Part shown: in pieces, positions 1-64,000 of the stretch | Position numbering within the stretch: the stretch's first letter is position 1 | Layout: every line of letters begins with the position of its first letter | NCBI RefSeq assembly: GCF_003991155.1 | Contig: NZ_CP031293.1 | Source: Escherichia coli | GTDB taxonomy: Bacteria > Pseudomonadota > Gammaproteobacteria > Enterobacterales > Enterobacteriaceae | Direction: 5' to 3' (one strand) | DNA: 64,000 nucleotides | Made by a program: the position numbers and the translations under genes | The notes under the pieces: generated by a model | The model's database searches: none | Seen by the model: only the letters and a program-made list of their open reading frames with translations | What the model was told of the DNA's origin: nothing

Positions 1-1230
1 GGCTTTGGTGGTGAAGTACGGGGTGAAGATGGCTTCAAGCTGATCTGCCGCAATTCCCTTACCGCTGTCGGTAACGCTGATTTTCACACCCGTGCCGCTT
101 TCGCTGGCCGTCACGCTAATCACGCCATGCTGACCAATCGCCTGAATAGCATTGAGATAGAGATTCAACAGGACCTGAGTCAGCCTGTCCGGATCGGCCT
201 GAATTTCCGGTAATGTGTCGTTGGCGGTAAAGCGTAACTGGATCTCCCGGCTGTTTGCATCCTGGCTTACCAGCTGTAATGAGTGGTTAATCAGCGTGTT
301 GAGATCCACCGCCTGCAAAGCCAGATGCGTTGGCTTAACCAGTTCCAGCAACTCGCTTACCACGCGGTTTAAACGGTCGGCTTCTTTCGCCATCACCTGC
401 GCCAATTGATGCGCTTCTCCCCCTGCTGGCGCGCGTTCGGCAAAGTATTTCGCCAGTCCTTTAATCGAGGAAAGTGGGTTACGGATTTCGTGGGCAACGC
501 CTGCCGCAAGATGCCCCAGCGCCACCAGCTTCTCTTTGCGCTTCATTTCATCTTGTAGAAGCTGGCGCGAGCGCAGATAGCGGCGATACCAGAAGAATGA
601 CAATACGCTTGCCAGCAAGACCGTCGCCAGGGCGAAGAGGATAATCAGGGTGTTTCTCTGCTCACGATCTTCGGCACTCACAATATTACTGGCGTCGAAA
701 GCGATGAAAATTGCTTGTGGTGTTGCGGCATACTGCTGCATATGGCGCATCCGGTGCATTCCAGCAGCAAACATCGGTTGAAACTGGCGATAAATTTCCA
801 GAACAGGCTCGCCGTCTGCGCTATCGATCCGCCGCCACGCTTCTTCATCTCCAGGATGTAACTGCTGCATTTCCTGCGGGGAATAAAGCTGTTTTCCCAC
901 CATGCCGGAGTTGCTATGCATCACGATTGTTCCTTGTTCATCCGTGACCGCAAACCAACGTACTCCAGGCTGCCCGGCCATTTCTTCCAGTAAGGCCTGC
1001 TGCTGCGCATGATGCATGCGCATCCCCATGCCGACGCGCGAGCCGGATTCAAGAGCGCGAATAAGTACACTGCCTTTTTCCAGCAGCGTTTGTCTGGCGG
1101 CGGCAGTCTCGCGCCCATAATCGCGAATCACCGTCACCGCAAACAACCCTACCAGCCCAACAATGACCACGGGGAGGATCGCGCTTAACCATTTAGCTAA
1201 GGAGTCTTTAGAACGTTGCATAAAACGCAT
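1..1230 (-). CDS. zraS: Sensor histidine kinase ZraS (3' end truncated by window edge)
   Basis: Reverse frame open from ATG at 1230 to the window edge; N-terminus MRFMQRSKDSLAKWLSAILPVVIVGLVG; H-box LGHLAAGVAHEIRNPL near 480-540; divergent from zraP as in E. coli. Confidence 0.9.
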   Translation of the reverse strand, partial: MRFMQRSKDSLAKWLSAILPVVIVGLVGLFAVTVIRDYGRETAAARQTLLEKGSVLIRALESGSRVGMGMRMHHAQQQALLEEMAGQPGVRWFAVTDEQGTIVMHSNSGMVGKQLYSPQEMQQLHPGDEEAWRRIDSADGEPVLEIYRQFQPMFAAGMHRMRHMQQYAATPQAIFIAFDASNIVSAEDREQRNTLIILFALATVLLASVLSFFWYRRYLRSRQLLQDEMKRKEKLVALGHLAAGVAHEIRNPLSSIKGLAKYFAERAPAGGEAHQLAQVMAKEADRLNRVVSELLELVKPTHLALQAVDLNTLINHSLQLVSQDANSREIQLRFTANDTLPEIQADPDRLTQVLLNLYLNAIQAIGQHGVISVTASESGTGVKISVTDSGKGIAADQLEAIFTPYFTTKA

Positions 1231-1257
1231 CTTCTTTGCCTGCTCATCCCTTTCTGA

Positions 1258-1274
1258 CAGCAGAAATCATGCCA
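1258..1274 (-). promoter_or_regulatory. Putative sigma54 (-24/-12) promoter for zraSR
   Basis: Minus strand reads TGGCATgatttCTGCT, a GG-N10-GC arrangement upstream of the zraS start. Confidence 0.45.
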
Positions 1275-1325
1275 TCTTTTATCAGCGCTTACCCTGCGCT
1301 GTAACACAAAGGCTTAAGTTTCAAT

Positions 1326-1371
1326 GAGTAAAAATGACTCGCTACCCGCAGCAGGCGAGTCATTTTTACTC
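1326..1371. promoter_or_regulatory. ZraR enhancer-binding inverted repeat (two 17-bp arms)
   Basis: GAGTAAAAATGACTCGC and its exact reverse complement GCGAGTCATTTTTACTC separated by 12 bp, in the zraS-zraP intergenic region. Confidence 0.7.
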
Positions 1372-1403
1372 GTTTATCATGCCAGATTACCCGTCATATC
1401 AGC

Positions 1404-1419
1404 GTTTCATCGTTGGCAC
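1404..1419 (+). promoter_or_regulatory. sigma54 promoter of zraP
   Basis: TGGCACggaagaTGCA matches the TGGCAC-N5-TTGCA consensus about 45 bp upstream of the zraP ATG. Confidence 0.7.
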
Positions 1420-1464
1420 GGAAGATGCAATACCCGAAGTAAGACAACCACTGGAGGATTAACC

Positions 1465-1890
1465 ATGAAACGGAACACGAAAATTGCCCTGGTAATGATG
1501 GCGCTTTCAGCAATGGCGATGGGATCGACATCTGCATTTGCTCACGGCGGACACGGTATGTGGCAGCAAAATGCCGCGCCTTTGACCAGCGAACAACAGA
1601 CAGCGTGGCAGAAAATCCATAATGACTTTTACGCTCAAAGCAGCGCACTGCAACAGCAACTGGTGACGAAGCGTTATGAATACAATGCCCTGTTAGCCGC
1701 GAACCCACCGGATAGCAGCAAAATTAACGCGGTCGCCAAAGAGATGGAGAATTTGCGTCAGTCGTTAGATGAGTTACGGGTGAAACGAGATATTGCGATG
1801 GCTGAAGCGGGTATTCCGCGCGGTACCGGAATGGGCATGGGTTACGGTGGTTGCGATGGTGGCGGTCATATGGGTATGGGCCACTGGTAA
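1465..1890 (+). CDS. zraP: Zinc resistance-associated periplasmic protein ZraP
   Basis: ORF in frame with the 1324..1890 track entry; start chosen at MKRNTKIALVMMALSAMAMG (signal peptide) after a GGAGG RBS; Gly/Met/His-rich C-terminus; 141 aa. Confidence 0.92.
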   Translation: MKRNTKIALVMMALSAMAMGSTSAFAHGGHGMWQQNAAPLTSEQQTAWQKIHNDFYAQSSALQQQLVTKRYEYNALLAANPPDSSKINAVAKEMENLRQSLDELRVKRDIAMAEAGIPRGTGMGMGYGGCDGGGHMGMGHW

Positions 1891-1891
1891 A

Positions 1892-2593
1892 TCAGAACGT
1901 TTTCTCGTTGGGTTGCCAGCGACAGAAATCAGAGTTTGCCACCAACAGTAATTGCGAACCTTCGGGCGCTTCCAGCCATGCCACGCTGACATCAACAGAA
2001 GAGCGGCTCTGGCGGCGCTCGATATGCGCTATCGCCTGCGAATCTAAATCAGGTTTAATGGTTTGCCCTTCGCAGGTGGTCACGGTCTGTTCCATCGCAT
2101 GCCAGCGCCCCTGGCGCAGCACGACTCTCCCCTGACGTAAGGCATCGCTAATCTGGCGGATCTGATCAGCACGATAACGGTATAAATCGATTTGGTCGTT
2201 AGAAAGCTGCTGCTTTTCCCCATCGGATTCACGTTGCATAAAGCTCAGATCGCCGCGATCGTCAAAACGCGCGCGAATGTTCACCGGCGGTTTGCTGTAA
2301 ACATTGATATTGATGAGCGTGAGGTTATCGCCCTGCCAGCGATACTCTCGCGTGGTGGTATCGCCACTGCGCCACGGGCTAAACACGGCAAGCAGATGCA
2401 CATTATCGCCGCTGTCTTTTCGCCAGATGCGTACCGCGCCCTGGTCTTCAGCAAATCCACTGGCGGTAAAGGGAGGAAGTGAAGAGTTGTGACTACAGGC
2501 AGTGAGAAACAGAACGCCTGCCAGCATCAATGATCGACGCCAGAAAGACAAAAGGGGTGAAACCACCCCTTCGTTAAAACTGTTCACTGCCAC
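1892..2593 (-). CDS. yjaH: DUF1481-type lipoprotein YjaH
   Basis: 233-aa ORF with a lipoprotein-like N-terminus (LAGVLFLTACS); position between zraP and hupA as in K-12; exact start uncertain by a few codons. Confidence 0.85.
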   Translation of the reverse strand: MAVNSFNEGVVSPLLSFWRRSLMLAGVLFLTACSHNSSLPPFTASGFAEDQGAVRIWRKDSGDNVHLLAVFSPWRSGDTTTREYRWQGDNLTLININVYSKPPVNIRARFDDRGDLSFMQRESDGEKQQLSNDQIDLYRYRADQIRQISDALRQGRVVLRQGRWHAMEQTVTTCEGQTIKPDLDSQAIAHIERRQSRSSVDVSVAWLEAPEGSQLLLVANSDFCRWQPNEKTF

Positions 2594-2599
2594 GCAATC

Positions 2600-2872
2600 T
2601 TACTTAACTGCGTCTTTCAGTGCCTTGCCAGAAACAAATGCCGGTACGTTAGCAGCGGCAATTTTGATTTCTTTACCGGTCTGCGGGTTGCGGCCAGTAC
2701 GCTCAGCGCGGTGGTTCACTTTGAAGGTACCGAAACCAACCAGTTGTACAGCATCGCCTTCTTTCAGAGACTCAGTAATTGCAGCCAGAGTGGACTCCAG
2801 AGCAGCTTTAGCCTGGGTTTTGGACAGTTCTGCTTTCTCTGCAATTACATCAATCAGTTGAGTCTTGTTCAT
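2600..2872 (-). CDS. hupA: DNA-binding protein HU-alpha
   Basis: 90-aa [31 protein letters not shown]...; classic HU sequence. Confidence 0.97.
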
Positions 2873-3058
2873 AAGTTATCCTTACAATGTGTTTATCGCT
2901 TGCTAAGCATCGAGTGCGACGGAAATGCCAGAATAGCACTCTCCTGCATACACGCACCGATAGCCACTTTTTTTCGCCCCCCAAATGTAGACCAGACGGG
3001 GGGCGAAAGGGAAGACTCCAGGTACGACAAATCAGGCGTTAAATCACGTTTTCTGGTC

Positions 3059-3649
3059 TTATTGCTGAAAAATTATACCAATATTGCTCTCACCCGCCTC
3101 ACGCAGGTCTGCCCTAAGGCCTTTTATCAGCTCGATATCGCGTTCTTCGCACTCAGCTAAAAGTCGGAATATTTCCCACTGAATGTCCCATTCTTGCTCT
3201 ACAGCTGGGTTTTCTTTGAGCTCTTCATCGCTCATTTCGCGACCAGCCTGAGTCATTTCCAGCATCGCAACGGTCGTGATGGAGGTCTTACTCACTTCCA
3301 CCGCGTGTTCGAGCGTTTCACCACTCAAACGCGAATGGACCAGTTCACTTAACGCCACGCATGCATCGATTGCCGGATAAACGCCGTACAGATCGAAATC
3401 ATCGGCTGAAGGAATCGCTTCTTCAAATTTCTCCAGTTGGCTGTCGAAATTTACTTTTGCGTCTTTGACGGTCAGCGTTTCCCAGATGAGATCGAGAATG
3501 CGGCGGTAAATCTGCCCATCACCAAAACCAGTTTGCTGACAGAATACGGCGTAATTAGGGTACATGCGTTCGCATAAGCAGGCCATAAAAGTGACGTGCT
3601 GCCAGCTTTCCAGGCGCTCCAGACGCAGATGAATTGGGTTTTGTAACAT
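3059..3649 (-). CDS. yjaG: DUF416 protein YjaG
   Basis: 196-aa ORF; conserved synteny between hupA and nfi. Confidence 0.88.
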   Translation of the reverse strand: MLQNPIHLRLERLESWQHVTFMACLCERMYPNYAVFCQQTGFGDGQIYRRILDLIWETLTVKDAKVNFDSQLEKFEEAIPSADDFDLYGVYPAIDACVALSELVHSRLSGETLEHAVEVSKTSITTVAMLEMTQAGREMSDEELKENPAVEQEWDIQWEIFRLLAECEERDIELIKGLRADLREAGESNIGIIFQQ

Positions 3650-3691
3650 GTTGAGTTCTCAAATACGGAAATTATCCGCAGTTTACCTGAA

Positions 3692-4363
3692 TTAGGGCTG
3701 ATTTGCTGTATAGCGCACGAACGCCGGACGTTCCGAGGCCACCGCGTCCGCCCAGCGCGTTGGCTCCGGCAGACGATAGCCTTTCATGCAGCGTTGTACC
3801 CACGCCAGCGCGCTGTCCACGCTAACCCGATGGCCGGTAGCGATAAACAATGGGTTACAGCGCGCTTTGCTGCGCCAGACCCAGGCCAGCTGCTCGCCTT
3901 TATCCATCAGTGGGGCCAGCGCGCCCGGTTCGCTGGAGAGCGGTTCGAATTTACCGCAGAGCCGTTTTTTCGCCACGCCTATCGTTGGCACATCCACCAA
4001 TAAGCCAAAATGGCTGGCGACACCAAGACGGCGAGGATGCGAGATCCCGTGACCATCGACAAACACTAAATCCGGCTTTTGTGACAGCATCTCCCACGCT
4101 GCCAGCAGCGCAGGATATTCGCGGAAGGAGAGAAAACCTGGAATATAAGGCATGGTGGTGGCGATGCGGGCCACTTTATACTCCACCAGCTCAAGCGAGG
4201 GGTATTTCAGCAGCACCATCGCCGCTCGCGTCACTTCTCCGCCCTGCTCAAATCCGACATCGGCTCCGGCGATCAGATCCGGTGGATCTTTATCGAGTCG
4301 ATCCTCGCGGATCACAGAAGAAGCCAGTTCGATTTGTTGAGCGCGTAATGACGCGAGATCCAT
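3692..4363 (-). CDS. nfi: Endonuclease V
   Basis: 223-aa ORF; synteny downstream of hemE; sequence consistent with E. coli Nfi. Confidence 0.93.
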
Positions 4364-4372
4364 AATCGCTCC

Positions 4373-5437
4373 TTAGCGGTGATACTGTTCAGACAAGCGA
4401 TGCACTGCCTCCACAAACACGCCAGCATGTTCTGGCGGCACATCCTGATGAATGCCGTGACCAAGGTTAAAGACATGACCTTCGCCGTGACCGAAACCGG
4501 CAAGTATAGTCGCAACTTCTTCTTCAATGCGGGCAGGCGGTGCGTACAGCATCGACGGATCCATATTACCCTGCAACGCGACTTTATTGCCCACGCGGCG
4601 GCGCGCATCGGCGATGTCCGTTGTCCAGTCGAGGCCCAGCGCATCGCAACCGGTTTCTGCCATCGCTTCCAGCCACTGTCCGCCACCTTTGGTAAACAGC
4701 GTGACCGGTACGCGGCGACCGTCGTTTTCACGCAGTAAACCATCAACAATTTTATGCATGTAATAGAGCGAGAACTGTTGATAATCGCGCCCGGTAAGCA
4801 CGCCGCCCCAGGTGTCGAAAATCATCACTGCCTGAGCACCGGCTTTAATCTGCGCATTCAGATACAAAGTGACGCTTTTCGCCAGTTTATCGAGTAGCGC
4901 GTGCAGCGCCTGCGGATCGGCATACATCATTTTTTTGATCACGGTGAAGGCTTTGCTGCTGCCGCCTTCCACCATGTAGGTCGCCAGCGTCCACGGGCTG
5001 CCAGAAAAACCAATCAGCGGCACTTCGCCTTTCAGTTCGCGACGAATGGTACGCACCGCGTTCATCACGTAACCCAGCTCATCTTCCGGGTCCGGAATTG
5101 GCAGTTTATCGACGTCGGCTTTGCAGGTGACTGGCGAGGTAAAACGCGGACCTTCTCCGGCTTCAAAATAGAGCCCTAACCCCATCGCGTCCGGCACGGT
5201 GAGGATATCGGAAAAGAGGATCGCCGCATCCAGCGGGTAGCGACGCAGCGGTTGCAAAGTCACTTCGCACGCCAGCTCGGCGTTTTTGCACAGCGACATA
5301 AAATCGCCCGCCTGGGCGCGCGTGGCTTTATATTCCGGTAGATAGCGACCCGCCTGGCGCATCATCCATACTGGAGTGACATCAACGGGCTGGCGCAGCA
5401 GCGCCCGCAGATAACGATCGTTTTTAAGTTCGGTCAT
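4373..5437 (-). CDS. hemE: Uroporphyrinogen decarboxylase
   Basis: 354-aa [39 protein letters not shown] (URO-D signature). Confidence 0.96.
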
Positions 5438-5476
5438 TTTGGCTGTTCCTTAGTGCGTCAGGCGGTCAGTGTATCA

Positions 5477-6250
5477 TCACTCATACTCTGCCCGACACAT
5501 CGCCACTGTATCTTCTATCAGACGGCGCGCTACGGTGCCGGGCGGCGGGAGTAACGGCAAATCGTCATAGCGATACCAGTTCGCCTCAAGCAATTCTTTC
5601 GGGTCGATCACGATCTCGCCGCTGTCATATTCCGCCATAAACGCGGTCATTAAAGACTGAGGAAACGGCCACGGCTGGGAAGTCACGTAACGCAAGTTTT
5701 TAACTTTAATTCCGCTCTCTTCCATCACTTCCCGCGCGACAGCCTGCTCGAGGGTTTCGCCCACTTCGACGAATCCGGCAAGTACCGTATGGACACCGTT
5801 ACGATGGCTGGTATGCTGGGCGAGGAGGATCGAATCATCGCGACGGATGGCAACAATAATGCAGGGGGCGATTTGCGGGTAGTAACGCTCACGGCAATGG
5901 CTGCACAGCATCGCCCATTCGGTTTTACTTGGATACATTTCATGCCCGCAGTAACCACAGTATTTATGCGATCGGTAAAACTCTGCCAGTTGTACGCCTC
6001 GTCCGGCCAGTTGAAACAGCCCAACATCGAGATCAATGACCTGACGTACCGACCCCATATCGTGACGCCGCTGCTGTTGTACTAACCAAACAGGTTCCCC
6101 CTGCCATTCGCCGATTTGTAGTGCGCGCTGACCCACAAGATCGAAATTTGCCGCTTCGCCATATGGCAATTCTCCCTTCGGCAACCATAATTTTTGTTCA
6201 TGGCTGACGACCCACCAGCCGTGATCTAATTTTTCAATTATACGATCCAT
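5477..6250 (-). CDS. nudC: NADH pyrophosphatase (Nudix)
   Basis: 257-aa ORF with zinc-ribbon CGYCGHEM...CSHC and a Nudix box. Confidence 0.94.
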
Positions 6251-6344
6251 AGCTCTTGCACTACCTTTGCATCACTGGCATGTTTAACATGGTTTTTACA
6301 TTTCTCACTGAGCAGTTTTTGAATACAAACTTGCGGAGTCAATC

Positions 6345-6821
6345 ATGCTTAACCAGCTCGATAACCTGACGGAGCGCGTCAGAGGAAGTAACAAACTGGT
6401 TGATCGCTGGCTACATGTACGTAAGCATCTGCTCGTGGCTTACTACAATCTGGTTGGCATTAAGCCTGGCAAAGAATCGTACATGAGGCTAAACGAAAAA
6501 GCCCTTGATGATTTTTGTCAGAGCCTGGTCGATTACTTGTCTGCCGGACATTTCAGTATTTATGAGCGCATTCTTCATAAACTGGAAGGCAATGGGCAAC
6601 TCGCACGCGCCGCGAAGATTTGGCCACAACTCGAAGCCAATACCCAACAGATTATGGATTACTACGATTCCAGCCTGGAAACCGCTATCGATCATGATAA
6701 TTACCTTGAGTTTCAACAGGTTTTATCTGACATCGGCGAGGCGCTGGAAGCGCGCTTTGTGCTGGAAGATAAGCTGATTCTGCTGGTGCTTGACGCCGCC
6801 CGCGTCAAACATCCTGCTTGA
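6345..6821 (+). CDS. rsd: Regulator of sigma D (anti-sigma70)
   Basis: 158-aa ORF MLNQLDNLTERVRGSNKLVDRWLHVRKHLLVAYYNL. Confidence 0.95.
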   Translation: MLNQLDNLTERVRGSNKLVDRWLHVRKHLLVAYYNLVGIKPGKESYMRLNEKALDDFCQSLVDYLSAGHFSIYERILHKLEGNGQLARAAKIWPQLEANTQQIMDYYDSSLETAIDHDNYLEFQQVLSDIGEALEARFVLEDKLILLVLDAARVKHPA

Positions 6822-6854
6822 GTTCTGCGCTGTTAACGCGTAATTTACATTCAA

Positions 6855-6965
6855 CGCCCCGTTTGTGGGGCTAATTTCTTGTCGGAGTGCCTTAACTGGC
6901 TGAGACCGTTTATTCGGGATCCGCGGAACCTGATCAGGCTAATACCTGCGAAGGGAACAAGAGTT
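6855..6965 (+). promoter_or_regulatory. TPP riboswitch (thi-box) in the thiC leader
   Basis: Conserved thi-box elements GGGGCUA...CUGAGA...ACCUGAUC.GGCUAAUACC.GCGAAGGGAACAAG immediately upstream of thiC. Confidence 0.85.
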
Positions 6966-7050
6966 AATCTGCTATCGCATCGCCTTTGCGGCGATCGTCT
7001 CTTGCTTCATCCGTCGTCTGACAAGCCACGTCCTTAACTTTTTGGAATGA

Positions 7051-9576
<2,526 letters not shown>

Positions 9577-9584
<8 letters not shown>

Positions 9585-10332
9585 CCGTGACTTTATGCGT
9601 TATAGCCGCCAAATCCTGCTCGACGATATCGCTCTGGACGGGCAGCAAAAACTGCTCGACAGCCAGGTGCTGATTATTGGTCTTGGCGGGCTGGGTACAC
9701 CTGCTGCGCTATACCTGGCGGGGGCTGGCGTCGGGACGCTGGTACTGGCAGATGACGACGATGTGCATTTAAGCAATCTGCAACGACAAATCCTCTTTAC
9801 CACTGAAGATATCGATCGCCCGAAATCACAGGTCAGCCAACAGCGACTGACACAGTTGAATCCCGACATTCAACTGATGGCATTACAACAACGATTAACG
9901 GGTGAGACGTTAAAAGATGCGGTTGCACAAGCCGATGTGGTGCTCGACTGTACTGACAATATGGCGACTCGCCAGGAGATTAATGCCACCTGCGTGGCAC
10001 TCAACACGCCGCTTATCACCGCCAGCGCGGTCGGATTTGGCGGTCAGTTGATGGTACTGACGCCGCCCTGGGAGCAGGGGTGTTACCGCTGCCTGTGGCC
10101 AGATAACCAGGAGCCAGAACGCAACTGCCGCACGGCGGGCGTGGTTGGCCCGGTGGTCGGGGTTATGGGCACTTTACAGGCACTGGAAGCGATTAAGTTA
10201 TTAAGCGGTATAGAGACGCCTGCGGGAGAACTCCGACTGTTCGACGGTAAATCGAGCCAGTGGCGCAGCCTGGCTTTGCGCCGCGCCAGCGGTTGCCCGG
10301 TATGTGGAGGATGCAATGCAGATCCTGTTTAA
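9577..10332 (+). CDS. thiF: ThiS adenylyltransferase ThiF
   Basis: Start set at [15 protein letters not shown] inside the longer track ORF (9484..); E1-like GLGGLG nucleotide motif and C-terminal CPVCG; 251 aa. Confidence 0.93.
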
Positions 10333-10516
10333 CGATCAACCGATGCAGTGTGTCGCCGGACTAACTGTTCACGAACTGCTGGAGCAACTCGATCAACAAC
10401 AAGCAGGTGCGGCACTGGCGATTAATCAGCAAATCGTCCCGCGGGAACAATGGGCGCAACATATCGTGCAGGATGGCGACCAGATCCTGCTTTTTCAGGT
10501 TATTGCAGGGGGTTGA
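10316..10516 (+). CDS. thiS: Sulfur-carrier protein ThiS
   Basis: 66-aa MQILFNDQ...QVIAGG with C-terminal Gly-Gly; start trimmed from the track ORF. Confidence 0.92.
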
Positions 10517-10517
10517 G

Positions 10518-11288
10518 ATGTTACGTATTGCGGACAAAACGTTTGATTCACATCTGTTTACCGGCACAGGGAAATTCGCCTCTTCACAACTGATGATGGA
10601 GGCGATCCGCGCTTCCGGCAGCCAGCTGGTGACACTGGCGATGAAACGCGTCAACTTGCGCCAGCACAACGACGCTATCCTCGAACCGCTTATCGCGGCG
10701 GGTGTGACCCTGCTGCCAAATACATCCGGGGCGAAAACAGCGGAAGAAGCCATTTTCGCTGCCCATCTGGCTCGTGAAGCGTTAGGCACAAACTGGCTAA
10801 AATTAGAGATTCACCCTGACGCCCGCTGGCTGTTGCCCGATCCCATCGAAACCCTGAAAGCTGCCGAAACGCTGGTACAACAGGGATTTGTCGTGCTGCC
10901 TTACTGCGGGGCCGATCCGGTATTGTGTAAACGTATGGAAGAAGTCGGCTGTGCAGCGGTGATGCCGCTCGGCGCGCCGATTGGCTCGAATCAGGGACTG
11001 GAAACCCGTGCCATGCTGGAGATTATTATCCAGCAAGCCACGGTTCCGGTGGTTGTCGATGCTGGCATCGGCGTTCCCAGCCATGCCGCGCAGGCGCTGG
11101 AAATGGGGGCCGACGCGGTGTTAGTGAATACGGCGATTGCCGTCGCGGACGATCCCGTCAACATGGCGAAGGCATTTCGTCTGGCAGTAGAAGCAGGCCT
11201 GCTGGCACGTCAGTCCGGACCGGGCAGCCGCAGTCATTTTGCTCATGCCACCAGCCCGCTGACCGGATTTCTGGAGGCATCTGCATGA
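10518..11288 (+). CDS. thiG: Thiazole synthase ThiG
   Basis: 256-aa protein starting [20 protein letters not shown]; ATG 1 nt after the thiS stop. Confidence 0.95.
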
Positions 11289-12418
11289 AAACCTTCAGCG
11301 ATCGCTGGCGACAACTGGACTGGGACGACATCCGCCTGCGTATCAACGGCAAAACGGCTGCTGACGTAGAGCGGGCGCTAAATGCCTCGCAACTCACCCG
11401 CGACGACATGATGGCATTGCTATCACCCGCCGCCAGTGGCTATCTGGAACCACTGGCCCAGCGAGCGCAGCGTCTGACCCGTCAGCGATTTGGCAACACA
11501 GTTAGTTTCTACGTCCCGCTTTATCTTTCCAATCTTTGCGCTAACGACTGCACGTACTGCGGATTTTCCATGAGCAATCGCATCAAGCGCAAAACACTGG
11601 ATGAAGCGGATATTGCCAGGGAAAGCGCCGCTATACGGGAGATGGGCTTTGAACATCTGCTTTTAGTCACTGGTGAACATCAGGCGAAAGTGGGGATGGA
11701 TTACTTTCGTCGTCATCTCCCTGCCCTGCGTGAACAGTTCTCTTCACTACAGATGGAAGTGCAACCGCTGGCGGAGGCGGAATATGCCGAGCTAAAACAG
11801 CTGGGTCTCGATGGCGTGATGGTTTATCAGGAGACATATCACGAGGCGACTTATGCCCGCCATCATCTGAAAGGCAAAAAACAGGACTTCTTCTGGCGGC
11901 TGGAAACGCCGGATCGGCTGGGCCGTGCGGGGATTGATAAGATAGGCCTCGGCGCGCTAATTGGCCTTTCCGACAGCTGGCGCGTTGACTGCTATATGGT
12001 TGCAGAACATTTGCTATGGCTGCAACAGCATTACTGGCAAAGCCGCTACTCTGTCTCCTTCCCACGCCTGCGTCCATGTACTGGCGGCATTGAGCCTGCG
12101 TCGATTATGGATGAACGCCAGTTAGTGCAAACCATCTGCGCCTTCCGGCTGCTTGCACCGGAGATTGAACTGTCACTCTCCACGCGGGAATCACCGTGGT
12201 TTCGCGATCGCGTGATTCCGCTGGCAATTAATAACGTCAGCGCTTTTTCGAAAACGCAGCCAGGTGGCTATGCCGACAATCACCCCGAGCTGGAACAGTT
12301 CTCACCACACGACGATCGCAGGCCGGAAGCGGTTGCTGCCGCGTTAACCGCTCAGGGTTTGCAGCCGGTATGGAAAGACTGGGACAGCTATCTGGGACGC
12401 GCCTCGCAAAGGCCATGA
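11285..12418 (+). CDS. thiH: 2-iminoacetate synthase ThiH (radical SAM tyrosine lyase)
   Basis: 377-aa ORF with the radical-SAM motif [10 protein letters not shown]; overlaps the thiG stop (ATGA). Confidence 0.96.
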
Positions 12419-12530
12419 GACAGAATGTAAGAACGTAAATTTATTCCGAGCCGCTACGGAAGATGAAAAACGCAAGGTTGTTGAAAGCGTTGTGTTTTTT
12501 TATGGTAGTGCCGTCAGCAGGAATGTTGTC

Positions 12531-12563
12531 CAGGGCGAAAAGCTTCTTCCTCGTTTCGCCCTG
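12531..12563 (+). terminator. Stem-loop (10-bp stem) downstream of thiH; candidate terminator or island-boundary structure
   Basis: CAGGGCGAAA-13 nt-TTTCGCCCTG perfect inverted repeat followed by CCTTTCTT. Confidence 0.35.
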
Positions 12564-12735
12564 CCTTTCTTAAAATAACGTCTCAGTACGCTATTTCATG
12601 ATTGCCCGCAAAAATATTCATTAATATTTCTATTGTTTTAACAAAGAAGGCACAAGGCTTTAATTGCAAAGCAAGATCGCCGTCAAAACAAGAGTGTGCA
12701 ATAACCGGTTATAATAATTCCACCCTCACCAAAAT

Positions 12736-13386
12736 ATGGTCCAGAACATCATGTCAGCTTACCTAAAAAAAGCGTTATCGATTCATAGTGATGAATTTCG
12801 CCCATACGGAAACGTAATTTCTGCAATAAATGTAGATTCATTGCTTAAATACCTTAAAGAGGAAATTTCTGTACCTGAGGATCAGGTGGCATATGTCAGA
12901 AGCGATGAGCGCTTAAAGCAATACCCCGCCGTGAGCGACATTCAGCGCCAAATCTACGGTGGAATGCCCGTTCAGGCTGGGTACGTTTGTGGGGTAAATA
13001 CCACCCAGGATGGCTTTGAATATCACCAGGGAAGTGAAGTCATTATCGCCGCCAGCGATTTTTTCCTGTTTTTAGGTAAACGAGAGTTGATGCAGGGTGA
13101 CACGTTTAATGGTGAACGTGCAGAGCCGTTTTTCATTCCGGCAAAATCGGTGATTGAACTTTATAGCACAACGCTACATTACTGCCCTATGAGTATCAAT
13201 GCACAACCTTTTAGTGCAGCGATTATTCTTCTTGATGGAACTAATGAAGATATTGATGGCAAGAATAAACCAACAATATTAAGCAAGCGAAATACCTGGT
13301 TTATCGCCCATGAAAGTTTCACTGAGCATCCTTGCCCATTATTAAAAGGGCCGCATCTTTGCGTGAATGATATTATTCATGGGTGA
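12736..13386 (+). CDS. Cupin-like protein of unknown function (ureidoglycolate-lyase-like N-terminal motif; possibly DUF4867-type)
   Basis: 216-aa ORF with no K-12 counterpart at this locus; AT-rich codon usage; motif EFRPYGNVI resembles the AllA-family N-terminus; alternative start at MSAYLKK (12751). Confidence 0.6.
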   Translation: MVQNIMSAYLKKALSIHSDEFRPYGNVISAINVDSLLKYLKEEISVPEDQVAYVRSDERLKQYPAVSDIQRQIYGGMPVQAGYVCGVNTTQDGFEYHQGSEVIIAASDFFLFLGKRELMQGDTFNGERAEPFFIPAKSVIELYSTTLHYCPMSINAQPFSAAIILLDGTNEDIDGKNKPTILSKRNTWFIAHESFTEHPCPLLKGPHLCVNDIIHG

Positions 13387-13390
13387 AAAT

Positions 13391-13410
13391 GGCGAAGATT
13401 TCTCTTCGCC
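13391..13410. terminator. Shared hairpin between convergent island genes
   Basis: GGCGAAGA-TTTC-TCTTCGCC perfect stem-loop in the 30-bp gap between the cupin-like gene stop (13386) and the hydrolase-like gene stop (13417). Confidence 0.5.
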
Positions 13411-13416
13411 TGTTCT

Positions 13417-16071
13417 TTACCCGGCAATTACCGCCACGCTGTCTTTTGTTCGCACGCGTGGTGGCATGGTCAGACCGCAGCGATCCCACTCATTCCCCTG
13501 CCATGCACTCGCAAAATAATAATGATTCGCTGCCGATGGGTAGACCACGACCGCCAGTTCATTACGCTTTTTTAGTAAAGACTGTGGCAAGGTGAAACGA
13601 TATTCCGGCCAGCCCTTTTCGGCAATTAACGTATCGTTAAGCCAGATAGCAACGCTTCCCTGCACTTGCGGTAAATAAAGCTCAATATCGTCGGTAATCG
13701 TCTCCAGCGCAAAGCGTAACTGATAATGTCCCGGACCACACCACGTCTCCATCCCCTGCTGCTCCCACCCTTTTGTTACCTCAACGGGTCGGGAAACGTT
13801 ATCAACCAGCAGTTGCCAGTGCTTATCCAGCACCACCTCGTGGCGACTTTCCACTACCTGCAATGAAAAGCAACGGGCCTGCCAGGGCTCGATTTGTAGC
13901 GGATAACTTCCCGTGAGATGCTCTTCCAGCACTGAAACCTCTCCCGTTGCAAGATGCCACTCCGACAACTGCCCACTGAGGCCCGGAAAATGTAGCCAGC
14001 CGTAGAGCGGGGTATCTCCGTCGTTAAATACGCTGACGTAACGCGATGTTTCATCCTGGGTAATTCGCGTCCAGACGGCAGTTTTCCGGGAGGGATAGTC
14101 AACAAAGGGGTGATCGTTTTTCAGCGTGTCGGCTAACGTGCTGCACTGCGGTTGCGCCTCAATCAGTTTTTGCAGCCTTTCGGTGAGAGAACGATCTTCA
14201 CCTTTTTCCTCGCTATATGCCGCAAGCTCGCCGGCGATCAGAAGCTGGCCACCAGCGGCGACAAAGTGCTCCAGTTGGCTCAGCGTGGCGGCTGATTTCA
14301 CCACCTTAACGTCCGCTAACAGAAGCGCAGGGAAATTCATGCCGTTAATGCGCGTTCCATCAGCCTGGAGCAAATTCTCTTCATCAATAAAGAAATATTC
14401 AAATCCCTGAGCGCTGAGTTGTTTTGCCCAATATTCGCCTGACTGCCCTTCGTTGCCATCCACGCCACAGTGCCAGAAAGTCCGTTTGGGATAGAGTACG
14501 CCAACATCAACGTACGGCTCTCCCTGCTCAAGAAATTCGGCAAGGCGACCAGATTCCTGAGCAAACCCAGCGTGGAAGGCGTACCAGGGCTGGAAGTTAA
14601 CGCCCGGCGCAAAATCAAAACGCGGGTTACTTAATACGTCGTCATTTGCCTCGCCATCCGTCAGCCAGAACGCGTGCATCAAAAATTGCCGCGCACCGAG
14701 GAGGTGATGGCGCAATGCCTGCAACCGGATGTCATGCAGTGAAATTTCCCACTGCCCGGCAGCAAAATGTGTGCATGGCTTCACCCGCGCATAATATTGC
14801 TCAACAATGCACCCTTTACGCCCATGAGCGCGCGCCACAGAGTCGCCAACCTTCGCCGCCATCTGCGGCTCGCTATTTCGCGAATCGACAGCCGTAATAT
14901 CCCGCCAGCCATCGAGAGCAAAGTAATCCATAGCAAAATTACACCGGTTATCTTCGGTGATGATTTTACTGGCGAAATTCCAGCTACTAACGTGACCTAA
15001 TACTTCATGACCACTTAGCTGTATTCCCCGCTGGTGCGCCCATTCTGACAACGTACCAAAAAAGGCCTGCATCGCCTGGCTGGAATAACAGGAAAGCAGC
15101 TCACAGCGCCGACGTGCGGTACGACTGCCAATGTCCATAACTAACGACATCAGGTTTTCTGCCAGGCAGTAAGGTGCCTGTTGCAATGCATCAACAAACC
15201 TTTTTTCATACATTAAGGAGGATTTGACCGCGCCAGTATGTTCATTCCATTGCCAGAAACAGGCGTGTGGCTGGTCGAAAAAGAGATACGCCACCGTCTT
15301 ACCAAAATGATCGCCAAAAGCGCGGGCGTAAGGTTCATAGCCGACACGAATAAAATTTTCTGCCGCTTCGGGCATCAGGTAATTAATCATCCGTGAGGTC
15401 AAGCAACGCGCCGCGGCAAAGAGCGTCACTACCGTTTCCGCACCCCAGGGCAGGTCGCTTCCCGTAAAGGTGACCTCAAATTCCTCTGTGGTTGCTTTGG
15501 TGATGCGGGCCAATGAAGAAACATCAACAATTTCATCTGCATTGCACTCCCCTGATGAAGAGGTGGCATACGCTGCGACAATTTCCCATTCATCCCACGC
15601 CGGTTTACCGCCAGCAAAAATCCACTCCATTCCACACTGCTGTAGCGCCTGCGCATCCGCAGAGCGGATCCCGGAAAGGTGACATGTCAGTACATCTGCA
15701 GACCGGCTGGACTGGCTCCAGAAAAGATGGCGCTCACGCAGCTCATCTCTCCCTTCAACGGTCCTTCCCCCGGCGTGCCCGGAAAGCCAGTTGTAATCAT
15801 CGTAGATGCCCATCATCAGCCCAATATTGGCAGCTTTATCAGCCGTGTAGCGACAGGCTGCCAGCCACTCCTCACTGAGATAACTCTCCAGCGGAAGACT
15901 CAGACGTGCGGCTATCTGAAATGAACCATACCCTCCCGCCTGCAGTTGCCTCAGTTGGCTGTCGATCTGCTTTTTGTCCGGAATGGTATGCCAGAACCAG
16001 TAGGTTGCAGGCAGGTGCCATACATCAGGATTTTTAAAGTTTTGGCGTGCCTGTGCTAACGAATCATTCAT
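13417..16071 (-). CDS. Large cytoplasmic hydrolase-like protein (putative glycoside hydrolase, family unassigned)
   Basis: Track ORF 13417..16104; start chosen at MNDSLAQARQ (ATG at 16071) because of the AGGGGGAAAGCC RBS 6 nt upstream; 884 aa; no signal peptide; C-terminal region looks beta-sandwich/carbohydrate-binding-like; no K-12 homolog recalled. Confidence 0.75.
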   Translation of the reverse strand: MNDSLAQARQNFKNPDVWHLPATYWFWHTIPDKKQIDSQLRQLQAGGYGSFQIAARLSLPLESYLSEEWLAACRYTADKAANIGLMMGIYDDYNWLSGHAGGRTVEGRDELRERHLFWSQSSRSADVLTCHLSGIRSADAQALQQCGMEWIFAGGKPAWDEWEIVAAYATSSSGECNADEIVDVSSLARITKATTEEFEVTFTGSDLPWGAETVVTLFAAARCLTSRMINYLMPEAAENFIRVGYEPYARAFGDHFGKTVAYLFFDQPHACFWQWNEHTGAVKSSLMYEKRFVDALQQAPYCLAENLMSLVMDIGSRTARRRCELLSCYSSQAMQAFFGTLSEWAHQRGIQLSGHEVLGHVSSWNFASKIITEDNRCNFAMDYFALDGWRDITAVDSRNSEPQMAAKVGDSVARAHGRKGCIVEQYYARVKPCTHFAAGQWEISLHDIRLQALRHHLLGARQFLMHAFWLTDGEANDDVLSNPRFDFAPGVNFQPWYAFHAGFAQESGRLAEFLEQGEPYVDVGVLYPKRTFWHCGVDGNEGQSGEYWAKQLSAQGFEYFFIDEENLLQADGTRINGMNFPALLLADVKVVKSAATLSQLEHFVAAGGQLLIAGELAAYSEEKGEDRSLTERLQKLIEAQPQCSTLADTLKNDHPFVDYPSRKTAVWTRITQDETSRYVSVFNDGDTPLYGWLHFPGLSGQLSEWHLATGEVSVLEEHLTGSYPLQIEPWQARCFSLQVVESRHEVVLDKHWQLLVDNVSRPVEVTKGWEQQGMETWCGPGHYQLRFALETITDDIELYLPQVQGSVAIWLNDTLIAEKGWPEYRFTLPQSLLKKRNELAVVVYPSAANHYYFASAWQGNEWDRCGLTMPPRVRTKDSVAVIAG

Positions 16072-17563
16072 GGCTTTCCCCCTTCTTAATCGGCGGAACA
16101 TCACAATGACAAATGTATGTCAAAATGGCATACAGCGCCGCGCCCACCAGCATCGCCACCACTACGCCAATATTTGCTGTCGCAAACACGCTGGTTTTGG
16201 TTTCTGCCGTCAGTAAGAAGCCGACCAGGTGAGCAATCCACGGATCGCCTGAGGTGATGGTTCCCATGCCGATAACCGATGCAACAAACAGCGATAATAA
16301 TGCCGTCCAGCGACCGTTACGCCCGCCAAGCCCCGCGGGCTGCGCCATATCAGTGTTCCAGTGCAAGCGTTTTTGCCGGGCAAAGTCGACAAGCTGGATT
16401 GCGCCCATCGATCCCAATACGACGGATACCGTTGCCAGAAAAGACTGAAAGGTTGCGAGGAACGAGTCAGAAACAAACAATAAGTAGAAGGCACCGAATG
16501 CGATAATGACCGCATTGATAGCAGTGGTGGTTGAACGACTGGCTGGAACGCCCATTGCCAGCAATGCGAGGCCTGAGCTGTAAACACCTGTAATGGCTGC
16601 CGCCAGCAGGGAGATGATGATCACGATTGAAAACGGCACATAGAACCAAAACGGCAGGAACGAGGTTAAGGCCGCAATCGGTTCGGACGCTGCTGCTCCG
16701 CTCAGTTCCGGGTTACTGTCGGCCAGCAGGGCACCTAAAATCAGCAGGATGGAAACCGGAAGCGAAATCCCAAGCGACGTCCAGAAAATCACTTTCCCGG
16801 CAGCGGTTTTGCGCGGCAGGTAACGGGCGAAATCACCGCCATAGTTGAGAAAGCCCAGCCCAACCATCGTCATTGCCATCACCATGCCGCCGATAAACGT
16901 TAAAAATCCGGCATCGGGAGCAGCACCCGCCTGCGACCAGTGAATATGTGGCAGGATCAGGATAATAAAGATGATGCTCATTCCGCCCGTTAACCATGCA
17001 ATATACTTTTCTACCTTCATGATGAGCTGGTGGCCGTAGATGGCAACGGACATAGTCAATACTAAGGTCACCACGAACCAGCCCAACAGGCACCCTAAGG
17101 TAGGGTGACCGTTTTCTGCTGCAAATACGGTTGGCCATAACCGGGCAAAGAGGGCGGCGCCAGTGGTCGAGGACAACGTAATAATGGTGATTTTCCAGCC
17201 CATATTGGAAATATAGGCAAATAAAGTGGGGATCTTATTCCCATGATAACCAAAGGCAAATCGGGTCTGCGTTAAGGTAGGCAGCCCGGTGCGTGGCCCA
17301 CCAACGGCCAGAACCCCCACCAGCGTGCTGGATAAAAAATAGCCCACGACACCGGCAACAATCGCCTGCCAGAGGCTTAACCCCAGTGAGTAAACATAAA
17401 TCCCATAGGTAATACCGAGGATGGATACATTCCATGAAAACCAGATCGGGAAAAGTCCGGCAGGCGAACCATAACGTTCGTTATCACTAACCGGGTTTAC
17501 CCCATTGGTTTCCACCTTCATCGTACCTGAAACATCAGATGGGTTCTGGGCTTGGCTCGTCAT
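16064..17563 (-). CDS. NCS1-family (nucleobase/nucleoside/vitamin:cation symporter) permease
   Basis: Start set at MTSQAQNPSD after a GAGAGGAAAT RBS within the longer track ORF; about 499 aa, highly hydrophobic with multiple predicted TM helices; resembles purine-cytosine/allantoin/hydantoin permeases. Confidence 0.8.
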   Translation of the reverse strand: MTSQAQNPSDVSGTMKVETNGVNPVSDNERYGSPAGLFPIWFSWNVSILGITYGIYVYSLGLSLWQAIVAGVVGYFLSSTLVGVLAVGGPRTGLPTLTQTRFAFGYHGNKIPTLFAYISNMGWKITIITLSSTTGAALFARLWPTVFAAENGHPTLGCLLGWFVVTLVLTMSVAIYGHQLIMKVEKYIAWLTGGMSIIFIILILPHIHWSQAGAAPDAGFLTFIGGMVMAMTMVGLGFLNYGGDFARYLPRKTAAGKVIFWTSLGISLPVSILLILGALLADSNPELSGAAASEPIAALTSFLPFWFYVPFSIVIIISLLAAAITGVYSSGLALLAMGVPASRSTTTAINAVIIAFGAFYLLFVSDSFLATFQSFLATVSVVLGSMGAIQLVDFARQKRLHWNTDMAQPAGLGGRNGRWTALLSLFVASVIGMGTITSGDPWIAHLVGFLLTAETKTSVFATANIGVVVAMLVGAALYAILTYICHCDVPPIKKGESHE

Positions 17564-17564
17564 T

Positions 17565-18782
17565 TTATTTCCTCTCATATTGAGCAAGACGTGATAGTAC
17601 GGCTTCATACTCAGGCATGTTCGATGCGCCTTCCCGCTCGACCGCCAGAGAAGCAAACGCAGAGGCAAATTTTGCTGCACTGAGCAACGGCTGGCCCTGC
17701 GCAATCGCCGCAGCAAACGCACCGTTAAACGCATCCCCCGCACCGGTGGTGTCAATACTTACTGCTTTTAACGCTGGAATATGGGTAAATTGTTCACCGT
17801 CATAAATCAGCGCCCCTTGAGAACCCATCGTAATAATGATGTTTTTTGCCCCCAGGGATTTTATGGTTTGCGCCGCTTCTTTCGCACTCTCGATATCATT
17901 AATCTCGACACCGGACATCAGCGACGCTTCTGTTTCATTCGGTGTCAGATAATCAACATATTGCAGGCATTCTTTTGCCTGGTCAGAATAAGGGGCTGGG
18001 TTAAGGATAGTTTTCACGCCCGACCGATGTGCCATATTTAGTGCCAGCGTGGTTGCTTCAAAGTTATTTTCCAACTGTGTCAAAAATATTTTGGCGTCCG
18101 TCAACTCACCCGCAATACTGGCAACTTCCGCTTCAGTGATATATTGATTGGCGCCAGAATAAATCGCGATCTTGTTTTCACCAGCAGGCTCCGAAACATA
18201 TATTATGGCGCTTCCTGTTTTATGCTCTTCGTCCTGGTAGAGGGTAAAGCTGCGGATATCGGATGAAGAGAGATGATCATGCGCCATCTGGCCGAAATGG
18301 TCGTTGCCAACTTTGCCGACGAAGTGTACCTGGACGGGACATTTGCTGGCTGCCATCGCCTGGTTTGCGCCCTTGCCGCCAGGTCCAATGATGGTATTGC
18401 TGGCAAGAATTGATTCGCCGCTTTTAGGGAAGCGATCAACTTTGGCAATAATATCGACATTAAAAGATCCTAATATACAAACTTTGCTTATCATTATTTT
18501 CCCTTTTTTGTTTGTCATCGAGTTTTTTCGCCAGTTGACCTGATTGAGGAACTTTTCAATAGAGGTACCAACGTTATTAACGGGCTGAGAATGGAAAATC
18601 CGACGCAATATTATTGCTCCGCCGTGACAACGCTCAACACCCCCTTGCTCCGCTAATAAATTTAAATCATTACGGATCGTTTCTTTACTGACAGAGAATA
18701 AGATGGCGAGTTGATTAACCGTAGCCCGCTCATGTTTATTCAAATATGCCAATATTTGACGTTGTCTTTCTTTCCCAAACAT
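17565..18782 (-). CDS. DeoR-type HTH domain fused to a ribokinase/PfkB-family carbohydrate kinase domain
   Basis: 405-aa ORF; N-terminal about 60 aa ERQRQILAYLNKHERATVNQLAILFSVSKETIRNDLNLLAEQGGVERCHGGAI is a DeoR-family HTH; C-terminal about 305 aa carries PfkB motifs GPGGKGANQA and DTTGAGDAFNGAF; GAGGTG RBS; stop 1 nt before the permease ATG. Confidence 0.8.
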   Translation of the reverse strand: MFGKERQRQILAYLNKHERATVNQLAILFSVSKETIRNDLNLLAEQGGVERCHGGAIILRRIFHSQPVNNVGTSIEKFLNQVNWRKNSMTNKKGKIMISKVCILGSFNVDIIAKVDRFPKSGESILASNTIIGPGGKGANQAMAASKCPVQVHFVGKVGNDHFGQMAHDHLSSSDIRSFTLYQDEEHKTGSAIIYVSEPAGENKIAIYSGANQYITEAEVASIAGELTDAKIFLTQLENNFEATTLALNMAHRSGVKTILNPAPYSDQAKECLQYVDYLTPNETEASLMSGVEINDIESAKEAAQTIKSLGAKNIIITMGSQGALIYDGEQFTHIPALKAVSIDTTGAGDAFNGAFAAAIAQGQPLLSAAKFASAFASLAVEREGASNMPEYEAVLSRLAQYERK

Positions 18783-18987
18783 GATTTCACCTCACGTAAC
18801 ATTTATATCTTTTGTAATTTTCTGATTCCATGAATCCTTTCACACTACCATCACGAAAACAAAAACAAACGGGAATTTTTGGAGGAAAGGTTTTTTTATT
18901 CAATGGGATAGTGAGAGGGGAATGTTGTTTTGAAAAAACACTCCCGAAAAATGCGTGGGAAAGCGCTTTCAATCGTAAACGGAATGC

Positions 18988-19019
18988 AAAAAAAAGCCAG
19001 TCAGTGTGACCTGACTGGC
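18988..19019 (-). terminator. rpoC rho-independent terminator
   Basis: GCCAGTCAG-GTCACA-CTGACTGGC hairpin followed by a T8 run on the minus strand, 20 nt downstream of the rpoC stop. Confidence 0.85.
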
Positions 19020-19039
19020 TTATTTCTTAAGAAGAGCGA

Positions 19040-22000
19040 TTACTCGTTATCAGAACCGCCCAGACCTGCGTTCAGCAGTTCTGCCAGGCTGGCAGATGCG
19101 TCTTCTGCAGTCACCTGCGGTGCAGCCGGAGCTTCACCCGCAGCACGGCGACGCATACGATCCTGGTGGTACGCGTAACCGGTACCTGCCGGGATCAGAC
19201 GACCCACGATAACGTTCTCTTTCAGGCCGCGCAGTTCGTCGCGTTTGCCCGCAACGGCTGCTTCGGTCAGCACGCGAGTGGTCTCCTGGAACGATGCCGC
19301 GGAGATGAAGGACTCGGTTGCCAGAGACGCTTTGGTGATACCCAGCAGATCGCGGGAGTAAGTTGCACCCACTTTGCCGTTCGCTTCCAGTTCGCGGTTT
19401 GCGATCTTGACGCGAGAGTATTCAACCTGTTCACCTTCCAGGAAGTCGGAGCTGCCCGCGTTAACGATGGTAGCTTTACGCAGCATCTGACGAACGATAA
19501 CTTCGATGTGTTTATCGTTAATCTTAACGCCCTGCAGACGGTATACGTCCTGTACTTCGTTAACGATGTAACGAGTCACAGCATGAACACCACGCAGACG
19601 CAGAATGTCGTGCGGCGCTTCCGGACCGTCGGAAATTACGTCACCACGTTCTACACGTTCACCTTCGAACACGTTGAGTTGACGCCATTTCGGAATCATC
19701 TCTTCGTACGGATCGCTACCGTCTACCGGGGTGATAACCAGACGACGTTTACCTTTGGTTTCTTTACCGAAGGAAACGATACCGCTGATTTCAGCCAGGA
19801 TTGCCGGCTCTTTCGGACGACGTGCTTCGAACAGGTCCGCAACGCGCGGCAGACCACCGGTGATGTCCTTGGTACCGCCGGATTCCTGCGGAATACGCGC
19901 CAGGGTGTCACCAGAGCTGATCTGTACGCCATCTTCCAGCTGAACAATCGCTTTACCCGGCAGGAAGTACTGCGCAGGCATATCGGTACCCGGGATCAGA
20001 ACATCGTTACCCTGAGCATCAACGATTTTCAGCGCCGGACGCAGATCTTTACCACCTGCGGTACGTTCTGCGGAATCCAGAACCACCAGCGAAGACAGAC
20101 CGGTCAATTCGTCGGTCTGACGAGTAATGGTCTGGCCGTCGATCATGTCAGTAAAGCGTACAAAACCGCTTACTTCGGTGATAACCGGCATGGTGTGCGG
20201 GTCCCAGTTTGCAACGGTTTCGCCGCCAGCAACCTGTTCGCCATCGCCTTTCGCCAGTACCGCACCGTAAGGTACTTTGTAGCTTTCTTTGGTACGACCG
20301 AATTCGTCGATCAGTTTCAGTTCGGTGTTACGGGAAGTGATAACCAGTTTACCGCTGGAGTTCACAACCGACTTCACGTTGCTGAGCTTGATGCTACCTT
20401 TGTTTTTCACCTGGATGCTGGATTCAGCAGCCGCACGAGATGCCGCACCACCGATGTGGAACGTACGCATGGTCAGCTGTGTACCCGGTTCACCGATGGA
20501 CTGTGCCGCGATAACACCGATTGCTTCACCTTTGTTGATGAGGTGGCCACGCGCCAGGTCACGACCGTAGCAGTGCGCACATACACCAAAGTCGGTGTCA
20601 CAAGATACAACAGAACGTACTTTAACCGCGTCGACAGAGTTCTCTTCCAGCAGGTCACACCACTGTTCGTGCAGCAGCGTGTTGCGCGGAACGAGGATAT
20701 CAGCAGTACCCGGCTTCAGAACGTCTTCAGCAGTTACACGACCCAATACGCGATCGCGCAGCGGCTCTTTAACGTCACCACCCTCGATAACCGGAGTCAT
20801 CATGATACCTTCATGGGTACCACAATCGTCTTCGGTAACCACCAGGTCCTGCGCCACGTCAACCAGACGACGAGTCAGGTAACCGGAGTTCGCAGTTTTC
20901 AGTGCGGTATCCGCCAGACCTTTACGAGCACCGTGGGTGGAGATGAAGTACTGGAGTACGTTCAGACCTTCACGGAAGTTCGCGGTGATTGGCGTTTCGA
21001 TGATGGAGCCATCCGGCTTCGCCATCAGACCACGCATACCAGCAAGCTGACGAATCTGTGCCGCAGAACCACGCGCACCGGAGTCGGCCATCATGTAGAT
21101 GCTGTTGAAGGAAACCTGCTTCTCTTCCTGACCGTCACGGTTAATAACGGTTTCAGTTTGCAGGTTATCCATCATCGCTTTGGATACACGATCGTTCGCC
21201 GCAGCCCAGATATCGATAACTTTGTTGTAGCGTTCGCCCGCAGTTACCAGACCAGACTGGAACTGCTCCTGAATTTCAGCAACTTCTGCTTCTGCCTCGG
21301 AGATGATTTCGTGTTTCTTCTCCGGGATGACCATGTCATCGATACCAACAGATGCACCAGAACGCGCTGCATAGGCGAAGCCGGTGTACATGATCTGGTC
21401 CGCAAAAATAACGGTCGGTTTCAGACCGAGAATGCGGTAGCAGGTGTTCAGCATTTTGGAGATTGCTTTCTTACCCAGCGCCTGGTTGACGATGGAGTAA
21501 GGCAGACCTTTCGGTACAATCATCCACAGAATGGCACGGCCAACGGTCGTATCTTTCAGGCTGGTTTTCGCTACTAATTCACCGTTAGCATCTTTTTCAT
21601 ACTCGGTGATACGCACTTTAACGCGCGCATGCAGAGAAGCCAGACCAGAGCGATACAGACGTTCTGCTTCTTTCGGGCCAGTCAGCACCATGCCTTCGCC
21701 TTTGGCGTTAACACAGTCGCGGGTCATGTAGTACAGACCCAGTACAACGTCCTGAGACGGAACGATGATTGGTTCGCCGTTCGCCGGGGACAGGATGTTG
21801 TTGGTAGACATCATCAGCGCACGCGCTTCCAGCTGGGCTTCCAGCGTCAGCGGTACGTGAACAGCCATCTGGTCACCATCGAAGTCGGCGTTATATGCCG
21901 CACAAACCAGCGGGTGCAGCTGGATAGCTTTACCTTCGATCAGTACCGGTTCAAATGCCTGGATACCCAGACGGTGCAGAGTCGGTGCACGGTTCAGCAG

Positions 22001-23263
22001 TACCGGGTGTTCGCGGATAACTTCGTCCAGGATATCCCAAACGACAGCTTCTTCGCGCTCAACCATTTTCTTCGCAGCTTTAATGGTGGTAGCAAGACCA
22101 CGCAGTTCCAGCTTGCCGTAGATGAACGGTTTGAACAGTTCCAGTGCCATTTTCTTCGGCAGACCGCACTGATGCAGACGCAGGTATGGACCTACGGTGA
22201 TTACAGAACGACCGGAGTAGTCAACACGCTTACCGAGCAGGTTCTGACGGAAACGACCCTGTTTACCTTTGATCATGTCGGCCAAAGATTTCAGAGGACG
22301 CTTGTTAGAACCAGTGATCGCACGACCGCGACGACCGTTATCCAGCAGGGCGTCTACCGCTTCCTGCAGCATACGTTTTTCGTTACGTACGATGATATCT
22401 GGCGCAGCCAGATCCAGCAGACGTTTCAGACGGTTGTTACGGTTAATGACGCGACGATACAGATCGTTCAGGTCAGAAGTCGCGAAACGACCACCATCCA
22501 GCGGAACCAGCGGACGCAGATCTGGCGGCAGTACCGGCAGAACGGTCAGGATCATCCACTCTGGTTTGTTACCAGACTGAACGAACGCTTCCAGCAGTTT
22601 GATACGCTTGGTCAGCTTTTTACGCTTGGTTTCGGAGTTGGTTTCGTTCAGCTCTTCACGCAGCTGTTCGCACTCTTGCTCCAGATCCATGCTCTTCAGC
22701 AGGGCCTGGATTGCTTCCGCACCCATCTTCGCGTCGAATTCGTCACCGAACTCTTCCAGCGCGTCCAGATACTGCTCTTCAGTCAGGATCTGCTGACGCT
22801 CCAGGTTGGTCATACCGCCTTCGATAACCACATAGGATTCGAAGTACAGTACGCGTTCGATATCGCGCAGCGGCATATCGAGCAGCAGGCCGATACGGGA
22901 CGGCAGCGATTTCAGGAACCAGATGTGCGCAGTCGGGGAAGCCAGTTCGATGTGGCCCATACGCTCACGGCGTACTTTAGTCTGGGTCACTTCAACACCG
23001 CACTTCTCACAGATGACGCCACGGTGTTTCAGGCGCTTGTACTTACCGCACAGGCACTCGTAATCTTTTACCGGCCCAAAGATACGGGCGCAGAAAAGGC
23101 CGTCACGTTCTGGTTTGAACGTACGGTAGTTGATGGTTTCCGGCTTTTTAACTTCACCGAAAGACCATGAACGGATCATGTCTGGCGAAGCCAGAGCAAT
23201 TTTGATCGCATCAAACTCTTCGGTTTTAGTCTGCGCTTTCAGAAACTTTAATAAATCTTTCAC
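19040..23263 (-). CDS. rpoC: RNA polymerase beta' subunit
   Basis: 1407-aa [36 protein letters not shown]...; NADFDGD catalytic motif. Confidence 0.99.
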
Positions 23264-23339
23264 GGATTTGCTCCCGTCGGAGTTAGCACAATCCGCTGCC
23301 GGGTTTTACCCCGACAGCAGTGACCTGTTTGAGCGAGAA

Positions 23340-26300
23340 TTACTCGTCTTCCAGTTCGATGTTGATACCCAGCGAACGAATCTCTTTCAACAATACGTTG
23401 AAGGATTCTGGCATGCCCGGCTCCATCTGATGGTTGCCGTCCACGATGTTTTTATACATCTTAGTACGACCGTTCACGTCATCAGACTTAACGGTGAGCA
23501 TTTCCTGCAGGGTGTATGCTGCGCCGTATGCTTCCAGCGCCCACACTTCCATCTCCCCGAAACGCTGACCACCGAACTGTGCCTTACCACCCAGCGGCTG
23601 CTGAGTAACCAGGCTGTAAGAACCGGTGGAACGCGCGTGCATCTTGTCGTCGACCAGGTGGTTCAGTTTCAGCATGTACATGTAACCAACGGTTACCGGA
23701 CGCTCGAACTGTTCACCAGTGCGGCCGTCGTACAGGCGGATCTGACCAGAAGTCGGCAGGTCGCCAAGTTTCAGCAGCTCTTTAATTTCTGCTTCTTTCG
23801 CACCGTCGAAGACCGGCGTTGCGATTGGCATACCTTTGCGCAGGTTTTCAGCCAGACGCATAACTTCTTCATCGCTGAAGGTACTCAGGTCAACTTTCTG
23901 ACGAACGTCAGCGCCCAGATCGTACGCACGCTGGATGAATTCGCGCAGTTTCGCGACTTCTTGCTGCTGTTTCAGCATGGCGTTGATCTTGTCGCCGATA
24001 CCTTTCGCAGCCATACCCAGGTGGGTTTCGAGGATCTGACCAATGTTCATACGAGACGGTACGCCCAGCGGGTTCAGTACGATGTCTACCGGCGTACCGT
24101 TTTCATCGTAAGGCATATCTTCGATCGGGTTGATCTTAGAAATTACACCCTTGTTACCATGACGACCTGCCATCTTGTCACCAGGCTGGATACGGCGTTT
24201 AACCGCCAGATATACCTTAACAATCTTCAGCACGCCCGGTGCCAGATCGTCGCCCTGGGTGATTTTGCGGCGTTTCGCTTCGAGTTTCTTCTCGAACTCG
24301 TGTTTCAGTTCGTCATACTGCTCAGCCAGCTGTTCCAGCTGATTTTGTTTCTCTTCGTCGGTCAGGCCCAGCTCCAGCCAGCGATCGCGCGGCAGTTTGT
24401 CGAGCTTCTCAGCTTCAACGCCACCGGCTACCAGCACAGCACGGATACGGCTGAACAGACCCGCTTCGAGGATTTGCAGTTCTTCAGACAGGTCTTTCTT
24501 CGCCTGTTTGAGCTGCATTTCTTCGATTTCCAGCGCACGTTTGTCTTTTTCTACGCCATCGCGAGTAAAGACCTGAACGTCGATAACCGTACCGGATACA
24601 CCGTTTGGTACGCGCAGAGAAGAGTCTTTAACGTCAGACGCTTTCTCACCGAAGATCGCACGCAGCAGTTTTTCTTCTGGGGTCAGCTGAGTTTCACCTT
24701 TCGGCGTTACCTTACCAACCAGAATGTCGCCACCGGTCACTTCCGCACCAATGTAAACGATACCGGATTCATCCAGTTTGGAGAGAGCAGCTTCACCCAC
24801 GTTCGGGATGTCAGCGGTGATCTCTTCCGGCCCCAGCTTGGTATCACGGGACACACACGCCAGTTCCTGAATATGGATGGTGGTGAAACGGTCTTCCTGA
24901 ACAACACGCTCGGATACGAGGATGGAGTCTTCGAAGTTGTAACCATTCCACGGCATGAACGCTACGCGCATGTTCTGACCAAGCGCCAGTTCACCGAGGT
25001 CGGTGGACGGACCGTCTGCCAGCACGTCGCCACGTTCTACCGGTTCACCCAGAGACACACACGGCATCTGGTTGATACAGGTGTTCTGGTTAGAACGGGT
25101 GTACTTGGTCAGGTTGTAGATGTCGATACCTGCTTCACCCGGATACATCTCGTCTTCGTTAACTTTGATAACGATACGGGAAGCATCCACGTACTGAACG
25201 ACACCACCACGTTTAGCAACCGCAGTTACACCGGAGTCAACGGCAACAGCACGTTCCATACCCGTACCAACCAGCGGCTTATCAGCACGCAGAGTCGGAA
25301 CGGCCTGACGTTGCATGTTCGCCCCCATCAATGCACGGTTGGCGTCATCGTGTTCCAGGAACGGGATCAGGGACGCACCGACGGATACCACCTGCTGGGT
25401 GGATACGTCCATGTAGTCAACCTGGTCACGGCTGAACAAGCTGGATTCGCCTTTGCTACGGCAAGTTACCAGGTCTTCTACGAAGTGGCCTTCTTCATCC
25501 AGGTTGGAGTTCGCCTGGGCGATAACGTAGTTGCCTTCTTCGATAGCAGACAGGTAGTGAATTTCGTCAGTTACAACACCGTCGGTCACTTTACGATACG
25601 GAGTCTCAAGGAAGCCGTATTCGTTAGTCTGCGCGTATACAGACAGGGAGTTGATCAGACCGATGTTCGGACCTTCAGGGGTTTCGATTGGACATACGCG
25701 ACCGTAGTGAGTCGGGTGTACGTCTCGAACTTCGAAGCCTGCACGTTCACGGGTCAGACCACCCGGGCCGAGTGCGGAGATACGACGTTTGTGCGTAATC
25801 TCAGACAGCGGGTTGTTCTGGTCCATAAACTGAGACAGCTGGCTGGAACCGAAGAACTCTTTCACTGCTGCGGAAATCGGCTTGGCGTTGATCATATCCT
25901 GAGGCATCAGGGTATCCAGATCGCCCAGAGACAAACGCTCTTTCACCGCACGCTCTACACGTACCAGGCCAACGCGGAACTGGTTTTCCGCCATTTCGCC
26001 AACGGAACGGATACGACGGTTGCCGAGGTGGTCGATATCATCGACTTCGCCTTTACCGTTACGGATATCGATGAGCTTTTTCATAACATCAATGATGTCG
26101 TCTTTGCTCAGGATACCGGAACCTTCGATTTCTTCGCGCAGCAGAGAACGGTTGAACTTCATACGACCAACCGCAGACAGGTCATAGCGGTCTTCGGAGA
26201 AGAACAGGTTCTCGAACAGGCTTTCAGCTGCTTCACGAGTCGGCGGCTCGCCAGGGCGCATCATGCGGTAGATTTCTACCAGTGCGCTCAGACGGTCGTT

Positions 26301-27368
26301 AGTTGGGTCGACACGTAAGGTTTCAGAGATATATGGGCCGTGATCCAGATCGTTGGTGAACAGCGTTTCGATACGCTTGTGACCAGACTGGCTCAGCTTA
26401 GCCAGCAGATCCAGGCTCAGCTCCATGTTCGCAGCACAGATCAGCTCGCCGGTAGACTCATCAATATAGTCTTTAGCAACCACTTTACCTGCGATGTACT
26501 CAACCGGGACTTCGATCAGTTTGACGTCGTCTTTTTCCAGCTGGCGAATGTGGCGCGCAGTGATACGGCGGCCTTTTTCTACGTACACTTTACCGTTAGC
26601 TTCGATGTCAAAAGATGCGGTTTCACCACGCAGGCGTTCCGGCACCAGTTCCATCTGCAGCTTGTTATCACGGATTTCAAAGATAACTTTTTCAAAGAAC
26701 AGGTCGAGGATCTGCTCTGTGGTGTAGTTCAGGGCGCGCAGAATGATGGTCGCAGGCAGTTTACGGCGACGGTCGATACGTACGAACAGGTTGTCCTTCG
26801 GATCGAATTCGAAGTCCAGCCAGGAACCACGGTAAGGGATGATGCGCGCGTTATACAGCACTTTACCCGAAGAGTGGGTTTTACCTTTGTCGGAGTCAAA
26901 GAAGACGCCCGGACTACGGTGCAGCTGGGAAACGATAACACGCTCAGTACCGTTGATAACAAAGGTACCGTTGTCTGTCATGAGCGGAATTTCGCCCATG
27001 TAGACTTCTTGTTCTTTAATGTCTTTTACGGTGCCTTCCGGCGCTTCGCGCTCATAGATCACCAGACGCAGTTTAACGCGCAGCGGTGCGGAATAGGTCA
27101 CGCCACGGATTTGACATTCCTGGACGTCAAACACCGGTTCGCCAAGGCGGTAGCTGACGTATTGCAGCTCGGAATTACCGCTGTAGCTCTGAATCGGGAA
27201 TACGGAACGGAAAGCAGCTTCCAGACCATACTGCCCTTCAGGATCTTGCTCGATAAATTTCTGAAACGAGTCAAGCTGGATAGAAAGGAGATAAGGTACA
27301 TCCAGAACTTGTGGACGTTTACCAAAATCCTTACGAATACGTTTTTTCTCGGTATAGGAGTAAACCAT
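23340..27368 (-). CDS. rpoB: RNA polymerase beta subunit
   Basis: Start set at [28 protein letters not shown] (1342 aa) within the track ORF; rifampicin clusters (D516, H526, S531, P564) are wild type. Confidence 0.99.
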
Positions 27369-27617
27369 AGGGTTCCTCAGCTCGCTGACAAGTCGACCCA
27401 TCTGTCCATTGAGCGGACAGTTTGTGCAACACTATTTTGTTGACCGGAAAATGGAACACTTTCCGCAATGCCTGTTGCTATCACGCTTAAACCATTTCAT
27501 TGCGATTTACACAGAACGGACGTCCTGTCGCAGTATATTAAGTCGTCGATAGAAACAAGCATTGAAAGGCACAGCAGTAGTCAAACAGTGTGAAACGCTA
27601 CTGGCGCCTTACAGCGC

Positions 27618-27648
27618 AAAAAGGCTGGTGACTAAAAAGTCACCAGCC
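27618..27648 (-). terminator. rplL-rpoB intergenic attenuator/terminator
   Basis: GGCTGGTGACT-TTTT-AGTCACCAGCC hairpin followed by a T-run on the minus strand, downstream of rplL. Confidence 0.8.
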
Positions 27649-27687
27649 ATCAGCCTGATTTCTCAGGCTGCAACCGGAAGGGTTGGC

Positions 27688-28053
<366 letters not shown>

Positions 28054-28119
28054 TTAAATTGTTCCTGAATATCAGAATAAGTTTATACGTAAGCGAATGC
28101 GTTAAAAAGATAACTGCGA

Positions 28120-28617
28120 TTAAGCAGCTTCTTTCGCATCGCGTACAGCAGCCAGAGTACGAACCAGTTTGCCAGCCGAAGCTTCTTTCATGGTTGCCAT
28201 CAGGCGTGCAATTGCTTCTTCGTAGGTCGGCAGAGTTGCCAGGCGGTCGATCTGAGACGCCGGGATCAGCTCACCTTCAAAGGCAGCGGCTTTGACCTCA
28301 AATTTTGCATTCGCTTTCGCGAACTCTTTGAACAGACGAGCAGCAGCGCCCGGGTGTTCCATAGAGTATGCAATCAGGGTCGGACCAACAAACGCGTCTT
28401 TCAGGCACTCGAACGGAGTACCTTCAACAGCACGGCGCAGCAGGGTGTTACGAACAACACGCATGTATACGCCAGCTTCGCGACCTGCTTTACGCAGTTC
28501 AGTCATTTTATCTACAGTTACGCCACGGGAATCCGCAACTACTGCAGACAGCGCGCCTTTGGCTACTTCGCTGACTTCAGCAACAATCGCTTGTTTGTCT
28601 TGAAGATTTAAAGCCAT
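28120..28617 (-). CDS. rplJ: 50S ribosomal protein L10
   Basis: 165-aa [38 protein letters not shown]. Confidence 0.99.
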
Positions 28618-28908
28618 TAGCTTTGCTCCTGGATGTTTGCCAGAGAAAATCTCTGGAACTCACTTCACTCCTCCAAACGGAGAGAGCGTCTTAATTACGG
28701 TGAGCAGAAACAAGCCAGAATATAAAAGAATAATCTTAGCGTTCTGTCACCGTCTACGCAGGGGATTAAGTTTCTTGCGAAACTCCTGCGGTCTTCGACG
28801 GAGGCCTGGATAGGCCAGGCTCCAACGAACAAATCTTTTTAGCTGCTAACTTTCGTTAGCATACGTGGGGGTAAGATTGTAGACAAAATCACCGCCCACG
28901 TAAAGGCA
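28618..28908 (-). promoter_or_regulatory. rplJ leader (L10-(L12)4 translational autoregulation site; internal promoter region)
   Basis: Long structured leader between rplA and rplJ; assignment by position and established knowledge of the rplJL operon. Confidence 0.6.
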
Positions 28909-30108
<1,200 letters not shown>

Positions 30109-30203
30109 TTACGGGCAAGGCCCATAAAAACAAAAGGCGCGAAATTGTATTCCAATCTCGCGCCTTGTGCAACGATTAAATCGCCGCTTTTTTGATCGCT
30201 GGG

Positions 30204-30749
30204 TTAGGCTTTTTCAACCTGGCTGAAGTCCAGCTCTACCGGGGTCGCACGACCGAAGATAGAAACAGACACTTTCAGACGAGATTTCTCGTAATCCACT
30301 TCTTCAACAACACCGTTGAAGTCAGCGAACGGACCATCATTAACACGGACCATTTCACCCGGTTCAAACAGCGTTTTCGGACGCGGCTTATCACCAACCT
30401 GCTGCAGGCGGTTCATAATCGCATCGACTTCTTTATCGCTGATTGGTGCAGGACGATCGGAAGTACCGCCGATGAAGCCCATCACACGCGGTACGCTGCG
30501 CACCAGGTGCCAGCTCGCGTCGTTCATCACCATCTGAACGAGGACGTAGCCAGGGAAGAATTTACGTTCGCTTTTGCGACGCTGACCGCCACGGATTTCA
30601 ACCACTTCTTCGGTTGGTACCATGACTTCACCAAACAAATCTTCCATGTTGTGTAATTTGATATGCTCACGCAGCGACGTTGCTACGCGGCCTTCAAAAC
30701 CGGAAAACGCCTGAACGACGTACCAGCGCTTTTTAGGAGCTTCAGACAT
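30204..30749 (-). CDS. nusG: Transcription termination/antitermination factor NusG
   Basis: 181-aa [45 protein letters not shown]. Confidence 0.99.
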
Positions 30750-30750
30750 C

Positions 30751-31134
30751 TCAGAACCTCAGGCCAGTGATAAAGGATACCAGGCGAACCAGAATACCAT
30801 CCAGTCCCCACAGGATCAGTGACATTACTGCGGTAACCGCAGCCACAATCAGCGTGGTGTGCAATGTTTCCTGGCGAGTCGGCCAAATGACCTTACGGAC
30901 TTCGGTACGCGCTTCACGGGCAAAAGCAACGGTAGCTTTACCTTTTGTCGTTAACAGCGCGACACCACCCGCTGCAGCAATCAGAATTACTACGGCCAGC
31001 GCACGCAGCGGCAGCATAATGTCGCGATAAAGATAGTTGCCGACAATCGCCACCAGGAGCAATGCCACCACAACGACCCACTTCATCGCTTCCAGGCCGC
31101 GCCCGCTTCCTTGAGCTTCGGTATTCGCACTCAT
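30751..31134 (-). CDS. secE: Protein translocase subunit SecE
   Basis: 127-aa ORF with three TM segments, immediately upstream of nusG. Confidence 0.97.
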
Positions 31135-31303
31135 AAACCAACCTGTCAGAAGTTTTCTACAAACATTTTCACCCCGCGATCGCGAGGCAAACCAAATCGA
31201 AACGCGTATTAGCTTTTCGGATTATACGCCCTCAACAGAGCCTGTCTCAGCAATGATTATGACAAAGAAAATCACTGATGAGCCAGGTTCTGGTACGAAA
31301 GCG

Positions 31304-31330
31304 TGCAAAAAGGGCATCAAATGATGCCCT
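31304..31330 (-). terminator. tufB terminator
   Basis: AGGGCATCA-AA-TGATGCCCT hairpin followed by a T-run on the minus strand, about 35 nt after the tufB stop. Confidence 0.75.
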
Positions 31331-31363
31331 TTTAGTGCGCATTGCGTCAAATGTTATCGGCAA

Positions 31364-32584
<1,221 letters not shown>

Positions 32585-32662
32585 TCACCACATCAACCAG
32601 GCAACATGCCCGACTTGTTGAATGCAATAAACAGAAGGAAAAAACAGGGAGGAGAAAAGAAG

Positions 32663-32738
32663 TGGTGCTGATAGGCAGATTCGAACTGCCGACCTCACCC
32701 TTACCAAGGGTGCGCTCTACCAACTGAGCTATATCAGC
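32663..32738 (-). tRNA. thrT: tRNA-Thr (GGU)
   Basis: Minus-strand cloverleaf GCUGAUAUAGCUCAGUUGGUAGAGCGCACCCUUGGUAAGGGUGAGGUCGGCAGUUCGAAUCUGCCUAUCAGCACCA. Confidence 0.95.
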
Positions 32739-32744
32739 ACATCT

Positions 32745-32819
<75 letters not shown>

Positions 32820-32935
32820 ATCCTGGAACTCGGCTACCTGATTTTCATTCTGCACTGAATATCGAGAGAAGCTCTCTTTATTCGAGCCGGTAAGCGAACT
32901 TATCGTCTCGGGCTACGCCATCGCGTGGCCGAAAT

Positions 32936-33020
<85 letters not shown>

Positions 33021-33028
33021 GGACTTGA

Positions 33029-33104
<76 letters not shown>

Positions 33105-33118
33105 ATCAAGTAGCGCGC

Positions 33119-33147
33119 ATTCTATGGAGACATGCGAGTTCATGCAA
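33119..33147 (-). promoter_or_regulatory. thrU-tyrU-glyT-thrT-tufB operon promoter
   Basis: Minus strand TTGCAT-17 bp-TAGAAT followed by a GC-rich discriminator (GCGCGC), just upstream of thrU; AT-rich UP-like region further upstream. Confidence 0.75.
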
Positions 33148-33465
33148 CTAAAAAATTGCATAATTTGTTTTATTGGTCACATTTTATGCGACACGATGAA
33201 GAAACAGCCGAATGGAGGGCAGATTAGCACACTTTTTCAACATCATTGTGCTCAACAATGCGCTCCTGCTAAACCATAATTCTTTTTATCAGATGGAATA
33301 TCTGTCACATTGCTTTTCAACGATAGCTTCCTGGGAGAGATTTTTTCTTATTATTCCTCCCCATCTGGTGTTACCCTCCTGCCCATTAACCCATTCAACA
33401 GAACTGTGACGCGCCATGGCAAATATCGCTTTGCCGATAGAGCTATGACCGCCAGAAACATGCTT

Positions 33466-34416
33466 ATGAGTATAAAAGAGCAAACGTTAATGACGCCTTA
33501 CCTACAGTTTGACCGCAACCAGTGGGCAGCTCTGCGTGATTCCGTACCTATGACGTTATCGGAAGATGAGATCGCCCGTCTCAAAGGTATTAATGAAGAT
33601 CTCTCGTTAGAAGAAGTTGCCGAGATCTATTTACCTCTGTCACGTTTGCTGAACTTCTATATAAGCTCGAATCTGCGCCGTCAGGCAGTTCTGGAACAGT
33701 TTCTTGGTACCAACGGGCAACGCATTCCTTACATTATCAGTATTGCTGGTAGTGTCGCGGTGGGGAAAAGTACAACCGCCCGTGTATTGCAGGCGCTATT
33801 AAGCCGTTGGCCGGAACATCGTCGTGTTGAACTGATCACGACTGATGGCTTCCTTCACCCTAATCAGGTACTGAAAGAACGTGGTCTGATGAAGAAGAAA
33901 GGCTTCCCGGAATCGTATGATATGCATCGCCTGGTGAAGTTTGTTTCCGATCTCAAATCCGGCGTGCCAAACGTTACAGCACCTGTTTACTCGCATCTTA
34001 TTTATGATGTGATCCCGGATGGAGATAAAACGGTTGTTCAGCCTGATATTTTAATTCTTGAAGGGTTAAATGTCTTACAGAGCGGAATGGATTATCCACA
34101 CGATCCACATCATGTATTTGTTTCTGATTTTGTCGATTTTTCGATATATGTTGATGCACCGGAAGACTTACTTCAGACGTGGTATATCAACCGTTTTCTG
34201 AAATTCCGGGAAGGGGCTTTTACAGACCCGGATTCCTATTTTCATAACTACGCGAAATTAACTAAAGAAGAAGCGATTAATACTGCCATGACGTTGTGGA
34301 AAGAGATCAACTGGCTGAACTTAAAGCAAAATATTCTACCTACTCGCGAGCGCGCCAGTTTAATCCTGACGAAAAGTGCTAATCATGCGGTAGAAGAGGT
34401 CAGACTACGCAAATAA
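33466..34416 (+). CDS. coaA: Pantothenate kinase
   Basis: Start set at [24 protein letters not shown] (316 aa) within the longer track ORF; P-loop [12 protein letters not shown]. Confidence 0.96.
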
Positions 34417-34444
34417 TTTTCAGGGGAGCTAATGCTCCCCTATC

Positions 34445-35410
34445 TTATTTTTCCGCACTACGCAGGGATATTTCACCGCCCATCCAGGGTTTTATTATTC
34501 CATCCTGCTCAAGCAATAAAGCGCCCTGTTTGTCTATTCCGCGTGAAATGCCAAATATTTCTTTATCACCAATGATAAGTTTCACTGGGCGATTAATAAA
34601 ATTATCCAGCTTTTCCCAGCGCGAAAGATAAGGTGCCAATCCTTCTTGTTCGAAGAGTTCCAGCGCCGCGCGTAATTCACGTATTAGCATGGCCGCCAAC
34701 GTATTACGATCGAGATTGATCCCCGCTTCCTGCAGCGTGATCCACCCCTGATTAACGACACTCTCTTCAACACGACGCATTGCCATGTTGATCCCGGCTC
34801 CAATGACTATTTGCGCCGCATCGCCGGTTTTACCAGTCAGCTCCACAAGAATGCCTGCCAGCTTGCGATCCTGCAGATAGAGGTCATTAGGCCATTTAAC
34901 ACGAACTTTATCTGCACCCAGCTTGCGTAATACTTCCGCCATCACGATACCGATAACCAGACTTAAACCAATCGCCGCCGCCGGGCCTTGTTCCAGACGC
35001 CAGAACATCGACAAATATAAGTTTGCGCCAAAAGGCGAAAACCATTTCCGACCCCGGCGACCACGGCCAGCCTGCTGGTATTCTGCAACACAGGCATCGC
35101 CCGATTTAAGCTCTCCGATACGATCAAGAAGGTACTGATTCGTGGAGTCAATAACGGGTAGCACAGTTACACTACCGCCATCCAGCTGACCCAATATCTG
35201 TTCAGCATTAAGTAACTGGATAGGCTCAGGCAGGCTGTATCCTTTACCCGGAACGGTAAAGACATCAACGCCCCAGTCACGCAGTGTCTGAATGTGTTTA
35301 TTAATAGCCGCCCGGCTCATTCCTAACGTTTCACCCAACTGCTCACCAGAGTGAAATTCGCCATTCGCTAACAGCGCGATTAATTTCAGCGGAACGGTAT
35401 TATCCTTCAT
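34445..35410 (-). CDS. birA: Bifunctional biotin-[acetyl-CoA-carboxylase] ligase / biotin operon repressor
   Basis: 321-aa [53 protein letters not shown]. Confidence 0.97.
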
Positions 35411-36435
35411 GAAATCGTCTCCACTGCGCTAACTTCACCTGATGCACCAATAAAGCGAACTTCAGGCTCAAGCCAGACATTAAATTTTTCACCCACTTTT
35501 TGTCTTACATGATGTGCCAGTTGCACCACATCTTCGCTTTTTGCATTGTCTTCATTAATAAGGACTAACGCCTGTTGACGGTGCACCGCAGCCCCACCCA
35601 TTTGCATCCCTTTTAGCTGGCACTGATCGATAAGCCAACCTGCTGCCAGTTTTACTGAACCATCCGCCTGGGGATAATTTGGTGCTGTTGGAAATTGTGC
35701 CAGTAATGCTTTAGCCGTTTCGGCAGATACAACAGGGTTTTTGAAGAAACTACCGGCATTGCCATTCACTTTTGGATCAGGGAGTTTGGTGGTGCGCATA
35801 TGACACACCGCATTAAATACTTGCTGTGGCGTTACGGTTGTAGGATCCAGACGAGTTAAGTCACCATACGTTAGTACAGGTTGCCACTCTTTTGGCAGAC
35901 GCAGACCTACGGCTACAATGGCGAAGCGGTCCTGGTATTCATGTTTAAAAACACTGTCGCGATAGCCAAAACGGCACTCTTTGGCAGTTAAGCGCACTTG
36001 CTTGCCTGTCGCCAGTTCAACACAGTCAACATAAGCGCAAACTCGCTGTAATTCTACGCCATAAGCACCAATATTCTGGATAGGTGATGAGCCGACACAA
36101 CCAGGAATTAATGCCAGATTTTCCAGACCAGGCATACCTTCCTGCAAAGTGTATTTTACCAGGCGATGCCAGTTTTCTCCGGCTCCTACATGTAAATACC
36201 ACGCATCAGGTTCATCATGAATTTCGATACCTTTGATCCGGTTGATGATCACCGTACCGCGATAGTCTTCCAGAAAAAGTACATTACTTCCTTCACCCAG
36301 AATAAGAACGGATTGTCCTTTTGCGGTTGCATGCTGCCAGGCATTGAGTAGTTGTTGTTCGTCTTCGGCACATACAATGTGCTGAGCATTATGATCAATG
36401 CCAAATGTGTTCCAGGGTTTTAAGGAGTGGTTCAT
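35407..36435 (-). CDS. murB: UDP-N-acetylenolpyruvoylglucosamine reductase
   Basis: 342-aa [37 protein letters not shown]; overlaps the birA start by 4 nt. Confidence 0.97.
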
Positions 36436-36525
36436 AGCTGCTTTCCTGATGCAAAAACGAGGCTAGTTTACCGTATCTGTGGGGGGATGGCTTGTAGTTA
36501 TGACGACAGGGAGTGTTTGTAGAAA

Positions 36526-36556
36526 CGCAAAAAGGCCCAGTCTTCCGACTGGGCCT
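36526..36556 (-). terminator. rrnB operon terminator (single hairpin)
   Basis: AGGCCCAGTC-GGAA-GACTGGGCCT hairpin followed by TTTTTGCGTTT on the minus strand, 14 nt downstream of the 5S 3' end. Confidence 0.8.
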
Positions 36557-36569
36557 TCTGCTTAATTTG

Positions 36570-36689
36570 ATGCCTGGCAGTTCCCTACTCTCGCATGGGG
36601 AGACCCCACACTACCATCGGCGCTACGGCGTTTCACTTCTGAGTTCGGCATGGGGTCAGGTGGGACCACCGCGCTAAGGCCGCCAGGCA
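36570..36689 (-). rRNA. rrfB: 5S ribosomal RNA
   Basis: 120-nt match to E. coli 5S (UGCCUGGCGGCC...AACUGCCAGGCAU) on the minus strand. Confidence 0.97.
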
Positions 36690-36781
36690 AATTCTGTTTA
36701 TCAGACCGCTTCTGCGTTCTGATTTAATCTGTATCAGGCTGAAAATCTTCTCTCAATCCGCCAAAACACCTTCGGCGTTGT

Positions 36782-39687
<2,906 letters not shown>

Positions 39688-39879
39688 TCACAACCCGAAG
39701 ATGTTTCTTTCGATTCGTCATCGTGTTGCGAAAATTTGAGAGACTCACGAACAACTTTCGTTGTTCAGTGTTTCAATTTTCAGCTTGATCCAGATTTTTA
39801 AAGAGCAAATATCTCAAACGTCACCCGAAGATGAGTTTTGAGATATTAAGGCAGGTGACTTTCACTCACAAACCAGCAA

Positions 39880-39955
39880 GTGGCGTCCCCTAGGGGATTC
39901 GAACCCCTGTTACCGCCGTGAAAGGGCGGTGTCCTGGGCCTCTAGACGAAGGGGA
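39880..39955 (-). tRNA. gltT: tRNA-Glu (UUC) in the 16S-23S spacer
   Basis: Minus-strand GUCCCCUUCGUCUAGAGGCCCAGGACACCGCCCUUUCACGGCGGUAACAGGGGUUCGAAUCCCCUAGGGGACGCCA. Confidence 0.96.
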
Positions 39956-40040
39956 CGTGTCAGTCTGCTTCGCAAGACGCCTTGCTTTTCACTTTCTATC
40001 AGACAATCTGTGTGAGCACTGCAAAGTACGCTTCTTTAAG

Positions 40041-41582
<1,542 letters not shown>

Positions 41583-41764
41583 TAAAAGTTTGATGCTCAA
41601 AGAATTAAACTTCGTAATGAATTACGTGTTCACTCTTGAGACTTGGTATTCATTTTTCGTCTTGCGACGTTAAGAATCCGTATCTTCGAGTGCCCACACA
41701 GATTGTCTGATAAATTGTTAAAGAGCAGTGCCGCTTCGCTTTTTCTCAGCGGCGCGGGGTGTGC

Positions 41765-41793
41765 ATAATACACTTTCCCGCCACAGAGTCAAG
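41765..41793 (-). promoter_or_regulatory. rrnB P2 promoter
   Basis: Minus strand TTGACT-17 bp-TATTAT followed by GCACACCCCGCGCC. Confidence 0.8.
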
Positions 41794-41883
41794 CATTTTT
41801 TTTGCTTTTCTCTGTTGAGATTCTCAGGAGAACCCCGCTGACCCGGCGGCGTGTTTGCCGTTGTTCCGTGTCAGTGGTGGCGC

Positions 41884-41935
41884 ATTATAGGGAGTTATTC
41901 CGGCCTGACAAGAGGAAATTTAAAATAATTTTCTG
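41884..41935 (-). promoter_or_regulatory. rrnB P1 promoter with A/T-rich UP element
   Basis: Minus strand TTGTCAGGCCGGAATAACTCCCTATAATGCGCCACC preceded by AGAAAATTATTTTAAATTTCCTC (UP element). Confidence 0.85.
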
Positions 41936-41956
41936 ACCGCGCAACATTCAACCAAA

Positions 41957-42814
41957 TCAGTCTAAAACTGCCAGTTTTTCGAGCGTTTCGAAGCCGTAAC
42001 GCTGTAAAACGGGCAATAATTGTTCAGCTTCTGGCGTCATTGCCATACAAAAGGCAATATTCGCATCGGCAGATTTTGCATCCGGGGCTTCATGCTCTAG
42101 CAACCAGGCCGTTCGGCGAGCAATCGCTGCGCCAGAATCCACCAGCCGGGTTCCCTCTGGCAGCACCTGTAACAGTTCTTCTTGTAGTAGAGGGAAATGG
42201 GTACACCCCAGTACAACGGTATCTGGCGGCTCTTTCATTCTTAACCACGGACGCAAGATACGTTTTAGCGCATCCAGAGAAACATCTTCGCCATGCAGCT
42301 TCGCTTCAGCCAACTCAACCATCTCTGCCGAGCCCAGCATTTCTATCTGGCATTCATTAGCGAAACGCGCGATCAGCTCATGAGTATAAGAACGTTTAAC
42401 TGTTCCGCGGGTTGCCAGTAATCCGACAATGCCATTTGCCGTCAGACGTGCAGCAGGTTTAATCGCCGGCACGACACCAACAACCGGGAAGTCGAACTTT
42501 TCGCGTAATGCAGGAAGTGAAACGGTACTGGCAGTGTTGCAAGCGACCACAGCCAGCGCAAGGGGATAGCGTTCTTGCACCGCGGTGACAATTGCCACCA
42601 CTCGCTCAACAATAAACGCTTCGCTTTTTTCGCCATACGGGAAAGCGACGTTATCGAAAGCATAAATGTAATGGAGATCCGGTAAGAGATGCCGGATCTC
42701 GTCATAGACCGACAACCCACCGACGCCGGAGTCAAACACCAGCACGGTGGGACGTGGTTCAGAAGGTGTAGCTGCCAGACAAGGTGTATTCCCGTCCTGC
42801 AGTTTGGTAGCCAT
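41957..42814 (-). CDS. murI: Glutamate racemase
   Basis: Track ORF of 289 aa; start set at MATKLQDGN (285 aa); [11 protein letters not shown] motif. Confidence 0.95.
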
Positions 42815-44603
42815 AGACTGTCTCATAATCTTTGTCGAACAGGTTGGCTATTTTACCACGAACTGTCAGGTGAGAGGTGACCGGATACGCAACCGCAAGA
42901 TCCCACAAGCTCACACCGCCCATTTTAACGGTTTGATAAGGATAAGATGAGTAATCCTTATCATAGCGAGTGCCTAAATACTGATAAGTAATACCCCAGT
43001 CGAAGTCATACAATTGCCAGTCGAGCTGGTATTTCACCTGCTGTTTAGCACGGCGTAACAACGGCACGTCGGTAATCGCATTACGCGCATCGACATAATC
43101 ATAACTCACAGTATGCGTCAGTGGTCCGGTATCAAAATTGGCGGTCGCCTCGACGCCCTTAATCCGCGCTTTCCCTTCGTTGTAATATTTCAGGGTGTGA
43201 TCATCATAATCGATCAAATCACTGACATCGTTACGATATCCGGAAATACGCCAGTTCACCCCAGCGGTTAAGCCTTCAAACGCGCCTTCCCACTGTTTGC
43301 TTTTCTCAGGATTCAGATTCGGATTTCCGTAGAAACCATACAGTTGTCCAAGATTAGGTGCCTTGTACGACGTGCCATAAGAAGCGATAAAACGATAGCC
43401 TTCGATGAATTCCCAACCGGCACTCGTTTGCCAGGTTCCATGACGACCAAACTGTGAGTTATCGTCGCTGCGGGCTGCGCCTTCAAACGTAAAATCGCCG
43501 ACTTGTTGCAATCCGGTCAGATAGATACCAGTGTTACGTTGATCATACCCATCCTCAACATAACCAGTACCCGGCGTCGTAGTCTGTTTCTGCCAGTCAA
43601 CGCCCGCACCAATATTACCGTGGCCAACGGTAACGTTATTTGCCCACTGGACGGTGTACTGCTTCATCTCATCCAGCGTCGCGGACGAATCATAACGACC
43701 ATAATGGGGATCGTAGTTGTAATCTTTGCTATGGCTATAGCTGGTAATGAGTTGTGATTTAATCAGTTCACCGTTATAGCGCAGCCCGGCGTCCCAACTT
43801 TGGCTATAGAGTTTACGGGTATCGAGCAACGGTGAGCCGGGAGAATAATACGCGTCATAATTGGTACGGTTATCATAGCCATAGCCGCGCACAAAGCCGC
43901 TCCAGGCATCAGTAAAGTTATGCTCCAGCGCGCCATAAAGCGTTTTACTTAAAAAACCATCGTTATCTGTCTGCGCTTGCGTTCCGGTATTCCCATAGGC
44001 AACAACATCATAACCATGAGTATGGGCATAATCGCCCAACAGCGTTACCCGTGTCTTATCCCCCAGTTGTTGCTGCGTGGAGACATCATAGTTCTGATAA
44101 CTATTGCTTCCCCACCCTGCTGAAATTTCCGTTCCGGGTTCATCGCGCGTCGTGATGATATTCACCACCCCGCCTATTGCATCGGAACCATAAACAGCGG
44201 AGCGCGGTCCACGGATATATTCAATACGCTGGACAAGCGCAATAGGGAACTGGCTAAGGTCGGCAGAACCACTCACTCCCGCCAGATTCAGGCGGACGCC
44301 ATCAATTAACACCAACACATGACTGGCATTTGTACCGCGAATAAAAATAGATGAGAGCTGACCTGAACCGCCGTTTTGGGTGATATCGACGCCCGGAAGA
44401 CGGCGCAGCACATCATTGACCGAGGTCGACTGCCAGCGGTCGATATCCTGACGCGTCACAACGGTGGTTGGTGCAAGCACAGTGCTGCGCGGCTGTTCAA
44501 AACGGTTAGCGGTAACGACGAGAGTATCCGGGCTGGTATCCTGTGCCCAAGCAGAAAAGGCTGTGACAGAACACGCCGTCAGCAGCGAAGCTTTTTTAAT
44601 CAT
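42759..44603 (-). CDS. btuB: TonB-dependent vitamin B12 outer-membrane transporter
   Basis: Start set at [35 protein letters not shown] (614 aa) within the track ORF; TonB box DTLVVTA; C-terminal ...TLSGSYTF; 3' end overlaps the murI start. Confidence 0.97.
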
Positions 44604-44845
44604 TGTAAAGCATCCACAATAGAAGAAGGATGCCGCAGGTTTCATCAATATTACGCGATGATGAGAACCAGATGCGACGTTAGCCGGCAGGTCTTCGGGC
44701 TTGGAGGGGTATCTAAGATACTAAGAGATGATGACTTCCCACCGGATGGCAGTGTCCGCATAACGCAATCATCGCACCTTTCCTTACCGCTGCGCGTCAG
44801 CTCCAGATTCGCACTGGATTCCCTATTAACTCACAGGACCGGCAA
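44604..44845 (-). promoter_or_regulatory. Cobalamin (AdoCbl) riboswitch in the btuB leader
   Basis: About 240-nt leader upstream of the btuB ATG containing the conserved B12-box-like core (GCCACUG region) on the minus strand. Confidence 0.8.
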
Positions 44846-44971
44846 GTGGATGCTACAGGTTGTAACAAGTTACTGTCCAGACGTAGCTCACAAATAGGAA
44901 TTCATCAAGATCTGGACATCTGATGAGCAATCCCTACAATCGCCGCGTACTTTAATTTTTCAGGATACATC

Positions 44972-46072
44972 ATGACCCCCGAACACCTTCCAACAGAACA
45001 GTATGAAGCGCAGTTAGCCGAAAAAGTGGTACGTTTGCAAAGTATGATGGCACCGTTTTCTGACCTGGTTCCGGAAGTGTTTCGCTCGCCGGTCAGTCAT
45101 TACCGGATGCGTGCGGAGTTCCGCATCTGGCACGATGGCGATGACCTGTATCACATCATTTTCGATCAACAAACCAAAAGCCGCATCCGCGTGGATAGCT
45201 TCCCCGCCGCCAGTGAACTTATCAACCAGTTGATGACGGCGATGATTGCGGGTGTGCGTAATAATCCCGTTCTGCGCCACAAGTTGTTCCAGATTGATTA
45301 CCTCACCACGCTGAGTAATCAGGCGGTGGTTTCCCTGCTGTACCATAAGAAGCTGGATGATGAGTGGCGTCAGGAAGCGGAAGCCCTGCGCGATGCACTG
45401 CGAGCGCAGAATCTGAATGTGCATCTGATTGGTCGGGCAACGAAAACCAAAATCGAGCTGGATCAAGATTACATCGATGAACGTCTGCCGGTCGCAGGGA
45501 AAGAGATGATCTACCGTCAGGTAGAAAACAGCTTTACCCAGCCGAACGCGGCGATGAATATTCAGATGCTGGAATGGGCGCTGGACGTAACCAAAGGCTC
45601 AAAAGGCGATTTACTGGAGCTGTACTGCGGCAACGGTAACTTTTCATTAGCACTGGCGCGCAATTTTGATCGGGTATTAGCCACCGAAATCGCTAAGCCG
45701 TCGGTCGCTGCCGCGCAATACAACATTGCCGCTAACCATATTGATAACGTACAAATTATTCGTATGGCGGCAGAAGAATTTACTCAGGCGATGAATGGCG
45801 TACGCGAGTTTAACCGCCTGCAAGGGATCGATTTAAAGAGTTATCAGTGCGAAACCATTTTTGTCGACCCACCACGCAGCGGTCTGGACGGTGAAACCGA
45901 GAAAATGGTGCAGGCGTATCCACGTATTCTGTATATCTCCTGCAATCCGGAAACGTTATGCAAGAATCTGGAAACATTAAGTCAGACGCACAAGGTCGAA
46001 CGTCTGGCTCTGTTTGATCAGTTCCCCTACACGCACCATATGGAGTGCGGCGTATTACTGACCGCGAAGTAA
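44972..46072 (+). CDS. trmA: tRNA (uracil54-C5)-methyltransferase
   Basis: 366-aa [32 protein letters not shown]. Confidence 0.96.
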
Positions 46073-46111
46073 AACCCATGCCGGATGCATCAGCATCCGG
46101 CATGATACCGA

Positions 46112-46471
46112 TTACTCAGCAACTTCCTGCTTACGGTTACGCATCTTCGCGCCAATCCAGAACACCATAATGACGGACAGTACTGCCGGGAAGAAGTTAG
46201 AGCCGATATCCGGATATTCCGCACGAACTACCGTGCTGTACAGCAGTACGCCGAGAATAAAACAGGCAGCTGCCAGACCCGGCAAGCCTACCGGCATAGT
46301 GCGATTAAGATAACGTTGATGCAGGCAGTAAACCGTCAGCACCAGGGAAATAATCGGGAATACAGAAAATGGCACAATGGAGCTAAACAGCGCTGCGAAA
46401 GTACCATTAATCGATAAGCCAGCAACTAACGCCAGCAGCAGCGTACCTCTATCTTGATTTGCTTGTTTCAT
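46112..46471 (-). CDS. yijD: DUF1422 inner-membrane protein YijD
   Basis: 119-aa hydrophobic ORF directly downstream of fabR. Confidence 0.9.
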
Positions 46472-47118
46472 TACTCGTCCTTCACATTTCCCGGAATAAT
46501 TGCGGTTTTCTCTTGTTCACGGCGATACCAGTAATAAGCCCCTTTCGAAATCATTCGCAGTTGCAGTACCAGTCGCTCTTCTAATTGCCGACGTTGTTCG
46601 ACGCCGACGTCCAACGCCTCAGCACCCGCACTGAAGACAATTGTCACCATTGCTTCGGCTTGCGCTTCAGTAAACGCACGCGGCATATGGTTTTCGAGTT
46701 CCAGATAGTCCGCAAGTTCCGCAATGAAGTGCTGAATTTCACGCGCAACGGCGGCACGAAACGCAGCGGAGGTACCGGAGCGTTCCCGCAATAATAACCG
46801 GAAGGCGTTAGGATTATTACCGATGAACTCCATAAATGTGGAGACCGAGGTGCGGATCACACTCCCGCCTTTGGCGATACGCTGACGCGCCTGGCGCATG
46901 AGTTGGCGTAGCATTAAACCGCTCTCATCAACCATGGTCAGACCCAGTTCGTCTACGTCGCGGAAATGCCGATAAAAAGAGGTGGGAGCAATGCCCGCTT
47001 CACGCGCCACTTCACGCAAACTCAGGCTGGCGAAGCTGCGTTCAGCACTTAATTGGCTAAATGCGGCTTCCACCAGCGAACGGCGGGTTTTTTCTTTTTG
47101 TTGCGCTCTTACGCCCAT
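46471..47118 (-). CDS. fabR: TetR-family repressor of unsaturated fatty acid biosynthesis FabR
   Basis: Track ORF of 247 aa; start set at [20 protein letters not shown] (215 aa); start could be further upstream at MFILWYS. Confidence 0.9.
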
Positions 47119-47452
47119 CACGATGTCTGAATCCTTGCCAAAAGTACTGCTGGCACTATACCAGAGAATGAACATACTGGATTGCTCCAGTGTTGTGAAT
47201 GAACGGTAACGCAATAAAACATATTTACTGCAATTCTTTGGCCGGTTCTTTTACGTACAACGGAAACCTGCCGCTTAAACGGAGAGTATCGTCGATAAAA
47301 ATCCAATAAAACGTTCAGGTCAAAAGTAAGAAACAGACAAAGCAAAGGCCGCTCACGCTATAGCCAGATAAATGACGGGGATCAATTGGCTTACCCGCGA
47401 TAAAATGTTACCATTCTGTTGCTTTTATGTATAAGAACAGGTAAGCCCTACC

Positions 47453-48853
47453 ATGCCACATTCCTACGATTACGATGCCATAGTAATAGGTTCCGGCCCC
47501 GGCGGCGAAGGCGCTGCAATGGGCCTGGTTAAGCAAGGTGCGCGCGTCGCAGTTATCGAGCGTTATCAAAATGTTGGCGGCGGTTGCACCCACTGGGGCA
47601 CCATCCCGTCGAAAGCTCTCCGTCACGCCGTCAGCCGCATTATAGAATTTAATCAAAACCCACTATACAGCGACCATTCCCGACTGCTCCGCTCTTCTTT
47701 TGCCGATATCCTTAACCATGCCGATAACGTGATTAACCAACAAACGCGCATGCGTCAGGGATTTTACGAACGTAATCACTGTGAAATATTGCAGGGGAAC
47801 GCTCGCTTTGTTGACGAGCATACGTTGGCGCTGGATTGCCCGGACGGCAGCGTTGAAACACTAACCGCTGAAAAATTTGTTATTGCCTGCGGCTCTCGTC
47901 CATATCATCCAACAGATGTTGATTTCACCCATCCACGCATTTACGACAGCGACTCAATTCTTAGCATGCACCACGAACCGCGCCATGTACTTATCTATGG
48001 TGCTGGAGTGATCGGCTGTGAATATGCGTCGATCTTCCGCGGTATGGATGTAAAAGTGGATCTGATCAACACCCGCGATCGGCTGTTGGCGTTTCTCGAT
48101 CAAGAGATGTCAGATTCTCTCTCCTATCACTTCTGGAACAGTGGCGTAGTGATTCGTCACAACGAAGAGTACGAGAAGATCGAAGGCTGTGACGACGGTG
48201 TGATCATGCATCTGAAGTCGGGTAAAAAACTGAAAGCTGACTGCCTGCTCTATGCCAACGGTCGCACCGGTAATACTGATTCGCTGGCGTTACAGAACAT
48301 TGGGCTGGAAACTGACAGTCGCGGACAGCTGAAGGTCAACAGCATGTATCAGACCGCACAGCCGCACGTTTACGCGGTGGGCGACGTGATTGGTTATCCG
48401 AGCCTGGCGTCGGCAGCCTATGACCAGGGGCGCATTGCCGCGCAGGCGCTGGTGAAAGGTGAAGCCAACGCACATCTGATTGAAGATATCCCTACCGGCA
48501 TTTACACCATCCCGGAAATCAGCTCTGTGGGCAAAACCGAACAGCAGCTAACCGCGATGAAAGTGCCATATGAAGTGGGCCGCGCCCAGTTTAAACATCT
48601 GGCACGTGCACAAATCGTCGGCATGAACGTGGGCACGCTGAAAATTTTGTTCCATCGGGAAACAAAAGAGATTCTGGGTATTCACTGCTTTGGCGAGCGC
48701 GCTGCCGAAATTATTCATATCGGTCAGGCGATTATGGAACAGAAAGGTGGCGGCAATACTATTGAGTACTTCGTCAACACCACCTTTAACTACCCGACGA
48801 TGGCGGAAGCCTATCGGGTAGCTGCGCTAAATGGCTTAAACCGCCTGTTTTAA
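47453..48853 (+). CDS. sthA: Soluble pyridine nucleotide transhydrogenase
   Basis: 466-aa [32 protein letters not shown] with an FAD/NAD Rossmann motif. Confidence 0.97.
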
Positions 48854-49753
48854 CACTTTATCGAAATGGCCATCCATTCTTGCGCGGATGGCCTCTGCCA
48901 GCTGCTCATAGCGGCTGCGCAGCGGTGAGCCAGGACGATAAACCAGGCCAATAGTGCGGCGAGGTTCCGGCTTAATACACGGCAAATAAACAACCCCATC
49001 GCGTTTGCGCTCCGGCGGCACAGCCAGCGCAGGCAGTAAAGTGATTCCGCTACCTGCCGCCACCATGTTGCGCAGCGTCTCCAGGCTGGTCGCGCGGAAG
49101 TGTGTATCTTCATCCGCCCCGGCTTCAAAACAGAACCCCATTGCCTGATCGCGCAAACAGTGACCATCTTCCAGCATCAGCAGTTTTTCTCCTGCCAGAT
49201 CGGCCATCGGTACGCATTCGCGGTTCGCCCACGGGTGATCTTCATAGATAGCCAGCAACATTGGCTCATCAAACAACGGCACTTCAATGAATGCTTCGCT
49301 CTCTTTCACCAGCGCGAGGATCACGCAATCGAGCTTGCCGCTGTCCAGTTGCGCCAGTAACTGGTGGGTCTGTGCTTCATGCAGATACATTTCCAGCTTT
49401 GGAAAGGTCTGGTGCAGCATCGGGATAATATGCGGTAGCAGGTACGGTCCAACCGTGGGAATCAAACCAATATGCAGCGGTCCGGACATCGTCTCGCCCT
49501 GCTGGCTTGCCATCTCTTTAAGGACTTTCACCTCACGCAGCACGGTACGCGCCTGATCCACCAGCAGCATTCCCGCCTGGGTGAATAACACTTTACGGCT
49601 GGTCCGCTCCAGCAACATCACGCCCAGCTCATCTTCCAGCTTACGAATTTGCCCGCTAAGCGTCGGCTGGCTAACGTGGCAGGAGTCTGCCGCACGCCGA
49701 AAATGGCGGTGTTCAGCCAATGCCACCAGGTACTCAAGATCACGAATATTCAT
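48836..49753 (-). CDS. oxyR: LysR-family oxidative-stress regulator OxyR
   Basis: Start set at [44 protein letters not shown] (305 aa); convergent 18-bp overlap with sthA. Confidence 0.97.
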
Positions 49754-49848
49754 TATCCATCCTCCATTGCCACGATAGTTCGCGGCGATAGGTAGCATAG
49801 CAACGAACGATTATCCCTATCAAGCATTCTGACTGATAATTGCTCACA

Positions 49849-49958
49849 GAAACGGAGCGGCACCTCTTTTAACCCTTGAAGTCACTGCCCGTTTCGAGAG
49901 TTTCTCAACTCGAATAACTAAAGCCAACGTGAACTTTTGCGGATCTCCAGGATCCGCT
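49849..49958 (+). ncRNA. oxyS: OxyS small regulatory RNA
   Basis: GAAACGGAGCGGCACCUCUUUUAACCCUUGAAGUCACUGCCCGUUUCGAGAGUUUCUCAACUCGAAUAACUAAAGCCAACGUGAACUUUUGCGGAUCUCCAGGAUCCGC plus a U-run; divergent from oxyR. Confidence 0.93.
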
Positions 49959-50004
49959 TTTTTTTATTCTACAGGCCCACAGCAAGAGAGCCTGATAGTA
50001 ACAG

Positions 50005-51288
50005 TTACTCAATCCGATCTTTGACAATAAAGAAGTAACACAGCGCCCCGGTGAACGTCACACAGGCCGCGATAACCAGCGCCAGATTAAACGAGTGCGT
50101 GGTATCCACTACCCAACCGGTTACGATCGGAGCAAAGGAAGCAAAAACAAAACTGCCAAAGTTTTGAATCCCGGCGATGGAAGCCACTTTTGTTTCTGAC
50201 ACCATCACCTGCACCAGTCCCCATGCAGATGTTCCCGCGAAATGCACGCAGAACAGCGCCATTGAGATAAACGCTACAGCCTGGGCTGGCGAGGAGGATT
50301 GCACGACCAGCAACGTGCCTAATGCCGACATCATCAAACCGCAGACAATAGCCGTTTTACGCGTCTTCGCCAGGTCGTAGCCTTTTTTCGCCAGCCGATC
50401 GACAACAATACCGTTAACCCACATCCCGACCGCCGCCGCGAGGAAAGGAATCGCCGCCACCCAACCGGTTTTCGCCAGACTGAAGCCTTGCTCGGCTTGT
50501 AAATAACCGGGTAACCACGCGATGTAGAGCCAACCGGTATAATTGACGCCAGAGAAACCTAAAATCATCCCCCAGGTTGTCCGATGCTTAAACAGCGCCA
50601 GCCACTCGCTAAATTGTAATTGTGGACGCGGTTTAACCGGCGCGGAGAGATAGGTCCGTTCTTCGTCGGTCAGGACAAACTGCGCCCGGTTGCGATACCA
50701 CGCGTACCAACAGATCCCAACCAGAATCCCCGCCACGCCGATGATGACGAACATTGCCCGCCAGCCCCATGCCAGCTGCATCAATACAAGAGCAGGAGGC
50801 GCAATAGCCTGACCGATAACGGTAGATGAGTTAAAAATCCCCAGCGCCGTGCCGCGTTCTTTTTGCGCATACCAGTCGGTGATCGACTTTACTCCCGCAG
50901 GCATAAATGGCGCTTCGCCAATACCCAGACCGATACGCATTAAAATAAAGTGGCTAAAAGAATTAACCATTCCTGTTAATGCCTGCATTAATGACCAGAA
51001 TATTAAGCCTGCGCCTAAAACTATTCGTGGGCCAAAGCGGTCTAGCAAAATACCGGAAGGGAGTTGTGAAAAACCATAAGACAGAGAAAATGCAGAAAGC
51101 AAAACGCCAAATTCTGTCGCCGATAATCCTAACTCGCCACGAATCGCTTCGCCTGCCACGCTCAATGACGAACGGTCGAGGAAATTAACGATCCCCGCCA
51201 TAAATAATAAAACCAGCGTTACTGTCTGAATACGACGAATCCGTTGCGGTTTATTACCCGCAACACTGGTTGACACATCAACGTCCAT
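50005..51288 (-). CDS. MFS transporter, anion:cation symporter type (sugar-acid permease-like)
   Basis: 427-aa hydrophobic ORF; N-terminal LFMAGIVNFLDRSSLSVAGEAI and 12-TM organisation typical of hexuronate/glucarate/galactonate permeases; no K-12 gene at this position. Confidence 0.8.
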   Translation of the reverse strand: MDVDVSTSVAGNKPQRIRRIQTVTLVLLFMAGIVNFLDRSSLSVAGEAIRGELGLSATEFGVLLSAFSLSYGFSQLPSGILLDRFGPRIVLGAGLIFWSLMQALTGMVNSFSHFILMRIGLGIGEAPFMPAGVKSITDWYAQKERGTALGIFNSSTVIGQAIAPPALVLMQLAWGWRAMFVIIGVAGILVGICWYAWYRNRAQFVLTDEERTYLSAPVKPRPQLQFSEWLALFKHRTTWGMILGFSGVNYTGWLYIAWLPGYLQAEQGFSLAKTGWVAAIPFLAAAVGMWVNGIVVDRLAKKGYDLAKTRKTAIVCGLMMSALGTLLVVQSSSPAQAVAFISMALFCVHFAGTSAWGLVQVMVSETKVASIAGIQNFGSFVFASFAPIVTGWVVDTTHSFNLALVIAACVTFTGALCYFFIVKDRIE

Positions 51289-51354
51289 TTTTAGCTCCTT
51301 GAGCGGAATTAATCGATTTGATGACTATTCAGAAAATAATTAAGCGAACTGTTA

Positions 51355-52569
51355 TTACCAGTTCCACAATGTGCCATCTTCCAGTCGTGCGACGGGGAGA
51401 TACGCCGGGTCATACGGATATTTCGCCGCCAGTTTCTCATCGAAAGAAATACCCAGCCCCGGTTCATCGCCTGGGTGCATATAACCTTCATCGAAGCGCC
51501 AGCTATGCGGGAAGACTTCAAGCATTTGTTCGGAATAGCCCATGTACTCCTGAACGCCAAAGTTTGGCACCCAGAGGTCAAAATGCAGCGCCGCCGCATG
51601 ACAAACAGGCGATAAATCTGAAGGACCATGCGAACCGGTACGTACCTGATAAAGCGATGCAAAATCGGCAATCCGTCGCATCCCGGTAATGCCGCCTGCA
51701 TGGGTAATCGTCGTGCGAATATAGTCAATCAGCTGCTCTTCGATTAACTGCTTGCAGTCCCAGATACTGTTAAACACTTCACCGACCGCAATCGGCGTCA
51801 CAGTATGCTGGCGAATCAGACGAAAACATTCCTGGTTCTCAGCAGGCGTCGGATCTTCCATCCAGAACAGGCGGTAATCCTCAATGCTCTTCCCAAAGCG
51901 CGCCGCTTCGATAGGAGTCAGGCGATGGTGCATGTCATGCAACAGATGTTCGTTAAAACCGAACTTATTACGCACCGCTTCAAATAACTTCGGTGTAAAA
52001 TCGAGATACTTTTCTGAAGACCACAACTGCTCTTCCGGCCACAGGCCTTTGGTTGCCGGTTCATACGCCAGTCCTTTGCCCTTCGCCAGGCCATAAGTGG
52101 TTTGCATACCCGGTACACCGCACTGCACACGAATCGCCTTAAAGCCCATCTGCTGGTGCTTTGCATAGTCTTCAAGGACTTCATCAATCGTGCGCCCGGT
52201 GGTGTGGCAATAAACCATCACGCCTTCACGAGAAGCACCACCAAGCAGTTGATACAATGGCATATTTGCCGCTTTGGCTTTGATATCCCACAACGCCATA
52301 TCAATGGCAGAAATGGCCGACATCGTGACGGGGCCACGTCGCCAGTAAGCACCTTTATAAAAGAATTGCCAGATATCTTCGATACGGCTGGCATCGCGGC
52401 CAATTAATTGTGGACAAAGATGATCTTTCAGATAAGAAGCGACCGACAATTCGCGACCATTTAATGTGGCATCTCCCAATCCACAAAGTCCGCTTGCAGT
52501 GGTTATTTTAAGCGTAACGAAATTACGTCCTGGGCAAGTAACAAAAACATCTGCAGCAATAATTTTCAT
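51355..52569 (-). CDS. Enolase-superfamily dehydratase, RspA/D-mannonate dehydratase (ManD) subgroup-like
   Basis: Start set at [24 protein letters not shown] (404 aa) after an AGGAGATTGCAATA RBS within the 424-aa track ORF; strongly RspA-like along its length. Confidence 0.85.
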
Positions 52570-53054
52570 TATTGCAATCTCCTGTGTTGTAAATAGACGC
52601 TTCAAACTTAATTTTACGCCTACTACCATACAAGAGAGAAAGAGCGATTATTCAACCGTGATCACATTAAAAATAAAAATTTCCGCCGAGGAGAAAAAAC
52701 ACCCTCAAAAACCACCTGAATAATTAACCATCATCTTTAAAACAACACGTTAAATAATCACATAACAAACTCCATTAATCATTAAAAATGAGCACAGCAA
52801 TAGAAATTAATTATATTCAATTAATTAAAATATGTATTGATTGATGTATTGAAAATATGATTTTCATGGGGAGAGTGAAGGTAAAGAAGATGCAAGAATA
52901 AAAAGGAATATGACAAATAATAGTTCTGGTTGGGCGTTAAATTTAAGGTCACCAGAATGCTGACAAATTTCTGCCTGAGGCAGTCCGCCTACGTAGTGTC
53001 GCTACTTTATAGGCGTGGTAAGCTCCCCATTTTCAGGGGAGCAATATAAACCAA

Positions 53055-54428
53055 TTACTCTAACCGAGCCTGCGCAAAAGCAATCGCCTGCGCCACCTGC
53101 TGCGGTGAGACGCCGCCTTTTGCCGCACGCTTGTCGAGGCACGATTGTAGCGACAGAATCGGATAGACATCTTCGCCAATCACCTGGCTGAATTTCTGCA
53201 ACTCACTGAGCGGCAGATCTTCCAGCGGTTTGCCCTGACGAATGGCTTCCACCACCGCTTCACCCACAATATGGTGCGCCTCGCGGAACGGTACGCCTTT
53301 CGCCACCAGGTAATCCGCCAGTTCAGTGGCGTTGGCGTAACCCTGCTGAGCCGCTTCCTGGCAACGCGGACGTTTCACCTGAATGCCATCCAGCACCAGC
53401 GCCGCCATATGCAGGCAGTCCAGCCAGGTATCGAGCGCGTCGAACAGACCTTCTTTGTCTTCCTGCATATCTTTGTTGTAAGCCAGCGGCAAACCTTTCA
53501 GCGTCATCATCATGCCGGTTAACGCACCCTGCACCCGGCCGCATTTACCGCGAATCAGCTCCAGCGCATCCGGGTTTTTCTTCTGCGGCATTAATGATGA
53601 ACCGGAAGTCACACGGTCAGAAAGCTCCACAAACCCCGCTTCGCCGGTGTTAAAGAAAATCAGATCTTCAGCAAAACGCGACAGATGCACCATGCCGATA
53701 GCGGCAGCAGAAAGCAGTTCCAGCACGTGGTCACGGTCAGAAACGCTGTCGAGACTGTTACGGGTCGCTGAAGCAAAGCCCAGCCAGCCAGCTAACTGTT
53801 CACGGTCGATTTCATAAGCCGTTCCCGCCAGCGCGCCACAGCCTAACGGACTGACATCCAGACGCTTAAGCGCATCCTGCAAGCGGCTTTCATCACGCGC
53901 CAGCATCTCCACGTAAGCCAGGCACCAGTGCGCGAACGTCACCGGTTGAGCACGTTGCAGGTGGGTGTAACCTGGCATTACCGCGTCCTGATTGTTCTGC
54001 GCGGTCTCGACCAGAGCGGATTGTAACTGCCGGTTAGCCGTCAGCAACTCGCTAACGGTATCTTTGCACCACAGTTTCAGGTCAGTCGCTACCTGATCAT
54101 TACGGCTACGCCCGGTATGCAGCTTTTTGCCTAACTGACCCACTTTGTCGATCAGTTTGCTTTCCACCCAGCTATGGATATCTTCGGCGTCGCTTTCAAG
54201 GATTTGTTGTGGCCTGGCGCGAACATCTTCCAGCAGCACGTTCAGCGCCTCTTCCAGTTGCGCCTGCTCTTCTGCGGTTAACACGCCGACCGTTACCAGG
54301 GCTTTGGACCAGGCCACAGAGCCAACAATATCCTGCTCCGCCAGACGGTAATCAAAGCGCAGTGAGTCGTTGAATTGTTTGAACCGTTGATCTGCTGCCT
54401 GGGTAAAACGCCCGCCCCAAAGTGCCAT
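53055..54428 (-). CDS. argH: Argininosuccinate lyase
   Basis: 457-aa [40 protein letters not shown]. Confidence 0.98.
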
Positions 54429-54488
54429 AACTCTGTTTCCTTATTTTGAAATTCAATGCCGGAAAGCTGCGCCTCCGGCTAACAAAAC

Positions 54489-55265
54489 TTAAGCTAAAAT
54501 CCGCGTACCCATCGGCATACCGTTAAACAGTGCCGGAAGCTGTTCCGCATGACGCCAGGAGGCGATATCTACCGGACGGCCCAGCGTGCGCGCAGCATCC
54601 AGCGCCGCGTTCACTTTCACTATCATGCCGTCAGTAATAATGCCCTGCTCAATCAGTTGTTCTGCTTTCGCGGCGGTCATTTCGGCAATGCGTTGCCCTT
54701 TGCCGTCGAGAATGCCACTGACGTCGGAGAGCAAAATCAGATCCGCGCCCAGCGTTGCCGCCAGCGCCGTTGCCGCCTGATCGGCATTGACGTTCATCAG
54801 TTGCCCTTCGTCTGTTACGCCAATGGAGCTGACCACCGGCAGATAACCGTTCTCCAGCAAGGAGTTGATAAGCTTAGGCGAACCTGGCTGCGCCAGTCCA
54901 ACATGGCCTAACTCTTCATCAAGCTGGGTCACTTTGACGCTGTCGCCGTCACCGAGAAACAAACCTACGGCCGCAATCTGATGTTTCTTCGCCCATGCCA
55001 GCAGGGTTTTATTTGCCGTTCCCGCCAGTGCTCCGGTGATAATGTTTATCTGATCCGCTGGCGTCACCCGCAGGCCGTTTTTCTTTTTCACCGGCAGATT
55101 CAGCCCTTTCATCAGCTCATCCACCACGCAACCGCCGCCGTGCACAATCACCAGCGGACGCTGATGTGACACACGATAATTCACCAGTGCACTAAACAGA
55201 CGTTCCAGCGCCTCTTCACTATCCAGCAGTACGCCGCCCAGTTTGATAATTAATGGATTCATCAT
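54489..55265 (-). CDS. argB: Acetylglutamate kinase
   Basis: Start set at [26 protein letters not shown] (258 aa) within the track ORF. Confidence 0.97.
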
Positions 55266-55272
55266 TGCACCC

Positions 55273-56277
55273 TTAAATAAGAGACTGCGTTTCCGCATAG
55301 CCGAAACGAATATTGGCGCACTGTACCGCTTGTGCCGCCGCGCCTTTCAGTAAGTTGTCTTCGGTCGCCACAATAATCAGATGCTCGCCCTGAACGGCAA
55401 ACCCGATATCGCAAAATGGCAGCCCAACGACATTTTTCAGCGCCGGAACGCCTTTGTCATACAGCCGCACCAGCGGTTTATGGGCATACGCCTGCTGTAA
55501 CACTTGCGCGACTTGCGCCTGGGTCACACCCGATTTCAGGCGGCAGGTAATAGTTTCGAGAATGCCGCGCGGGAAATTGCCCAGATGTGGGGTGAAGATA
55601 ACGTCAGCACCGAGGTGTGTGGCGATCTCTGGTTGATGGCGATGGGTAAAGACGCCATACGGTTGCAGGCTAACTTCACAAAAACTATTTGAAATCGCTG
55701 CCTTACGTCCTGCACCGCTCACGCCGCTGGTAGCGTTGATTACCGGCCACTGATTGAGGTCAAGAATATCGGCATCAATCAACGGTTTCAGCGCCAGCTG
55801 TGCCGCCGTCGGATAACAGCCTGGCACGGCAATCAAGTTCGCTTCTTTTAATTTATTACCGCACCACTCCGCCAGACCGTAGGCTGCCTGTTCCAGCAGT
55901 TCCGGATACTGATGGGTAAAGCCGTAATATTTTTCATAGAAGGTGGCGTCGTTAACACGAAACGCGCCGGAAAGGTCGAACACCACGCAGCCGGCTTCAA
56001 GAAATTGCGGCGCTAAATCGTGGCTAACTTCATGGGCGGTGGCGAGAAACACCACGTCCACCCCTGGGCTAAACTCGCTGATATCCGACATCGGCTGCAA
56101 CGGCAGATCAACGATGCCTTTTAGCTGCGGATGCAAATCGGAGATTAACTTTCCCGCATCATTGCTTTGCGCTGAAACAGTCAAAGCGGTTATGTTCATA
56201 TGCGGATGGCGATTTACATAGGTCACTAGCTCTGCGCCAGCGTAGCCGCTGGCACCCACAATCAGCGTATTCAACAT
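55273..56277 (-). CDS. argC: N-acetyl-gamma-glutamyl-phosphate reductase
   Basis: 334-aa [41 protein letters not shown]. Confidence 0.98.
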
Positions 56278-56369
56278 CGGGGCTATTCACCTTCTTATGT
56301 CTGGTTGCCAGGTTAAACGTAAAACATTCACCTTACGGCTGGTGGGTTTTATTACGCTCAACGTTAGTG

Positions 56370-56410
56370 TATTTTTATTCATAAATACTGCATGAATATT
56401 GATACTATCA
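56370..56410. promoter_or_regulatory. ArgR operator (ARG boxes) in the divergent argCBH / argE control region
   Basis: TTATTCATAAATACTGCATGAATATTGATA contains tandem TGAAT/ATTCA half-sites between the divergent arg genes. Confidence 0.55.
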
Positions 56411-56430
56411 TGACCAGAGGTGTGTCAACA

Positions 56431-57582
56431 ATGAAAAACAAATTACCGCCATTTATCGAGATTTACCGTGCTCTGATTGCCACACCTTCAATAAGCGCCA
56501 CGGAAGAGGCACTCGATCAAAGCAATGCAGATTTAATCACTCTGCTGGCGGACTGGTTTAAAGATTTAGGCTTCAATGTGGAAGTGCAGCCTGTGCCAGG
56601 AACTCGCAACAAATTTAATATGCTGGCAAGTACCGGACAGGGGGCTGGCGGTTTGTTGCTGGCGGGGCATACCGATACGGTGCCATTTGATGACGGACGC
56701 TGGACGCGCGATCCGTTTACACTGACGGAGCATGACGGCAAGCTTTACGGCTTAGGCACCGCCGACATGAAAGGCTTTTTTGCGTTTATCCTTGATGCGC
56801 TACGCGATGTCGACGTCACGAAGCTTGCAAAACCGCTCTACATTCTGGCGACTGCCGATGAAGAAACCAGTATGGCCGGAGCGCGTTATTTTGCCGAAAC
56901 TACCGCCCTGCGCCCGGATTGCGCCATCATTGGCGAACCGACGTCACTACAACCGGTACGCGCACATAAAGGTCATATCTCTAACGCCATCCGTATTCAG
57001 GGCCAGTCGGGCCACTCCAGCGATCCGGCACGCGGAGTTAACGCTATCGAACTGATGCACGACGCCATCGGGCATATTTTGCAATTGCGCGATAAGCTGA
57101 AAGAACGTTATCACTACGAAGCGTTTACCGTGCCATACCCCACGCTCAACCTCGGGCATATTCACGGTGGCGACGCTTCTAACCGTATTTGTGCTTGCTG
57201 TGAGTTGCATATGGATATTCGTCCGCTGCCGGGCATGACACTCAATGAACTTAATGGCCTACTCAACGATGCGCTGGCTCCGGTGAGCGAACGCTGGCCG
57301 GGTCGTCTGACGGTCGACGAGCTGCATCCGCCGATCCCTGGCTATGAATGCCCGCCAAATCATCAACTGGTTGAAGTAGTTGAGAAATTGCTCGGAGCAA
57401 AGACCGAAGTGGTGAATTACTGTACCGAAGCGCCGTTTATTCAAACGTTATGCCCGACGCTGGTTCTGGGGCCTGGCTCAATTAATCAGGCTCATCAACC
57501 TGATGAATATCTGGAAACACGGTTTATCAAGCCCACCCGCGAACTGATAACCCAGGTAATTCACCATTTTTGCTGGCATTAA
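56431..57582 (+). CDS. argE: Acetylornithine deacetylase
   Basis: Start set at [23 protein letters not shown] (383 aa) within the track ORF. Confidence 0.97.
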
Positions 57583-57617
57583 AAAAGCAAATCAGGCTGA
57601 TGACAAAGCCATGCAAG

Positions 57618-57690
57618 CGCACGGACAGTCCCCTCGCCCCTTCGGGGAGAGGGTTAGGGTGAGGGGAAAACCGTGCCCATACTGACCCGT
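57618..57690. repeat. GC-rich imperfect palindromic intergenic repeat (Box C / REP-like)
   Basis: GCACGGACAGTCCCCTCGCCCCTTCGGGGAGAGGGTTAGGGTGAGGGGAAAACCGTGCC: nested inverted repeats (CACGG...CCGTG; CCCCTTCGGGG) just after the argE stop. Confidence 0.4.
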
Positions 57691-57993
57691 AAGCGAGTTT
57701 GTCAGCAATCTCAAATGATGCCCAAATGGTAACTACAACTCATAACTCTTTGGTGTTACTTGAGGCGATTTTTTAACATTTCCATAAGTTACGCTTATTT
57801 AAAGCGTCGTGAATTTAATGGCGTAAATTCCTGCTATTTATTCGTTTGCTGAAGCGATTTCGCAGCATTTGACGTCATCGCTTTTACGTGGCTTTATAAA
57901 AGACGACGAAAAGCAAAGCCCGAGCATATTCGCGCCAATGCGACGTGAAGGATACAGGGCTATCAAACGATAAGATGGGGTGTCTGGGGTAAT

Positions 57994-60645
57994 ATGAACG
58001 AACAATATTCCGCATTGCGTAGTAATGTCAGTATGCTCGGCAAAGTGCTGGGAGAAACCATCAAGGATGCGTTGGGAGAACACATTCTTGAACGCGTAGA
58101 AACTATCCGTAAGTTGTCCAAATCTTCACGCGCTGGCAATGATGCTAACCGCCAGGAGTTGCTCACCACCTTACAAAATTTGTCGAACGACGAGCTGCTG
58201 CCCGTTGCGCGTGCGTTTAGTCAATTCCTGAACCTGGCCAACACCGCCGAGCAATACCACAGCATTTCGCCGAAAGGCGAAGCTGCCAGCAACCCGGAAG
58301 TGATCGCCCGCACCCTGCGTAAACTGAAAAACCAGCCGGAACTGAGCGAAGACACCATCAAAAAAGCAGTGGAATCGCTGTCGCTGGAACTGGTCCTCAC
58401 GGCTCACCCAACCGAAATTACCCGTCGTACACTGATCCACAAAATGGTGGAAGTGAACGCCTGTTTAAAACAGCTCGATAACAAAGATATCGCTGACTAC
58501 GAACACAACCAGCTGATGCGTCGCCTGCGCCAGTTGATCGCCCAGTCATGGCATACAGATGAAATCCGTAAGCTGCGTCCAAGCCCGGTAGATGAAGCCA
58601 AATGGGGCTTTGCCGTAGTAGAAAACAGCCTGTGGCAAGGCGTACCGAATTACTTGCGCGAACTGAACGAACAACTGGAAGAGAATCTCGGCTACAAACT
58701 GCCCGTCGAATTTGTTCCGGTCCGTTTTACCTCGTGGATGGGCGGTGACCGCGACGGCAACCCGAACGTCACTGCCGATATCACCCGCCACGTCCTGCTG
58801 CTCAGTCGCTGGAAAGCCACCGATCTGTTCCTGAAAGATATTCAGGTGCTGGTTTCTGAACTGTCGATGGTTGAAGCGACCCCTGAACTGCTGGCGCTGG
58901 TTGGTGAAGAGGGTGCCGCAGAACCGTATCGCTATCTGATGAAAAACCTGCGTTCTCGCCTGATGGCGACACAGGCATGGCTGGAAGCGCGCCTGAAAGG
59001 CGAAGAACTGCCAAAACCAGAAGGTCTGCTGACACAAAACGAAGAACTGTGGGAACCGCTCTACGCTTGCTACCAGTCCCTTCAGGCGTGTGGCATGGGT
59101 ATTATCGCCAATGGCGATCTGCTCGACACCCTGCGCCGCGTGAAATGTTTCGGTGTACCGCTGGTCCGTATTGATATCCGTCAGGAGAGCACCCGTCATA
59201 CCGAAGCGCTGGGCGAACTGACCCGCTACCTCGGTATCGGCGACTATGAAAGCTGGTCAGAGGCCGACAAACAGGCGTTCCTGATCCGCGAACTGAACTC
59301 CAAACGCCCTCTTCTGCCGCGTAACTGGCAACCGAGCGCCGAAACGCGCGAAGTGCTCGATACCTGCCAGGTAATTGCTGAAGCACCGCAAGGTTCCATT
59401 GCCGCCTACGTAATCTCGATGGCAAAAACGCCGTCCGACGTACTGGCTGTACACCTGCTGCTGAAAGAAGCGGGTATTGGATTTGCGATGCCGGTTGCAC
59501 CGCTGTTTGAAACCCTCGATGACCTGAACAACGCCAACGATGTCATGACCCAGCTGCTCAATATCGACTGGTATCGCGGCCTGATTCAGGGCAAACAGAT
59601 GGTGATGATTGGCTATTCCGACTCAGCAAAAGATGCGGGCGTGATGGCAGCTTCCTGGGCGCAATATCAGGCACAGGATGCATTAATCAAAACCTGCGAA
59701 AAAGCGGGTATTGAGCTGACGTTGTTCCACGGTCGCGGCGGTTCCATTGGTCGCGGCGGCGCACCTGCTCATGCGGCGCTGCTGTCACAACCGCCAGGAA
59801 GCCTGAAAGGTGGCCTGCGCGTGACTGAACAGGGCGAGATGATCCGCTTTAAATATGGTCTGCCAGAAATCACCGTCAGCAGCCTGTCGCTGTACACCGG
59901 GGCGATTCTGGAAGCCAACCTGCTGCCACCGCCTGAGCCGAAAGAGAGCTGGCGTCGCATTATGGATGAACTGTCAGTCATCTCCTGCGATCTCTACCGT
60001 GGCTACGTACGTGAAAACAAAGATTTTGTGCCTTACTTCCGCTCCGCTACGCCGGAACAGGAACTGGGCAAACTGCCGTTGGGTTCACGTCCGGCGAAAC
60101 GTCGCCCAACCGGCGGCGTCGAGTCACTGCGCGCCATTCCGTGGATTTTTGCCTGGACACAAAACCGCCTGATGCTCCCCGCCTGGCTGGGTGCAGGTAC
60201 GGCGCTGCAAAAAGTGGTCGAAGATGGCAAACAGAGCGAGCTGGAAGCCATGTGCCGCGATTGGCCATTCTTCTCGACGCGTCTCGGCATGCTGGAGATG
60301 GTCTTCGCCAAAGCAGACCTGTGGCTGGCGGAATACTATGACCAACGCCTGGTCGACAAAGCACTGTGGCCGTTAGGTAAAGAGTTACGCAATCTGCAAG
60401 AAGAAGACATCAAAGTAGTGCTGGCGATTGCCAACGATTCTCACCTGATGGCCGATCTGCCGTGGATTGCAGAGTCTATTCAGCTACGGAATATTTACAC
60501 CGACCCGCTGAACGTATTGCAGGCCGAGTTGCTGCACCGCTCCCGCCAGGCAGAAAAAGAAGGCCAGGAACCGGATCCTCGCGTCGAGCAGGCGTTAATG
60601 GTCACTATTGCCGGGATTGCGGCAGGTATGCGTAATACCGGCTAA
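57994..60645 (+). CDS. ppc: Phosphoenolpyruvate carboxylase
   Basis: 883-aa [46 protein letters not shown]...; C-terminal ...MRNTG. Confidence 0.99.
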
Positions 60646-60662
60646 TCTTCCTCTCCTGCAAA

Positions 60663-60692
60663 CCCTCGTGCTTTTGCGCGAGGGTTTTCTGA
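60663..60692 (+). terminator. ppc rho-independent terminator
   Basis: CCCTCGTGC-TTTT-GCGCGAGGG hairpin followed by TTTTCT, 18 nt after the ppc stop. Confidence 0.75.
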
Positions 60693-60827
60693 AATACTTC
60701 TGTTCTAACACCCTCGTTTTCAATATATTTCTGTCTGCATTTTATTCAAATTCTGGATATCCCTTCAGATATCCTTAAGGAATTGTCGGTACATTCGGCG
60801 ATATTTTTTTCAAGACAGGTTCTTACT

Positions 60828-62561
60828 ATGCATTCCACAGAAGTCCAGGCTAAACCCCTTTTTAGCTGGAAAGCCCTGGGTTGGGCACTGCTCTACTTTT
60901 GGTTTTTCTCTACTCTGCTACAGGCCATTATTTACATCAGTGGTTATAGTGGCACTAACGGCATTCGCGACTCGCTGTTATTCAGTTCGCTGTGGTTGAT
61001 CCCGGTATTCCTCTTTCCGAAGCGGATCAAAATTATTGCCGCAGTGATCGGCGTGGTGCTATGGGCGGCCTCTCTGGCGGCGCTGTGCTACTACGTCATC
61101 TACGGTCAGGAGTTCTCGCAGAGCGTTCTGTTTGTGATGTTTGAAACCAACACCAACGAAGCCAGCGAGTATTTAAGCCAGTATTTCAGCCTGAAAATTG
61201 TGCTTATCGCGCTGGCCTATACGGCGGTGGCAGTTCTGCTGTGGACACGCCTGCGCCCGGTCTATATTCCAAAGCCGTGGCGTTATGTTGTCTCTTTTGC
61301 CCTGCTTTATGGCTTGATTCTGCATCCGATCGCCATGAATACGTTTATCAAAAACAAGCCGTTTGAGAAAACGTTGGATAACCTGGCATCGCGTATGGAG
61401 CCTGCCGCACCGTGGCAATTCCTGACCGGCTATTATCAGTATCGTCAGCAACTAAACTCGCTAACAAAGCTACTGAATGAAAATAATGCATTGCCGCCAC
61501 TGGCTAATTTCAAAGATGAATCGGGTAACGAACCGCGCACCTTAGTGCTGGTGATTGGCGAGTCGACCCAGCGTGGACGCATGAGTCTGTACGGTTATCC
61601 GCGTGAAACCACGCCGGAGCTGGATGCGCTGCATAAAACCGATCCGAATCTGACCGTGTTTAATAACGTGGTGACGTCTCGTCCATACACCATTGAAATC
61701 CTGCAACAGGCGCTGACCTTTGCCAATGAAAAGAACCCGGATCTGTATCTGACGCAACCGTCGCTAATGAACATGATGAAACAGGCGGGGTATAAAACCT
61801 TCTGGATCACCAACCAGCAGACGATGACCGCCCGCAATACCATGCTGACGGTATTTTCGCGCCAGACCGACAAGCAGTACTACATGAACCAGCAACGTAC
61901 GCAGAGTGCGCGTGAATACGACACCAACGTGCTGAAGCCGTTCCAGGAAGTGCTGAAGGACCCGGCACCGAAGAAACTGATCATCGTTCATCTGCTGGGT
62001 ACGCATATCAAATACAAATACCGCTACCCGGAAAATCAGGGCAAGTTTGATGGCAATACCGATCATGTTCCGCCTGGATTAAGCGCAGAAGAGCTGGAGT
62101 CATATAATGATTATGACAATGCTAACCTGTATAACGATCATGTGGTTGCCAGCCTGATTAAAGACTTTAAAGCGGCAGACCCGAACGGATTCCTGGTTTA
62201 CTTCTCTGACCACGGTGAAGAGGTTTACGACACGCCGCCGCATAAAACCCAGGGGCGTAATGAGGACAACCCGACGCGTCATATGTACACCATTCCGTTC
62301 CTGCTGTGGACGTCAGAAAAATGGCAAGCGACTCATCCGCGTGATTTCTCGCAGGATGTTGATCGTAAATACAGCCTTGCGGAACTGATCCACACCTGGT
62401 CAGATTTGGCGGGCTTATCTTACGACGGTTACGATCCAACCCGTTCAGTGGTGAATCCGCAGTTCAAAGAAACTACCCGCTGGATTGGTAACCCGTACAA
62501 GAAAAACGCGCTGATCGATTACGACACTCTGCCGTATGGCGATCAGGTGGGTAATCAGTAA
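60828..62561 (+). CDS. eptC: Phosphoethanolamine transferase EptC (YijP)
   Basis: Start set at MHSTEVQAKPLFSW (577 aa); N-terminal TM segments plus a sulfatase-like periplasmic domain. Confidence 0.93.
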   Translation: MHSTEVQAKPLFSWKALGWALLYFWFFSTLLQAIIYISGYSGTNGIRDSLLFSSLWLIPVFLFPKRIKIIAAVIGVVLWAASLAALCYYVIYGQEFSQSVLFVMFETNTNEASEYLSQYFSLKIVLIALAYTAVAVLLWTRLRPVYIPKPWRYVVSFALLYGLILHPIAMNTFIKNKPFEKTLDNLASRMEPAAPWQFLTGYYQYRQQLNSLTKLLNENNALPPLANFKDESGNEPRTLVLVIGESTQRGRMSLYGYPRETTPELDALHKTDPNLTVFNNVVTSRPYTIEILQQALTFANEKNPDLYLTQPSLMNMMKQAGYKTFWITNQQTMTARNTMLTVFSRQTDKQYYMNQQRTQSAREYDTNVLKPFQEVLKDPAPKKLIIVHLLGTHIKYKYRYPENQGKFDGNTDHVPPGLSAEELESYNDYDNANLYNDHVVASLIKDFKAADPNGFLVYFSDHGEEVYDTPPHKTQGRNEDNPTRHMYTIPFLLWTSEKWQATHPRDFSQDVDRKYSLAELIHTWSDLAGLSYDGYDPTRSVVNPQFKETTRWIGNPYKKNALIDYDTLPYGDQVGNQ

Positions 62562-62709
62562 ATGACCTATGTATCGCGTCTGGCGCTATTTGCCGGATGC
62601 GATACTGGCACAATGTTTACATCGAACTCCCCTCAGGCCACACTTTTCAGGTGGCCTTTTTTCATAATGCCAGTTACTGTTTTCCCGTCTACATACCTAA
62701 GGGAATAAC

Positions 62710-63561
62710 ATGTATCACGACGTCAGCTATCTGCTCTCCCGCCTGATCAACGGCCCGCTGTCCCTGCGCCAGATTTACTTTGCCAGCAGTAACGGCCCGG
62801 TGCCCGATCTTGCGTATCAGGTCGATTTTCCACGTCTGGAAATTGTGCTGGAAGGTGAGTTTGTTGATACCGGCGCTGGAGCAACGTTAGTTCCCGGCGA
62901 TGTGCTGTACGTTGCCGCTGGTGGCTGGAATTTCCCACAATGGAAAACACCCGCTACCACCTTTAGCGTGCTGTTTGGCAAACAGCAACTCGGCTTCAGC
63001 GTCGTGCAATGGGATGGCAAACAATATCAAAATCTGGCGAAGCAACACGTCGCCCGACGCGGCCCGCGCATTGGTTCTTTTCTGCTACAAACGCTCAATG
63101 AAATGCAAATGCAGTCGCAGGAGCAGCAAACGGCCAGACTTATCGTCGCCAGCCTGCTTAGCCACTGCCGCGATTTGCTCGGCAGCCAAATACAGACCGC
63201 CTCACGCAGCCAGGCTCTATTCGAAGCTATTCGTGATTATATCGACGAACGCTATGCCTCCGCACTTACCCGCGAATCTGTCGCACAGGCGTTCTATATT
63301 TCGCCAAATTACCTCTCGCACCTGTTTCAAAAAACGGGGGCCATTGGTTTTAACGAATACCTGAATCACACGCGACTGGAGCACGCTAAGACATTATTGA
63401 AAGGTTATGACCTGAAGGTAAAAGAAGTGGCGCACGCCTGCGGCTTTGTCGACAGCAACTACTTCTGCCGTCTGTTTCGTAAAAATACCGAACGCTCACC
63501 GTCGGAATATCGTCGGCAGTACCACAGCCAACTGACAGAAAAACCGACTACTCCAGAATAA
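62710..63561 (+). CDS. yijO: AraC-family transcriptional regulator YijO
   Basis: 283-aa ORF with a C-terminal AraC-type HTH (...YLSHLFQKTGAIGFNEYLNHTRLEHAKTLL...). Confidence 0.9.
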   Translation: MYHDVSYLLSRLINGPLSLRQIYFASSNGPVPDLAYQVDFPRLEIVLEGEFVDTGAGATLVPGDVLYVAAGGWNFPQWKTPATTFSVLFGKQQLGFSVVQWDGKQYQNLAKQHVARRGPRIGSFLLQTLNEMQMQSQEQQTARLIVASLLSHCRDLLGSQIQTASRSQALFEAIRDYIDERYASALTRESVAQAFYISPNYLSHLFQKTGAIGFNEYLNHTRLEHAKTLLKGYDLKVKEVAHACGFVDSNYFCRLFRKNTERSPSEYRRQYHSQLTEKPTTPE

Positions 63562-63889
63562 GATGGGTTTGCTGCGGCGCAGAAAGCACTTTGCGTACCG
63601 CGCTCATCACCCGCTGCGGCTCACGCAGGAAAGCGTAGATGCTGCATTGCACATAGCGGCAATGTTCAAATCGCTCAGCACCGGCAAGCTCGATATCCGT
63701 AATTAACAGCGCAACATCCGCCCGACGGATATCCTCGTCCGCTAAACGATTCTCCGTCCCCAGCGCGCCCTGAGTTTCAATGCTGACTCCCCACTTCTCT
63801 AACTGGCACAACTTTTCCAGCCGTTCCGCCGCCATATAAGTATGCGCCACGCCGCTTACGCAGGCGGTTACTGCCACCAGATATGCCAT
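63548..63889 (-). CDS. frwD: PTS fructose-like EIIB component
   Basis: 113-aa ORF MAYLVAVTACVSGVAHTYMAAERLEKL; convergent 14-bp overlap with yijO. Confidence 0.92.
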   Translation of the reverse strand: MAYLVAVTACVSGVAHTYMAAERLEKLCQLEKWGVSIETQGALGTENRLADEDIRRADVALLITDIELAGAERFEHCRYVQCSIYAFLREPQRVMSAVRKVLSAPQQTHLILE

Positions 63890-63890
63890 T

Positions 63891-64000
63891 TTAACCTCCC
63901 ACGGTAACCTGAAATCCGGCCCGTTCTGCCATTTCGCGCATCGTTGTCACATCGGCTGACGACGGCGCAGACACCTCTTTCATCGACCATGTTTTCCCCA
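63891..64000 (-). CDS. pflC: Pyruvate formate-lyase 2 activating enzyme, C-terminal fragment (5' end beyond window)
   Basis: Minus-strand frame ends ...MREMAERAGFQVTVGG* 1 nt before the frwD ATG; identity from synteny only. Confidence 0.6.
   Translation of the reverse strand, partial: GKTWSMKEVSAPSSADVTTMREMAERAGFQVTVGG

What the first reader, a model, noticed from the sequence alone, without database searches (positions are those of the whole stretch)
13417..16071. 884-aa cytoplasmic hydrolase-like protein of unassigned family as the distal gene of the island operon
This is a large protein with no signal peptide and no obvious match to the common E. coli glycosidases I can recall. Its C-terminal region has the look of a beta-sandwich carbohydrate-binding module. 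It is translationally coupled to the NCS1 permease, implying it acts on the imported substrate inside the cell. The family call is weak and the function is unknown.
Basis: inference. Interest (0 to 1): 0.5.

Follow-up and report, generated by a model that had tools for sequence, protein, structure and literature searches.

The report
Divergent GH106-like glycosidase in riboside operon
The 884-residue protein is a real, conserved, cytoplasmic enzyme from a deep, unstudied branch of the GH106 (alpha-L-rhamnosidase) glycosidase superfamily; it is always encoded beside a nucleobase-type permease and usually a ribokinase, so it most likely cleaves the sugar (probably ribose) off a small imported glycoside, not a polysaccharide.

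Summary
The ORF is real. It lies on the minus strand (ATG 16071, stop 13419-13417, 884 aa) and overlaps the stop of the NCS1 permease gene by 8 nt. It is intact and under purifying selection (dN/dS about 0.1) in Escherichia, Salmonella and Superficieibacter.

RefSeq calls it "hypothetical protein". Pfam and NCBIfam give nothing significant. Profile and structure comparisons, however, place it in the GH106 superfamily:
- AlphaFold model, pLDDT 90.6.
- An HMM of Ram106B-type GH106 proteins hits it at E 5e-109.

The five metal/base positions of GH106 are all conserved. Two positions differ: the Ram106B "DEP" glutamate is glutamine, and the BT0986 catalytic acid Glu461 position is histidine ("DQPH").

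In 62 genomes of four phyla, an NCS1 permease lies immediately upstream in 41. Ribokinase-like PfkB kinases (32), RbsD/FucU-family genes (13) and isochorismatase-like amidohydrolases (15) recur nearby. No rhamnose catabolic genes do.

Best reading: an import-cleave-phosphorylate module for a small heterocycle glycoside that yields ribose. The substrate is unknown. This is a new variant of a known kind, of moderate interest.

The parts
13417..16071 (-). Gene X: 884-aa cytoplasmic GH106-superfamily glycosidase-like protein (WP_001000014.1), stop codon included
14557..16071 (-). X residues 1-~505: (beta/alpha)8 catalytic barrel with a beta-rich insertion (residues ~114-223) after strand 3
   Evidence: Secondary-structure order in the AF2 model. 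N-terminal match to GH106. Most invariant residues of the family lie here.
15265..15276 (-). D266-Q267-P268-H269 ('DQPH') motif at the end of barrel strand 4. It corresponds to BT0986 D458-S459-W460-E461 and to Ram106B-type D-E-P-x.
   Evidence: Translation. Alignments. Column counts: D 45/45, Q 44/45, P 45/45, H 44/45. Residue roles in BT0986/Ram106B from PMC6828813.
14800..14802 (-). Glu424 (in CIVEQYY), equivalent of the GH106 catalytic base / metal ligand Glu593 of BT0986
   Evidence: Invariant 45/45. Role from PMC6828813.
14884..15009 (-). His355 (GHE; nt 15009-15007) and Asp396 (nt 14886-14884), equivalents of BT0986 metal ligands Glu538 and Glu561. These positions are His and Asp in the Ram106B type.
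   Evidence: hhalign and hmmsearch alignments. Both invariant. PMC6828813.
14137..14529 (-). X residues ~515-645: alpha/beta domain of the GH42M (beta-galactosidase trimerisation) type
   Evidence: AF2 secondary structure. Weak Glyco_hydro_42M hits in family members. GH42 enzymes are the next-best structural matches.
13420..14109 (-). X residues ~655-884: two beta-sandwich domains. The last (~750-884) is of the GH2 sugar-binding / galactose-binding-like type.
   Evidence: AF2 model. Profile matches to the C-terminal domains of 6q2f/5mqm and to GH2_N domains.
16064..17563 (-). NCS1 (purine-cytosine permease family) transporter, 499 aa. Its stop overlaps the X start (ATGAATGA).
   Evidence: TIGR00800 E 3e-25. 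Pfam PF02133 on the Salmonella orthologue. RefSeq annotation. Translation. Immediately upstream of X in 41/62 genomes.
17565..18782 (-). DeoR-type HTH fused to a ribokinase (405 aa), first gene of the operon
   Evidence: TIGR02152 ribokinase 313.5 bits, above the curated cut-off of 299.65; HTH matches at residues 1-75. RefSeq rbsK. Same architecture as RikA/STM3547, which has proven ribose kinase activity. Sequence.
12751..13386 (+). DUF4867 cupin protein (211 aa), convergent with X. Part of the island in Escherichia and Salmonella only.
   Evidence: RefSeq annotation. Pfam PF16161 on the Salmonella orthologue. Family has no assigned function; proposed sugar mutarotase/ring isomerase (PMC11968277).
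13391..13410 (.). GC-rich hairpin (GGCGAAGA-TTTC-TCTTCGCC) between the convergent DUF4867 and X genes; candidate bidirectional terminator
   Evidence: Pattern scan only. Not evidence of function.
18783..19021 (-). rpoC terminator hairpin (19021-18994) followed by an AT-rich intergenic region (GC about 0.41) that should hold the island promoter/operator
   Evidence: Terminator-like site. Sequence. GC profile. No promoter mapped.

Best explanation
Gene X encodes a cytoplasmic, probably divalent-metal-dependent exo-glycosidase. It belongs to a deep, uncharacterised branch of the GH106 superfamily, nearest the Ram106B type. It is the cleavage step of a three-gene 'import - cleave - phosphorylate' module.

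Proposed pathway: the NCS1 permease brings in a small glycoside whose aglycone is nucleobase- or pyridine-like. X hydrolyses the glycosidic bond at a conserved Asp266/Gln267/His355/Asp396/Glu424 centre. Glu424 would act as base, and His269 sits where classical GH106 has its acid. The released sugar, most likely D-ribose, is phosphorylated by the HTH-ribokinase, whose DeoR domain probably regulates the operon.

Shown: homology, fold, conservation of the catalytic-centre positions, gene overlap, conserved synteny, and a kinase that scores as ribokinase.
Inferred: hydrolytic activity, metal dependence, the roles of Gln267 and His269, the class of substrate, and ribose as product.

For: 2. Catalytic centre. 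All five BT0986 metal/base positions map to invariant residues of X.

3. A real, selected gene: dN/dS about 0.1.

4. Context. NCS1 lies immediately upstream on the same strand in 41/62 genomes of Gammaproteobacteria, Actinobacteria and Bacillota. PfkB occurs in 32, an RbsD/FucU-family gene immediately downstream in 13, isochorismatase-like in 15, and ADP-ribosylglycohydrolase in 5.

5. Kinases. Every associated PfkB tested best-matches the ribokinase model; the E. coli one is above the curated cut-off. RikA, with the same HTH-PfkB architecture, is a proven ribose kinase.

6. Motif tracks context. DQPH + GHEV goes with NCS1. DQP[GA] + GHEI goes with rhizobial loci. D[HE]PY + GHEL goes with ABC/LacI loci.

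7. Precedent. Ram106B enzymes are signal-peptide-free and metal-dependent (Co/Ni/Mn-activated, killed by EDTA).
Against: - No member of this branch has been assayed.
- All characterised GH106 enzymes are alpha-L-rhamnosidases.
- The carboxylate that Ram106B proteins keep invariant (DEP) is Gln here, and the BT0986 acid position is His. Normal glycosidase chemistry is therefore not guaranteed.
- A multi-domain 884-aa enzyme is unusual for a small riboside, and known nucleoside hydrolases have other folds.
- Succinivibrionaceae loci have NCS1-X but no kinase within 8 kb. Rhizobial loci have neither NCS1 nor PfkB.
- The RbsD/FucU genes score closer to FucU than to RbsD.
- I could not inspect model coordinates, so the geometry of Gln267 and His269 is untested.
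Confidence: 0.5

Rival explanations
1. X is an ordinary alpha-L-rhamnosidase, like every characterised GH106 enzyme. It would remove rhamnose from a small rhamnoside (for example a plant flavonoid or another natural-product rhamnoside), and the adjacent kinase and permease would serve another purpose.
For: The only structural and sequence relatives with known function are alpha-L-rhamnosidases. Some UniProt relatives are named 'alpha-L-rhamnosidase-like'. E. coli carries rhamnose catabolic genes elsewhere (my own knowledge).
Against: The Ram106B DEP glutamate and the BT0986 acid glutamate are both replaced. Clustering and tblastn of 62 neighbourhoods turned up no recurrent rhamnose isomerase, kinase, aldolase or mutarotase. 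What recurs is ribokinase-like PfkB, RbsD/FucU-family genes and NCS1. NCS1 carriers are known for nucleobases, hydantoins, vitamins and nucleosides, not rhamnosides (family knowledge). Identity to GH106 structures is only 13-18%.
Confidence: 0.15
2. Kinase-first pathway. The PfkB enzyme phosphorylates the imported riboside at its 5'-OH, as pseudouridine kinase or aminoimidazole riboside kinase do. X then cleaves the 5'-phosphoriboside and releases ribose-5-phosphate plus the base, which is the PsuK/PsuG logic.
For: PfkB family members include nucleoside and riboside kinases, and weaker hits to pseudouridine and nucleoside kinase models were seen. The authors of the RikA study warn that ribose kinase activity may be off-target. 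Gene order is kinase-permease-X.
Against: The E. coli kinase passes the curated equivalog cut-off for ribokinase (313.5 vs 299.65 bits). Nucleoside-kinase models score far lower. The RbsD/FucU-family genes downstream of X in 13 Actinobacteria loci act on free sugars. NCS1-X pairs exist without any kinase nearby.
Confidence: 0.15
3. X is not a hydrolase. It would be a glycoside phosphorylase, a transglycosylase, or another catalyst (for example a lyase or isomerase) that reuses the GH106 metal site. The Glu-to-Gln and Glu-to-His changes would mark a change of chemistry.
Against: There is no positive evidence for a phosphate site or an acceptor site. The nearest relatives by a wide margin are hydrolases. 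The context with a free-sugar kinase and a mutarotase/pyranase-family gene fits release of a free sugar.
Confidence: 0.07
4. X is a catalytically dead relic, or a binding or regulatory protein retained in the island.
For: Loss of the canonical acid residues. A few relatives appear fragmented, for example two half-length ORFs in Streptomyces violaceusniger L053 and truncated Bifidobacterium pullorum proteins.
Against: Seventy invariant columns cluster in the barrel across 45 sequences at 37-89% identity. dN/dS is about 0.1. All metal/base positions are invariant. Operon coupling with a transporter is conserved across phyla.
Confidence: 0.03

Closest known systems
Ram106B-type GH106 alpha-L-rhamnosidases (Thermotoga maritima/neapolitana, Caldicellulosiruptor bescii, Thermoclostridium stercorarium; PMC6828813)
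   Same: - Colinear homology over about 800 columns (hhalign E 7e-106; HMM 371 bits).
- No signal peptide.
- Same domain order: barrel, alpha/beta domain, beta-sandwiches.
- Same pattern at the active centre, Asp, His, Asp and base Glu (D266, H355, D396, E424), which differs from BT0986.
- Probably the same dependence on a divalent metal.
   Different: - Only about 21% identity.
- The invariant Glu of 'DEP' is Gln ('DQP'), followed by a conserved His.
- The Pfam GH106 model does not detect X.
- Genomic context is NCS1 plus ribokinase, not sugar ABC transporters or rhamnose genes.
- Substrate unknown.
Classical GH106 alpha-L-rhamnosidases BT0986 (PDB 5MQM/5MWK) and RHA-P (PDB 6Q2F)
   Different: 13-18% identity. 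These enzymes are about 200 residues longer and are secreted or periplasmic enzymes of pectin or flavonoid degradation. Their Ca2+ ligands Ser459, Glu538 and Glu561 and their acid Glu461 are Gln, His, Asp and His in X.
Riboside-salvage operons built on transporter + hydrolase + PfkB kinase (E. coli yegTUV; Bifidobacterium RbsR-controlled rbsK-rihC-transporter regulons, PMC4746261; Bacteroides ribose-utilisation systems, bioRxiv 574913)
   Same: Same logic: import a ribose-containing small molecule, split it, and phosphorylate ribose. A LacI or DeoR regulator, a ribokinase-like kinase and a dedicated transporter are clustered. In Bacillota, X even sits with an ADP-ribosylglycohydrolase-family gene, as in yegTUV-type clusters.
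   Different: The cleaving enzyme in those systems belongs to the IU-nucleoside-hydrolase or ADP-ribosylglycohydrolase families. Here it is a GH106-fold protein. The transporter is NCS1, not MFS, NupC or ABC.
RikA (STM3547) of Salmonella Typhimurium, a DeoR-HTH::PfkB ribose kinase (PMC13432705)
   Same: Concerns the neighbouring gene, not X. Same 404/405-aa architecture of N-terminal DeoR HTH plus ribokinase domain. There is an internal Met near residue 90 (Met89/Met97 here), which may give a shorter kinase-only product.
   Different: A different locus and different neighbours (STM3548-3550: amidotransferase-like, DMT transporter, phosphotriesterase-like). Sequence identity to the island kinase was not measured.

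Membership tests
GH106 (CAZy) / Pfam PF17132 Glyco_hydro_106 | Match to the Pfam family model at a significant score | tested here: not met
   The only hit is E 0.026, 13.4 bits, residues 19-120. Only 3 of 45 family members reach E <= 0.001. dbCAN/CAZy models could not be run.
GH106 (CAZy) / Pfam PF17132 Glyco_hydro_106 | Significant sequence relationship to characterised or bona fide GH106 proteins | tested here: met
   Family profile against 6q2f gives E 1.4e-23 and against 5mqm E 2.3e-16. hhalign against Pfam-positive Ram106B-like proteins gives E 7e-106. Their HMM against X gives E 5e-109.
GH106 (CAZy) / Pfam PF17132 Glyco_hydro_106 | N-terminal (beta/alpha)8 catalytic barrel followed by alpha/beta and beta-sandwich domains | tested here: met
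GH106 (CAZy) / Pfam PF17132 Glyco_hydro_106 | Catalytic base glutamate (BT0986 Glu593) | tested here: met
   Aligns to Glu424, invariant in 45/45. Role from PMC6828813.
GH106 (CAZy) / Pfam PF17132 Glyco_hydro_106 | Catalytic acid glutamate (BT0986 Glu461) | tested here: not met
   The position aligns to His269, which is His in 44/45. Ram106B enzymes also lack a residue matching Glu461.
GH106 (CAZy) / Pfam PF17132 Glyco_hydro_106 | Active-site divalent metal ligands (BT0986 D458, S459, E538, E561, E593) | tested here: inconclusive
   All five positions are occupied by invariant or near-invariant potential ligands: D266, Q267, H355, D396, E424. Metal binding itself and the geometry could not be tested.
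GH106 (CAZy) / Pfam PF17132 Glyco_hydro_106 | alpha-L-rhamnosidase activity | not testable with these tools
   Needs an enzyme assay. The genomic context argues against it but does not exclude it.
Ram106B subgroup of GH106 | Asp-Glu ('DEP') at the end of strand 4, plus His and Asp replacing BT0986 E538 and E561 | tested here: not met
   His and Asp are present (H355, D396), but the Glu is Gln. DQP occurs in 44/45 aligned members. Among larger sets, DQPH occurs 117 times in X-like proteins, against DEP in 49/58 GH106-like proteins.
IU-type nucleoside hydrolases (considered because of the riboside hypothesis) | Nucleoside-hydrolase fold and N-terminal DXDXXXDD Ca2+ motif | tested here: not met
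   No Pfam or NCBIfam hit. Structural neighbours are TIM-barrel glycosidases only. Any resemblance would be functional, not familial.
Import-cleave-phosphorylate riboside utilisation module | Dedicated transporter and ribokinase co-transcribed with the cleaving enzyme | tested here: met
   Overlapping or abutting genes kinase-NCS1-X. NCS1 upstream in 41/62 loci and PfkB in 32/62. The kinase is above the ribokinase equivalog cut-off.
Import-cleave-phosphorylate riboside utilisation module | The cleaving enzyme releases ribose from the imported compound | not testable with these tools
   Inference from context only.

The most novel reading that the evidence does not exclude
The NCS1-linked 'DQPH' clade would be a previously unrecognised class of riboside (nucleoside-like) hydrolase built on the GH106 rhamnosidase scaffold. 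A metal-assisted glycosidase would have lost its carboxylic general acid. That loss would be tolerable if the leaving group is an N-heterocycle that is already activated (for example a pyridinium, as in nicotinamide/nicotinate riboside) or is protonated by His269.

The enzyme might accept the ribose in pyranose form. A beta-D-ribopyranoside has the same configuration as an alpha-L-rhamnopyranoside at C1-C3. This would explain the RbsD/FucU-family (pyranase/mutarotase) gene downstream of X in Actinobacteria, and perhaps the DUF4867 cupin in enterics. It would define a widespread pathway, in gut and soil bacteria, for an as yet unidentified ribosylated heterocycle.
Probability: 0.25. Interest if true: 0.7.

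Novelty: new variant of a known kind. Interest (0 to 1): 0.5.

Why it matters
The annotation gap covers about 60 clusters at 50% identity. They are spread over Enterobacterales (including ExPEC E. coli IAI39 and CE10, and Salmonella), Succinivibrionaceae, Bifidobacterium, Streptomyces, Rhizobium and Bacillota.

If the protein cleaves a small heterocycle glycoside, three things follow. GH106 would extend beyond rhamnosidases. A substrate class would be assigned to an orphan NCS1 transporter subfamily. And a nutrient or salvage niche would be identified that distinguishes the roughly 1% of E. coli carrying the island in place of htrC.

The Glu-to-Gln and Glu-to-His swaps give clean mutational tests of how Ram106B-type enzymes, whose catalytic acid is still unknown, work. 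If the protein turns out to be a plain rhamnosidase, the finding is a routine annotation fix.

Tried and rejected
- Single-sequence searches found nothing: NCBIfam, phmmer against PDB sequences and PADLOC defence models. Pfam gave only a sub-threshold N-terminal GH106 hit.
- Literature searches found no study of this protein or clade. Terms tried included the family, 'purine-cytosine permease + ribokinase + glycoside hydrolase', ribosidase terms and yegU/STM4067. A Salmonella host-specificity paper that mentions ribokinase proved irrelevant.
- I first took DUF4867 to be the sulfoquinovose isomerase. Reading PMC11968277 showed the family has no assigned function (metal cupin, proposed mutarotase/ring isomerase), and I corrected this.
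- Neighbour analysis by naive ORF calling was unreliable in high-GC loci, giving shadow ORFs and fused ORFs such as 'X+1433'. I replaced it with tblastn of family references. Some PfkB/LacI calls that overlap on opposite strands remain ambiguous, so the PfkB count (32/62) is approximate.
- phmmer of the permease against PDB sequences found nothing, so there is no substrate clue from that route.
- The isochorismatase-like neighbour could not be narrowed down. It hits cysteine hydrolases, N-carbamoylsarcosine amidase, nicotinamidase and biuret hydrolase about equally.
- Cluster-member names for the Ram106B-like set were uninformative.
- A link to thiamine metabolism was considered, because the island adjoins thiCEFSGH and the permease weakly matches CytX. 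I set it aside: the adjacency exists only in enterics, where the island replaces htrC at a variable site, and homologues elsewhere are not near thi genes.
- The diagnostic 'beta-D-ribosidase' activity of Enterobacteriaceae was considered. From my own knowledge it is widespread, so a gene present in 0.9% of E. coli genomes is unlikely to explain it.
Full report
**1. The observation**

The stated interval translates to nonsense on the plus strand. The minus strand carries one uninterrupted ORF, 16104-13417. From the ATG at 16071 it gives exactly 884 residues. That ATG is preceded by AAGAAGGGGGAAAGCC.

RefSeq annotates the same CDS in 49 complete E. coli genomes as WP_001000014.1, "hypothetical protein". 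The start overlaps the stop of the upstream permease gene as ATGAATGA. The permease ATG follows the stop of the first gene by one base. So X is the last gene of a compact three-gene operon on the minus strand:
- a DeoR-HTH::ribokinase, 18782-17565;
- an NCS1 permease, 17563-16064;
- X, 16071-13417.

A DUF4867 gene (12751-13386, plus strand) converges on X. A GC-rich hairpin lies between the two.

The four genes lie between thiH and the rpoC terminator. In 5420 of 5426 genomes the flanks match. Only 49 genomes carry the island; the genomes listed for the rest carry htrC/yjaZ at this site.

The gene is intact and starts at the same ATG in E. coli, E. whittamii, another Escherichia species, Salmonella enterica and Superficieibacter. 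dN/dS is 0.09-0.12.

**2. What the protein is**

Single-sequence tools fail:
- NCBIfam finds no family.
- Pfam gives only a sub-threshold match of residues 19-120 to the start of Glyco_hydro_106 (E 0.026).
- phmmer against all PDB sequences finds nothing.

The protein does have many full-length relatives at 35-47% identity. They occur in Streptomyces and other Actinobacteria, Bifidobacterium, Succinivibrionaceae, Rhizobium and Bacillota. Nearly all are named hypothetical, "glycoside hydrolase" or "carbohydrate-binding protein".

An alignment of 45 of them (A1) has 70 invariant columns, concentrated in the first 500 residues. Its profile hits the two solved GH106 alpha-L-rhamnosidases: RHA-P 6Q2F (E 1.4e-23) and BT0986 5MQM/5MWK (E 2e-16). 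The matches are colinear at the N-terminus and over the C-terminal half.

An AlphaFold model built on A1 is confident (pLDDT 90.6, pTM 0.82). It shows four parts:
- a (beta/alpha)8 barrel with a beta-rich insertion (residues 1-~505);
- an alpha/beta domain (~515-645);
- two beta-sandwiches (~655-884).

**3. Position within GH106**

The more distant hits of the exhaustive search (25-30% identity, about 1000 aa) were aligned as A2. Of these, 37 of 43 match Pfam GH106. A1 and A2 align over 801 columns with probability 100% and E 7e-106. An HMM of A2 scores X at 371 bits.

Baudrexl et al. (PMC6828813) describe a "Ram106B" type of GH106. These enzymes are cytoplasmic, activated by Co/Ni/Mn and sensitive to EDTA. 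Relative to BT0986:
- the base Glu593 and the ligand Asp458 are kept;
- Ser459 becomes Glu;
- Glu538 becomes His;
- Glu561 becomes Asp;
- no residue matches the acid Glu461.

A2 shows exactly this pattern: TDEP, GH, GxD and a conserved Glu. The BT0986 numbering could be read directly because 5MWK is the E461Q mutant.

| BT0986 | Ram106B type | X | Conservation in A1 |
|---|---|---|---|
| Asp458 | Asp | Asp266 | 45/45 |
| Ser459 | Glu | Gln267 | 44/45 |
| Glu461 (acid) | variable | His269 | 44/45 |
| Glu538 | His | His355 | 45/45 |
| Glu561 | Asp | Asp396 | 45/45 |
| Glu593 (base) | Glu | Glu424 | 45/45 |

In larger sets, DQPH occurs in 117 X-like proteins, with a minor D-H-P variant. DEP occurs in 49 of 58 GH106-like proteins.

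X is therefore a third, deep branch of the GH106 superfamily. Its metal/base centre is complete, but both candidate acid carboxylates are replaced.

**4. Genomic context**

I recovered 62 loci from one genome per species and located reference families by tblastn. Naive ORF calling was unreliable in high-GC DNA.

- An NCS1 permease lies immediately upstream on the same strand in 41 of 62 loci. These include Escherichia, Superficieibacter, Succinivibrionaceae, Bifidobacterium, many Actinobacteria and Bacillota.
- A PfkB kinase is present in 32 loci. Every one tested scores best against the ribokinase model. The E. coli kinase scores 313.5 bits against a cut-off of 299.65. Actinobacterial kinases score 230-248 bits and Bacillota kinases 112-120 bits.
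- An RbsD/FucU-family gene follows X directly in 13 Actinobacteria loci.
- Bacillota loci read NCS1 - X - isochorismatase-like amidohydrolase - ADP-ribosylglycohydrolase-family - PfkB.
- Rhizobial loci differ. X follows a two-subunit molybdenum hydroxylase: a [2Fe-2S] subunit plus a Mo subunit fused to cytochrome c. This is the architecture described for nicotinate hydroxylase NicAB. X precedes a GH63/trehalase-like protein, a PotABCD-like ABC transporter and an isochorismatase-like gene.
- No rhamnose catabolic gene recurs in any of these neighbourhoods.

The active-site motif tracks context. DQPH with GHEV goes with NCS1. DQP[G/A] with GHEI goes with the rhizobial loci. D[H/E]PY with GHEL goes with ABC/LacI loci. 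His269 is therefore specific to the NCS1-linked clade that contains the E. coli protein.

**5. The neighbouring kinase**

The island kinase is a 405-aa fusion of a DeoR HTH and a ribokinase domain. Salmonella RikA (STM3547) has the same 404-aa architecture. It was shown in 2026 to be a genuine ribose kinase, translated mainly from Met90 (PMC13432705). The island protein has Met89 and Met97 just before its kinase domain. RikA sits in a different locus, and its authors caution that ribose may not be its physiological substrate.

**6. Mechanism proposed**

The conserved gene pair, the overlap of reading frames, the free-sugar kinase and the mutarotase/pyranase-family neighbours fit an import-cleave-phosphorylate module. 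In this module:
- NCS1 brings in a small glycoside with a nucleobase- or pyridine-like aglycone;
- X cleaves it in the cytoplasm at a divalent-metal centre, with Glu424 as base;
- ribose is phosphorylated.

Three kinds of neighbouring genes point to an N-heterocyclic aglycone: amidohydrolases of the isochorismatase family, a NicAB-like hydroxylase, and ADP-ribosylglycohydrolase-family genes. They do not identify it.

Loss of the carboxylic acid would be tolerable in two cases. The leaving group could be intrinsically good, such as a pyridinium. Or it could be protonated by His269. This step is inference.

A further inference follows from standard carbohydrate stereochemistry. In the 1C4 chair, a beta-D-ribopyranoside has the same configuration as an alpha-L-rhamnopyranoside at C1, C2 and C3. 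It differs at C4 and lacks the methyl group. A rhamnosidase-type -1 subsite could thus have been retuned to ribopyranose. This would rationalise the RbsD/FucU-family gene downstream.

DUF4867 in the enteric island is a metal cupin of unknown function. It has been proposed to be a sugar mutarotase/ring isomerase (PMC11968277). It might play a comparable role, but this is untested.

**7. Rivals**

- A plain alpha-L-rhamnosidase remains possible (0.15). The altered motif and the context disfavour it.
- A kinase-first, PsuK/PsuG-like route, with X cleaving a 5'-phosphoriboside, cannot be excluded (0.15).
- A change of chemistry to phosphorylase or transferase (0.07) has little support.
- A dead protein (0.03) has little support.

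**8. Novelty and score**

No member of the clade has been characterised, and no paper in the searchable library mentions it. It is a new variant of a known kind: the fold and superfamily are known, while the catalytic signature and the genomic logic are new for GH106.

Interest is moderate (0.5). A specialist would not be surprised by another divergent glycosidase. A GH106-fold enzyme tied across four phyla to a nucleobase-type permease and a ribokinase is unexpected, and it is directly testable. The gene occurs in about 1% of complete E. coli genomes, among them the strains IAI39 and CE10, where it replaces htrC.

Noticed in passing
window 12419-19040: The four-gene island (DUF4867, X, NCS1 permease, HTH-ribokinase) occupies the slot between thiH and the rpoC terminator. 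In the genomes listed without the island, htrC/yjaZ sits there. Only 49 of 5426 complete E. coli genomes carry the island, yet the same site holds it in Salmonella, E. whittamii and Superficieibacter.
   Followed up: partly
L006 10885-16458; hit H27 (NZ_OY754389.1): The rpoC-thiH slot is a variable site with further alleles. In an enterobacterial metagenome contig, kinase-NCS1-X is followed not by DUF4867 but by a PTS IIA/IIB/IIC, GH4, GntR and SIS-domain cluster. At least one E. coli genome has a SIS-domain gene next to thiH.
   Followed up: no
window 17565-18782 (minus strand): The first island gene is a DeoR-HTH::ribokinase fusion of 405 aa with internal Met89/Met97 just before the kinase domain. 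This is the same layout as Salmonella RikA (STM3547), which is made mainly from Met90. The gene might give both a regulator-kinase and a kinase-only product.
   Followed up: partly
window 12751-13386 (plus strand): A DUF4867 metal-cupin gene converges on X. It sits at the downstream end of X, where Actinobacteria carry an RbsD/FucU-family gene. The family has no proven function; it is related to ureidoglycolate lyase and has been proposed to be a sugar ring isomerase.
   Followed up: partly
L045, L047, L049, L054, L059, L062 (about 3900-17600): In Rhizobium and Neorhizobium the X homologue (motif DQP[G/A], no His269) lies between a NicAB-like Mo hydroxylase (with fused cytochrome c) and a GH63/trehalase-like protein. 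A PotABCD-like ABC transporter and an isochorismatase-like gene follow. This looks like a catabolic cluster for a glycosylated N-heterocycle.
   Followed up: partly
L024, L027, L029, L031, L050: Bacillota and Sulfobacillus loci read NCS1 - X - isochorismatase-like - ADP-ribosylglycohydrolase-family (closest to MJ1187, PDB 1T5J) - PfkB. The transporter/ADP-ribosylglycohydrolase/PfkB trio recalls the uncharacterised E. coli yegTUV operon.
   Followed up: partly
L053 8001-10681; L072; proteins P0049, P0074: A few relatives look broken or truncated. There are two half-length ORFs in Streptomyces violaceusniger and 661-793-aa versions in Bifidobacterium pullorum. These could be local pseudogenisation or assembly errors. 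Close homologues of the E. coli gene are intact.
   Followed up: no
window 19166-21577, 21629-23170, 23130-26318 (plus strand): Long ORFs of 513-1062 aa lie antisense to rpoC and rpoB. They are almost certainly shadow ORFs of these highly constrained genes.
   Followed up: no
window about 6870-6975: By transfer from the RefSeq annotation of the identical region, a TPP riboswitch precedes thiC. It was not checked against Rfam here.
   Followed up: no

What the first reader, a model, noticed from the sequence alone, without database searches (positions are those of the whole stretch)
17565..18782. Single-polypeptide fusion of a DeoR-family HTH to a complete ribokinase/PfkB kinase domain
The first about 60 residues form a canonical DeoR-type helix-turn-helix, but the usual DeoR C-terminal sugar-phosphate sensor domain is replaced by a full-length PfkB-fold kinase carrying both signature motifs (GGKGANQA and DTTGAGDAFNGAF). 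By analogy with ROK-family repressors, this could be a one-component regulator that senses its ligand through the kinase fold, a bifunctional kinase-repressor, or both. An in-frame internal ATG (MISKVCILGSF, near 18490) preceded by an AAAAGGGAAAATA stretch could also let the kinase domain be made alone. The gene is notably AT-rich compared with flanking core genes.
Basis: partly seen in the sequence, partly recalled or inferred. Interest (0 to 1): 0.65.

Follow-up and report, generated by a model that had tools for sequence, protein, structure and literature searches.

The report
Ribokinase fused to its own regulator
This E. coli accessory gene really does encode a DNA-binding domain fused to a complete ribose kinase; it belongs to a widespread but barely studied family whose members head small sugar-salvage operons and very probably control their own promoter through a conserved repeat that I could pinpoint.

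Summary
Window 17565-18782 (- strand) is one intact 405-aa ORF with a DeoR-type HTH (residues 6-59), a 36-residue flexible linker and a complete PfkB ribokinase with every catalytic and ligand residue. It is E. coli, in a 6.5-kb accessory island (12576-19036) between thiH and rpoC, found in 49 of 5,426 complete genomes and at the same site in some Salmonella.

The fusion is not new. Hundreds of Gammaproteobacteria carry it, always annotated "ribokinase". One paralogue, Salmonella STM3547/RikA, was shown in 2026 to be a ribose kinase made from an internal Met.

This analysis adds four points:
- The HTH is under purifying selection as strong as the kinase.
- The gene heads at least five different transporter-plus-hydrolase operons.
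- A tandem repeat TTYYGTTT-N2-TTYYGTTT lies 90-128 nt upstream of 46 of 64 fusion genes. Here it is at 18857-18874, followed after 12 nt by a CRP-like site and a class-II-spaced -10.
- The internal ATG (18492-18494) and its AAGGG motif co-evolve across lineages.

Best reading: a bifunctional ribokinase and autoregulator, also made as a kinase-only isoform. DNA binding, the effector, the sign of regulation and the operon's substrate are untested.

The parts
17565..18782 (-). Full-length ORF, 405 aa: DeoR-type HTH, linker and PfkB ribokinase (RefSeq WP_000467087.1, annotated 'rbsK: ribokinase')
18606..18767 (-). Winged HTH_DeoR domain (residues 6-59). The recognition-helix residues T35, R37 and D39 are invariant in 62 homologues.
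   Evidence: Pfam; alignments; AF2 pLDDT 75-92; dN/dS 0.04-0.12
18495..18605 (-). Inter-domain linker (residues 60-96). It is predicted to be flexible and is A-rich and unstructured as RNA.
   Evidence: AF2 pLDDT below 50 for residues 61-96; RNA fold z = -0.03
18500..18505 (-). Internal SD-like AAGGGA, encoded by the conserved Lys-Gly of the linker, 6 nt before the internal ATG
18492..18494 (-). Internal in-frame ATG (M97). It would give a 309-aa kinase-only isoform, the same length as E. coli RbsK.
   Evidence: precedent M90 of RikA in PMC13432705
17616..18485 (-). PfkB ribokinase domain (residues 100-389). The catalytic Asp350 codon is at 17733-17735.
18857..18874 (-). Candidate operator: tandem direct repeat TCCCGTTTGTTTTTGTTT (two TTYYGTTT half-sites 10 bp apart), about -79 to -62 from the inferred transcription start
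   Evidence: conserved in the Salmonella copy
18977..18984 (-). Isolated perfect half-site TTCCGTTT, 110 bp upstream of the main repeat; possible auxiliary operator
   Evidence: a 13-nt block is conserved in Salmonella amid diverged flanks
18829..18844 (-). CRP-like site TGTGAAAGGATTCATG, 12 nt downstream of the repeat
   Evidence: same offset in 37 of 46 loci; at most 2 mismatches in 39 of 46
18802..18807 (-). -10-like hexamer TATAAA, 29 nt from the centre of the CRP-like site (class II spacing). No -35 match is present.
18788..18793 (-). Strong Shine-Dalgarno GAGGTG for the annotated start (duplex -10.0 kcal/mol, against -5.3 for the internal site)
18994..19021 (-). rpoC intrinsic terminator, which isolates the island operon from rpoBC transcription
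16064..17563 (-). NCS1-family permease (499 aa). Its start lies 1 nt after the kinase stop codon.
13417..16071 (-). 884-aa cytoplasmic GH106-like glycoside hydrolase of unknown specificity. It overlaps the permease stop by 8 nt.
12736..13386 (+). DUF4867 gene, convergent with the operon. It is part of the island but has no operator-like repeat upstream.
12576..19036 (.). Accessory island that replaces yjaZ and sroH of K-12, between thiH and rpoC

Best explanation
The gene encodes a bifunctional protein: an active D-ribose kinase whose N-terminal DeoR-type winged HTH makes it the dedicated regulator of its own three-gene operon (HTH-kinase, NCS1 permease, GH106-like glycosidase).

Proposed pathway (inferred). 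The permease imports an unidentified ribose-containing glycoside, the cytoplasmic glycosidase releases ribose, and the kinase makes ribose 5-phosphate.

Proposed regulation (inferred). A dimer held together by the PfkB beta-clasp places its two tethered HTH domains on the tandem repeat at 18857-18874. That repeat lies immediately upstream of a CRP site in a class-II-type promoter. When ribose (with or without ATP) binds the kinase and closes its lid, DNA binding changes. I favour repression relieved by ribose, at about 60:40 over activation.

Two products (inferred for this gene). The same mRNA also yields a 309-aa kinase-only isoform from the internal ATG M97. This would let the cell make much enzyme and little regulator.

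Shown versus inferred.
- Shown here by computation: the architecture, intact catalytic residues, selection on the HTH, the conserved operator/CRP/-10 layout, and co-evolution of the internal start with its SD.
- Shown by others for a paralogue (RikA): ribose kinase activity and internal initiation.
- Inferred: DNA binding, the effector, the sign of regulation, and the substrate of the operon.
For: Architecture and enzyme
- HTH_DeoR plus PfkB.
- TIGR02152 above its curated cut-off.
- E. coli RbsK residues map as N14/D16 to N108/D110, K43/N46 to K137/N140, E143 to E238, N187 to N282, D249 to D344 and D255 to D350. All are invariant or nearly so in 22-62 homologues.
- RikA/STM3547, a paralogue with the same architecture, phosphorylates ribose and needs the equivalent Asp (PMC13432705).

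The HTH is functional
- dN/dS is 0.04-0.12, similar to the kinase at 0.02-0.08.
- It folds confidently in AF2.

Operator
- TTYYGTTT-N2-TTYYGTTT at 15/16 or better occurs 90-128 nt upstream of 46 of 64 fusion genes.
- It gives 1 hit in 1.82 Mb of flanking DNA and 0 of 15 hits at stand-alone ribokinase genes.
- There is one hit in the 64-kb window, against 0.07 expected.
- Exact matches occur in 43 loci, and all but one lie upstream of the fusion gene.
- Shewanella has the same half-site as an inverted repeat.
- The layout of repeat, 12 nt, CRP-like site, then -10 at 29 nt is fixed across operon types.
- This block is about 96% conserved between the E. coli and Salmonella islands, while the flanks have diverged.

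Operon logic
- The fusion gene leads at least five different cassettes, and no other regulator gene sits inside these cassettes.
- One cassette is a nucleoside hydrolase plus a UriT equivalog. That matches a Corynebacterium uridine-utilisation gene set, for which NCBIfam holds UriH, UriT and UriR models, but without a UriR.
- Actinobacterial homologues of the glycosidase sit in operons of ribokinase-like PfkB, an RbsR/CytR-like LacI regulator, NCS1 and GH. This is the same set of functions with a separate regulator.

Internal start
- ATG or GTG at the aligned position co-occurs with an SD-like core in 39 of 51 sequences, against 0 of 14 where the start codon is absent.
- Gly codons just upstream are GGA or GGG in 31 of 42 cases, against 28% elsewhere in the same genes (p = 2e-9, not corrected for phylogeny).
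- The distance from the internal Met to the catalytic Asp is 253 residues here (M97 to D350) and in RikA (M90 to D343).
Against: - No experiment shows DNA binding by any member of the family.
- In the only study of a member (RikA), the protein recovered from the native translation signals was only the 35-kDa short form. The full-length form was not seen, although the authors also report that full-length His-tagged RikA is insoluble.
- AF2 gives no confident contact between the HTH and the kinase, and the linker has pLDDT below 50. So there is no structural basis yet for coupling ligand binding to DNA binding.
- The repeat lies upstream of the CRP-like site, not over the -10 or -35. That position fits an activator or anti-activator as well as a classical repressor.
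- The enrichment statistics are not corrected for shared ancestry of the loci.
- The internal SD is weak (-5.3 kcal/mol), and several lineages have lost the internal start altogether.
- Ribose as the effector and a riboside as the operon's substrate are inferences from context only.
- Only the GH106-like fold of the glycosidase is established.
Confidence: 0.62

Rival explanations
1. Kinase only. In vivo the protein starts at M97. The HTH-coding stretch is an untranslated or rarely translated leader kept by annotation, and the operon is regulated by something else.
For: In RikA, only the short form was recovered from native translation signals, and the short form alone supports growth on ribose. 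Some database entries for relatives begin at the kinase domain and are labelled 'partial'.
Against: The HTH codons evolve with dN/dS of 0.04-0.12, like the kinase. They match Pfam HTH_DeoR at E 2e-17 and keep invariant recognition-helix residues over 62 sequences. The annotated start has the stronger SD (-10.0 against -5.3 kcal/mol). Fourteen sequences from several lineages lack an internal start codon yet keep the HTH. A motif that occurs almost only upstream of fusion genes is left unexplained.
Confidence: 0.08
2. Regulator only. The PfkB domain serves as a ligand sensor and contributes little or no catalysis in vivo, as in ROK-type repressors such as Mlc.
For: The host already has the canonical rbsK. 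The protein scores below the cut-off of the E. coli-type RbsK model (277.8 against 341 bits). [quoted passage not shown]
Against: All catalytic, anion-hole, ATP and K+ site residues are invariant. TIGR02152 scores above its cut-off. RikA supports growth on ribose and needs its catalytic Asp. A selected internal start that makes a kinase-only product makes sense only if catalysis matters.
Confidence: 0.07
3. Same bifunctional protein, but it acts as a ribose-dependent co-activator with CRP rather than as a repressor.
For: The repeat is centred near -70.5 and sits a fixed 12 nt upstream of a CRP-like site centred at -41.5. It does not overlap the -10, and the promoter has no -35. From general knowledge, some DeoR-family proteins are activators (for example E. 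coli FucR), and sites near -61.5 and -71.5 are classical activator positions.
Against: From general knowledge, most DeoR-type HTH proteins are repressors. A protein bound at -79 to -62 would also occupy the place where the RNA polymerase alpha C-terminal domain binds at class II CRP promoters, which would give anti-activation. The extra repeats in Proteus/Providencia and L022/L081, and the distal half-site 110 bp upstream here, fit cooperative or looping repression. Nothing computed here settles the sign.
Confidence: 0.22
4. The upstream repeat is not bound by this protein. It is a T-rich UP-like element, or the site of another factor that happens to accompany these promoters.
For: The repeat is T-rich and lies where the RNA polymerase alpha C-terminal domain contacts DNA. 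No binding data exist.
Against: The G (and the CC) recur with exact 10-bp phase. The motif is absent from 15 stand-alone ribokinase promoters and gives essentially no hits in 1.8 Mb of flanking DNA. It accompanies the fusion gene across five unrelated operon types. In Shewanella the same half-site appears as a palindrome, which is typical of a dimeric transcription-factor operator.
Confidence: 0.08

Closest known systems
RikA / STM3547 of Salmonella Typhimurium (McCormick, Jabbar and Escalante-Semerena, Mol Microbiol 2026; PMC13432705)
   Same: Same architecture: DeoR HTH at residues 2-57 plus PfkB, about 404 aa. It is a proven ATP-dependent ribose kinase whose essential Asp is equivalent to D350. 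An internal Met lies 253 residues before that Asp, as here, and is used as a start in vivo. It is also the first gene of a small transporter-plus-enzyme cluster.
   Different: It is a paralogue, not an orthologue. Loci with the RikA-type context (Proteus, Providencia) are only 45-47% identical to this protein. RikA's neighbours are a GATase-like protein, a DMT transporter and a phosphotriesterase, not NCS1 plus a GH106-like enzyme. The paper did not study the HTH, an operator or regulation. I could not retrieve the STM3547 sequence itself.
Canonical E. coli ribokinase RbsK (PDB 1RKD/1GQT)
   Same: The kinase domain aligns end to end (E 3e-53), with every ribose, ATP and K+ ligand and the catalytic Asp. 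The kinase-only isoform would be 309 aa, like RbsK.
   Different: RbsK has no DNA-binding domain and is regulated by the separate LacI-type repressor RbsR. This protein scores below the cut-off of the E. coli-type RbsK model NF008353.
DeoR-family repressors (AgaR, GlpR, SrlR, DeoR)
   Same: The N-terminal HTH_DeoR matches NCBIfam models for GlpR, AgaR and SrlR over residues 1-75. From memory, the candidate operator of T-rich direct repeats with a CGTTT core resembles published AgaR-type and GlpR-type sites.
   Different: The defining C-terminal DeoRC sugar-phosphate-binding and oligomerisation domain is absent and is replaced by a PfkB kinase.
Enzyme-repressor fusions: NadR, BirA, archaeal RbkR; and ROK repressors (Mlc, NagC)
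   Same: The same logic applies: an HTH is fused to a metabolic enzyme or enzyme-like fold that binds the pathway metabolite. In NadR and RbkR that enzyme is a kinase. This comparison rests on general knowledge and was not tested here.
   Different: The folds and HTH families are unrelated, and no ROK or NadR-type Pfam domain is found in this protein.
YeiI of E. coli K-12
   Same: It is also an HTH plus PfkB fusion, and it lies next to nucleoside salvage genes (nupX, rihB).
   Different: It has a different HTH family (HTH_24), only 21% identity in the kinase, and is closer to pseudouridine kinase. It is uncharacterised. It is therefore an independent fusion event.
Corynebacterium uridine-utilisation genes (UriR, UriT, UriH in NCBIfam) and Bacteroides ribose-utilisation systems
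   Same: In these systems a ribokinase is combined with a transporter and a ribose-releasing hydrolase. Type B fusion operons carry a UriT equivalog and a UriH/RihC-like hydrolase. The Bacteroides systems likewise diversify around ribokinases (abstract of bioRxiv 10.1101/574913).
   Different: In those systems the regulator is a separate protein (the LacI-type UriR; other regulators in Bacteroides). Here it is fused to the kinase.

Membership tests
PfkB ribokinase (NCBIfam TIGR02152, D_ribokin_bact) | Whole-protein score above the curated cut-off of the equivalog model | tested here: met
   313.5 bits against a cut-off of 299.65. The E. coli-type model NF008353 is not reached (277.8 against 341).
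PfkB ribokinase (NCBIfam TIGR02152, D_ribokin_bact) | GXGD anion hole with the catalytic Asp, NXXE-type ATP/Mg site, and the ribose ligands N14, D16, K43, N46 and E143 of E. coli RbsK | tested here: met
   G347-A-G-D350, N282-E-T-E285, N108, D110, K137, N140 and E238 are all present. They are invariant or nearly so in 22-62 homologues.
PfkB ribokinase (NCBIfam TIGR02152, D_ribokin_bact) | ATP-dependent phosphorylation of D-ribose | not testable with these tools
   Shown only for the paralogue RikA (PMC13432705).
DeoR family of transcription regulators | N-terminal HTH_DeoR domain (PF08220) | tested here: met
   Residues 6-59, E 2e-17; a confident winged-helix model.
DeoR family of transcription regulators | C-terminal DeoRC effector-binding and oligomerisation domain (PF00455) | tested here: not met
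   There is no DeoRC hit; residues 100-389 are PfkB. The protein shares only the DNA-binding module with the family.
DeoR family of transcription regulators | Sequence-specific binding to repeated operator half-sites in the target promoter | tested here: inconclusive
   A highly specific, position-conserved tandem repeat lies upstream of 46 of 64 fusion genes, including this one. Binding itself was not, and cannot be, tested here.
RikA-type HTH-PfkB fusion proteins (PMC13432705) | A single polypeptide with a DeoR HTH followed by a ribokinase domain | tested here: met
RikA-type HTH-PfkB fusion proteins (PMC13432705) | In-frame internal Met at the start of the kinase domain, with its own ribosome-binding site | tested here: met
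   M97 with AAGGGA 6 nt upstream. The Met-to-catalytic-Asp distance is the same as in RikA (253 residues). The start codon and the SD-like motif co-evolve. Actual use of the site in this gene was not tested.
RikA-type HTH-PfkB fusion proteins (PMC13432705) | Orthology with STM3547: the conserved neighbourhood STM3548-3550 (GATase-like protein, DMT transporter, phosphotriesterase) | tested here: not met
   The neighbours here are NCS1 and a GH106-like hydrolase. Loci with the RikA-type neighbourhood are 45-47% identical to this protein. It is therefore a paralogue.
   There is no ROK hit; the sensor and enzyme domain is PfkB. The comparison is an analogy of logic only.

The most novel reading that the evidence does not exclude
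One ORF encodes both a repressor and its own antagonist. The full-length HTH-kinase and the internally initiated kinase-only isoform share the PfkB beta-clasp dimer interface. Mixed dimers would carry a single HTH and bind the tandem repeat poorly. The ratio of the two start sites, and not only ribose, would then set operon expression. The very short inferred leader before the first start codon (about 13 nt) and the A-rich, unstructured internal site would bias that ratio. The long flexible linker would also explain how the same protein family uses direct repeats in Enterobacterales and inverted repeats in Shewanella.
Probability: 0.12. Interest if true: 0.7.

Novelty: new member of a known kind. 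Interest (0 to 1): 0.45.

Why it matters
The 2026 RikA study left open what the DeoR domain of these "ribokinases" is for, and even whether it is made. The comparative evidence here says the domain is selected, and it gives a concrete, testable target: an 18-bp repeat next to a CRP site, at a fixed position in dozens of genera.

If confirmed, a large set of genes annotated simply as "ribokinase" would be one-component regulators. They would link several unrelated salvage cassettes (nucleosides, ADP-ribosyl-type conjugates, an unknown glycoside, an unknown sugar acid) to one common signal, ribose.

It would also give a clean bacterial example of two protein isoforms with different functions made from one ORF by internal initiation. 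For genome annotation, it argues against trimming these genes to the internal Met or labelling them "partial".

Tried and rejected
- Sequencing or assembly artefact: rejected. There are 49 identical-length copies in complete genomes, a Salmonella copy, and homologues in dozens of genera.
- Degenerate kinase: rejected on residue mapping.
- Retrieving STM3547 itself: failed. The one genome-contig scan did not return Salmonella LT2. The protein search seeded with the Citrobacter relative returned a different Salmonella paralogue, the 408-aa gene next to ttr and pykF. Identity to RikA is therefore only bracketed through the Proteus and Providencia context orthologues.
- Known RNA elements in the island: none at E of 0.1 or better.
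- Canonical sigma-70 promoter upstream: none on the coding strand. This fits an activator-dependent promoter.
- Internal promoter for the short isoform: there is one weak 9/12 match at 18637-18610, but such matches are hardly above shuffles, so I did not pursue it.
- Operator-like repeat upstream of the DUF4867 gene: none.
- The single off-target exact motif match (L079): it lies upstream of an outer-membrane beta-barrel gene, not a fusion gene, so I treated it as background.
- Literature searches for other characterised DeoR-PfkB fusions, or for a regulon described for them: nothing found beyond the RikA paper.
- Structural coupling between the domains: the AF2 monomer gives no confident interdomain contact. 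A dimer model could not be run.
Full report
**1. What is in the sequence**

Window 17565-18782 on the minus strand is one uninterrupted 405-codon ORF. Pfam finds HTH_DeoR at residues 6-59 (E 2e-17) and PfkB at 100-389 (E 8e-72), and no DeoRC domain. NCBIfam's bacterial ribokinase equivalog TIGR02152 scores 313.5 bits, above its curated cut-off of 299.65. The E. coli-type RbsK model NF008353 is not reached.

The window is E. coli. The gene is WP_000467087.1, annotated "rbsK: ribokinase", and lies just after the rpoC terminator. Homology with K-12 stops at 12575 and resumes at 19037. So 12576-19036 is a 6.5-kb island that replaces yjaZ and sroH.

The island carries four genes:
- the fusion gene;
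- an NCS1 permease that starts 1 nt after the kinase stop;
- an 884-aa protein that overlaps the permease end by 8 nt;
- a convergent DUF4867 gene.

The gene plus its promoter is present once, at 99.7% identity or better, in 49 of 5,426 complete E. coli genomes. The same island sits between rpoC and thiH in some Salmonella, where the protein is 94% identical. GC content is 46% (HTH part 40%), against 52-55% for the neighbours.

**2. Both domains look functional**

Aligned to E. coli RbsK (PDB 1GQT), the ribose ligands, the ATP site, the K+ site and the catalytic base are all present. They map as follows: N14/D16 to N108/D110, K43/N46 to K137/N140, E143 to E238, N187 to N282, TLGSRG to TMGSQG, D249 to D344, and D255 to D350. 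They are invariant or nearly so in alignments of 22 and 62 fusion proteins.

The HTH is equally constrained. R6, T35, R37, D39, R51, G54 and G55 are invariant over 62 sequences down to 44% identity. Pairwise dN/dS for codons 2-60 is 0.04-0.12, against 0.02-0.08 for the kinase.

AlphaFold2 on the 62-sequence alignment gives a confident winged helix (residues 1-58) and a confident kinase. Residues 61-96 have pLDDT below 50, which indicates a flexible tether with no confident interdomain contact. No solved structure covers the N-terminal part.

**3. The family is known, and one member has been studied**

Full-length fusion homologues at 44-81% identity occur in Salmonella, Enterobacter, Serratia, Rahnella, Pectobacterium, Dickeya, Brenneria, Erwinia, Pantoea, Citrobacter, Proteus, Providencia, Aeromonas, Vibrio, Shewanella and others. 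Almost all are named "ribokinase".

McCormick et al. (Mol Microbiol 2026; PMC13432705) reported the following for Salmonella STM3547/RikA, a 404-aa protein with a predicted DeoR domain at residues 2-57:
- It supports growth on ribose.
- It phosphorylates ribose in vitro.
- It needs D343.
- When expressed from its native translation signals it is recovered as a 35-kDa protein that appears to begin at M90.

They did not examine the DeoR domain further, and they note that the full-length His-tagged protein was insoluble.

The RikA neighbourhood (GATase-like protein, DMT transporter, phosphotriesterase) is found in my Proteus and Providencia loci. Those proteins are 45-47% identical to the window protein. 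The window gene is therefore a paralogue, not the orthologue. I could not retrieve the STM3547 sequence itself.

**4. Genomic context: a regulator-kinase that heads interchangeable cassettes**

In nearly all of the roughly 60 loci analysed, the fusion gene is the first gene of a short co-directional cluster. No other regulator gene lies inside these clusters. In Shewanella the gene stands alone, next to a convergent nucleoside hydrolase gene. I distinguish five types:

- **Type A.** A DHDPS/NanA-like lyase, a YhcH/NanQ-like protein, and an MFS or tripartite tricarboxylate transporter. This is the commonest type, found in plant-associated Enterobacterales.
- **Type B.** A RihC/UriH-like nucleoside hydrolase and a UriT uridine-transporter equivalog (677 bits against a cut-off of 600).
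- **Type C.** An ABC transporter and an ADP-ribosylglycohydrolase-family protein.
- **Type D.** The RikA-type cluster.
- **Type E.** This window: NCS1 plus the 884-aa protein. It is also found in Superficieibacter and Salmonella.

The 884-aa protein has no significant Pfam or NCBIfam hit. It models at pLDDT 91.5 and matches GH106 alpha-L-rhamnosidases (6Q2F, E 2e-41; BT_0986) and then GH42 enzymes. It has no obvious N-terminal signal sequence, so I read it as a cytoplasmic glycosidase.

Its actinobacterial homologues (Bifidobacterium, Streptomyces) sit in operons of a ribokinase-like PfkB, an RbsR/CytR-like LacI regulator, NCS1 and the hydrolase. Type B likewise matches a Corynebacterium uridine-utilisation gene set (NCBIfam models UriH, UriT, UriR) but lacks a UriR.

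So in two cases, where Actinobacteria have a kinase plus a separate regulator, the gammaproteobacterial version has the fusion. This is what one expects if the HTH supplies the regulator. The element common to all cassette types is the ribokinase. That makes ribose, the likely product of the hydrolases and the substrate of the kinase, the most economical candidate effector. This last step is inference.

**5. A conserved operator-like element and promoter layout**

Reading the 220 nt upstream of every fusion gene showed tandem 10-bp repeats of TTYYGTTT. Scored as two half-sites 10 bp apart, with at least 15 of 16 positions matching, the element gives these counts:
- 46 of 64 fusion loci, on the coding strand, always 90-128 nt before the start codon;
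- 1 cluster in 1.82 Mb of the remaining locus sequence, both strands;
- 0 of 15 promoters of stand-alone ribokinase genes;
- exactly one site in the 64-kb window, at 18857-18874 (TCCCGTTTGTTTTTGTTT).

The pattern tool agrees. It finds one hit in the window against 0.07 expected. It finds exact matches in 43 loci, one per locus, and all but one lie just upstream of the fusion gene. The exception, L079, precedes an outer-membrane protein gene. In Shewanella the same half-site appears as an inverted repeat, AAACGAAC-N6-GTTCGTTT, at the equivalent position.

The rest of the promoter layout is also fixed:
- Twelve nucleotides downstream of the proximal repeat, in 37 of 46 loci, lies a 16-mer with at most 2 mismatches to TGTGA-N6-TCACA. 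This holds in 39 of 46 loci, against a background of 3e-4 per position. Here the 16-mer is TGTGAAAGGATTCATG at 18829-18844.
- Twenty-nine nucleotides from its centre lies a -10-like hexamer, here TATAAA at 18802-18807. This is the spacing of a class II CRP-dependent promoter.
- No -35 match is present.

Between the E. coli and Salmonella copies of the island, the block from the repeat through the CRP-like site, the -10 and the SD is about 96% identical, while the surrounding intergenic DNA has diverged or carries a 330-bp insertion. An isolated perfect half-site 110 bp upstream (18977-18984) sits in a conserved 13-nt block.

I infer that the repeat is the operator of the fused HTH and that the operon is also under catabolite control. 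The repeat spans about -79 to -62 from the inferred start. That position is compatible with repression by interfering with CRP or the alpha C-terminal domain, and also with co-activation. I favour repression at about 60:40 on family precedent only.

**6. The internal start**

M97 (ATG at 18492-18494) lies two residues before the first beta-strand of the kinase. It is preceded by AAGGGA (18500-18505), which is encoded by a Lys-Gly pair conserved in an otherwise variable linker.

Across non-redundant fusion genes:
- 51 have ATG or GTG at the aligned codon, and 39 of these have an SD-like core 5-12 nt upstream.
- 14 lack a start codon there, and none of them has the motif (Fisher p = 2e-7).
- The losses fall in several separate lineages: Pantoea, Mangrovibacter, Proteus, Leminorella and others.
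- Gly codons in the five residues before the internal start are GGA or GGG in 31 of 42 cases, against 28% elsewhere in the same genes (p = 2e-9).

These tests are not corrected for phylogeny. The RNA around the site is A-rich and no more structured than shuffles.

The Met-to-catalytic-Asp distance is 253 residues, both here and in RikA. So the experimentally used M90 of RikA very probably corresponds to M97. The annotated start has the stronger SD (GAGGTG, -10.0 against -5.3 kcal/mol), but it would sit on a leader of only about 13 nt.

I conclude that both products are probably made: a little full-length regulator-kinase and more kinase-only enzyme.

**7. Comparison with known systems, and novelty**

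The protein meets the sequence criteria for a ribokinase. It carries the DNA-binding module of the DeoR family but not that family's defining C-terminal domain. It is a paralogue of RikA within a large family that databases already hold.

Functionally it works like the enzyme-repressor fusions NadR, BirA and RbkR, and only by analogy like ROK repressors. E. coli K-12 YeiI is an independent, uncharacterised HTH_24-PfkB fusion next to nupX and rihB.

The gene is therefore a new member of a known kind. Three results are new relative to the literature I could find:
- evidence that the HTH is selected and has a defined, testable operator;
- the modular use of the fusion at the head of at least five cassettes;
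- the comparative support for the internal start.

**8. Verdict**

Interest is moderate at 0.45, for two reasons. The architecture is common and one member is already characterised. The regulatory half remains an untested prediction, although it is now a sharply defined one.

Noticed in passing
window 13417-16071 (-); L087 7001-9799; L088 7001-9610: The 884-aa neighbour belongs to a large family with no significant Pfam or NCBIfam match, mostly labelled 'hypothetical'. It has a confident GH106-like fold. In Bifidobacterium and Streptomyces it sits in operons of ribokinase-like PfkB, an RbsR-like LacI regulator, NCS1 and this hydrolase. Its substrate is unknown, possibly a ribofuranoside.
   Followed up: partly
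window 12736-13386 (+): A DUF4867 gene lies convergent with the operon, inside the island in E. coli and Salmonella. No match to it is found in the Superficieibacter locus (L007). It has no operator-like repeat or CRP-like site upstream, and its role is unknown.
   Followed up: partly
window 12576-19036 compared with K-12 L086 1078-2078: The island replaces yjaZ and the small RNA sroH of K-12. The same thiH-rpoC junction is used in Salmonella. There an extra ~330 bp, with a 150-aa ORF called on the opposite strand, separates rpoC from the operon promoter.
   Followed up: partly
window 18977-18984 (-): A solitary perfect half-site TTCCGTTT lies 110 bp (about 10.5 helical turns) upstream of the main repeat. 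It sits in a 13-nt block conserved between E. coli and Salmonella, and could be an auxiliary operator for looping.
   Followed up: partly
L004-L006, L009-L043 and other type A loci, from about 8001 or 7001 onward: The commonest context of the fusion gene is a DHDPS/NanA-like lyase, a YhcH/NanQ-like protein and an MFS or tripartite tricarboxylate transporter, often next to glpR-glpG. It looks like catabolism of an acidic keto-deoxy sugar whose cleavage would release a pentose. No function appears to be assigned.
   Followed up: no
L092 6001-7146; P0245, P0247: Salmonella carries another paralogue (408 aa) next to the ttr tetrathionate genes and pykF. It has Ala instead of the internal Met, so it has no internal start. 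One variant (P0247, 381 aa) has an internal deletion in the kinase, and P0245 has GPSGKGAN instead of GPGGKGAN.
   Followed up: partly
L050 6992-8209: The Providencia alcalifaciens copy has an in-frame stop at codon 172 and is probably a pseudogene.
   Followed up: no
L091 4701-5789 (E. coli K-12 yeiI): YeiI is an HTH_24 winged-helix plus PfkB fusion next to nupX and rihB. It is an independent and still uncharacterised example of the same design in the reference strain.
   Followed up: partly
Protein lists: Annotation of this family is inconsistent. The same architecture is named 'ribokinase', 'PfkB family carbohydrate kinase' or 'DeoR family transcriptional regulator'. Some entries start at the kinase domain and are labelled 'partial'.
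   Followed up: no
L045-L047, L051, L067 upstream regions: In Proteus and Providencia (the RikA-type context) the promoter carries four or more T-rich repeats (TTTTTGYTTT) instead of two. The CRP-like site there has only 1 mismatch to consensus.
   Followed up: no
L079 11915-11932: The only exact operator-pattern match away from a fusion gene lies about 225 nt upstream of an outer-membrane beta-barrel gene in Vibrio mexicanus. It is probably chance, but it could be a regulon member.
   Followed up: partly

What the first reader, a model, noticed from the sequence alone, without database searches (positions are those of the whole stretch)
18783..19039. The htrC/yjaZ position of K-12 is occupied by the island promoter region; no htrC-like ORF is present
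Immediately downstream of the rpoC terminator, K-12 carries htrC (yjaZ) on the same strand as rpoC. Here that space is a 257-bp non-coding stretch leading straight into the DeoR::kinase gene, and no ORF of suitable size or orientation exists. The island has therefore either replaced htrC or K-12 htrC is a remnant of a larger ancestral locus.
Basis: partly seen in the sequence, partly recalled or inferred. Interest (0 to 1): 0.35.

Follow-up and report, generated by a model that had tools for sequence, protein, structure and literature searches.

The report
Alternative gene cassette downstream of rpoC
The gap after the RNA polymerase gene rpoC, which in laboratory E. coli K-12 holds the small gene yjaZ (htrC), here holds an unrelated four-gene sugar-use module with its own terminator and promoter; this is a natural, old either/or variant of that site and an ordinary kind of genome variation.

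Summary
Window 18783-19039 is a 257-bp non-coding spacer between the rpoC stop codon and a DeoR-HTH::ribokinase gene. No YjaZ/HtrC homologue occurs anywhere in the 64 kb, and K-12 does carry yjaZ at this site on the rpoC strand.

The spacer holds a strong intrinsic terminator for rpoBC that differs from the K-12 terminator. It also holds a phylogenetically footprinted promoter/operator region for a deoR-rbsK / NCS1 permease / GH106-like hydrolase operon.

Everything between 3 nt past the rpoC stop and the thiH terminator (12576-19036) is non-homologous to K-12. Among 5,426 complete E. coli genomes three alleles cover nearly all: yjaZ+sroH (3,738), short "empty" (1,630) and this module (49, including IAI39 and CE10).

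The same module sits in the same interval in E. whittamii, E. albertii, a cryptic Escherichia, some Salmonella serovars and a Citrobacter. It has no integrase, IS or flanking repeats. So it is an old cassette allele, most likely exchanged by homologous recombination, not a recent island.

yjaZ shares no similarity with it and belongs to a patchy, often plasmid-borne family, so it is not a remnant of this locus. Which allele replaced which in E. coli stays unresolved. Interest is low to moderate.

The parts
19040..23263 (-). rpoC coding sequence. The stop codon TAA is at 19042-19040. Homology with K-12 and ST131 continues only to 19037.
18988..19021 (-). 'Type B' intrinsic terminator of rpoBC: AAGCCAGTCAGG-TCACAC-CTGACTGGCTT followed by a run of T. 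It differs in sequence from the K-12/ST131 'type A' terminator (AAAAACCCGCTTCGGCGGGTTTTTTT).
   Evidence: Terminator scan finds 11 pairs, 6 of them GC. Predicted dG is -22.6 against -15.2 kcal/mol for type A. The stem sequence is conserved in E. whittamii, Salmonella and L043. Both types recur across Enterobacteriaceae.
18977..18984 (-). Distal TTCCGTTT box, a candidate second operator, 202 nt upstream of the ATG.
   Evidence: It is conserved in Salmonella just after the point where homology resumes. It is changed to TTCTGTTT in E. whittamii.
18875..18903 (-). Candidate promoter P1: TTGAAT (18903-18898), 17-bp spacer, AAAAAT (18880-18875).
   Evidence: The hexamers and the spacing are conserved while the spacer sequence varies, across six lineages. 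L043 has CTGAAT and TAAAAT. It falls below the threshold of the simple promoter scan.
18854..18875 (-). Proximal operator-like box TTCCCGTTTGTTTTTGTTTTCG. This is the proposed binding site of the HTH_DeoR domain.
   Evidence: It is invariant or nearly so in all orthologous loci. A TTCC(C)GTTT box also lies 84-103 nt upstream of paralogous HTH_DeoR::PfkB genes that head other operons in Salmonella, Rahnella and Dickeya.
18829..18844 (-). CRP-like box TGTGAAAGGATTCATG, which overlaps the palindrome GATTC-N3-GAATC.
   Evidence: It is conserved in all orthologous loci at a fixed 62 nt from the ATG, and it sits 41.5 nt upstream of the start predicted from the TATAAA -10. The match alone is not rarer than chance.
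18802..18807 (-). Candidate -10 (TATAAA) of promoter P2. The predicted start is near 18795.
   Evidence: Orthologues have TATAAA or TATAAC. The Salmonella ABC-type paralogue has TAATAT at the same offset, read from the output.
18780..18793 (-). Shine-Dalgarno GAGGTG (18793-18788) and the ATG (18782-18780) of deoR-rbsK.
17565..18782 (-). HTH_DeoR::PfkB ribokinase-like gene (405 aa), the first gene of the operon.
   Evidence: The HTH part is under purifying selection, dN/dS 0.03-0.06.
16064..17563 (-). NCS1-family permease (499 aa).
13417..16071 (-). 884-aa protein with no Pfam domain. Its C-terminal part is distantly similar to GH106 rhamnosidases.
   Evidence: 6q2f 2e-20; 5mwk/5mqm 1e-15
12751..13386 (+). 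DUF4867 cupin protein (211 aa), on the opposite strand to and convergent with the operon.
12576..19036 (.). The whole allele-specific cassette (6,461 bp), non-homologous to K-12 and ST131.
12419..12575 (+). Block downstream of thiH that is shared by all three alleles (two hairpins, the thi operon terminator region). It is the left boundary of the cassette.

Best explanation
The 257 bp are the 5' control region of one of three alternative, mutually non-homologous alleles of the rpoC-thiH interval.

Read on the minus strand the spacer contains the following. (i) Right after the rpoC stop comes a strong rho-independent terminator for rpoBC, in a 'type B' sequence form that travels with this allele. 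(ii) Then comes the promoter/operator region of a deoR-HTH::ribokinase / NCS1 permease / GH106-like hydrolase operon.

I infer a sigma-70 promoter (TTGAAT-17-AAAAAT) whose start region is covered by a TTCCCGTTTG-TTTTTG-TTTTCG operator bound by the N-terminal DeoR-type HTH of the first gene product. The attached kinase would serve as the sugar-sensing domain. A second, CRP-dependent class II promoter (CRP-like box at -41.5, TATAAA -10) would lie just upstream of the Shine-Dalgarno.

yjaZ and sroH are absent because the entire stretch from 3 nt past the rpoC stop to the thiH terminator is a different cassette. It is not absent because of a local deletion or an insertion by a mobile element.

The alleles are exchanged within and between species by homologous recombination in the conserved flanks. 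The module allele has occupied this site across the family for longer than yjaZ has been seen there. K-12 yjaZ is an unrelated accessory gene from a family that is otherwise often plasmid-borne.

Shown: the anatomy, the breakpoints, the allele frequencies, the synteny in other species, the conserved boxes, and the lack of homology to yjaZ. Inferred: promoter use, CRP and HTH binding, the recombination mechanism, and the polarity of replacement.
For: Breakpoints lie at 19036/19037 and 12575/12576, and the terminator differs from K-12 and ST131.

Three alleles account for 5,417 of 5,426 complete E. coli genomes. The module is in 49, all >=99% identical, chromosomal and single copy. The yjaZ CDS is in 3,738. 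The ST131-type short spacer is in 1,630.

The module lies in the same rpoC-thiH interval in several other taxa. In E. whittamii it is collinear over 11.7 kb at 94.8% identity. It is also there in Salmonella enterica, E. albertii, Citrobacter sp. and Escherichia sp. MOD1. A 68%-identity relative has the same arrangement.

Inside Escherichia the module's dS (0.14-0.28) is similar to that of thiH, thiG and thiC (0.15-0.32).

Incongruent distances show transfer between species, always into the same site. Module dS is 0.155 for F-albertii, below 0.248 for F-whittamii. It is 0.119 for Salmonella-Citrobacter, although their rpoC dS is 0.242.

There is no integrase or IS in the cassette, and only a chance-level 8-mer repeat at its edges.

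The terminator is supported, and its stem is conserved.

The conserved boxes sit at fixed distances in six orthologous lineages, and the TTCC(C)GTTT box recurs upstream of three paralogous HTH::PfkB operons. The HTH is under purifying selection.

The YjaZ family is patchy and plasmid-associated. A characterised protein of the same architecture is RikA/STM3547 (PMC13432705).
Against: No transcription start, CRP-binding or HTH-binding data exist. The simple promoter scan found no site on the minus strand inside the spacer.

The CRP-like match (2 mismatches) is no rarer than chance in the window: 18 observed against 26 expected. P2 would leave a leader of only about 13 nt.

For RikA the authors found that the HTH part was apparently not made under their conditions.

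No recombination tract is visible in the flanks. The last 177 bp of rpoC are identical to K-12. The thi flank is E. coli-like but is hyperdiverse in every pairwise comparison. Recombination is therefore inferred from the breakpoints and the distribution, not seen directly.

Polarity in E. coli is unresolved, because the yjaZ allele is also old. Strain E69, whose rpoC 3' end is as diverged from E. coli (97.3%) as E. albertii's is, carries it at 92.6% nt identity.

Species sampling is thin. The genome-contig scan returned only 26 loci and missed many Escherichia representatives.
Confidence: 0.75

Rival explanations
1. Ancestral retention. The module allele was present at this site in the common ancestor of E. 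coli and its sister Escherichia lineages. A subset of phylogroup F kept it. The other E. coli lineages had it replaced by the type A terminator allele, with or without yjaZ. On this view K-12 is the derived state, and the reader's polarity is reversed.
For: Module dS against E. whittamii (0.23-0.27) and Escherichia sp. MOD1 (0.18-0.28) matches the flanks (0.15-0.32). The albertii-whittamii module distance (0.247) equals the E. coli-whittamii distance (0.248). That fits E. albertii having received its copy from the E. coli side. The module is at the same site in three genera, whereas yjaZ at this site was seen only in Escherichia.
Against: It requires replacement in, or spread of the other allele through, about 99% of E. 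coli. The yjaZ allele is itself old. rpoC dS is a poor clock because of codon bias. Only 49 genomes carry the module, and they are almost identical to each other.
Confidence: 0.45
2. Re-acquisition. The E. coli ancestor carried the type A allele (yjaZ or empty). A phylogroup F sublineage then imported the module from another Escherichia lineage by homologous recombination, and this replaced htrC.
For: Carriers are rare (0.9%) and >=99% identical. The module in F is closer to E. albertii's copy (dS 0.155) than the thi flanks are (0.19-0.32). The module clearly moves between species, for example Salmonella-Citrobacter at 0.119. Cassette GC is 49.3% against 53-56% in the flanks.
Against: No sampled donor is close; the nearest is dS 0.155. 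The flanks right up to the breakpoints are E. coli-like: rpoC is 100% identical over the last 177 bp and the thiH-side block is 99.4% identical to K-12.
Confidence: 0.3
3. K-12 yjaZ (and sroH) is a degraded remnant of this larger locus.
For: Only the shared position supports this.
Against: There is no protein or nucleotide similarity between the K-12 cassette and the module. YjaZ matches its own full-length family model at 430 bits over residues 1-179 of 179. Intact 178-187-aa homologues occur in other genera and on plasmids.
Confidence: 0.02
4. The 257 bp encode something other than a terminator and promoter, such as a small protein, an sRNA or a riboswitch leader.
For: A 61-aa ORF lies on the rpoC strand. 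A 14-codon ORF (ATGGAATCA...TGA) ends inside the Shine-Dalgarno, read. If P1 is used, an 86-nt leader would exist.
Against: The Rfam search at E<=1 found only a sub-threshold Thr_leader match (25.7 bits against a gathering score of 55) on the wrong strand. The 61-aa ORF region carries indels and heavy divergence between lineages. The 14-codon ORF loses its ATG in L043, and its substitutions are not biased to third positions (read).
Confidence: 0.05

Closest known systems
E. coli K-12 rpoC-yjaZ-sroH-thiH interval
   Same: The flanks are the same: rpoC up to 3 nt past its stop, and the thiH terminator block. There is also an intrinsic terminator directly after rpoC, followed by a same-strand gene.
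   Different: Terminator sequence type A is replaced by type B. 1,001 bp (yjaZ + sroH) are replaced by 6,461 bp with four unrelated genes. No residual similarity remains.
RikA (STM3547) of Salmonella Typhimurium, a PfkB ribose kinase with an annotated N-terminal DeoR-type domain (PMC13432705)
   Same: The architecture and length are the same (about 404-405 aa; HTH_DeoR residues ~2-57 plus a PfkB kinase). It is also the first gene of an uncharacterised transporter-plus-hydrolase cluster. An internal Met lies near residue 90.
   Different: The chromosomal locus and partner genes differ (glutamine amidotransferase, DMT transporter, phosphotriesterase). Sequence identity to RikA was not measured here. 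For RikA the HTH part seemed not to be made. Here the HTH has a conserved Shine-Dalgarno and dN/dS of 0.03-0.06.
Canonical DeoR-family repressors (DeoR, GlpR, AgaR, SrlR)
   Same: The N-terminal DeoR-type HTH (PF08220). Putative operators are T-rich repeats near the promoter, possibly at two separated sites.
   Different: The C-terminal DeoRC sugar-phosphate sensor domain is absent and is replaced by a complete kinase.
CRP-dependent class II catabolic promoters (from general knowledge)
   Same: A TGTGA-N6-TCA box centred 41.5 nt upstream of the predicted start, a weak -35 and a good -10.
   Different: The right half-site is poor (TCATG) and there are no binding data. The match is not significant on its own.
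Strain-variable integration hot spots of the E. coli chromosome (from general knowledge of E. coli comparative genomics)
   Same: Alternative gene content sits between two conserved core genes, and diversity is elevated in one flank (the thi operon).
   Different: There is no tRNA, integrase, phage or IS. Only three alleles were seen, and the boundary falls exactly at a stop codon and a terminator.

Membership tests
YjaZ/HtrC family (NCBIfam NF007263, Pfam PF27200) | An ORF in the window with sequence similarity to YjaZ | tested here: not met
   tblastn of K-12 YjaZ against all six frames of the 64 kb gives a best E of 0.55. The K-12 protein itself scores 430 bits on NF007263.
SroH small RNA (part of the K-12 cassette) | Sequence similarity to K-12 sroH or an Rfam match | tested here: not met
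   blastn of the K-12 spacer matches only the 158 bp next to thiH, not the sroH part. No Rfam match at E<=1 in 12300-19300. That an sroH model is in Rfam is my recollection.
Intrinsic (rho-independent) terminator | A GC-rich hairpin followed by a T/U run, directly downstream of the stop codon on the gene's strand | tested here: met
   An 11-bp stem with 6 GC pairs followed by a T run, 18 nt after the rpoC stop, with dG -22.6 kcal/mol. The stem is conserved in four lineages.
Intrinsic (rho-independent) terminator | Termination demonstrated in vivo or in vitro | not testable with these tools
   Needs 3'-end mapping.
Sigma-70 promoter with CRP class II activation | -10 and -35 hexamers with 16-18 bp spacing | tested here: inconclusive
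   P1 matches 8 of 12 positions with a 17-bp spacer. P2 has a good -10 (TATAAA) and a weak -35. Neither passes the scan threshold. Both are conserved in position across lineages.
Sigma-70 promoter with CRP class II activation | A CRP box (TGTGA-N6-TCACA) centred at -41.5 | tested here: inconclusive
   The geometry is exact relative to the TATAAA -10 and the box is conserved. However, a match with 2 mismatches is not rarer than chance.
DeoR family of transcription regulators | N-terminal DeoR-type HTH | tested here: met
   PF08220 at 1.1e-17, residues 6-59.
DeoR family of transcription regulators | C-terminal DeoRC effector-binding domain | tested here: not met
   Residues 100-389 are a PfkB kinase (6e-72). 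No DeoRC match was found.
Ribokinase (TIGR02152) / RikA-like HTH::PfkB proteins | A score above the curated ribokinase cutoff, and the substrate and catalytic motifs | tested here: met
   313.5 bits against a cutoff of 299.65. The NVD, GGKGANQA, NETE and DTTGAGD motifs are present (motif identities are from my knowledge of E. coli RbsK). The architecture is shared by many Enterobacterales proteins.
Ribokinase (TIGR02152) / RikA-like HTH::PfkB proteins | Ribose kinase activity and DNA binding | not testable with these tools
   Enzyme assay and EMSA are needed.
Mobile genomic island | Integrase or transposase, tRNA or att site, flanking direct repeats | tested here: not met
   The cassette has four metabolic or regulatory genes only. 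There is a single 8-mer repeat at chance level. No tRNA is annotated or needed at the borders. GC is 49.3% against 53-56%.
Glycoside hydrolase family 106 (for the 884-aa protein) | Sequence match to GH106 across the catalytic domain | tested here: inconclusive
   No Pfam hit for this protein. A profile built from 24 homologues matches GH106 structures only over positions ~555-876. A few homologues carry PF17132.

The most novel reading that the evidence does not exclude
HTH_DeoR::ribokinase proteins (this gene, RikA and hundreds of Enterobacterales relatives) may be one-component 'enzyme-as-sensor' regulators. They would bind a shared TTCC(C)GTTT operator and switch on different transporter-plus-hydrolase operons that release ribose from as yet unknown ribosides or glycosides. 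The operon here, with an NCS1 permease, a large hydrolase only remotely like GH106 and a DUF4867 cupin, would then be a new catabolic pathway. It would be carried as an old, exchangeable allele right behind the essential rpoBC operon, together with its own version of the rpoBC terminator.
Probability: 0.3. Interest if true: 0.5.

Novelty: new member of a known kind. Interest (0 to 1): 0.25.

Why it matters
This mostly matters as a correction. The K-12 gene order rpoC-yjaZ-thiH is not universal in E. coli. About 31% of complete genomes lack yjaZ, so neither yjaZ nor sroH is a core gene.

The terminator of the essential rpoBC operon exists in two unrelated sequence forms within E. coli and across Enterobacteriaceae. 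Strain comparisons of rpoBC 3'-end behaviour should take this into account.

The site illustrates how non-mobile cassettes can be swapped between species through conserved flanks. It also gives a concrete, testable operator motif and promoter model for the little-studied HTH::ribokinase (RikA-like) proteins.

Tried and rejected
(1) Rfam search of 12300-19300 at E<=1. It returned only a sub-threshold Thr_leader match on the plus strand, so there is no riboswitch or sRNA assignment.

(2) Small ORFs in the spacer (61 aa, and a 14-codon ORF). They are not conserved as coding sequence.

(3) Repeats or mobility genes at the cassette borders. None were found beyond a chance 8-mer.

(4) Statistical support for the CRP box from the pattern alone. 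It fails, with 18 observed against 26 expected. The claim rests on conservation and geometry only.

(5) A search for a recombination tract in the flanks by sliding identity to K-12, ST131, E. albertii, MOD1 and E. whittamii. The flanks are E. coli-like right up to the breakpoints. The thi operon is hyperdiverse in every pairwise comparison, including K-12 against ST131, so no tract could be called.

(6) YjaZ as a phage or defence gene. There was no PHROG, PADLOC or phage-genome match.

(7) The genome-contig scan with the rpoC 3'-end pattern returned only 26 loci. It missed the E. coli type-strain, E. albertii and E. fergusonii representatives. Absence in that set therefore says little. The other species were reached through protein clusters instead.

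(8) Sequence search of the PDB with the single 884-aa protein found nothing. Only the profile search reached GH106.

(9) The literature holds nothing on this allele polymorphism and very little on yjaZ.

(10) In one search my E. whittamii thiH coordinates were off by one codon and gave meaningless values. The earlier protein-guided estimate (0.319) is the one used.

Full report
**What is there**

The window matches E. coli 2016C-3878 (NZ_CP029747.1) at 100% over the 6.9 kb queried (window 12300-19200), read so that rpoBC is on the minus strand and thiCEFSGH on the plus strand. rpoC occupies 19040-23263 (-).

The next gene on that strand, 17565-18782, encodes a 405-aa protein. It has an N-terminal DeoR-type HTH (PF08220, 1e-17) and a complete PfkB kinase. 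The kinase passes NCBI's ribokinase model (313.5 bits against a cutoff of 299.65) and keeps the usual RbsK motifs.

The stretch between the two genes is exactly the 257 bp of the finding.

YjaZ has no homologue anywhere in the window. The best six-frame hit has E = 0.55, and the K-12 spacer matches only over the 158 bp next to thiH.

**Breakpoints**

Alignment of K-12, an ST131 genome and the window shows shared sequence on the thiH side up to window 12575. That is 157 bp past the thiH stop and ends just after a hairpin plus T-rich run.

On the rpoC side the shared sequence reaches only 19037, 3 nt past the stop codon.

The K-12/ST131 terminator (AAAAACCCGCTTCGGCGGGTTTTTTT, 'type A') is absent here. 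A different hairpin takes its place (AAGCCAGTCAGG/CTGACTGGCTT followed by a T run, 'type B', 19021-18988). It has 11 pairs and a predicted dG of -22.6 kcal/mol against -15.2 for type A.

The variable unit is therefore 12576-19036 (6,461 bp), and it includes the rpoBC terminator itself.

It holds four genes:
- the HTH::kinase;
- an NCS1 permease;
- an 884-aa protein with no Pfam domain, whose homologue profile reaches GH106 rhamnosidase structures over its C-terminal third;
- a DUF4867 cupin on the opposite strand.

According to PMC11968277, the function of DUF4867 proteins is still unknown. A role as a sugar mutarotase or ring isomerase has been proposed.

No integrase, IS or tRNA is present, and there is no meaningful repeat at the edges.

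**Distribution in E. coli**

| Allele | Genomes of 5,426 | Source |
|---|---|---|
| Module | 49 (all >=99% identical, chromosomal, single copy) | |
| yjaZ CDS | 3,738 (chromosomal only) | |
| ST131-type short spacer | 1,630 | |

The short spacer is the type A terminator joined to the thiH block. It differs from K-12 by an indel of about 920 bp.

The three alleles together cover 5,417 genomes. The module carriers include IAI39 and CE10. I recall these as phylogroup F, which was not tested here.

**Other species**

The module lies in the same rpoC-thiH interval in:
- E. whittamii, collinear over 11.7 kb at 94.8% identity;
- Salmonella enterica, in rare serovars such as Orientalis, Warragul, Dortmund and Solt;
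- E. albertii, Escherichia sp. MOD1-EC7003 and a Citrobacter sp.;
- an unnamed enterobacterial scaffold, as a relative whose 884-aa-type protein is 68% identical to the one here.

Inside Escherichia the module's synonymous divergence (0.14-0.28) is similar to that of thiH, thiG and thiC (0.15-0.32). It is therefore not a recent arrival.

The distances are nevertheless not fully tree-like:

| Pair | Module dS | rpoC dS |
|---|---|---|
| F - E. albertii | 0.155 | 0.107-0.126 |
| F - E. whittamii | 0.248 | 0.074 |
| E. albertii - E. whittamii | 0.247 | 0.130-0.146 |
| Salmonella - Citrobacter | 0.119 | 0.242 |
| Escherichia - Salmonella | about 0.49 | about 0.29 |

The thi genes between Escherichia and Salmonella are above 1. 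The module has therefore moved between species several times, each time into the same interval. Without any mobility genes, that points to homologous recombination through the conserved flanks. This is an inference.

**The yjaZ allele is old too**

E. coli strain E69 has an rpoC 3' end 97.3% identical to E. coli, about as diverged as E. albertii's. It carries the type A terminator plus a yjaZ cassette at 92.6% nucleotide identity to K-12.

Both terminator types, and a third one, recur across Enterobacteriaceae.

**What yjaZ is**

YjaZ has its own family model. Its homologues are scattered in Enterobacterales, Aeromonas, Oceanimonas and cyanobacteria.

The 78%-identical E. fergusonii copy lies on an 88-kb extrachromosomal-looking record beside RdgC, a Dam-type methylase and HigB. 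A 63%-identical copy lies on large plasmids among Tn3, IS1 and resolvase genes. 559 plasmid records encode a relative.

It has no similarity to any module gene. 'Remnant of a larger ancestral locus' is therefore rejected.

Which allele replaced which in E. coli remains open. I lean slightly towards retention of the module in its carriers, because the E. whittamii and MOD1 distances match the flanks. Re-acquisition is not excluded.

**How the 257 bp most likely work**

After the terminator, alignment of six orthologous lineages shows islands of conservation in otherwise diverged or unalignable sequence:
- TTGAAT, 17 bp, AAAAAT (L043 has CTGAAT and TAAAAT);
- directly abutting it, TTCCCGTTTG(T/C)TTTTGTTTT;
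- GTGTGAAAGGATTCAT(G/A)GAATC;
- TATAAA (or TATAAC);
- GTGAGGTGAAA before the ATG.

The TTCC(C)GTTT box also occurs 84-103 nt upstream of three paralogous HTH_DeoR::PfkB genes that head quite different operons:
- an ABC transporter plus ADP-ribosylglycohydrolase in Salmonella;
- a DHDPS-like gene, DUF386 and an MFS transporter in Rahnella and Dickeya.

A second copy sits 202 nt upstream of the ATG here (18984-18977). That recurrence is the best evidence that the box is the operator of this HTH type.

The TGTGA-N6-TCA box is centred exactly 41.5 nt upstream of the start predicted from the TATAAA -10. That is class II CRP geometry. The match by itself is no rarer than chance, and the resulting leader would be only about 13 nt.

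The HTH segment is under purifying selection as strong as on the kinase (dN/dS 0.03-0.06), so it is presumably made and used.

The only studied protein of this architecture is RikA of S. Typhimurium. It is a ribose kinase whose HTH part seemed not to be produced in the laboratory (PMC13432705).

No Rfam family fits the spacer, and its small ORFs are not conserved as coding sequence.

**Verdict**

The evolutionary reading is only partly right. This is an old three-allele cassette polymorphism of the rpoC-thiH interval that includes the rpoBC terminator. It is not an island insertion, and yjaZ is unrelated to it. It is an ordinary kind of variation. It has some value as a correction to the K-12-centred view and as a lead on HTH::ribokinase regulators.

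Noticed in passing
window ~7000-12400 (thiC-thiH): The thi operon is unusually diverse inside E. coli. Identity is 93-98% in 500-bp bins between the window, K-12 and ST131, and which strain is closest alternates in a mosaic pattern. The rpoBC side is about 99% or more.
   Followed up: partly
window 12419-12575: The 157 bp downstream of thiH are shared by all three alleles. They are more conserved than thiH itself (98.1% against 93% to E. whittamii). They hold two hairpins and have no Rfam match.
   Followed up: partly
L037-L042 (Salmonella), about 4760-5090 of L040: The Salmonella copies carry about 330 bp of extra sequence between the rpoC terminator and the operon promoter. Homology resumes at the distal TTCCGTTT box. 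No Rfam family matches. Small ORFs with no Pfam hit on record are called there in some records.
   Followed up: partly
L048 4510-4968 (E. albertii CP117583.1): An IS200/IS605-type Y1 transposase gene is inserted in the rpoC/deoR-rbsK spacer of one E. albertii genome but not of another (L049).
   Followed up: no
L054 3789-5288 (IAI39); hits H74-H76, H78, H79: In five of the 49 carriers (IAI39, CE10, AR_0013, N32 and NZ_OZ546943.1) the match is 1 base shorter, and the NCS1 permease gene is annotated as two pieces. The operon appears to be decaying in that sublineage.
   Followed up: partly
L055, L056, L057 (5001 = gene start): HTH_DeoR::PfkB genes head unrelated operons, all with a TTCC(C)GTTT box upstream. 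In Salmonella the operon has an ABC transporter and an ADP-ribosylglycohydrolase. In Rahnella and Dickeya it has a DHDPS-like gene, DUF386 and an MFS transporter.
   Followed up: partly
L004-L029, first 100 nt after rpoC: The rpoBC terminator exists in at least three unrelated sequence types across Enterobacteriaceae. Type B also occurs in genomes without the module (UBA5654, Tenebrionibacter, 'Enterobacteriaceae bacterium 89', C. amalonaticus).
   Followed up: partly
L040 about 5190-5215: One Salmonella genome has an extra TTTTGT unit inside the operator-like T-rich repeat. The box tolerates, or varies by, 6-bp slippage.
   Followed up: no
L030 (E. fergusonii CP099330.1), L033-L036: yjaZ homologues lie on plasmid-like replicons. 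Neighbours include toxin-antitoxin, RdgC, methylase, UmuD-like, Tn3 and IS1 genes. 371 of the 559 plasmid hits are from Klebsiella.
   Followed up: partly
L043 10885-16458; L050/L051 11870-12497: In the 68%-identity relative and in Citrobacter, further sugar genes (PTS IIA/IIB/IIC, GH4, GntR, SIS) lie between the module and thiH. The interval accumulates catabolic cassettes in other genera as well.
   Followed up: no

Follow-up and report, generated by a model that had tools for sequence, protein, structure and literature searches.

Among the closest described systems is the dual terminator of Escherichia coli K-12 rrnB, in which two terminators, T1 and T2, lie on either side of rrB. Three dual terminators have been described, and the interval between T1 and T2 has been recognized as a member of the tRNA-linked repeats (TLRs), a group whose defining property is that the 3' end of the gene lying upstream is repeated (Stenum et al. 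2021; PMC8144298). Read-through of T1 produces the small RNAs RrA, RrB, and RrF, which bind Hfq and CsrA in vitro and whose conservation is stressed in the same paper, and T1 and T2 have been credited with terminating 87% and 100% of transcripts, respectively (PMC8144298, citing Orosz 1991). T1-rrB-T2 is a cassette in standard use in vectors (PMC8144298), in keeping with the original prediction, which had described this region as widely used in vectors. A literature search that left most subscription journals outside its reach returned papers on the dual terminators and rrB and papers on terminator measurements, and none on the presence or absence of the rrnB terminator module in E. coli.

In K-12 MG1655, 300 bp containing two hairpins separate rrfB (end 4171756) from murB (start 4172057). 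The K-12 DNA that is additional to the locus studied here is an exact 168-bp module that consists of T1 and rrB and has an 18-nt copy of the 5S 3' end as its boundary; the resulting direct repeat has a spacing of 168 bp and an exact core, AACTGCCAGGCATCAAAT, and extends over 30 nt. Besides rrnB, the K-12 module also follows 5S at rrnA and at rrnD (after rrfF). Among the other K-12 operons, rrnG has a single T2-type hairpin, rrnE has a terminator of its own, and rrnC and rrnH end in tRNAs. T2 of K-12 rrnB, the distal member of the T1-T2 pair, is said to go back to Brosius et al. in 1981.

The 5S-murB spacer and its terminator

We analyzed a 64,000-nucleotide stretch of E. coli DNA (the window), in which the rrnB operon lies on the minus strand, with 23S rRNA identified by Rfam from position 36782 onward and 5S rRNA, the product of the final rrnB gene, matched by RF00001 at 36572-36687 with 93.2 bits. 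The next gene downstream is murB, which encodes UDP-N-acetylenolpyruvoylglucosamine reductase, is annotated at the identical locus in RefSeq genomes, and has its ATG at 36435-36433. The spacer between the 5S 3' end and this ATG (36436-36569) measures exactly the 134 bp that had been estimated in the original prediction. On the transcribed strand it reads CAAATTAAGCAG-AAGGCCCAGTC-GGAA-GACTGGGCCTT-TTTGCGTTTCTACAAAC, followed by about 85 nt to the ATG, with 12 nt between the mature 5S 3' end and the start of the core stem and 96 nt between the core hairpin and the next gene (Table 1). Elsewhere in the window, a cluster of four tRNA genes on the minus strand at 32666-33104 occupies a position consistent with K-12 thrU-tyrU-glyT-thrT, which precedes tufB, and which we take to reflect ordinary K-12 synteny.

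Table 1. Features of the rrnB-murB junction, in window coordinates
Feature	Coordinates	Strand	Basis or description
murB CDS	35407..36435	-	Translation of 342 aa, start MNHSLKPW
murB upstream block, ACAAGCC ... ATACGGTAAACTAGCC ... TTTTTGCATCAGGAAAGCAGCT (also given ending TTTTTGCATCAGGA)	36436..36500	-	Per-column conservation
U-rich tract TTTTTGCGTTTC, directly 3' of the G+C-rich stem	36522..36533	-	Same as the K-12 T2 tract (alignment)
Extended hairpin, GCAGAAGGCCCAGTC-GGAA-GACTGGGCCTTTTTGC	36527..36561	-	MFE structures, -26.8 kcal/mol in context
Core hairpin, perfect 11-bp stem AAGGCCCAGTC/GACTGGGCCTT with GGAA (GNRA) tetraloop	36532..36557	-	Folding
14-nt apex CAGTCGGAAGACTG	36538..36551	-	Unique in window; comparison with K-12 terminators
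18-nt AACTGCCAGGCATCAAAT (final 13 nt of 5S and 5 further nt), where the presence/absence polymorphism is located	36565..36582	-	One match in whole window
rrfB (5S rRNA, final rrnB gene)	36570..36689	-	Full 120 nt by alignment to K-12 rrfB

The spacer is dominated by one hairpin, preceded by CATCAAATTAAGCAG and followed by TTTTTGCGTTTCTACAAAC, in which 8 of the 11 pairs of the core stem are G-C. The predicted free energy of the 134-nt fold is -36.2 kcal/mol (z = -3.17 against dinucleotide shuffles), and that of the core hairpin alone is -21.3 kcal/mol, compared with -18.3 for K-12 T1 and -17.2 for K-12 T2. In folding predictions the core can lengthen to GCAGAAGG.../...CCTTTTTGC, and the extended hairpin draws on some of the T run for its lower stem, which G-C pairs close; comparable extended stems have been described for rrn terminators (Cambray et al., PMC3643576). 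Across 13 homologous hairpins, a small sample of related sequences comprising E. coli alleles, Escherichia whittamii, Escherichia albertii, and copies of T1, 99.3% of cells were paired and three pairs showed compensatory changes; this degree of pairing was reached by 9 of 500 shuffles, and slid controls gave 15-63%. The element combines the characteristics of an intrinsic terminator, namely, a G+C-rich stem-loop, a 3' U-rich tract, a position at the 3' end of a transcription unit on the transcribed strand, and maintained pairing.

A consensus terminator scan of positions 36000-37200 returned no sites. The same scan applied to K-12 found T1 and missed T2, which is experimentally established, and in both of the elements missed the stem enters the T run; the negative result therefore reflects a limit of the tool and is not evidence against a terminator. 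Rfam searches (at the gathering threshold for the window and by E-value for the K-12 locus) assigned neither the spacer nor rrB to any family, returning only 5S, 23S, and chance matches.

Intrinsic termination, unlike Rho-dependent termination, is not suppressed by the rrn antitermination complex. In the mechanism that we propose, nascent RNA extending past 5S would fold into the perfect 11-bp G+C-rich hairpin with its GNRA loop, extendable to about 15 pairs, and this hairpin, lying directly before UUUUUGCGUUUC, would bring about release of the transcript and insulate murB from the very high level of rrn transcription. The structure itself, the identity of its U-tract to that of K-12 T2, for which the cited efficiency is 100%, and what is generally known of intrinsic termination together suggest that the window allele would terminate rrnB transcription efficiently.

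The murB-proximal part of the spacer lies outside the terminator. Conservation of at least 90% was seen over ACGGTAAACTA in 79 enterobacterial species loci ranging from Escherichia to Erwinia. This block is probably a murB promoter or 5' untranslated region, yet a consensus scan of it returned no sigma-70 promoter.

Alignment to K-12 rrnB, the check proposed in the original prediction, gave 300 bp in K-12 against 134 bp in the window, a net difference of 166 bp, and the structural difference that had been put forward is thus real. The window has one hairpin in its 134 bp, and it has neither rrB nor a second 5S-end repeat: a 30-nt rrB core had no match at up to three mismatches anywhere in the 64 kb, and no second copy of the 18-nt AACTGCCAGGCATCAAAT, and hence no direct repeat, was found in the window. 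Past the alignment gap, the window and K-12 T2 agree in position relative to murB, in the leader (CATCAAATTAAGCAGAAGGCC), the base of the stem, the U-tract, and the tail (GGCCTTTTTGCGTTTCTACAAAC), and over the downstream 100 bp they differ by only three substitutions. They are unlike in the apex, which is CAGTC-GGAA-GACTG (14 nt) in the window and ATCC-TGAC-GGAT (12 nt) in K-12, in the length of the stem (11 bp and 10 bp, respectively), and in that the window hairpin comes directly after 5S.

The apex is instead that of a K-12 T1: it matches the T1 apex of rrnA and rrnD at 14 of 14 positions and is one loop base off that of rrnB, with a stem U.G changed to C-G. The remainder of T1, an A/U-rich lower stem of 20 pairs (ATAAAACGAAAGG.../...CCTTTCGTTTTAT) followed by rrB, has no counterpart in the window. 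The observation in the original prediction of a T1-like stem between T2-like flanks accordingly describes the locus correctly, the apex being that of rrnA/rrnD T1 and the leader and tail being those of K-12 T2. The window shares its architecture with the single 5S-distal terminators of K-12 rrnG, of rrnA and rrnD in strain CREC-544 (see below), and of most enterobacterial rrnB-murB junctions: in all of them 5S is followed by a leader (about 10-20 nt), a single G+C-rich hairpin, and TTTTTGC. Only the sequence of the apex differs, and murB often lies at the same distance (132-134 bp). The slot between rrfB and the distal terminator is the one that the rrA/rrB/rrF TLR sRNAs occupy (PMC8144298), and in the window the sRNA is absent from it.

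Overall, the 134-bp spacer very probably comprises a normal intrinsic (Rho-independent) rrnB terminator together with the conserved region upstream of murB, and its difference from K-12 is the absence of an optional 168-bp module. It is the K-12 tandem that is the special case, carrying an extra piece that the literature has already explained.

Occurrence of the module in E. coli and other Enterobacteriaceae

We surveyed 5,426 complete RefSeq E. coli genomes, a set biased toward clinical and laboratory lineages, so that the numbers that follow are database figures and not natural frequencies. The locus was present in 5,415 of them. The long form, in which the module is joined to the murB-proximal spacer, was found in 2,516 genomes, leaving by subtraction about 2,900 with the short form, and the single-terminator state is thus the commoner one in E. 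coli. The module was found before mobB (rrnA) in 1,168 genomes and before yhdZ (rrnD) in 3,248, which corresponds to occupancies of 22% at rrnA, 46% at rrnB, and 60% at rrnD. The interior of the module was detected somewhere in the genome in 3,975 cases, and 1,451 genomes contained no copy as judged by megablast.

A distal hairpin of the window type was joined to the murB-proximal spacer in 2,204 genomes, a number whose exact division into short and long forms is prevented by the way the search joins nearby pieces; at least 8-12 genomes are long with a T1-like distal hairpin. In an evenly spaced sample, 29 of 30 rows covered the locus, and these consisted of 13 short loci with a T1-like hairpin, 3 short loci with a T2-type hairpin, 13 long loci with a T2-type hairpin, and no long locus with a T1-like hairpin.

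Outside E. coli, a MurB-anchored scan of species-representative genomes yielded 80 loci, of which 46 had a readable junction and 34 broke at the repeat, so that module-bearing loci may be undercounted in these draft assemblies. At 44 of the 46 readable Enterobacteriaceae loci, among them those of Enterobacter cloacae, Phytobacter, Cedecea, Dryocola, E. whittamii, and two further Escherichia lineages, a single terminator came directly after 5S, and the distance to the murB ATG was often 132-134 bp. The module was seen at only two of these 46 loci, those of Kluyvera genomosp. 3 and Citrobacter portucalensis. Across loci, the base of the distal hairpin, AAG[G/C]CC ... GG[G/C]CTTTTTGCG, is conserved and its apex is variable. 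The single-terminator architecture is common, and it is probably ancestral. The direction of change in E. coli, gain or loss of the module, is judged here from these outgroups. The original prediction had treated the single terminator as a strain-level structural difference, with the rarity that this implies; that part of it does not hold, as about 2,900 of 5,415 E. coli loci are short and a single terminator is usual across the Enterobacteriaceae.

Several spacers carry further elements. REP/BIME-like palindromes (GCCGGATGCG...CTTATCCGGCCTAC) lie just past the distal rrn terminator in Citrobacter spp. and in K-12 rrnA and rrnG, and they account for the 5S-murB spacers of 183-262 bp in several Citrobacter. 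In Escherichia sp. MOD1-EC7003, a T2-type hairpin with a REP-like element is separated from murB by about 250 bp, within which is the start of an open reading frame (MDEKQLQALANELAKNLKTPEDLSQFDRLLKK...) that resembles a transposase N terminus; this appears to be an insertion in the spacer.

Alleles of the distal hairpin and the origin of its apex

Hairpin type and module presence occur in all four combinations among the genomes compared. STEC307 is short with a T2-type hairpin, the window and O157:H7 are short with a T1-like hairpin, K-12 is long with a T2-type hairpin, and strain 06-00048 (NZ_CP015229.1) is long with a T1-like hairpin. Because all four exist, the type of apex and the presence of the module are polymorphisms independent of each other. 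The two pairs that match in hairpin type, STEC307 with K-12 and O157:H7 with 06-00048, each differ by exactly the 168-bp module with its 18-nt repeat. Before murB, strain 06-00048 carries an intact T1, then rrB, and then a distal terminator with the T1-like apex; it has two copies of AACTGCCAGGCATCAAAT, also 168 bp apart, and, from the second of these through to the start codon of murB, its sequence matches that of the short O157:H7 allele. Since its T1-like hairpin stands beside T1 and rrB, the hairpin is an allele of the distal terminator that is independent of deletion or insertion of the module.

The T1-like hairpin occurs in several versions. Among short loci, O157:H7 has GGCCCGGTC, JSWP006 has GGCTCAGTC, AF22 has GAGCCC.../...GGGCTT, and THO-003 has a GCGAAAGG leader and a four-T tail. 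Beyond E. coli, it forms the single terminator of E. whittamii (GGCTCAGTC/GACTGAGCC) and of E. albertii (GGCCCGGTC/GACCGGGCC). Comparison of these alleles shows that, at the level of sequence, the window hairpin is a common allele of the terminator in the distal (T2) position and not the product of a fusion between T1 and T2.

One further genome, the BL21-derived Rosetta2-DE3 (NZ_CP083274.1), has a single T2-type terminator between 5S and murB but was set aside as an example, its 5S being truncated at the 5' end and abutting a pseudogene. This neighbor, which occupies the expected place of 23S, is a partial SDR-oxidoreductase pseudogene, suggesting either that most of rrnB has been rearranged or deleted or that the assembly is faulty there.

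As to how the distal terminator acquired its T1-like apex, we tentatively entertain short-patch gene conversion or template switching, by which, in an Escherichia ancestor, the apex of a T1 hairpin from one of the rrn operons may have been copied into the distal terminator of rrnB, replacing an ancestral CCATCC-TGAC-GGATGG. In line with this, the 45 loci with a readable 5S end include 24 with a T2-type distal apex and 19 with apices of other types, a T1-like apex in the single-terminator position was seen only in Escherichia, and outside that genus it was found only within the module itself; the identity to the T1 apex of rrnA and rrnD at all 14 positions points the same way. However, the shared flanks, AAGGC and GGCCTT, are too short for ordinary homologous recombination, apex turnover between genera is free enough that a paralogous donor is not needed, and T1 and the distal hairpin of 06-00048 differ at 3 of 22 positions, so that no recent exchange in cis is visible there.

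We regard it as rather unlikely that T1 and the T1-like distal terminator are instead diverged copies of a single unit, made up of the 5S 3' end, leader, and hairpin, that was duplicated when the TLR module formed. The repeat that bounds the module would fit such a history, as it spans 52 nt at 87% identity in 06-00048, taking in the whole hairpin, and 30 nt in K-12, and the TLRs are by definition marked by repetition of the upstream gene's 3' end (PMC8144298). Common descent of this kind would nevertheless call for a later replacement of the apex in most lineages, because Kluyvera, C. portucalensis, and rrnA, rrnB, and rrnD of K-12 all pair T1 with a T2-type distal apex.

The original prediction had found the window hairpin consistent with a recombination-derived T1-T2 hybrid. 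On that view, a K-12-like T1-rrB-T2 tandem would have collapsed when its two hairpins recombined, leaving, as a strain-level event, one chimeric terminator with a T1 stem and T2 flanks. This reading is now very improbable, even though the apex is that of rrnA/rrnD T1, the tail is that of T2, and MAFFT can place the 166-bp gap between the 3' arm of T1 and the GGCCTTT of T2. A single crossover would have kept the T1 leader, ATAAAACGAAAGGC, whereas the window carries the T2 leader, TTAAGCAGAAGGC; rather than T1-type sequence to the left of one junction and T2-type sequence to its right, the order found is a T2 leader, a T1-like apex of 14 nt, and a T2 tail. Nor is the T1-like distal hairpin confined to loci that have lost T1 and rrB, given that 06-00048 holds all three together. 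The allele is moreover present in about 2,200 E. coli genomes in several variants and in E. whittamii and E. albertii, and a single terminator is the common enterobacterial state. Finally, although the module is repeat-bounded and multicopy in some genomes, its collapse during assembly of this genome is scarcely credible, as the 315-bp junction recurs at at least 99% identity in 266 independent complete genomes, the short form is present in about 2,900 genomes and in readable outgroup loci of four Escherichia lineages, and CREC-544 (NZ_CP024826.1) is identical here over 401 bp and over 21.5 kb of flank.

A lineage without the module at three rrn operons and its implications

A genome identical to the window over 21.5 kb extends these observations to the other operons in which K-12 carries the module. 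Positions 42500-64000 of the window are 100% identical to several complete genomes, CREC-544 among them, and the 401-bp identity to CREC-544 runs across the 5S-murB junction. At rrnA, CREC-544 has a single T2-type terminator 102 bp from mobB, and its interval from rrfF to yhdZ is 62 bp, compared with 228 bp in K-12. Taken together, the CREC-544 spacers at rrnA, rrnB, and rrnD, the three of the seven rrn operons compared, indicate a lineage in which none of the sites occupied in K-12 carries the module. We consider it likely that the window lineage is a natural null for the RrA/RrB/RrF family and, more generally, that these sRNAs are a dispensable accessory whose copy number varies from 0 to 3 or more through gain and loss at the 18-nt repeat of the 5S end. 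If so, natural pairs that are isogenic at this locus (such as O157:H7 and 06-00048, or STEC307 and K-12) could be used to probe the purpose of the sRNAs and of the dual terminators.

The module is present at some loci and absent from others, and the comparisons suggest that it comes and goes. Such turnover would likely take place through recombination between the bounding repeats of 18 to 52 nt or through gene conversion among rrn operons.

The window terminator itself is ordinary and of a known kind, and what is mildly new is only the frequency with which T1-rrB is missing from E. coli. The T1-T2 tandem used in vectors is not the general rrnB terminator of E. coli; it is the distal terminator together with an optional, sRNA-encoding module. 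A hairpin that is naturally single and predicted to be stronger might serve as a compact, sRNA-free terminator part. The finding also bears on the annotation of rrn 3' ends in strains other than K-12, and, with about half of complete E. coli genomes lacking the module at rrnB and roughly a quarter seemingly lacking it altogether, it bears on how essential RrA, RrB, and RrF can be.

Follow-up and report, generated by a model that had tools for sequence, protein, structure and literature searches.

A ManD-type dehydratase and an SLC17-type permease between oxyS and argH of Escherichia coli: a putative hexonate uptake module with an rspA-like promoter

The interval between the OxyS small RNA gene and argH was analyzed within a stretch of 64,000 nucleotides of E. 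coli DNA (contig NZ_CP031293.1, hereafter the window), and its features are collected in Table 1. From the oxyS terminator to the argH stop codon, the interval spans 3,089 bp here versus 54 bp in K-12 (alignment with strain ER2796); homology to K-12 stops at position 49965, the end of the T-run of the oxyS terminator, and restarts at 53055, exactly at the argH stop codon. The first-pass annotation had placed extra DNA at 49959-53054, within 7 bp of the segment delimited here, and had given oxyS and argH as adjacent in K-12, which the synteny alignment with ER2796 confirms, K-12-type genomes being without the segment. Its description of a two-gene minus-strand operon, in which an RspA/ManD-subgroup dehydratase is followed by an MFS permease of the anion:cation symporter type, also agrees with the ORFs and profile matches. 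The 54 bp of K-12 bear no similarity to the segment above that of shuffled controls, and neither allele is simply derived from the other; a deletion scar of the segment is not apparent in K-12.

Table 1. Positions in the window of the module, its boundary markers and its putative signals
Feature	Position	Strand	Basis and remarks
OxyS sRNA gene	49849-49958	+	Rfam RF00035, 139.5 bits, full length; left boundary marker, outside the module
Variable segment, 3,089 bp	49966-53054		Junction alignment with K-12
MFS permease, 427 aa, DgoT/SLC17 (anion:cation symporter) type	50005-51288	-	PDB 6E9N, neighbourhoods
Shine-Dalgarno AAGGAG of the MFS gene	51295-51300	-	Direct sequence reading; within the 66-bp gap without terminator
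ManD-subgroup enolase-superfamily dehydratase, 404 aa, RspA paralog	51355-52569	-	NCBIfam, PDB, tree
Shine-Dalgarno AGGAG of the dehydratase gene, 9 nt ahead of its ATG	52579-52583	-	Direct sequence reading
CTTGTATGGTAGTAG block	52620-52634	-	Same ATG distance in E. coli rspA and 11 other loci
AT-rich region upstream of the operon, about 32-36% GC	52635-53054	-	Composition profile
TGTGATC, CRP-like half-site	52660-52666	-	N25 upstream of CTTGTATGGTAGTAG; position kept across loci
Hairpin GCTCCCC-N7-GGGGAGC	53022-53042	-	Direct reading; directly past the argH stop
argH	53055-54428	-	ORF and RefSeq annotation; right boundary marker, outside the module

The segment contains two minus-strand ORFs forming one operon, the dehydratase gene followed by the MFS gene, each preceded by a good Shine-Dalgarno sequence. 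The 66-bp gap between them lacks a terminator, which fits a single operon; the sole terminator-like pattern listed there (51364-51346) overlaps the end of the dehydratase gene, its stem is weak, and shuffled sequence yields patterns of this kind at least as often as the region does. The hairpin past the argH stop occupies the place of a different argH terminator in K-12 and, having no T-run, was not called by the terminator scan. The coding GC of the module is normal (about 50-55%), the AT-rich part being limited to the promoter region. This 420-bp upstream region has no Rfam match and no credible small ORF, and Rfam revealed no further RNA family in the segment. A degenerate REP-like element lies near 52975-53000, and allele comparison shows a longer REP-like stretch in the upstream regions of 536, IAI1 and E1V33.

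The dehydratase begins with MKII, the RefSeq start; an alternative start at 52629, which would give an ORF of 424 residues, falls within the promoter core. The protein matches the NCBIfam ManD equivalog NF043051 over its full length with 731.5 bits (cut-off 550) and NF011654 with 806 bits (cut-off 430), and the NCBI annotation already calls the gene manD. It is 91% identical over all 404 residues to RspA of E. coli CFT073 (PDB 4IL2; 899 bits) and scores 893.5 bits against PDB 4E4F, deposited as 'mannonate dehydratase'. It differs from 4IL2 at 36 positions, of which five lie in the 150-180 loop region, and R147, Y159, D212, H214, E238, E264, H314 and E341 of that protein are all present. Among these we take R147/Y159 to be the base dyad, H214 the acid and D212/E238/E264 the Mg2+ ligands, following roles reportedly assigned by Rakus et al. 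2007, where the residue numbering of NaManD is two lower than that of 4IL2. By alignment, all of the catalytic and metal-binding residues of the ManD subgroup are kept, and the enzyme is predicted to dehydrate D-mannonate. RspA-type ManDs were reportedly described by Wichelecki et al. in 2014 as 'low-efficiency' enzymes, with kcat/KM values of about 10-100 M-1 s-1, and are said to be without a demonstrable physiological role in strains that also have UxuA. The strain of that work was reportedly CFT073, which is a carrier of the module.

The first-pass annotation had named clustering of the dehydratase with a characterized ortholog of known substrate as grounds for refuting its reading, and such grounds exist in part: the dehydratase clusters tightly with CFT073 RspA (4IL2) and with 4E4F. 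In the tree it forms a branch of its own. That branch has 100% bootstrap support, E. coli RspA is not its sister, and the synonymous sites of the dehydratase gene and E. coli rspA have reached saturation (dS about 1.8-2.1). The separate branch and the saturated dS mark the dehydratase as an old paralog of RspA, neither its ortholog nor a recent duplicate. Identity with the RspA ortholog was rejected on the same two grounds and on position, since the module gene lies at argH/oxyS, with the MFS transporter as its 3' neighbour, whereas E. coli rspA lies at ynfA-rspA-rspB, followed by the RspB dehydrogenase.

The permease aligns over residues 13-424 with DgoT (PDB 6E9N; E=4e-57, 197 bits). The two proteins (6E9N/6E9O for DgoT) share family and fold class, although their sequences are only distantly similar. 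D46, E133 and R47 of DgoT are matched by D38, E125 and R39 of the permease, and the equivalents of D46, R47, Y79, R126, E133 and N393 are kept. In DgoT, D46 and E133 serve proton coupling, and R47 and Y79 carboxylate binding (PMC6532931; residue roles are also given in PMC11649914 and PMC10149257). By its predicted fold and its counterparts of Asp46, Glu133 and Arg47, the permease can be classed as an anion:cation symporter of the SLC17 type. The differences Y44F, Q164T, Q264F and S370G alter the sugar-hydroxyl contacts relative to DgoT, such that three of the four residues that contact the galactonate hydroxyls (Q164, Q264, S370 and N393) are replaced, by T, F and G, respectively. Since the coupling and carboxylate residues are kept and three of the four hydroxyl contacts are changed, the permease is best read as a symporter for an acid sugar different from D-galactonate, probably a hexonate (D-mannonate):H+ symporter. 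Orthology with DgoT, the D-galactonate transporter, was rejected on the basis of these contacts and of the best NCBIfam model, TIGR00893, which the permease matches with 275 bits, under its cut-off of 395. The dehydratase partner also differs, being of the ManD type for the permease and DgoD for DgoT.

The upstream region of the operon shares its promoter architecture, in register, with that of E. coli rspAB, including a block within the RspR footprint. The first 12 bases of CTTGTATGGTAGTAG, which occurs once in the 64-kb window, are identical upstream of every rsp operon examined, and the block overlaps with the putative -35 as well as with GTAT, which forms the right half of the RspR-box from the literature. 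The TGTGATC element is a candidate CRP site, judged from the TGTGA consensus. The combined pattern TGTGATC-N25-CTTGTATGGTAGTAG has one match in the window and none in 100 shuffles, and lies 64 bp from the ATG versus 65 bp in E. coli rspA. None of the Escherichia alleles examined shows a change in the promoter blocks. A footprint of RspR on the rspA promoter, with repression, has been published, the RspR-box being ATACnnGTAT (PMC8249747). At the corresponding position the window has CTCTTTGTAT, in which the right half GTAT is kept and the left half ATAC is changed to CTCT, so that RspR binding may be weak or absent; the ATAC half is also missing from the MFS-first rsp operons. Beside the RspR-box, CTTGTATGGTAG is identical in rspA and in every rsp operon examined, including the MFS-first ones. 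A scan with the sigma-70 consensus called no promoter ahead of the two genes; the assignment is based on homology to the mapped rspA promoter, of which the operon promoter is a positional copy. Given an rspA-type promoter, the operon would probably be repressed in trans by RspR (YdfH) and be cAMP-CRP-dependent, like rspAB. The initial impression that the module has no cognate regulator or downstream pathway enzyme thus holds inside the segment but not beyond it, considering the rspA-type promoter and the presence of rspR in 5,417 and of rspB in 4,964 of the 5,426 E. coli genomes.

Nor does the supposed lack of partner genes extend to other genera, where the same transporter belongs to the rsp cluster. 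With the MFS as query, 14 non-Escherichia enterobacterial loci from about ten genera were found, and in 12 of them an MFS ortholog (82-89% identical) lies directly beside rspA, in either order. The clusters there also hold RspB, a YdfJ-like MHS transporter, a YdfI-like fructuronate reductase, RspR and YdfG, arranged as ynfA / MFS-rspA-rspB-ydfJ-ydfI / rspR-ydfG, and occur in Klebsiella, Raoultella, Enterobacter, Citrobacter, Lelliottia, Siccibacter, Atlantibacter and Pluralibacter. The promoter blocks are common to the module and these clusters, and the rspA>MFS order of the module is shared with Lelliottia, Siccibacter and Enterobacter sp. kpr-6. In Citrobacter sp. R56 the MFS is kept and the dehydratase is reduced to a remnant. 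At the E. coli rsp locus, rspA, rspB, ydfJ and ydfI are present without a gene for an ACS-type MFS. Compared with the full cluster, the module comprises only the first two genes, relocated, whereas the dehydrogenases and the regulator stay at the E. coli rsp locus, 2 Mb off.

A sister subfamily of the permease, about 68-70% identical to it, occurs in minimal GntR / MFS > UxuA units of Rouxiella, Pectobacterium zantedeschiae, Leminorella and Providencia. Like the module, these units have a compact layout of transporter and mannonate dehydratase; unlike it, they each bring an adjacent regulator gene and an operator of another type (TGGCCTGACCA-like), and the RspR-type block is absent from them. 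Their UxuA (PF03786) is the classical mannonate dehydratase, whose fold is unrelated to that of ManD. The pairing of the same type of MFS with either of two unrelated mannonate dehydratases, and with no other enzyme, suggests D-mannonate as the cargo. A homolog in Celerinatantimonas has a GntR regulator but no adjoining dehydratase, and the neighbourhoods of metagenomic MFS homologs with 51-56% identity contain no sugar-acid genes.

At least 80% of the segment is present in 1,860 of 5,426 complete E. coli genomes, in all cases on the chromosome and with no plasmid copy among the carriers of this collection, and about two thirds of E. coli (66%) are without the module. Carriers include the uropathogens CFT073 and 536 and the commensal IAI1, and the module occupies the same slot in E. 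whittamii, Escherichia sp. MOD1-EC7003 and Escherichia sp. E1V33. For every Escherichia pair tested (E. coli lineages, E1V33, E. whittamii), the dS of the module equals that of the flanking argH and oxyR. The dN/dS of both genes is 0.01-0.04 at a dS of 0.1-0.37 (E. coli phylogroups, E1V33, E. whittamii), which indicates long-term purifying selection on both. Full-length, uninterrupted copies are found in 49 of 53 sampled carriers; in the other four the operon is hit by an IS element (IS1, ISKpn26) or by a deletion, which in strain 4973 is in frame within the MFS gene. No integrase, IS, tRNA or flanking direct, inverted or terminal repeat was found in or at the segment. The absence of mobility genes and repeats, the normal coding GC and the dS equal to that of the flanks led us to reject a mobile genomic island, and for the same reasons the term 'accessory insertion', used in the first-pass annotation, is misleading. 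According to these sequence comparisons, the module is an old presence/absence polymorphism of Escherichia that is selectively maintained; where K-12-type genomes lack it, loss is no less probable than retention of the ancestral state. The argH-oxyS slot also holds another, 10.3-kb sugar island in ECSC054-type strains.

On balance, we favor a module that takes up a hexonic acid, D-mannonate being the most likely one, and catalyzes the first step of its breakdown under rspA-type regulation. The MFS, as a proton-coupled organic-anion symporter, would import D-mannonate; the ManD-subgroup dehydratase would convert it to 2-keto-3-deoxy-D-gluconate (KDG); and the core enzymes KdgK and Eda would then yield pyruvate and glyceraldehyde 3-phosphate. 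The module would thus represent the 'rspA + transporter' piece of the enterobacterial rsp cluster, housed in Escherichia at the argH/oxyS slot. The KDG-feeding uptake-plus-dehydration module first envisaged from the locus is still the most likely functional reading. In H. influenzae, free D-mannonate and L-gulonate are carbon sources, and a route from L-gulonate via fructuronate and mannonate to KDG has been experimentally verified (PMC5788505). The downstream chemistry of that pathway (GulD, UxuB, UxuA, KdgK, KdgA), from mannonate through KDG to Entner-Doudoroff intermediates, is as proposed here, although it employs a TRAP transporter and UxuA and, unlike the module, has all its genes at one locus. 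Against the preferred reading stand the reportedly low efficiency of RspA-type ManDs and their lack of a demonstrable role beside UxuA, the dispensability of the module, as seen in the two thirds of E. coli without it, in the disrupted copies and in Citrobacter sp. R56, the altered left half of the RspR-box and the MFS homologs of at most 56% identity that lack a sugar-acid context. A literature search, including the CFT073 names c4920/c4921, found no experiment on the gene pair; c4919 of CFT073 is ArgH in the literature.

The same module could instead serve another cargo, L-gulonate or a further hexonate (L-idonate, D-gluconate), from which the unlinked RspB and YdfI/UxuB would produce D-mannonate via D-fructuronate for the local dehydratase, and the module would then supply the transporter missing from the 'cryptic' L-gulonate pathway of E. 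coli. We consider this unlikely, even though the MFS is clustered with an RspB equivalog and a fructuronate reductase in other genera, the route from L-gulonate is established in H. influenzae (PMC5788505), the E. coli rsp locus has the necessary genes without an ACS-type MFS, and the hydroxyl-binding residues differ from those of DgoT, so that homology leaves the cargo unfixed. The GntR-MFS-UxuA units, which have no dehydrogenase, are a better fit to direct import of D-mannonate, and the YdfJ-like second transporter beside rspB and the reductase in the rsp clusters could carry L-gulonate. Moreover, CFT073 has the module, yet its L-gulonate pathway has reportedly been described as cryptic. A functionally idle relic, silenced or too inefficient and merely not yet lost, would be compatible with the many genomes that lack the module, the disrupted copies, the dehydratase remnant of Citrobacter sp. 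R56, the reportedly low efficiency of RspA-type enzymes and the AT-rich upstream DNA, which is of a kind often bound by H-NS (a link that we infer). It is nevertheless quite improbable in view of the low dN/dS, the 49 intact copies among 53 sampled carriers and the promoter blocks kept invariant across the Escherichia alleles examined.

Recent horizontal acquisition as an accessory island is very unlikely, its recency being largely refuted by the agreement in dS between the module and argH/oxyR. The patchy distribution in E. coli, a K-12 allele that shares no sequence with the segment, a slot that is a hot spot in that it accommodates the island of ECSC054-type strains, and a dehydratase that is not sister to E. 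coli RspA would all suit such an event; the shared slot in E. whittamii, MOD1-EC7003 and E1V33, the ordinary coding GC and the lack of integrase, IS, tRNA, terminal repeats and plasmid copies would not. An ancient acquisition, predating the divergence of the Escherichia lineages, is possible. We give hardly any credence to a signalling role, in which the dehydratase would degrade, and the MFS would move, a starvation signal of the homoserine-lactone type. RspA owes its name to the lowering of RpoS-dependent stationary-phase expression upon its overproduction (Huisman and Kolter 1994, as cited in PMC8249747 and PMC13034041), but by fold, catalytic residues and family the enzyme is an acid-sugar dehydratase, the MFS has the carboxylate-binding residues of acid-sugar carriers, and rspAB deletion or overexpression is reported to be without transcriptional effect (PMC13034041).

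The module is a fairly ordinary, routinely annotated metabolic accessory and not a new kind of system. With considerable doubt, we suggest that it may be the missing rsp entry point in Escherichia; that its permease would be the first identified MFS carrier of D-mannonate (or L-gulonate); that RspR would have a second, unlinked target in about one third of the strains; and that the 'cryptic', low-efficiency ManD pathway, apparently without a role, would be functional only in strains with this transporter. The last of these, if true, would explain the lack of phenotype when the enzymes are studied alone. RspR has been described as a single-target regulator in K-12, and its regulon would become strain-dependent, since many natural isolates, CFT073, 536 and IAI1 among them, would add a second target. 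An MFS subfamily widespread in Enterobacterales, so far without an assigned substrate, would acquire a cargo, and the 'low-efficiency' RspA-type dehydratases, a standing question in work on the enolase superfamily, would be given a physiological setting. The practical interest is modest and lies in a strain-specific trait of sugar-acid utilization for pan-genome metabolic models of E. coli.

The dehydratase and permease genes between oxyS and argH fit the description of an old, relocated fragment of the rsp cluster (the chromosomal region around rspA-rspB, with the regulator RspR), maintained by selection and carrying an rspA-type promoter, better than that of the orphan accessory insertion, its specificity hard to predict, of the first-pass annotation. 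The gene order of the region is sthA (+), oxyR (-), OxyS (+), two minus-strand open reading frames and argH-argB-argC (-). Extra DNA relative to K-12 had been proposed at this position, and the alignment with K-12 ER2796 bears this out: collinearity with the window extends to position 49965, the end of the T-run of the OxyS terminator, and restarts at the argH stop codon (53055). K-12 carries 54 bp here, argH terminator included, versus 3,089 bp in the window, and these 54 bp are no more similar to the segment than shuffled controls. The window is 100% identical across the region to E. coli CREC-544, in which the two frames bear the RefSeq labels "MFS transporter" and "manD: D-mannonate dehydratase ManD". 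The earlier calls of an RspA/ManD-type dehydratase and an MFS protein were likewise right, as judged by NCBIfam and structure-database matches.

Coordinates of the features of the oxyS-argH region, and of a neighbouring gene pair in two comparison loci from other genomes
Feature	Location	Strand	Size	Basis or remark
OxyS	window 49849-49958	+		Rfam RF00035, 139.5 bits
Variable segment	window 49966-53054		3,089 bp	alignment with K-12 ER2796
MFS permease	window 50005-51288	-	427 aa	
ManD-type dehydratase	window 51355-52569	-	404 aa	from annotated MKII start
M20 aminoacylase + MFS pair	L030 25896-28421; L005 12166-14691			

The two genes are separated by 66 bp, each is preceded by a strong Shine-Dalgarno sequence, and a scan of the gap gave no convincing terminator, only one weak pattern (51364-51346) overlapping the end of the dehydratase gene; this arrangement fits a single operon. 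Downstream of the MFS stop codon (window 49925-50010, minus strand) there is no intrinsic terminator with a U-run, so that operon transcripts could read antisense through oxyS and then into oxyR in the sense direction. That interval has no strong hairpins besides a 5'-proximal stem and the backward reading of the OxyS terminator, which has AAAAGU after it. The corresponding position in K-12 has a proper argH terminator.

The dehydratase scores 731.5 bits against the NCBIfam ManD equivalog model (cut-off 550) and aligns without gaps to E. coli CFT073 RspA (PDB 4IL2; 91% identity, 898.7 bits). A second structure, 4E4F, deposited as "mannonate dehydratase", scores nearly as high, and those ranking next descend to ~637 bits. 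The catalytic residues of the ManD subgroup are all kept, namely the Arg147/Tyr159 dyad, His214 and the three that bind metal (Asp212, Glu238 and Glu264); five of the 36 substitutions relative to RspA fall within the 150-180 loop region. The protein is closer to the RspAs of other genera (92-94% identity) than to that of E. coli (91%), dS relative to E. coli rspA is saturated, and the dehydratase forms a separate branch with 100% support in a neighbour-joining tree. The gene is therefore no recent duplicate of E. coli rspA.

The permease is of the anion:cation symporter (SLC17) type of the MFS, and its closest solved structure is the D-galactonate:H+ symporter DgoT (6E9N, E=4e-57). Like DgoT, it retains the proton-coupling residues D46 and E133 and the carboxylate-binding R47 and Y79. 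It departs from DgoT at Y44F and in the contacts to the galactonate hydroxyls, where three of four hydrogen-bonding residues are replaced (Q164T, Q264F and S370G), and it scores 275 bits against the D-galactonate transporter model, under the cut-off of 395. On these grounds it is predicted to be an acid-sugar:H+ symporter with a cargo other than galactonate.

The relationship to the rsp cluster was assessed by scanning one genome per species for the MFS, which yielded 21 loci, annotated by ORF clustering and NCBIfam. Orthologs 82-89% identical lie within the rsp locus of Klebsiella, Raoultella, Enterobacter, Citrobacter, Pluralibacter, Lelliottia, Siccibacter and Atlantibacter. Of the 14 enterobacterial loci outside Escherichia, 12 have the MFS gene directly beside rspA; the Atlantibacter MFS gene is four genes downstream of it, and no rspA turned up near the Shimwellia one. 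The cluster in these genera runs ynfC, speG, ynfB, ynfA, then MFS and rspA in either order, followed by rspB (PRK10083 equivalog), a YdfJ-like MHS transporter and a YdfI-like fructuronate reductase (PRK15037), with uxaC and a GPH transporter as occasional extras; it ends with a GntR regulator and ydfG, divergently oriented. This regulator is the rspR ortholog, matching E. coli rspR with 75% nucleotide identity. The E. coli rsp locus consists of ynfA-rspA-rspB, usually a prophage, and then ydfJ-ydfI-ydfZ-rspR-ydfG, and contains no ACS-type MFS gene. Hence argH/oxyS is the one place where Escherichia has the transporter that is part of the rsp cluster elsewhere, and an rspA copy of its own accompanies it there. 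One of the comparison loci (L010, CACSKA010000003.1) is labelled Chryseobacterium sp. 18061 and shows full enterobacterial ynf/rsp synteny, with a gene order nearly identical to that of Citrobacter sp. 18056 from the same project; the assembly is probably mislabelled or contaminated.

The ~110 bp that immediately precede the dehydratase can be aligned, in register, with the rspA promoter of E. coli and the rsp promoters of other genera. Here, TGTGATC is followed after 25 bp by the block CTTGTATGGTAG(TAG), whose distance to the ATG is 64 bp in the window and 65 bp at rspA; the combined pattern occurs once in the window and never in shuffles. RspR (YdfH) represses rspAB, its footprint on the rspA promoter spans 31 bp with ATACnnGTAT at the centre, and genomic SELEX in K-12 identified this promoter as its single target (Shimada et al., PMC8249747). 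The invariant block overlaps the right half of the RspR-box, and the left half, ATAC, is replaced by CTCT in the window (52635-52640). Among the promoter regions of loci L007-L022, ATAC is present only in operons starting with rspA at the rsp locus; MFS-first operons have (A/C/G)TTC instead, with their own rspR adjacent, and argH-slot copies have CTCT or AATC. The true conserved element of these promoters is CTTGTATGGTAG, and ATAC may not be essential, since it is missing from MFS-first operons that adjoin their own rspR. We infer that RspR controls the operon in trans, and the TGTGA half-site suggests that cAMP-CRP probably does so too. Among 5,426 E. coli genomes, 5,417 have rspR; for rspB the count is 4,964, or only 4,880 if the match must be full-length (some copies are IS1-interrupted); RspR is thus kept more widely than its sole known target. 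The remainder of the 420-bp upstream region has 32-36% GC and a degenerate REP-like element, and the region as a whole gave no Rfam match and no credible ORF. This REP-like palindrome (52975-53000), between the argH hairpin and the operon upstream region, is 12 bp shorter than in 536, IAI1 and E1V33, where it reads GGCGGATAAGGCGTTTACGCCGCATCAGGC (L025, L026 and L005).

At least 80% of the segment is present in 1,860 (34%) of the 5,426 complete E. coli genomes, chromosomal in every case; the carriers include IAI1, B7A, 536, ATCC 25922 ("Seattle 1946") and CFT073, and the segment is absent from K-12 and O157/O145-type genomes. E. whittamii and two Escherichia sp. genomes, E1V33 and MOD1-EC7003, have it in the same slot. 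In every Escherichia lineage pair tested, the dS of the module equals that of the flanking argH and oxyR (~0.1 within E. coli, 0.15-0.37 to E1V33 and E. whittamii), and dN/dS is 0.01-0.04 for both genes. The segment contains no transposase or integrase gene, tRNA or terminal repeats, and its coding GC is normal. A recent event, as the term "accessory insertion" had implied, is therefore rejected; we read the segment as old in Escherichia, with many lineages having lost or replaced it and the others keeping it under purifying selection. Among 53 evenly spaced carriers, 49 have uninterrupted copies, and IS1 and ISKpn26 insertions disrupt the module in some carriers. An in-frame 276-bp deletion reduces the MFS to 335 aa in E. 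coli strain 4973 (L028 640-1647; also DSM 101139, OZ501657); over the segment, such strains share 99.7-99.8% identity with the window, so that loss of the transporter is ongoing in the window's own lineage. Citrobacter sp. R56 has in its argH-oxyR slot (L020 7600-7880) an intact MFS (92% amino acid identity), a dehydratase remnant of the first 32 and last 33 codons, and the promoter block CTTGTATGGTAGTAG.

The substrate is best approached through the company the transporter keeps. A sister MFS subfamily (~68-70% identical) forms a minimal unit of GntR regulator, MFS and UxuA (GntR | MFS > UxuA) in Rouxiella badensis, Pectobacterium zantedeschiae, Leminorella grimontii and Providencia stuartii; the neighbourhoods of more distant homologs (at most 56% identity) were uninformative. 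UxuA is the classical mannonate dehydratase, with a fold unrelated to ManD. Members of the transporter lineage thus have as partner either of two analogous mannonate dehydratases, and the minimal units contain no other enzyme; most simply read, this would make D-mannonate itself the cargo and 2-keto-3-deoxy-D-gluconate (KDG) the product. Most likely, the permease would import D-mannonate and the local dehydratase convert it to KDG, which would pass to KdgK and Eda, the enzymes that process KDG in every E. coli.

The two papers that characterise the ManD subgroup (Wichelecki et al. 2014) reportedly class RspA-type enzymes as low-efficiency D-mannonate dehydratases for which no physiological role could be demonstrated where UxuA is present as well. 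This history, and the frequent absence of the module from E. coli, keep alive the view that it is a relic; the strong purifying selection argues against it. That characterisation is said to have used CFT073, which carries the module; a literature search found no experimental work on the manD-MFS gene pair. The main alternative to D-mannonate is that L-gulonate is the cargo, converted to D-mannonate by RspB and YdfI/UxuB, a route proven in H. influenzae (PMC5788505).

The genes belong to well-known families and already have homology-based annotations in thousands of genomes; the points of some value are what the transporter carries, whether RspR has a second target here, and whether it is the transporter that makes the "cryptic" rsp pathway usable.

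The argH-oxyS slot is an integration hot spot, as shown by ECSC054-type strains, in which an additional sugar island of 10.3 kb separates the manD promoter from argH (L029 5698-15963), in place of the last ~280 bp of the window's upstream region. It encodes an FGGY kinase, an L-ribulose-5-P 3-epimerase, a DeoR regulator, an AraD-like epimerase and a sugar ABC transporter interrupted by IS5. Nearby, the sthA-fabR gap (window ~46800-47452) lacks the M20 aminoacylase and MFS ("citrate-proton symporter") pair found there in CFT073, E. whittamii and the two Escherichia sp. genomes; this indel is independent of the manD-MFS module, all four presence/absence combinations occurring in public genomes. 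Between rpoC and thiH (window ~12751-18782) lies ~6 kb of coding DNA, probably the "first accessory insertion" of the first-pass annotation, with ribokinase-like, purine-cytosine permease family, 884-aa hypothetical and DUF4867 genes in the CREC-544 annotation.

Follow-up and report, generated by a model that had tools for sequence, protein, structure and literature searches.

A probable rspA-type promoter with an AT-rich extension at the junction of argH and an accessory manD-MFS operon in Escherichia coli

Introduction

The rspA promoter of Escherichia coli K-12 is the closest described relative of the regulatory region analysed here. Its transcription starts 30 nt before the ATG and is repressed by RspR (YdfH), which gives a 31-bp footprint on K-12 rspA and whose palindromic box, ATACnnGTAT, reads ATACTTGTAT (Shimada et al. 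2021, PMC8249747). Two further systems serve as points of reference. The first is the set of promoters silenced by H-NS and StpA in strain CFT073, for which occupancy values are available from ChIP-seq; in the supplementary data of that study, strongly bound genes reach 0.4-0.6 on the H-NS occupancy scale and rspA is explicitly given as H-NS-unbound, with an IP/input ratio of 1.4 (Hustmyer et al. 2022, PMC9765446). The second is the REP/BIME family, REPs being taken as imperfect palindromes of about 35 nt with the consensus GCC[G/T]GATG...CTTATC[C/A]GGCCTAC. The malE-malF spacer was used as the REP reference, the K-12 RefSeq record having no REP annotation and the analysed DNA holding no other REPs.

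The region in question is the spacer between argH and a D-mannonate dehydratase gene, manD. Literature searches combining mannonate dehydratase with argH and oxyR, or ManD with RspA and MFS, or using the CFT073 locus tags, found no dedicated study of this locus. I report here its composition, boundaries, homologies and conservation, and propose a reading of its parts.

Results

An accessory operon between oxyS and argH

The window, that is, the whole 64,000-nucleotide stretch of DNA that was analysed (contig NZ_CP031293.1 of assembly GCF_003991155.1), carries on its minus strand, in this order, argC, argB, argH, a 485-bp spacer, manD and an MFS transporter gene, followed by oxyS (plus strand) and oxyR. 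The core gene argH (argininosuccinate lyase; 53055-54428, minus strand) ends with a stop codon at 53055-53057 that forms one boundary of an accessory segment, 49968-53054, made up of the MFS transporter gene, manD and the spacer and delimited by comparison with K-12 and by the RefSeq annotation of an identical genome. The other boundary is the T-run of the terminator of oxyS, an sRNA gene convergent with the MFS gene (49849-49958, plus strand; Rfam RF00035, 139.5 bits). The product of manD (51355-52569, minus strand) is a 404-aa D-mannonate dehydratase of the enolase superfamily (NCBIfam NF043051 ManD, 731 bits; RefSeq annotation). The second gene of the operon (50005-51288, minus strand) is annotated as an MFS transporter of the D-galactonate transporter subfamily, its score of 275 bits against TIGR00893 lying under the family cut-off of 395. 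The start of manD is the ATG at 52569, which has the SD AGGAG at 52583-52579 and is the start given by RefSeq, and not the upstream ATG at 52629 that appears in the ORF list.

In K-12, only 54 bp, holding a canonical argH terminator, lie between the T-run of the oxyS terminator and the stop codon of argH; 49968-53054 stands in their place. The segment is therefore accessory and the whole spacer is part of it; conservation of the region as core sequence in K-12, which would have spoken against the preliminary description, does not apply, since operon and spacer are both absent there. The manD-MFS operon was found in about 1,850 of 5,426 complete E. coli genomes, the spacer in 1867 and the manD-argH junction in 1716. 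CFT073 has the same island (manD is c4920, the MFS gene c4921 and oxyR c4922), with a spacer, at 4,684,953-4,685,449 of NC_004431.1, 92% identical to that of the window, and E. whittamii has an island at the same site.

A longer, 12.4-kb version of the island is present in one fetched record (NZ_AP022049.1; piece 4018-13621). Between manD and argH it adds an FGGY kinase, an L-ribulose-5-P 3-epimerase, a sugar ABC transporter, a DeoR regulator and an araD-like gene, and it is probably also carried by 136 genomes with a spacer match of 60-80% identity. In this long version, manD is 98% identical to that of the window, and of the spacer only positions 1-350 (52570-52919) are shared, at 79% identity. 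Only the short island has the other 135 bp (52920-53054); that they might be the far end of the 12.4-kb island was considered and rejected, as no similarity was found. In strain LP5-1 (NZ_CP101866.1; piece 2281-4134), an IS1 takes the place of manD together with the 5' end of the MFS gene, and what remains of the spacer is only its 134-bp argH-proximal part.

At its downstream end, the operon stops 37 bp from the oxyS terminator, in convergent orientation (junction 49960-50010). On the operon strand, the hairpin at this junction is followed by AAAAGUU and has no U-tract, so that read-through from manD-MFS would be antisense to oxyS.

The spacer is the most AT-rich part of the window

The preliminary description had singled out 52570-53020 as strongly AT-rich, and the windowed GC profile bears this out. 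This stretch is 33.3% GC as against 51.7% for the whole window, only 0.25% of all 451-bp stretches in the 64 kb are as GC-poor, and the minimum of the entire window, 30.8%, falls at 52520-52970, the next lowest region being at 36.1%. The AT-rich run thus extends well over the 200 bp or more taken here to define an H-NS-type composition. The sequences quoted in that description were all located: an A/T-rich string at 52785-52834, a palindrome at 52971-52983 and a hairpin at 53022-53042. The next GC-poor stretches of the window are 18447-18897 (36%) and 12423-12873 (38%).

The spacer as a whole (52570-53054, 485 bp) is 34.0% GC and is enriched 3.4-fold in A-tracts and 2.1-fold in TpA steps over the window average. 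By composition it splits into a manD-side part of 350 bp (52570-52919; 29.4% GC) and an argH-side part of 135 bp (52920-53054; 45.9% GC). The annotated 50-kb neighbourhood of CFT073 has 20 intergenic regions that are 100 bp long or longer and range from 32 to 50% GC, and the spacer ranks second lowest against them; its GC content is therefore extreme for intergenic DNA, at the low end of the range, but not unique. CFT073 also has a two-gene insert between sthA and fabR (an M20 aminoacylase and a citrate symporter; fetched piece 30567-33421) whose upstream spacer is 32% GC, below the manD spacer; the strain of the window has no such insert.

AT-richness is confined to the non-coding part of an old segment

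AT-rich DNA in an accessory segment might be recently acquired foreign DNA, in which case H-NS would silence a xenogeneic promoter; the preliminary description had spoken of horizontal acquisition. Variable presence agrees with this, since K-12 and about two thirds of E. coli genomes do not have the segment, as do the binding of H-NS to the island genes in CFT073 and the preference of H-NS for lineage-specific genes that the CFT073 study reports (PMC9765446). The other marks of a horizontal island are not there. At 50-51%, the GC content of the two genes of the operon resembles that of the host. Identity to another E. coli lineage is 97.4-97.9% for the island and 96.7-98.5% for its flanks, and identity to E. 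whittamii, where the island occupies the same site, is 93.2-93.9% and 93.2-94.2%, respectively. The borders have no integrase, tRNA, direct repeats or mobility genes, and the island gave no phage matches and no genuine plasmid matches; two 'plasmid' matches proved to be records of 1.0 and 4.8 Mb and were read as mislabelled chromosomal sequence. In addition, the proximal promoter described below is a paralogue of the resident rspA promoter. Since the gene GC is native and divergence runs in step with the flanks, a recent foreign origin is not supported, and I regard it as unlikely. The segment is old and variably retained, and only its non-coding part is AT-rich.

H-NS and StpA occupy both genes of the operon in CFT073

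In Data set S1E of Hustmyer et al. (2022, PMC9765446), manD (c4920) and the MFS gene (c4921) are both bound by H-NS and by StpA. H-NS binding to the two genes is recorded in the wild type and in the delta-rfaH and delta-stpA strains and is absent in delta-hns, and StpA follows the same pattern across strains. The H-NS occupancy values are 0.102 for manD and 0.146 for the MFS gene, both being averages per gene for the 92%-identical allele and not values for the spacer. In the same source c4921 is placed in Class III with an RNAP value of 0.49, and argH and oxyR are not among the supplement rows listed (PMC9765446). The proposal of silencing by H-NS or a similar protein thus gains occupancy of both genes in a related allele, and parts with the xenogeneic origin to which it had been tied.

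A single nucleation site upstream of manD would not be expected to give more occupancy on the MFS gene than on manD, as is observed. A dip in GC content to 41-42% at 50900-51400, covering the manD-MFS junction and the first part of the MFS gene, may explain this difference. The same supplement lists as a motif match an ops-like sequence (GGCGGTAGCGTT) in CFT073 c4921, at 4,687,738-4,687,749 of the record (Hustmyer et al., PMC9765446).

The sequence next to manD is paralogous to the rspA promoter

The preliminary description had not remarked on the manD-proximal 110 bp, which sequence comparison identifies as a paralogous copy of the rspA promoter (predicted core promoter and leader, 52570-52680, minus strand). 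An exact 15-mer, CTTGTATGGTAGTAG, which in the manD promoter occupies 52634-52620 as the operator core, and a TGTGATC motif, here within TGTGATCAC at 52666-52658, are shared by this promoter with the rspA promoters of E. coli and E. whittamii and stand 33 bp apart in all of them. Their distances from the ATG are -64 and -97 for manD and -65 and -98 for E. coli rspA. The manD promoter thus has the arrangement by which the type was defined, a core TTGTATGGTAGT at a distance of 53-90 nt to the ATG, preceded by TGTGATC some 33 bp further up. By positional homology to rspA, the predicted -35 is TTGTAT (52633-52628), the predicted -10 TAAGTT (52610-52605) and the predicted TSS about 52599, all on the minus strand. 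Both hexamers are weak, each agreeing with the consensus at three of six positions, and a consensus sigma-70 scan found no site in the spacer at threshold; their assignment comes from the alignment with rspA.

The proximal 110 bp are nearly invariant across all alleles and E. whittamii, and the element belongs to a wider family. TTGTATGGTA occurs upstream of 79 of 80 ManD/RspA loci across the Enterobacterales, most of which have the full RspR box. The corresponding manD site reads TCTCTTGTAT and does not form the palindromic box ATACnnGTAT over the -35. In every manD promoter compared, the left arm is TCTC, positions -4, -3 and -2 having changed from ATA to TCT at places that are 91-99% conserved over 78 loci, and by PWM the manD site scores 17.6, where the family has a median of 34.2 and a minimum of 16.2. 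Because the left operator arm is changed at three conserved positions, control of manD by RspR has probably been weakened and may have been lost.

Half-site scans gave only poor matches for CRP and FNR in the spacer, the CRP match of TGTGATCAC being poor in its right half, and no direct link between CRP and rspAB was found in the literature. Scans for generic GntR, ExuR/UxuR, IHF and Fur half-sites found no matches in the spacer. Across the 78 Enterobacterales ManD/RspA loci, an invariant 16-nt element, ATACTTGTATGGTAGT, lies about 50-110 nt upstream of the start codons, and the ManD/RspA promoters of the Enterobacteriaceae also have a pair of T-rich motifs with GATC in them, TTTTGTGATC and TTTTTGATCA, separated by about 21 bp.

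An Escherichia-specific AT-rich tract contains a conserved block

Upstream of the rspA-type promoter lies a tract of 28% GC, dense in A-tracts and TpA steps (52681-52919), which I propose as a nucleation tract for H-NS/StpA. It is specific to Escherichia: a search upstream of ManD/RspA genes at 79 other loci found no homologue, and only E. whittamii matched. In other genera, the DNA upstream of ManD genes is occupied by genes such as ynfA, ynfB and speG and has a GC content of 51-54%. AA/TT dinucleotides show no helical periodicity in the spacer, which therefore offers no evidence for intrinsic curvature, and the high-affinity H-NS motif TCGATAAATT finds two matches with two mismatches each in the spacer, which is unremarkable relative to the rest of the window.

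This tract might also be a functionless spacer drifting towards AT, in which case only the 110 rspA-like bp would matter and H-NS binding would be incidental or nucleated within the genes. Such an account fits the fact that the tract is the most variable part of the spacer (79% identity with the large-island allele, 88% with E. whittamii) and its lack of homologues in other genera, as well as the higher H-NS signal on the MFS gene in the CFT073 values and the local GC dip there. It does not fit so well with a distal block of 37 bp, GGAGTTTGTTATGTGATTATTTAACGTGTTGTTTTAA (52737-52773, minus strand; from allele alignments), which has at most one mismatch in all E. coli alleles, the large-island allele and E. 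whittamii amid flanks only about 70% identical, nor with the length of the tract, which is about equal in all of them. A further argument against it is that rspA, which has no such extension, was not bound by H-NS in the same experiment, according to the supplement of that study (PMC9765446). On balance a functionless tract seems quite improbable, and the conserved block is more readily seen as a probable regulator binding site within a putative nucleation tract.

The argH flank holds a conserved hairpin and REP/BIME relics

Read in the sense of argH, the short-island-specific 135 bp (52920-53054) form four stem-loops and fold better than shuffled sequences (z -3.3; z -5.2 for the common allele). 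The first, GCUCCCC-UGAAAAU-GGGGAGC (53022-53042, minus strand), begins 12 nt after the argH stop codon, has a 7-bp stem (-15.1 kcal/mol, z -4.8), is invariant in E. coli alleles and is kept in E. whittamii. It had been suggested as the argH terminator. As a hairpin it is stable and conserved; however, it is followed by UUACCACG instead of a U-tract (by UUUG in E. whittamii) and is therefore not a canonical intrinsic terminator, and a terminator scan reported none in the spacer, this hairpin included.

The second stem-loop, CGCCUA...UAGGCG (52986-53015, minus strand; -12.8 kcal/mol, z -4.1), consists of the joined ends of two inverted REPs, a BIME relic, and the alleles retain a stem here through a shift in register and the change of a U-G pair to C-G. 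Next to it, the small palindrome of the preliminary description, CTGCCTGAGGCAG, is indeed present (52971-52983), and comparison of alleles identifies it as a REP relic. Where the window reads CTGCCTGAGGCAG, the common allele, found in about 1555 genomes, reads TGCCTGATGTGGCGTAAACGCCTTATCCGCCTAC, an intact REP; relative to it, 18 nt of the REP have been replaced by CTGCC, a net loss of 13 bp. CTGCC is the complement of the adjacent GGCAG, and the replacement would resemble a template-switch event. In E. whittamii, the site carries two complete inverted REPs, that is, a full BIME. Matches to the malE-malF REP amount to 36 of 39 positions for E. whittamii and 25 of 29 for the common allele, and the E. 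whittamii version occurs at no fewer than 40 sites in each E. coli genome; the matches listed coincide with no annotated feature. The relic of the window is itself single-copy and retains of the REP consensus only TCAGGCAG and the GCCTAC/GTAGGC ends. Since the consensus is matched only in the common allele and E. whittamii, the copy in the window is a relic and not a member of the REP family.

Finally, a weak stem-loop, UUCUGGU...ACCAGAA (52957-52924), with a U-rich tail (52923-52897) spans 52897-52957 on the minus strand (-7.4 kcal/mol, z -1.4). The terminator scan did not flag it; it is possibly a leaky terminator for read-through from argH.

This degree of folding, together with the strict conservation of the 37-bp block and the existence of short ORFs (36-43 aa, and tiny ATG-initiated ones), might be taken to mean that the AT-rich region hides a small protein or an sRNA, for example one on the plus strand towards argH or one derived from the argH 3'UTR. 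Yet the structure is accounted for by the REP/BIME relics and one hairpin, and the plus strand has no hairpin bearing a U-tail. An Rfam search of 44000-58000 at E<=1 returned no more than oxyS, the cobalamin riboswitch of btuB and a single match below its threshold, none of them in the spacer; the sub-threshold match, Ysr224 at 56848-56945, outside the spacer, scored 21.6 bits against a cut-off of 70 and was discarded. The ORFs listed for the spacer encode only 36-85 aa, are unsupported and have no convincing SD, and PGAP has annotated nothing in the spacer among the 30 records listed. A hidden gene is consequently highly improbable, and the region is better read as the regulatory and 3'-flanking DNA described above.

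Discussion

The spacer, the junction between argCBH and manD-MFS, is probably made of three layers: an rspA-type promoter, an AT-rich tract and the argH 3' flank. In the first layer, an rspA-type sigma-70 promoter would drive manD with a leader of about 30 nt, under weakened or lost repression by RspR. In the second, the 240-bp AT-rich tract would nucleate H-NS/StpA filaments, leaving the operon silent under laboratory conditions. In the third, the conserved hairpin, the decayed BIME and the weak U-tailed hairpin would replace the canonical argH terminator of K-12; this layer probably stabilises the 3' end of argH and attenuates read-through.

A more specific and tentative hypothesis, about which I remain doubtful, is that the manD promoter is an rspA paralogue that lost the left RspR arm and gained a nucleation tract, the 37-bp block being a counter-silencer site. 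After duplication, nucleoid silencing would thus have taken over control from a dedicated GntR repressor, and a counter-silencer acting at 52737-52773 would open the operon in response to the right sugar acid. If this rewiring is true, the locus would provide a tidy natural case of a duplicated promoter that swapped a specific repressor for nucleoid silencing.

Beyond annotation, the result matters little: the stretch of lowest GC in the window is explained as an ordinary regulatory spacer, and the two features spotted by eye turn out to be remnants of REPs and a hairpin that lacks a U-tract. It does tie an accessory operon of about one third of E. coli, CFT073 included, to the rspA/RspR family and to published H-NS/StpA ChIP data. 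The argH terminator of K-12 is also missing from strains with the island, and in these the operon runs towards oxyS with no canonical terminator of its own, which may matter for transcription antisense to oxyS.

The spacer is an ordinary, probably silenced accessory promoter, a composite of known kinds, and resembles each of its models only in part. Like the intrinsic terminator of argH in K-12, the hairpin of the window is GC-rich and has the same position relative to argH, but the K-12 terminator is canonical, with a 9-bp stem followed by UUUUUUAU where the window has UUACCACG, and the two sequences are unrelated. As with REP/BIMEs of the malE-malF type, the repeat remnants lie just downstream of a stop codon, and their allelic and E. 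whittamii versions match the REP consensus and are multi-copy; unlike those REPs, the window has relics only, one REP being reduced to GCTTACCACGCCTAC and the other, which has no core, remodelled into a palindrome with a 5-bp stem.

With the Class III H-NS/StpA-silenced promoters of CFT073, the operon shares AT-rich upstream DNA, accessory genes, H-NS and StpA occupancy of its genes and low RNAP (PMC9765446). It differs from strongly bound genes of that strain in its modest occupancy, 0.10-0.15 on the scale of the same data (PMC9765446), and from silenced lineage-specific genes in that its coding genes are not AT-rich and the island is unmarked as foreign.

The nearest model is rspA of K-12 (rspAB). 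Like it, manD has the core CTTGTATGGTAGT over a TTGTAT -35, with TGTGATC 33 bp upstream and the start codon 64-65 nt away, and the manD protein is 92% identical to the product downstream of the rspA promoter. The two promoters differ in that the left arm of the manD operator is TCTC, with three of four bases changed and a PWM score at the family minimum, and in the diverged sequence that links TGTGATC to the core. Where rspA has ynfA upstream, manD has the 240-bp AT-rich extension; its partner gene encodes an MFS transporter, in contrast to rspB for rspA; and in the CFT073 supplement the manD-MFS genes are bound by H-NS whereas rspA is not (PMC9765446).
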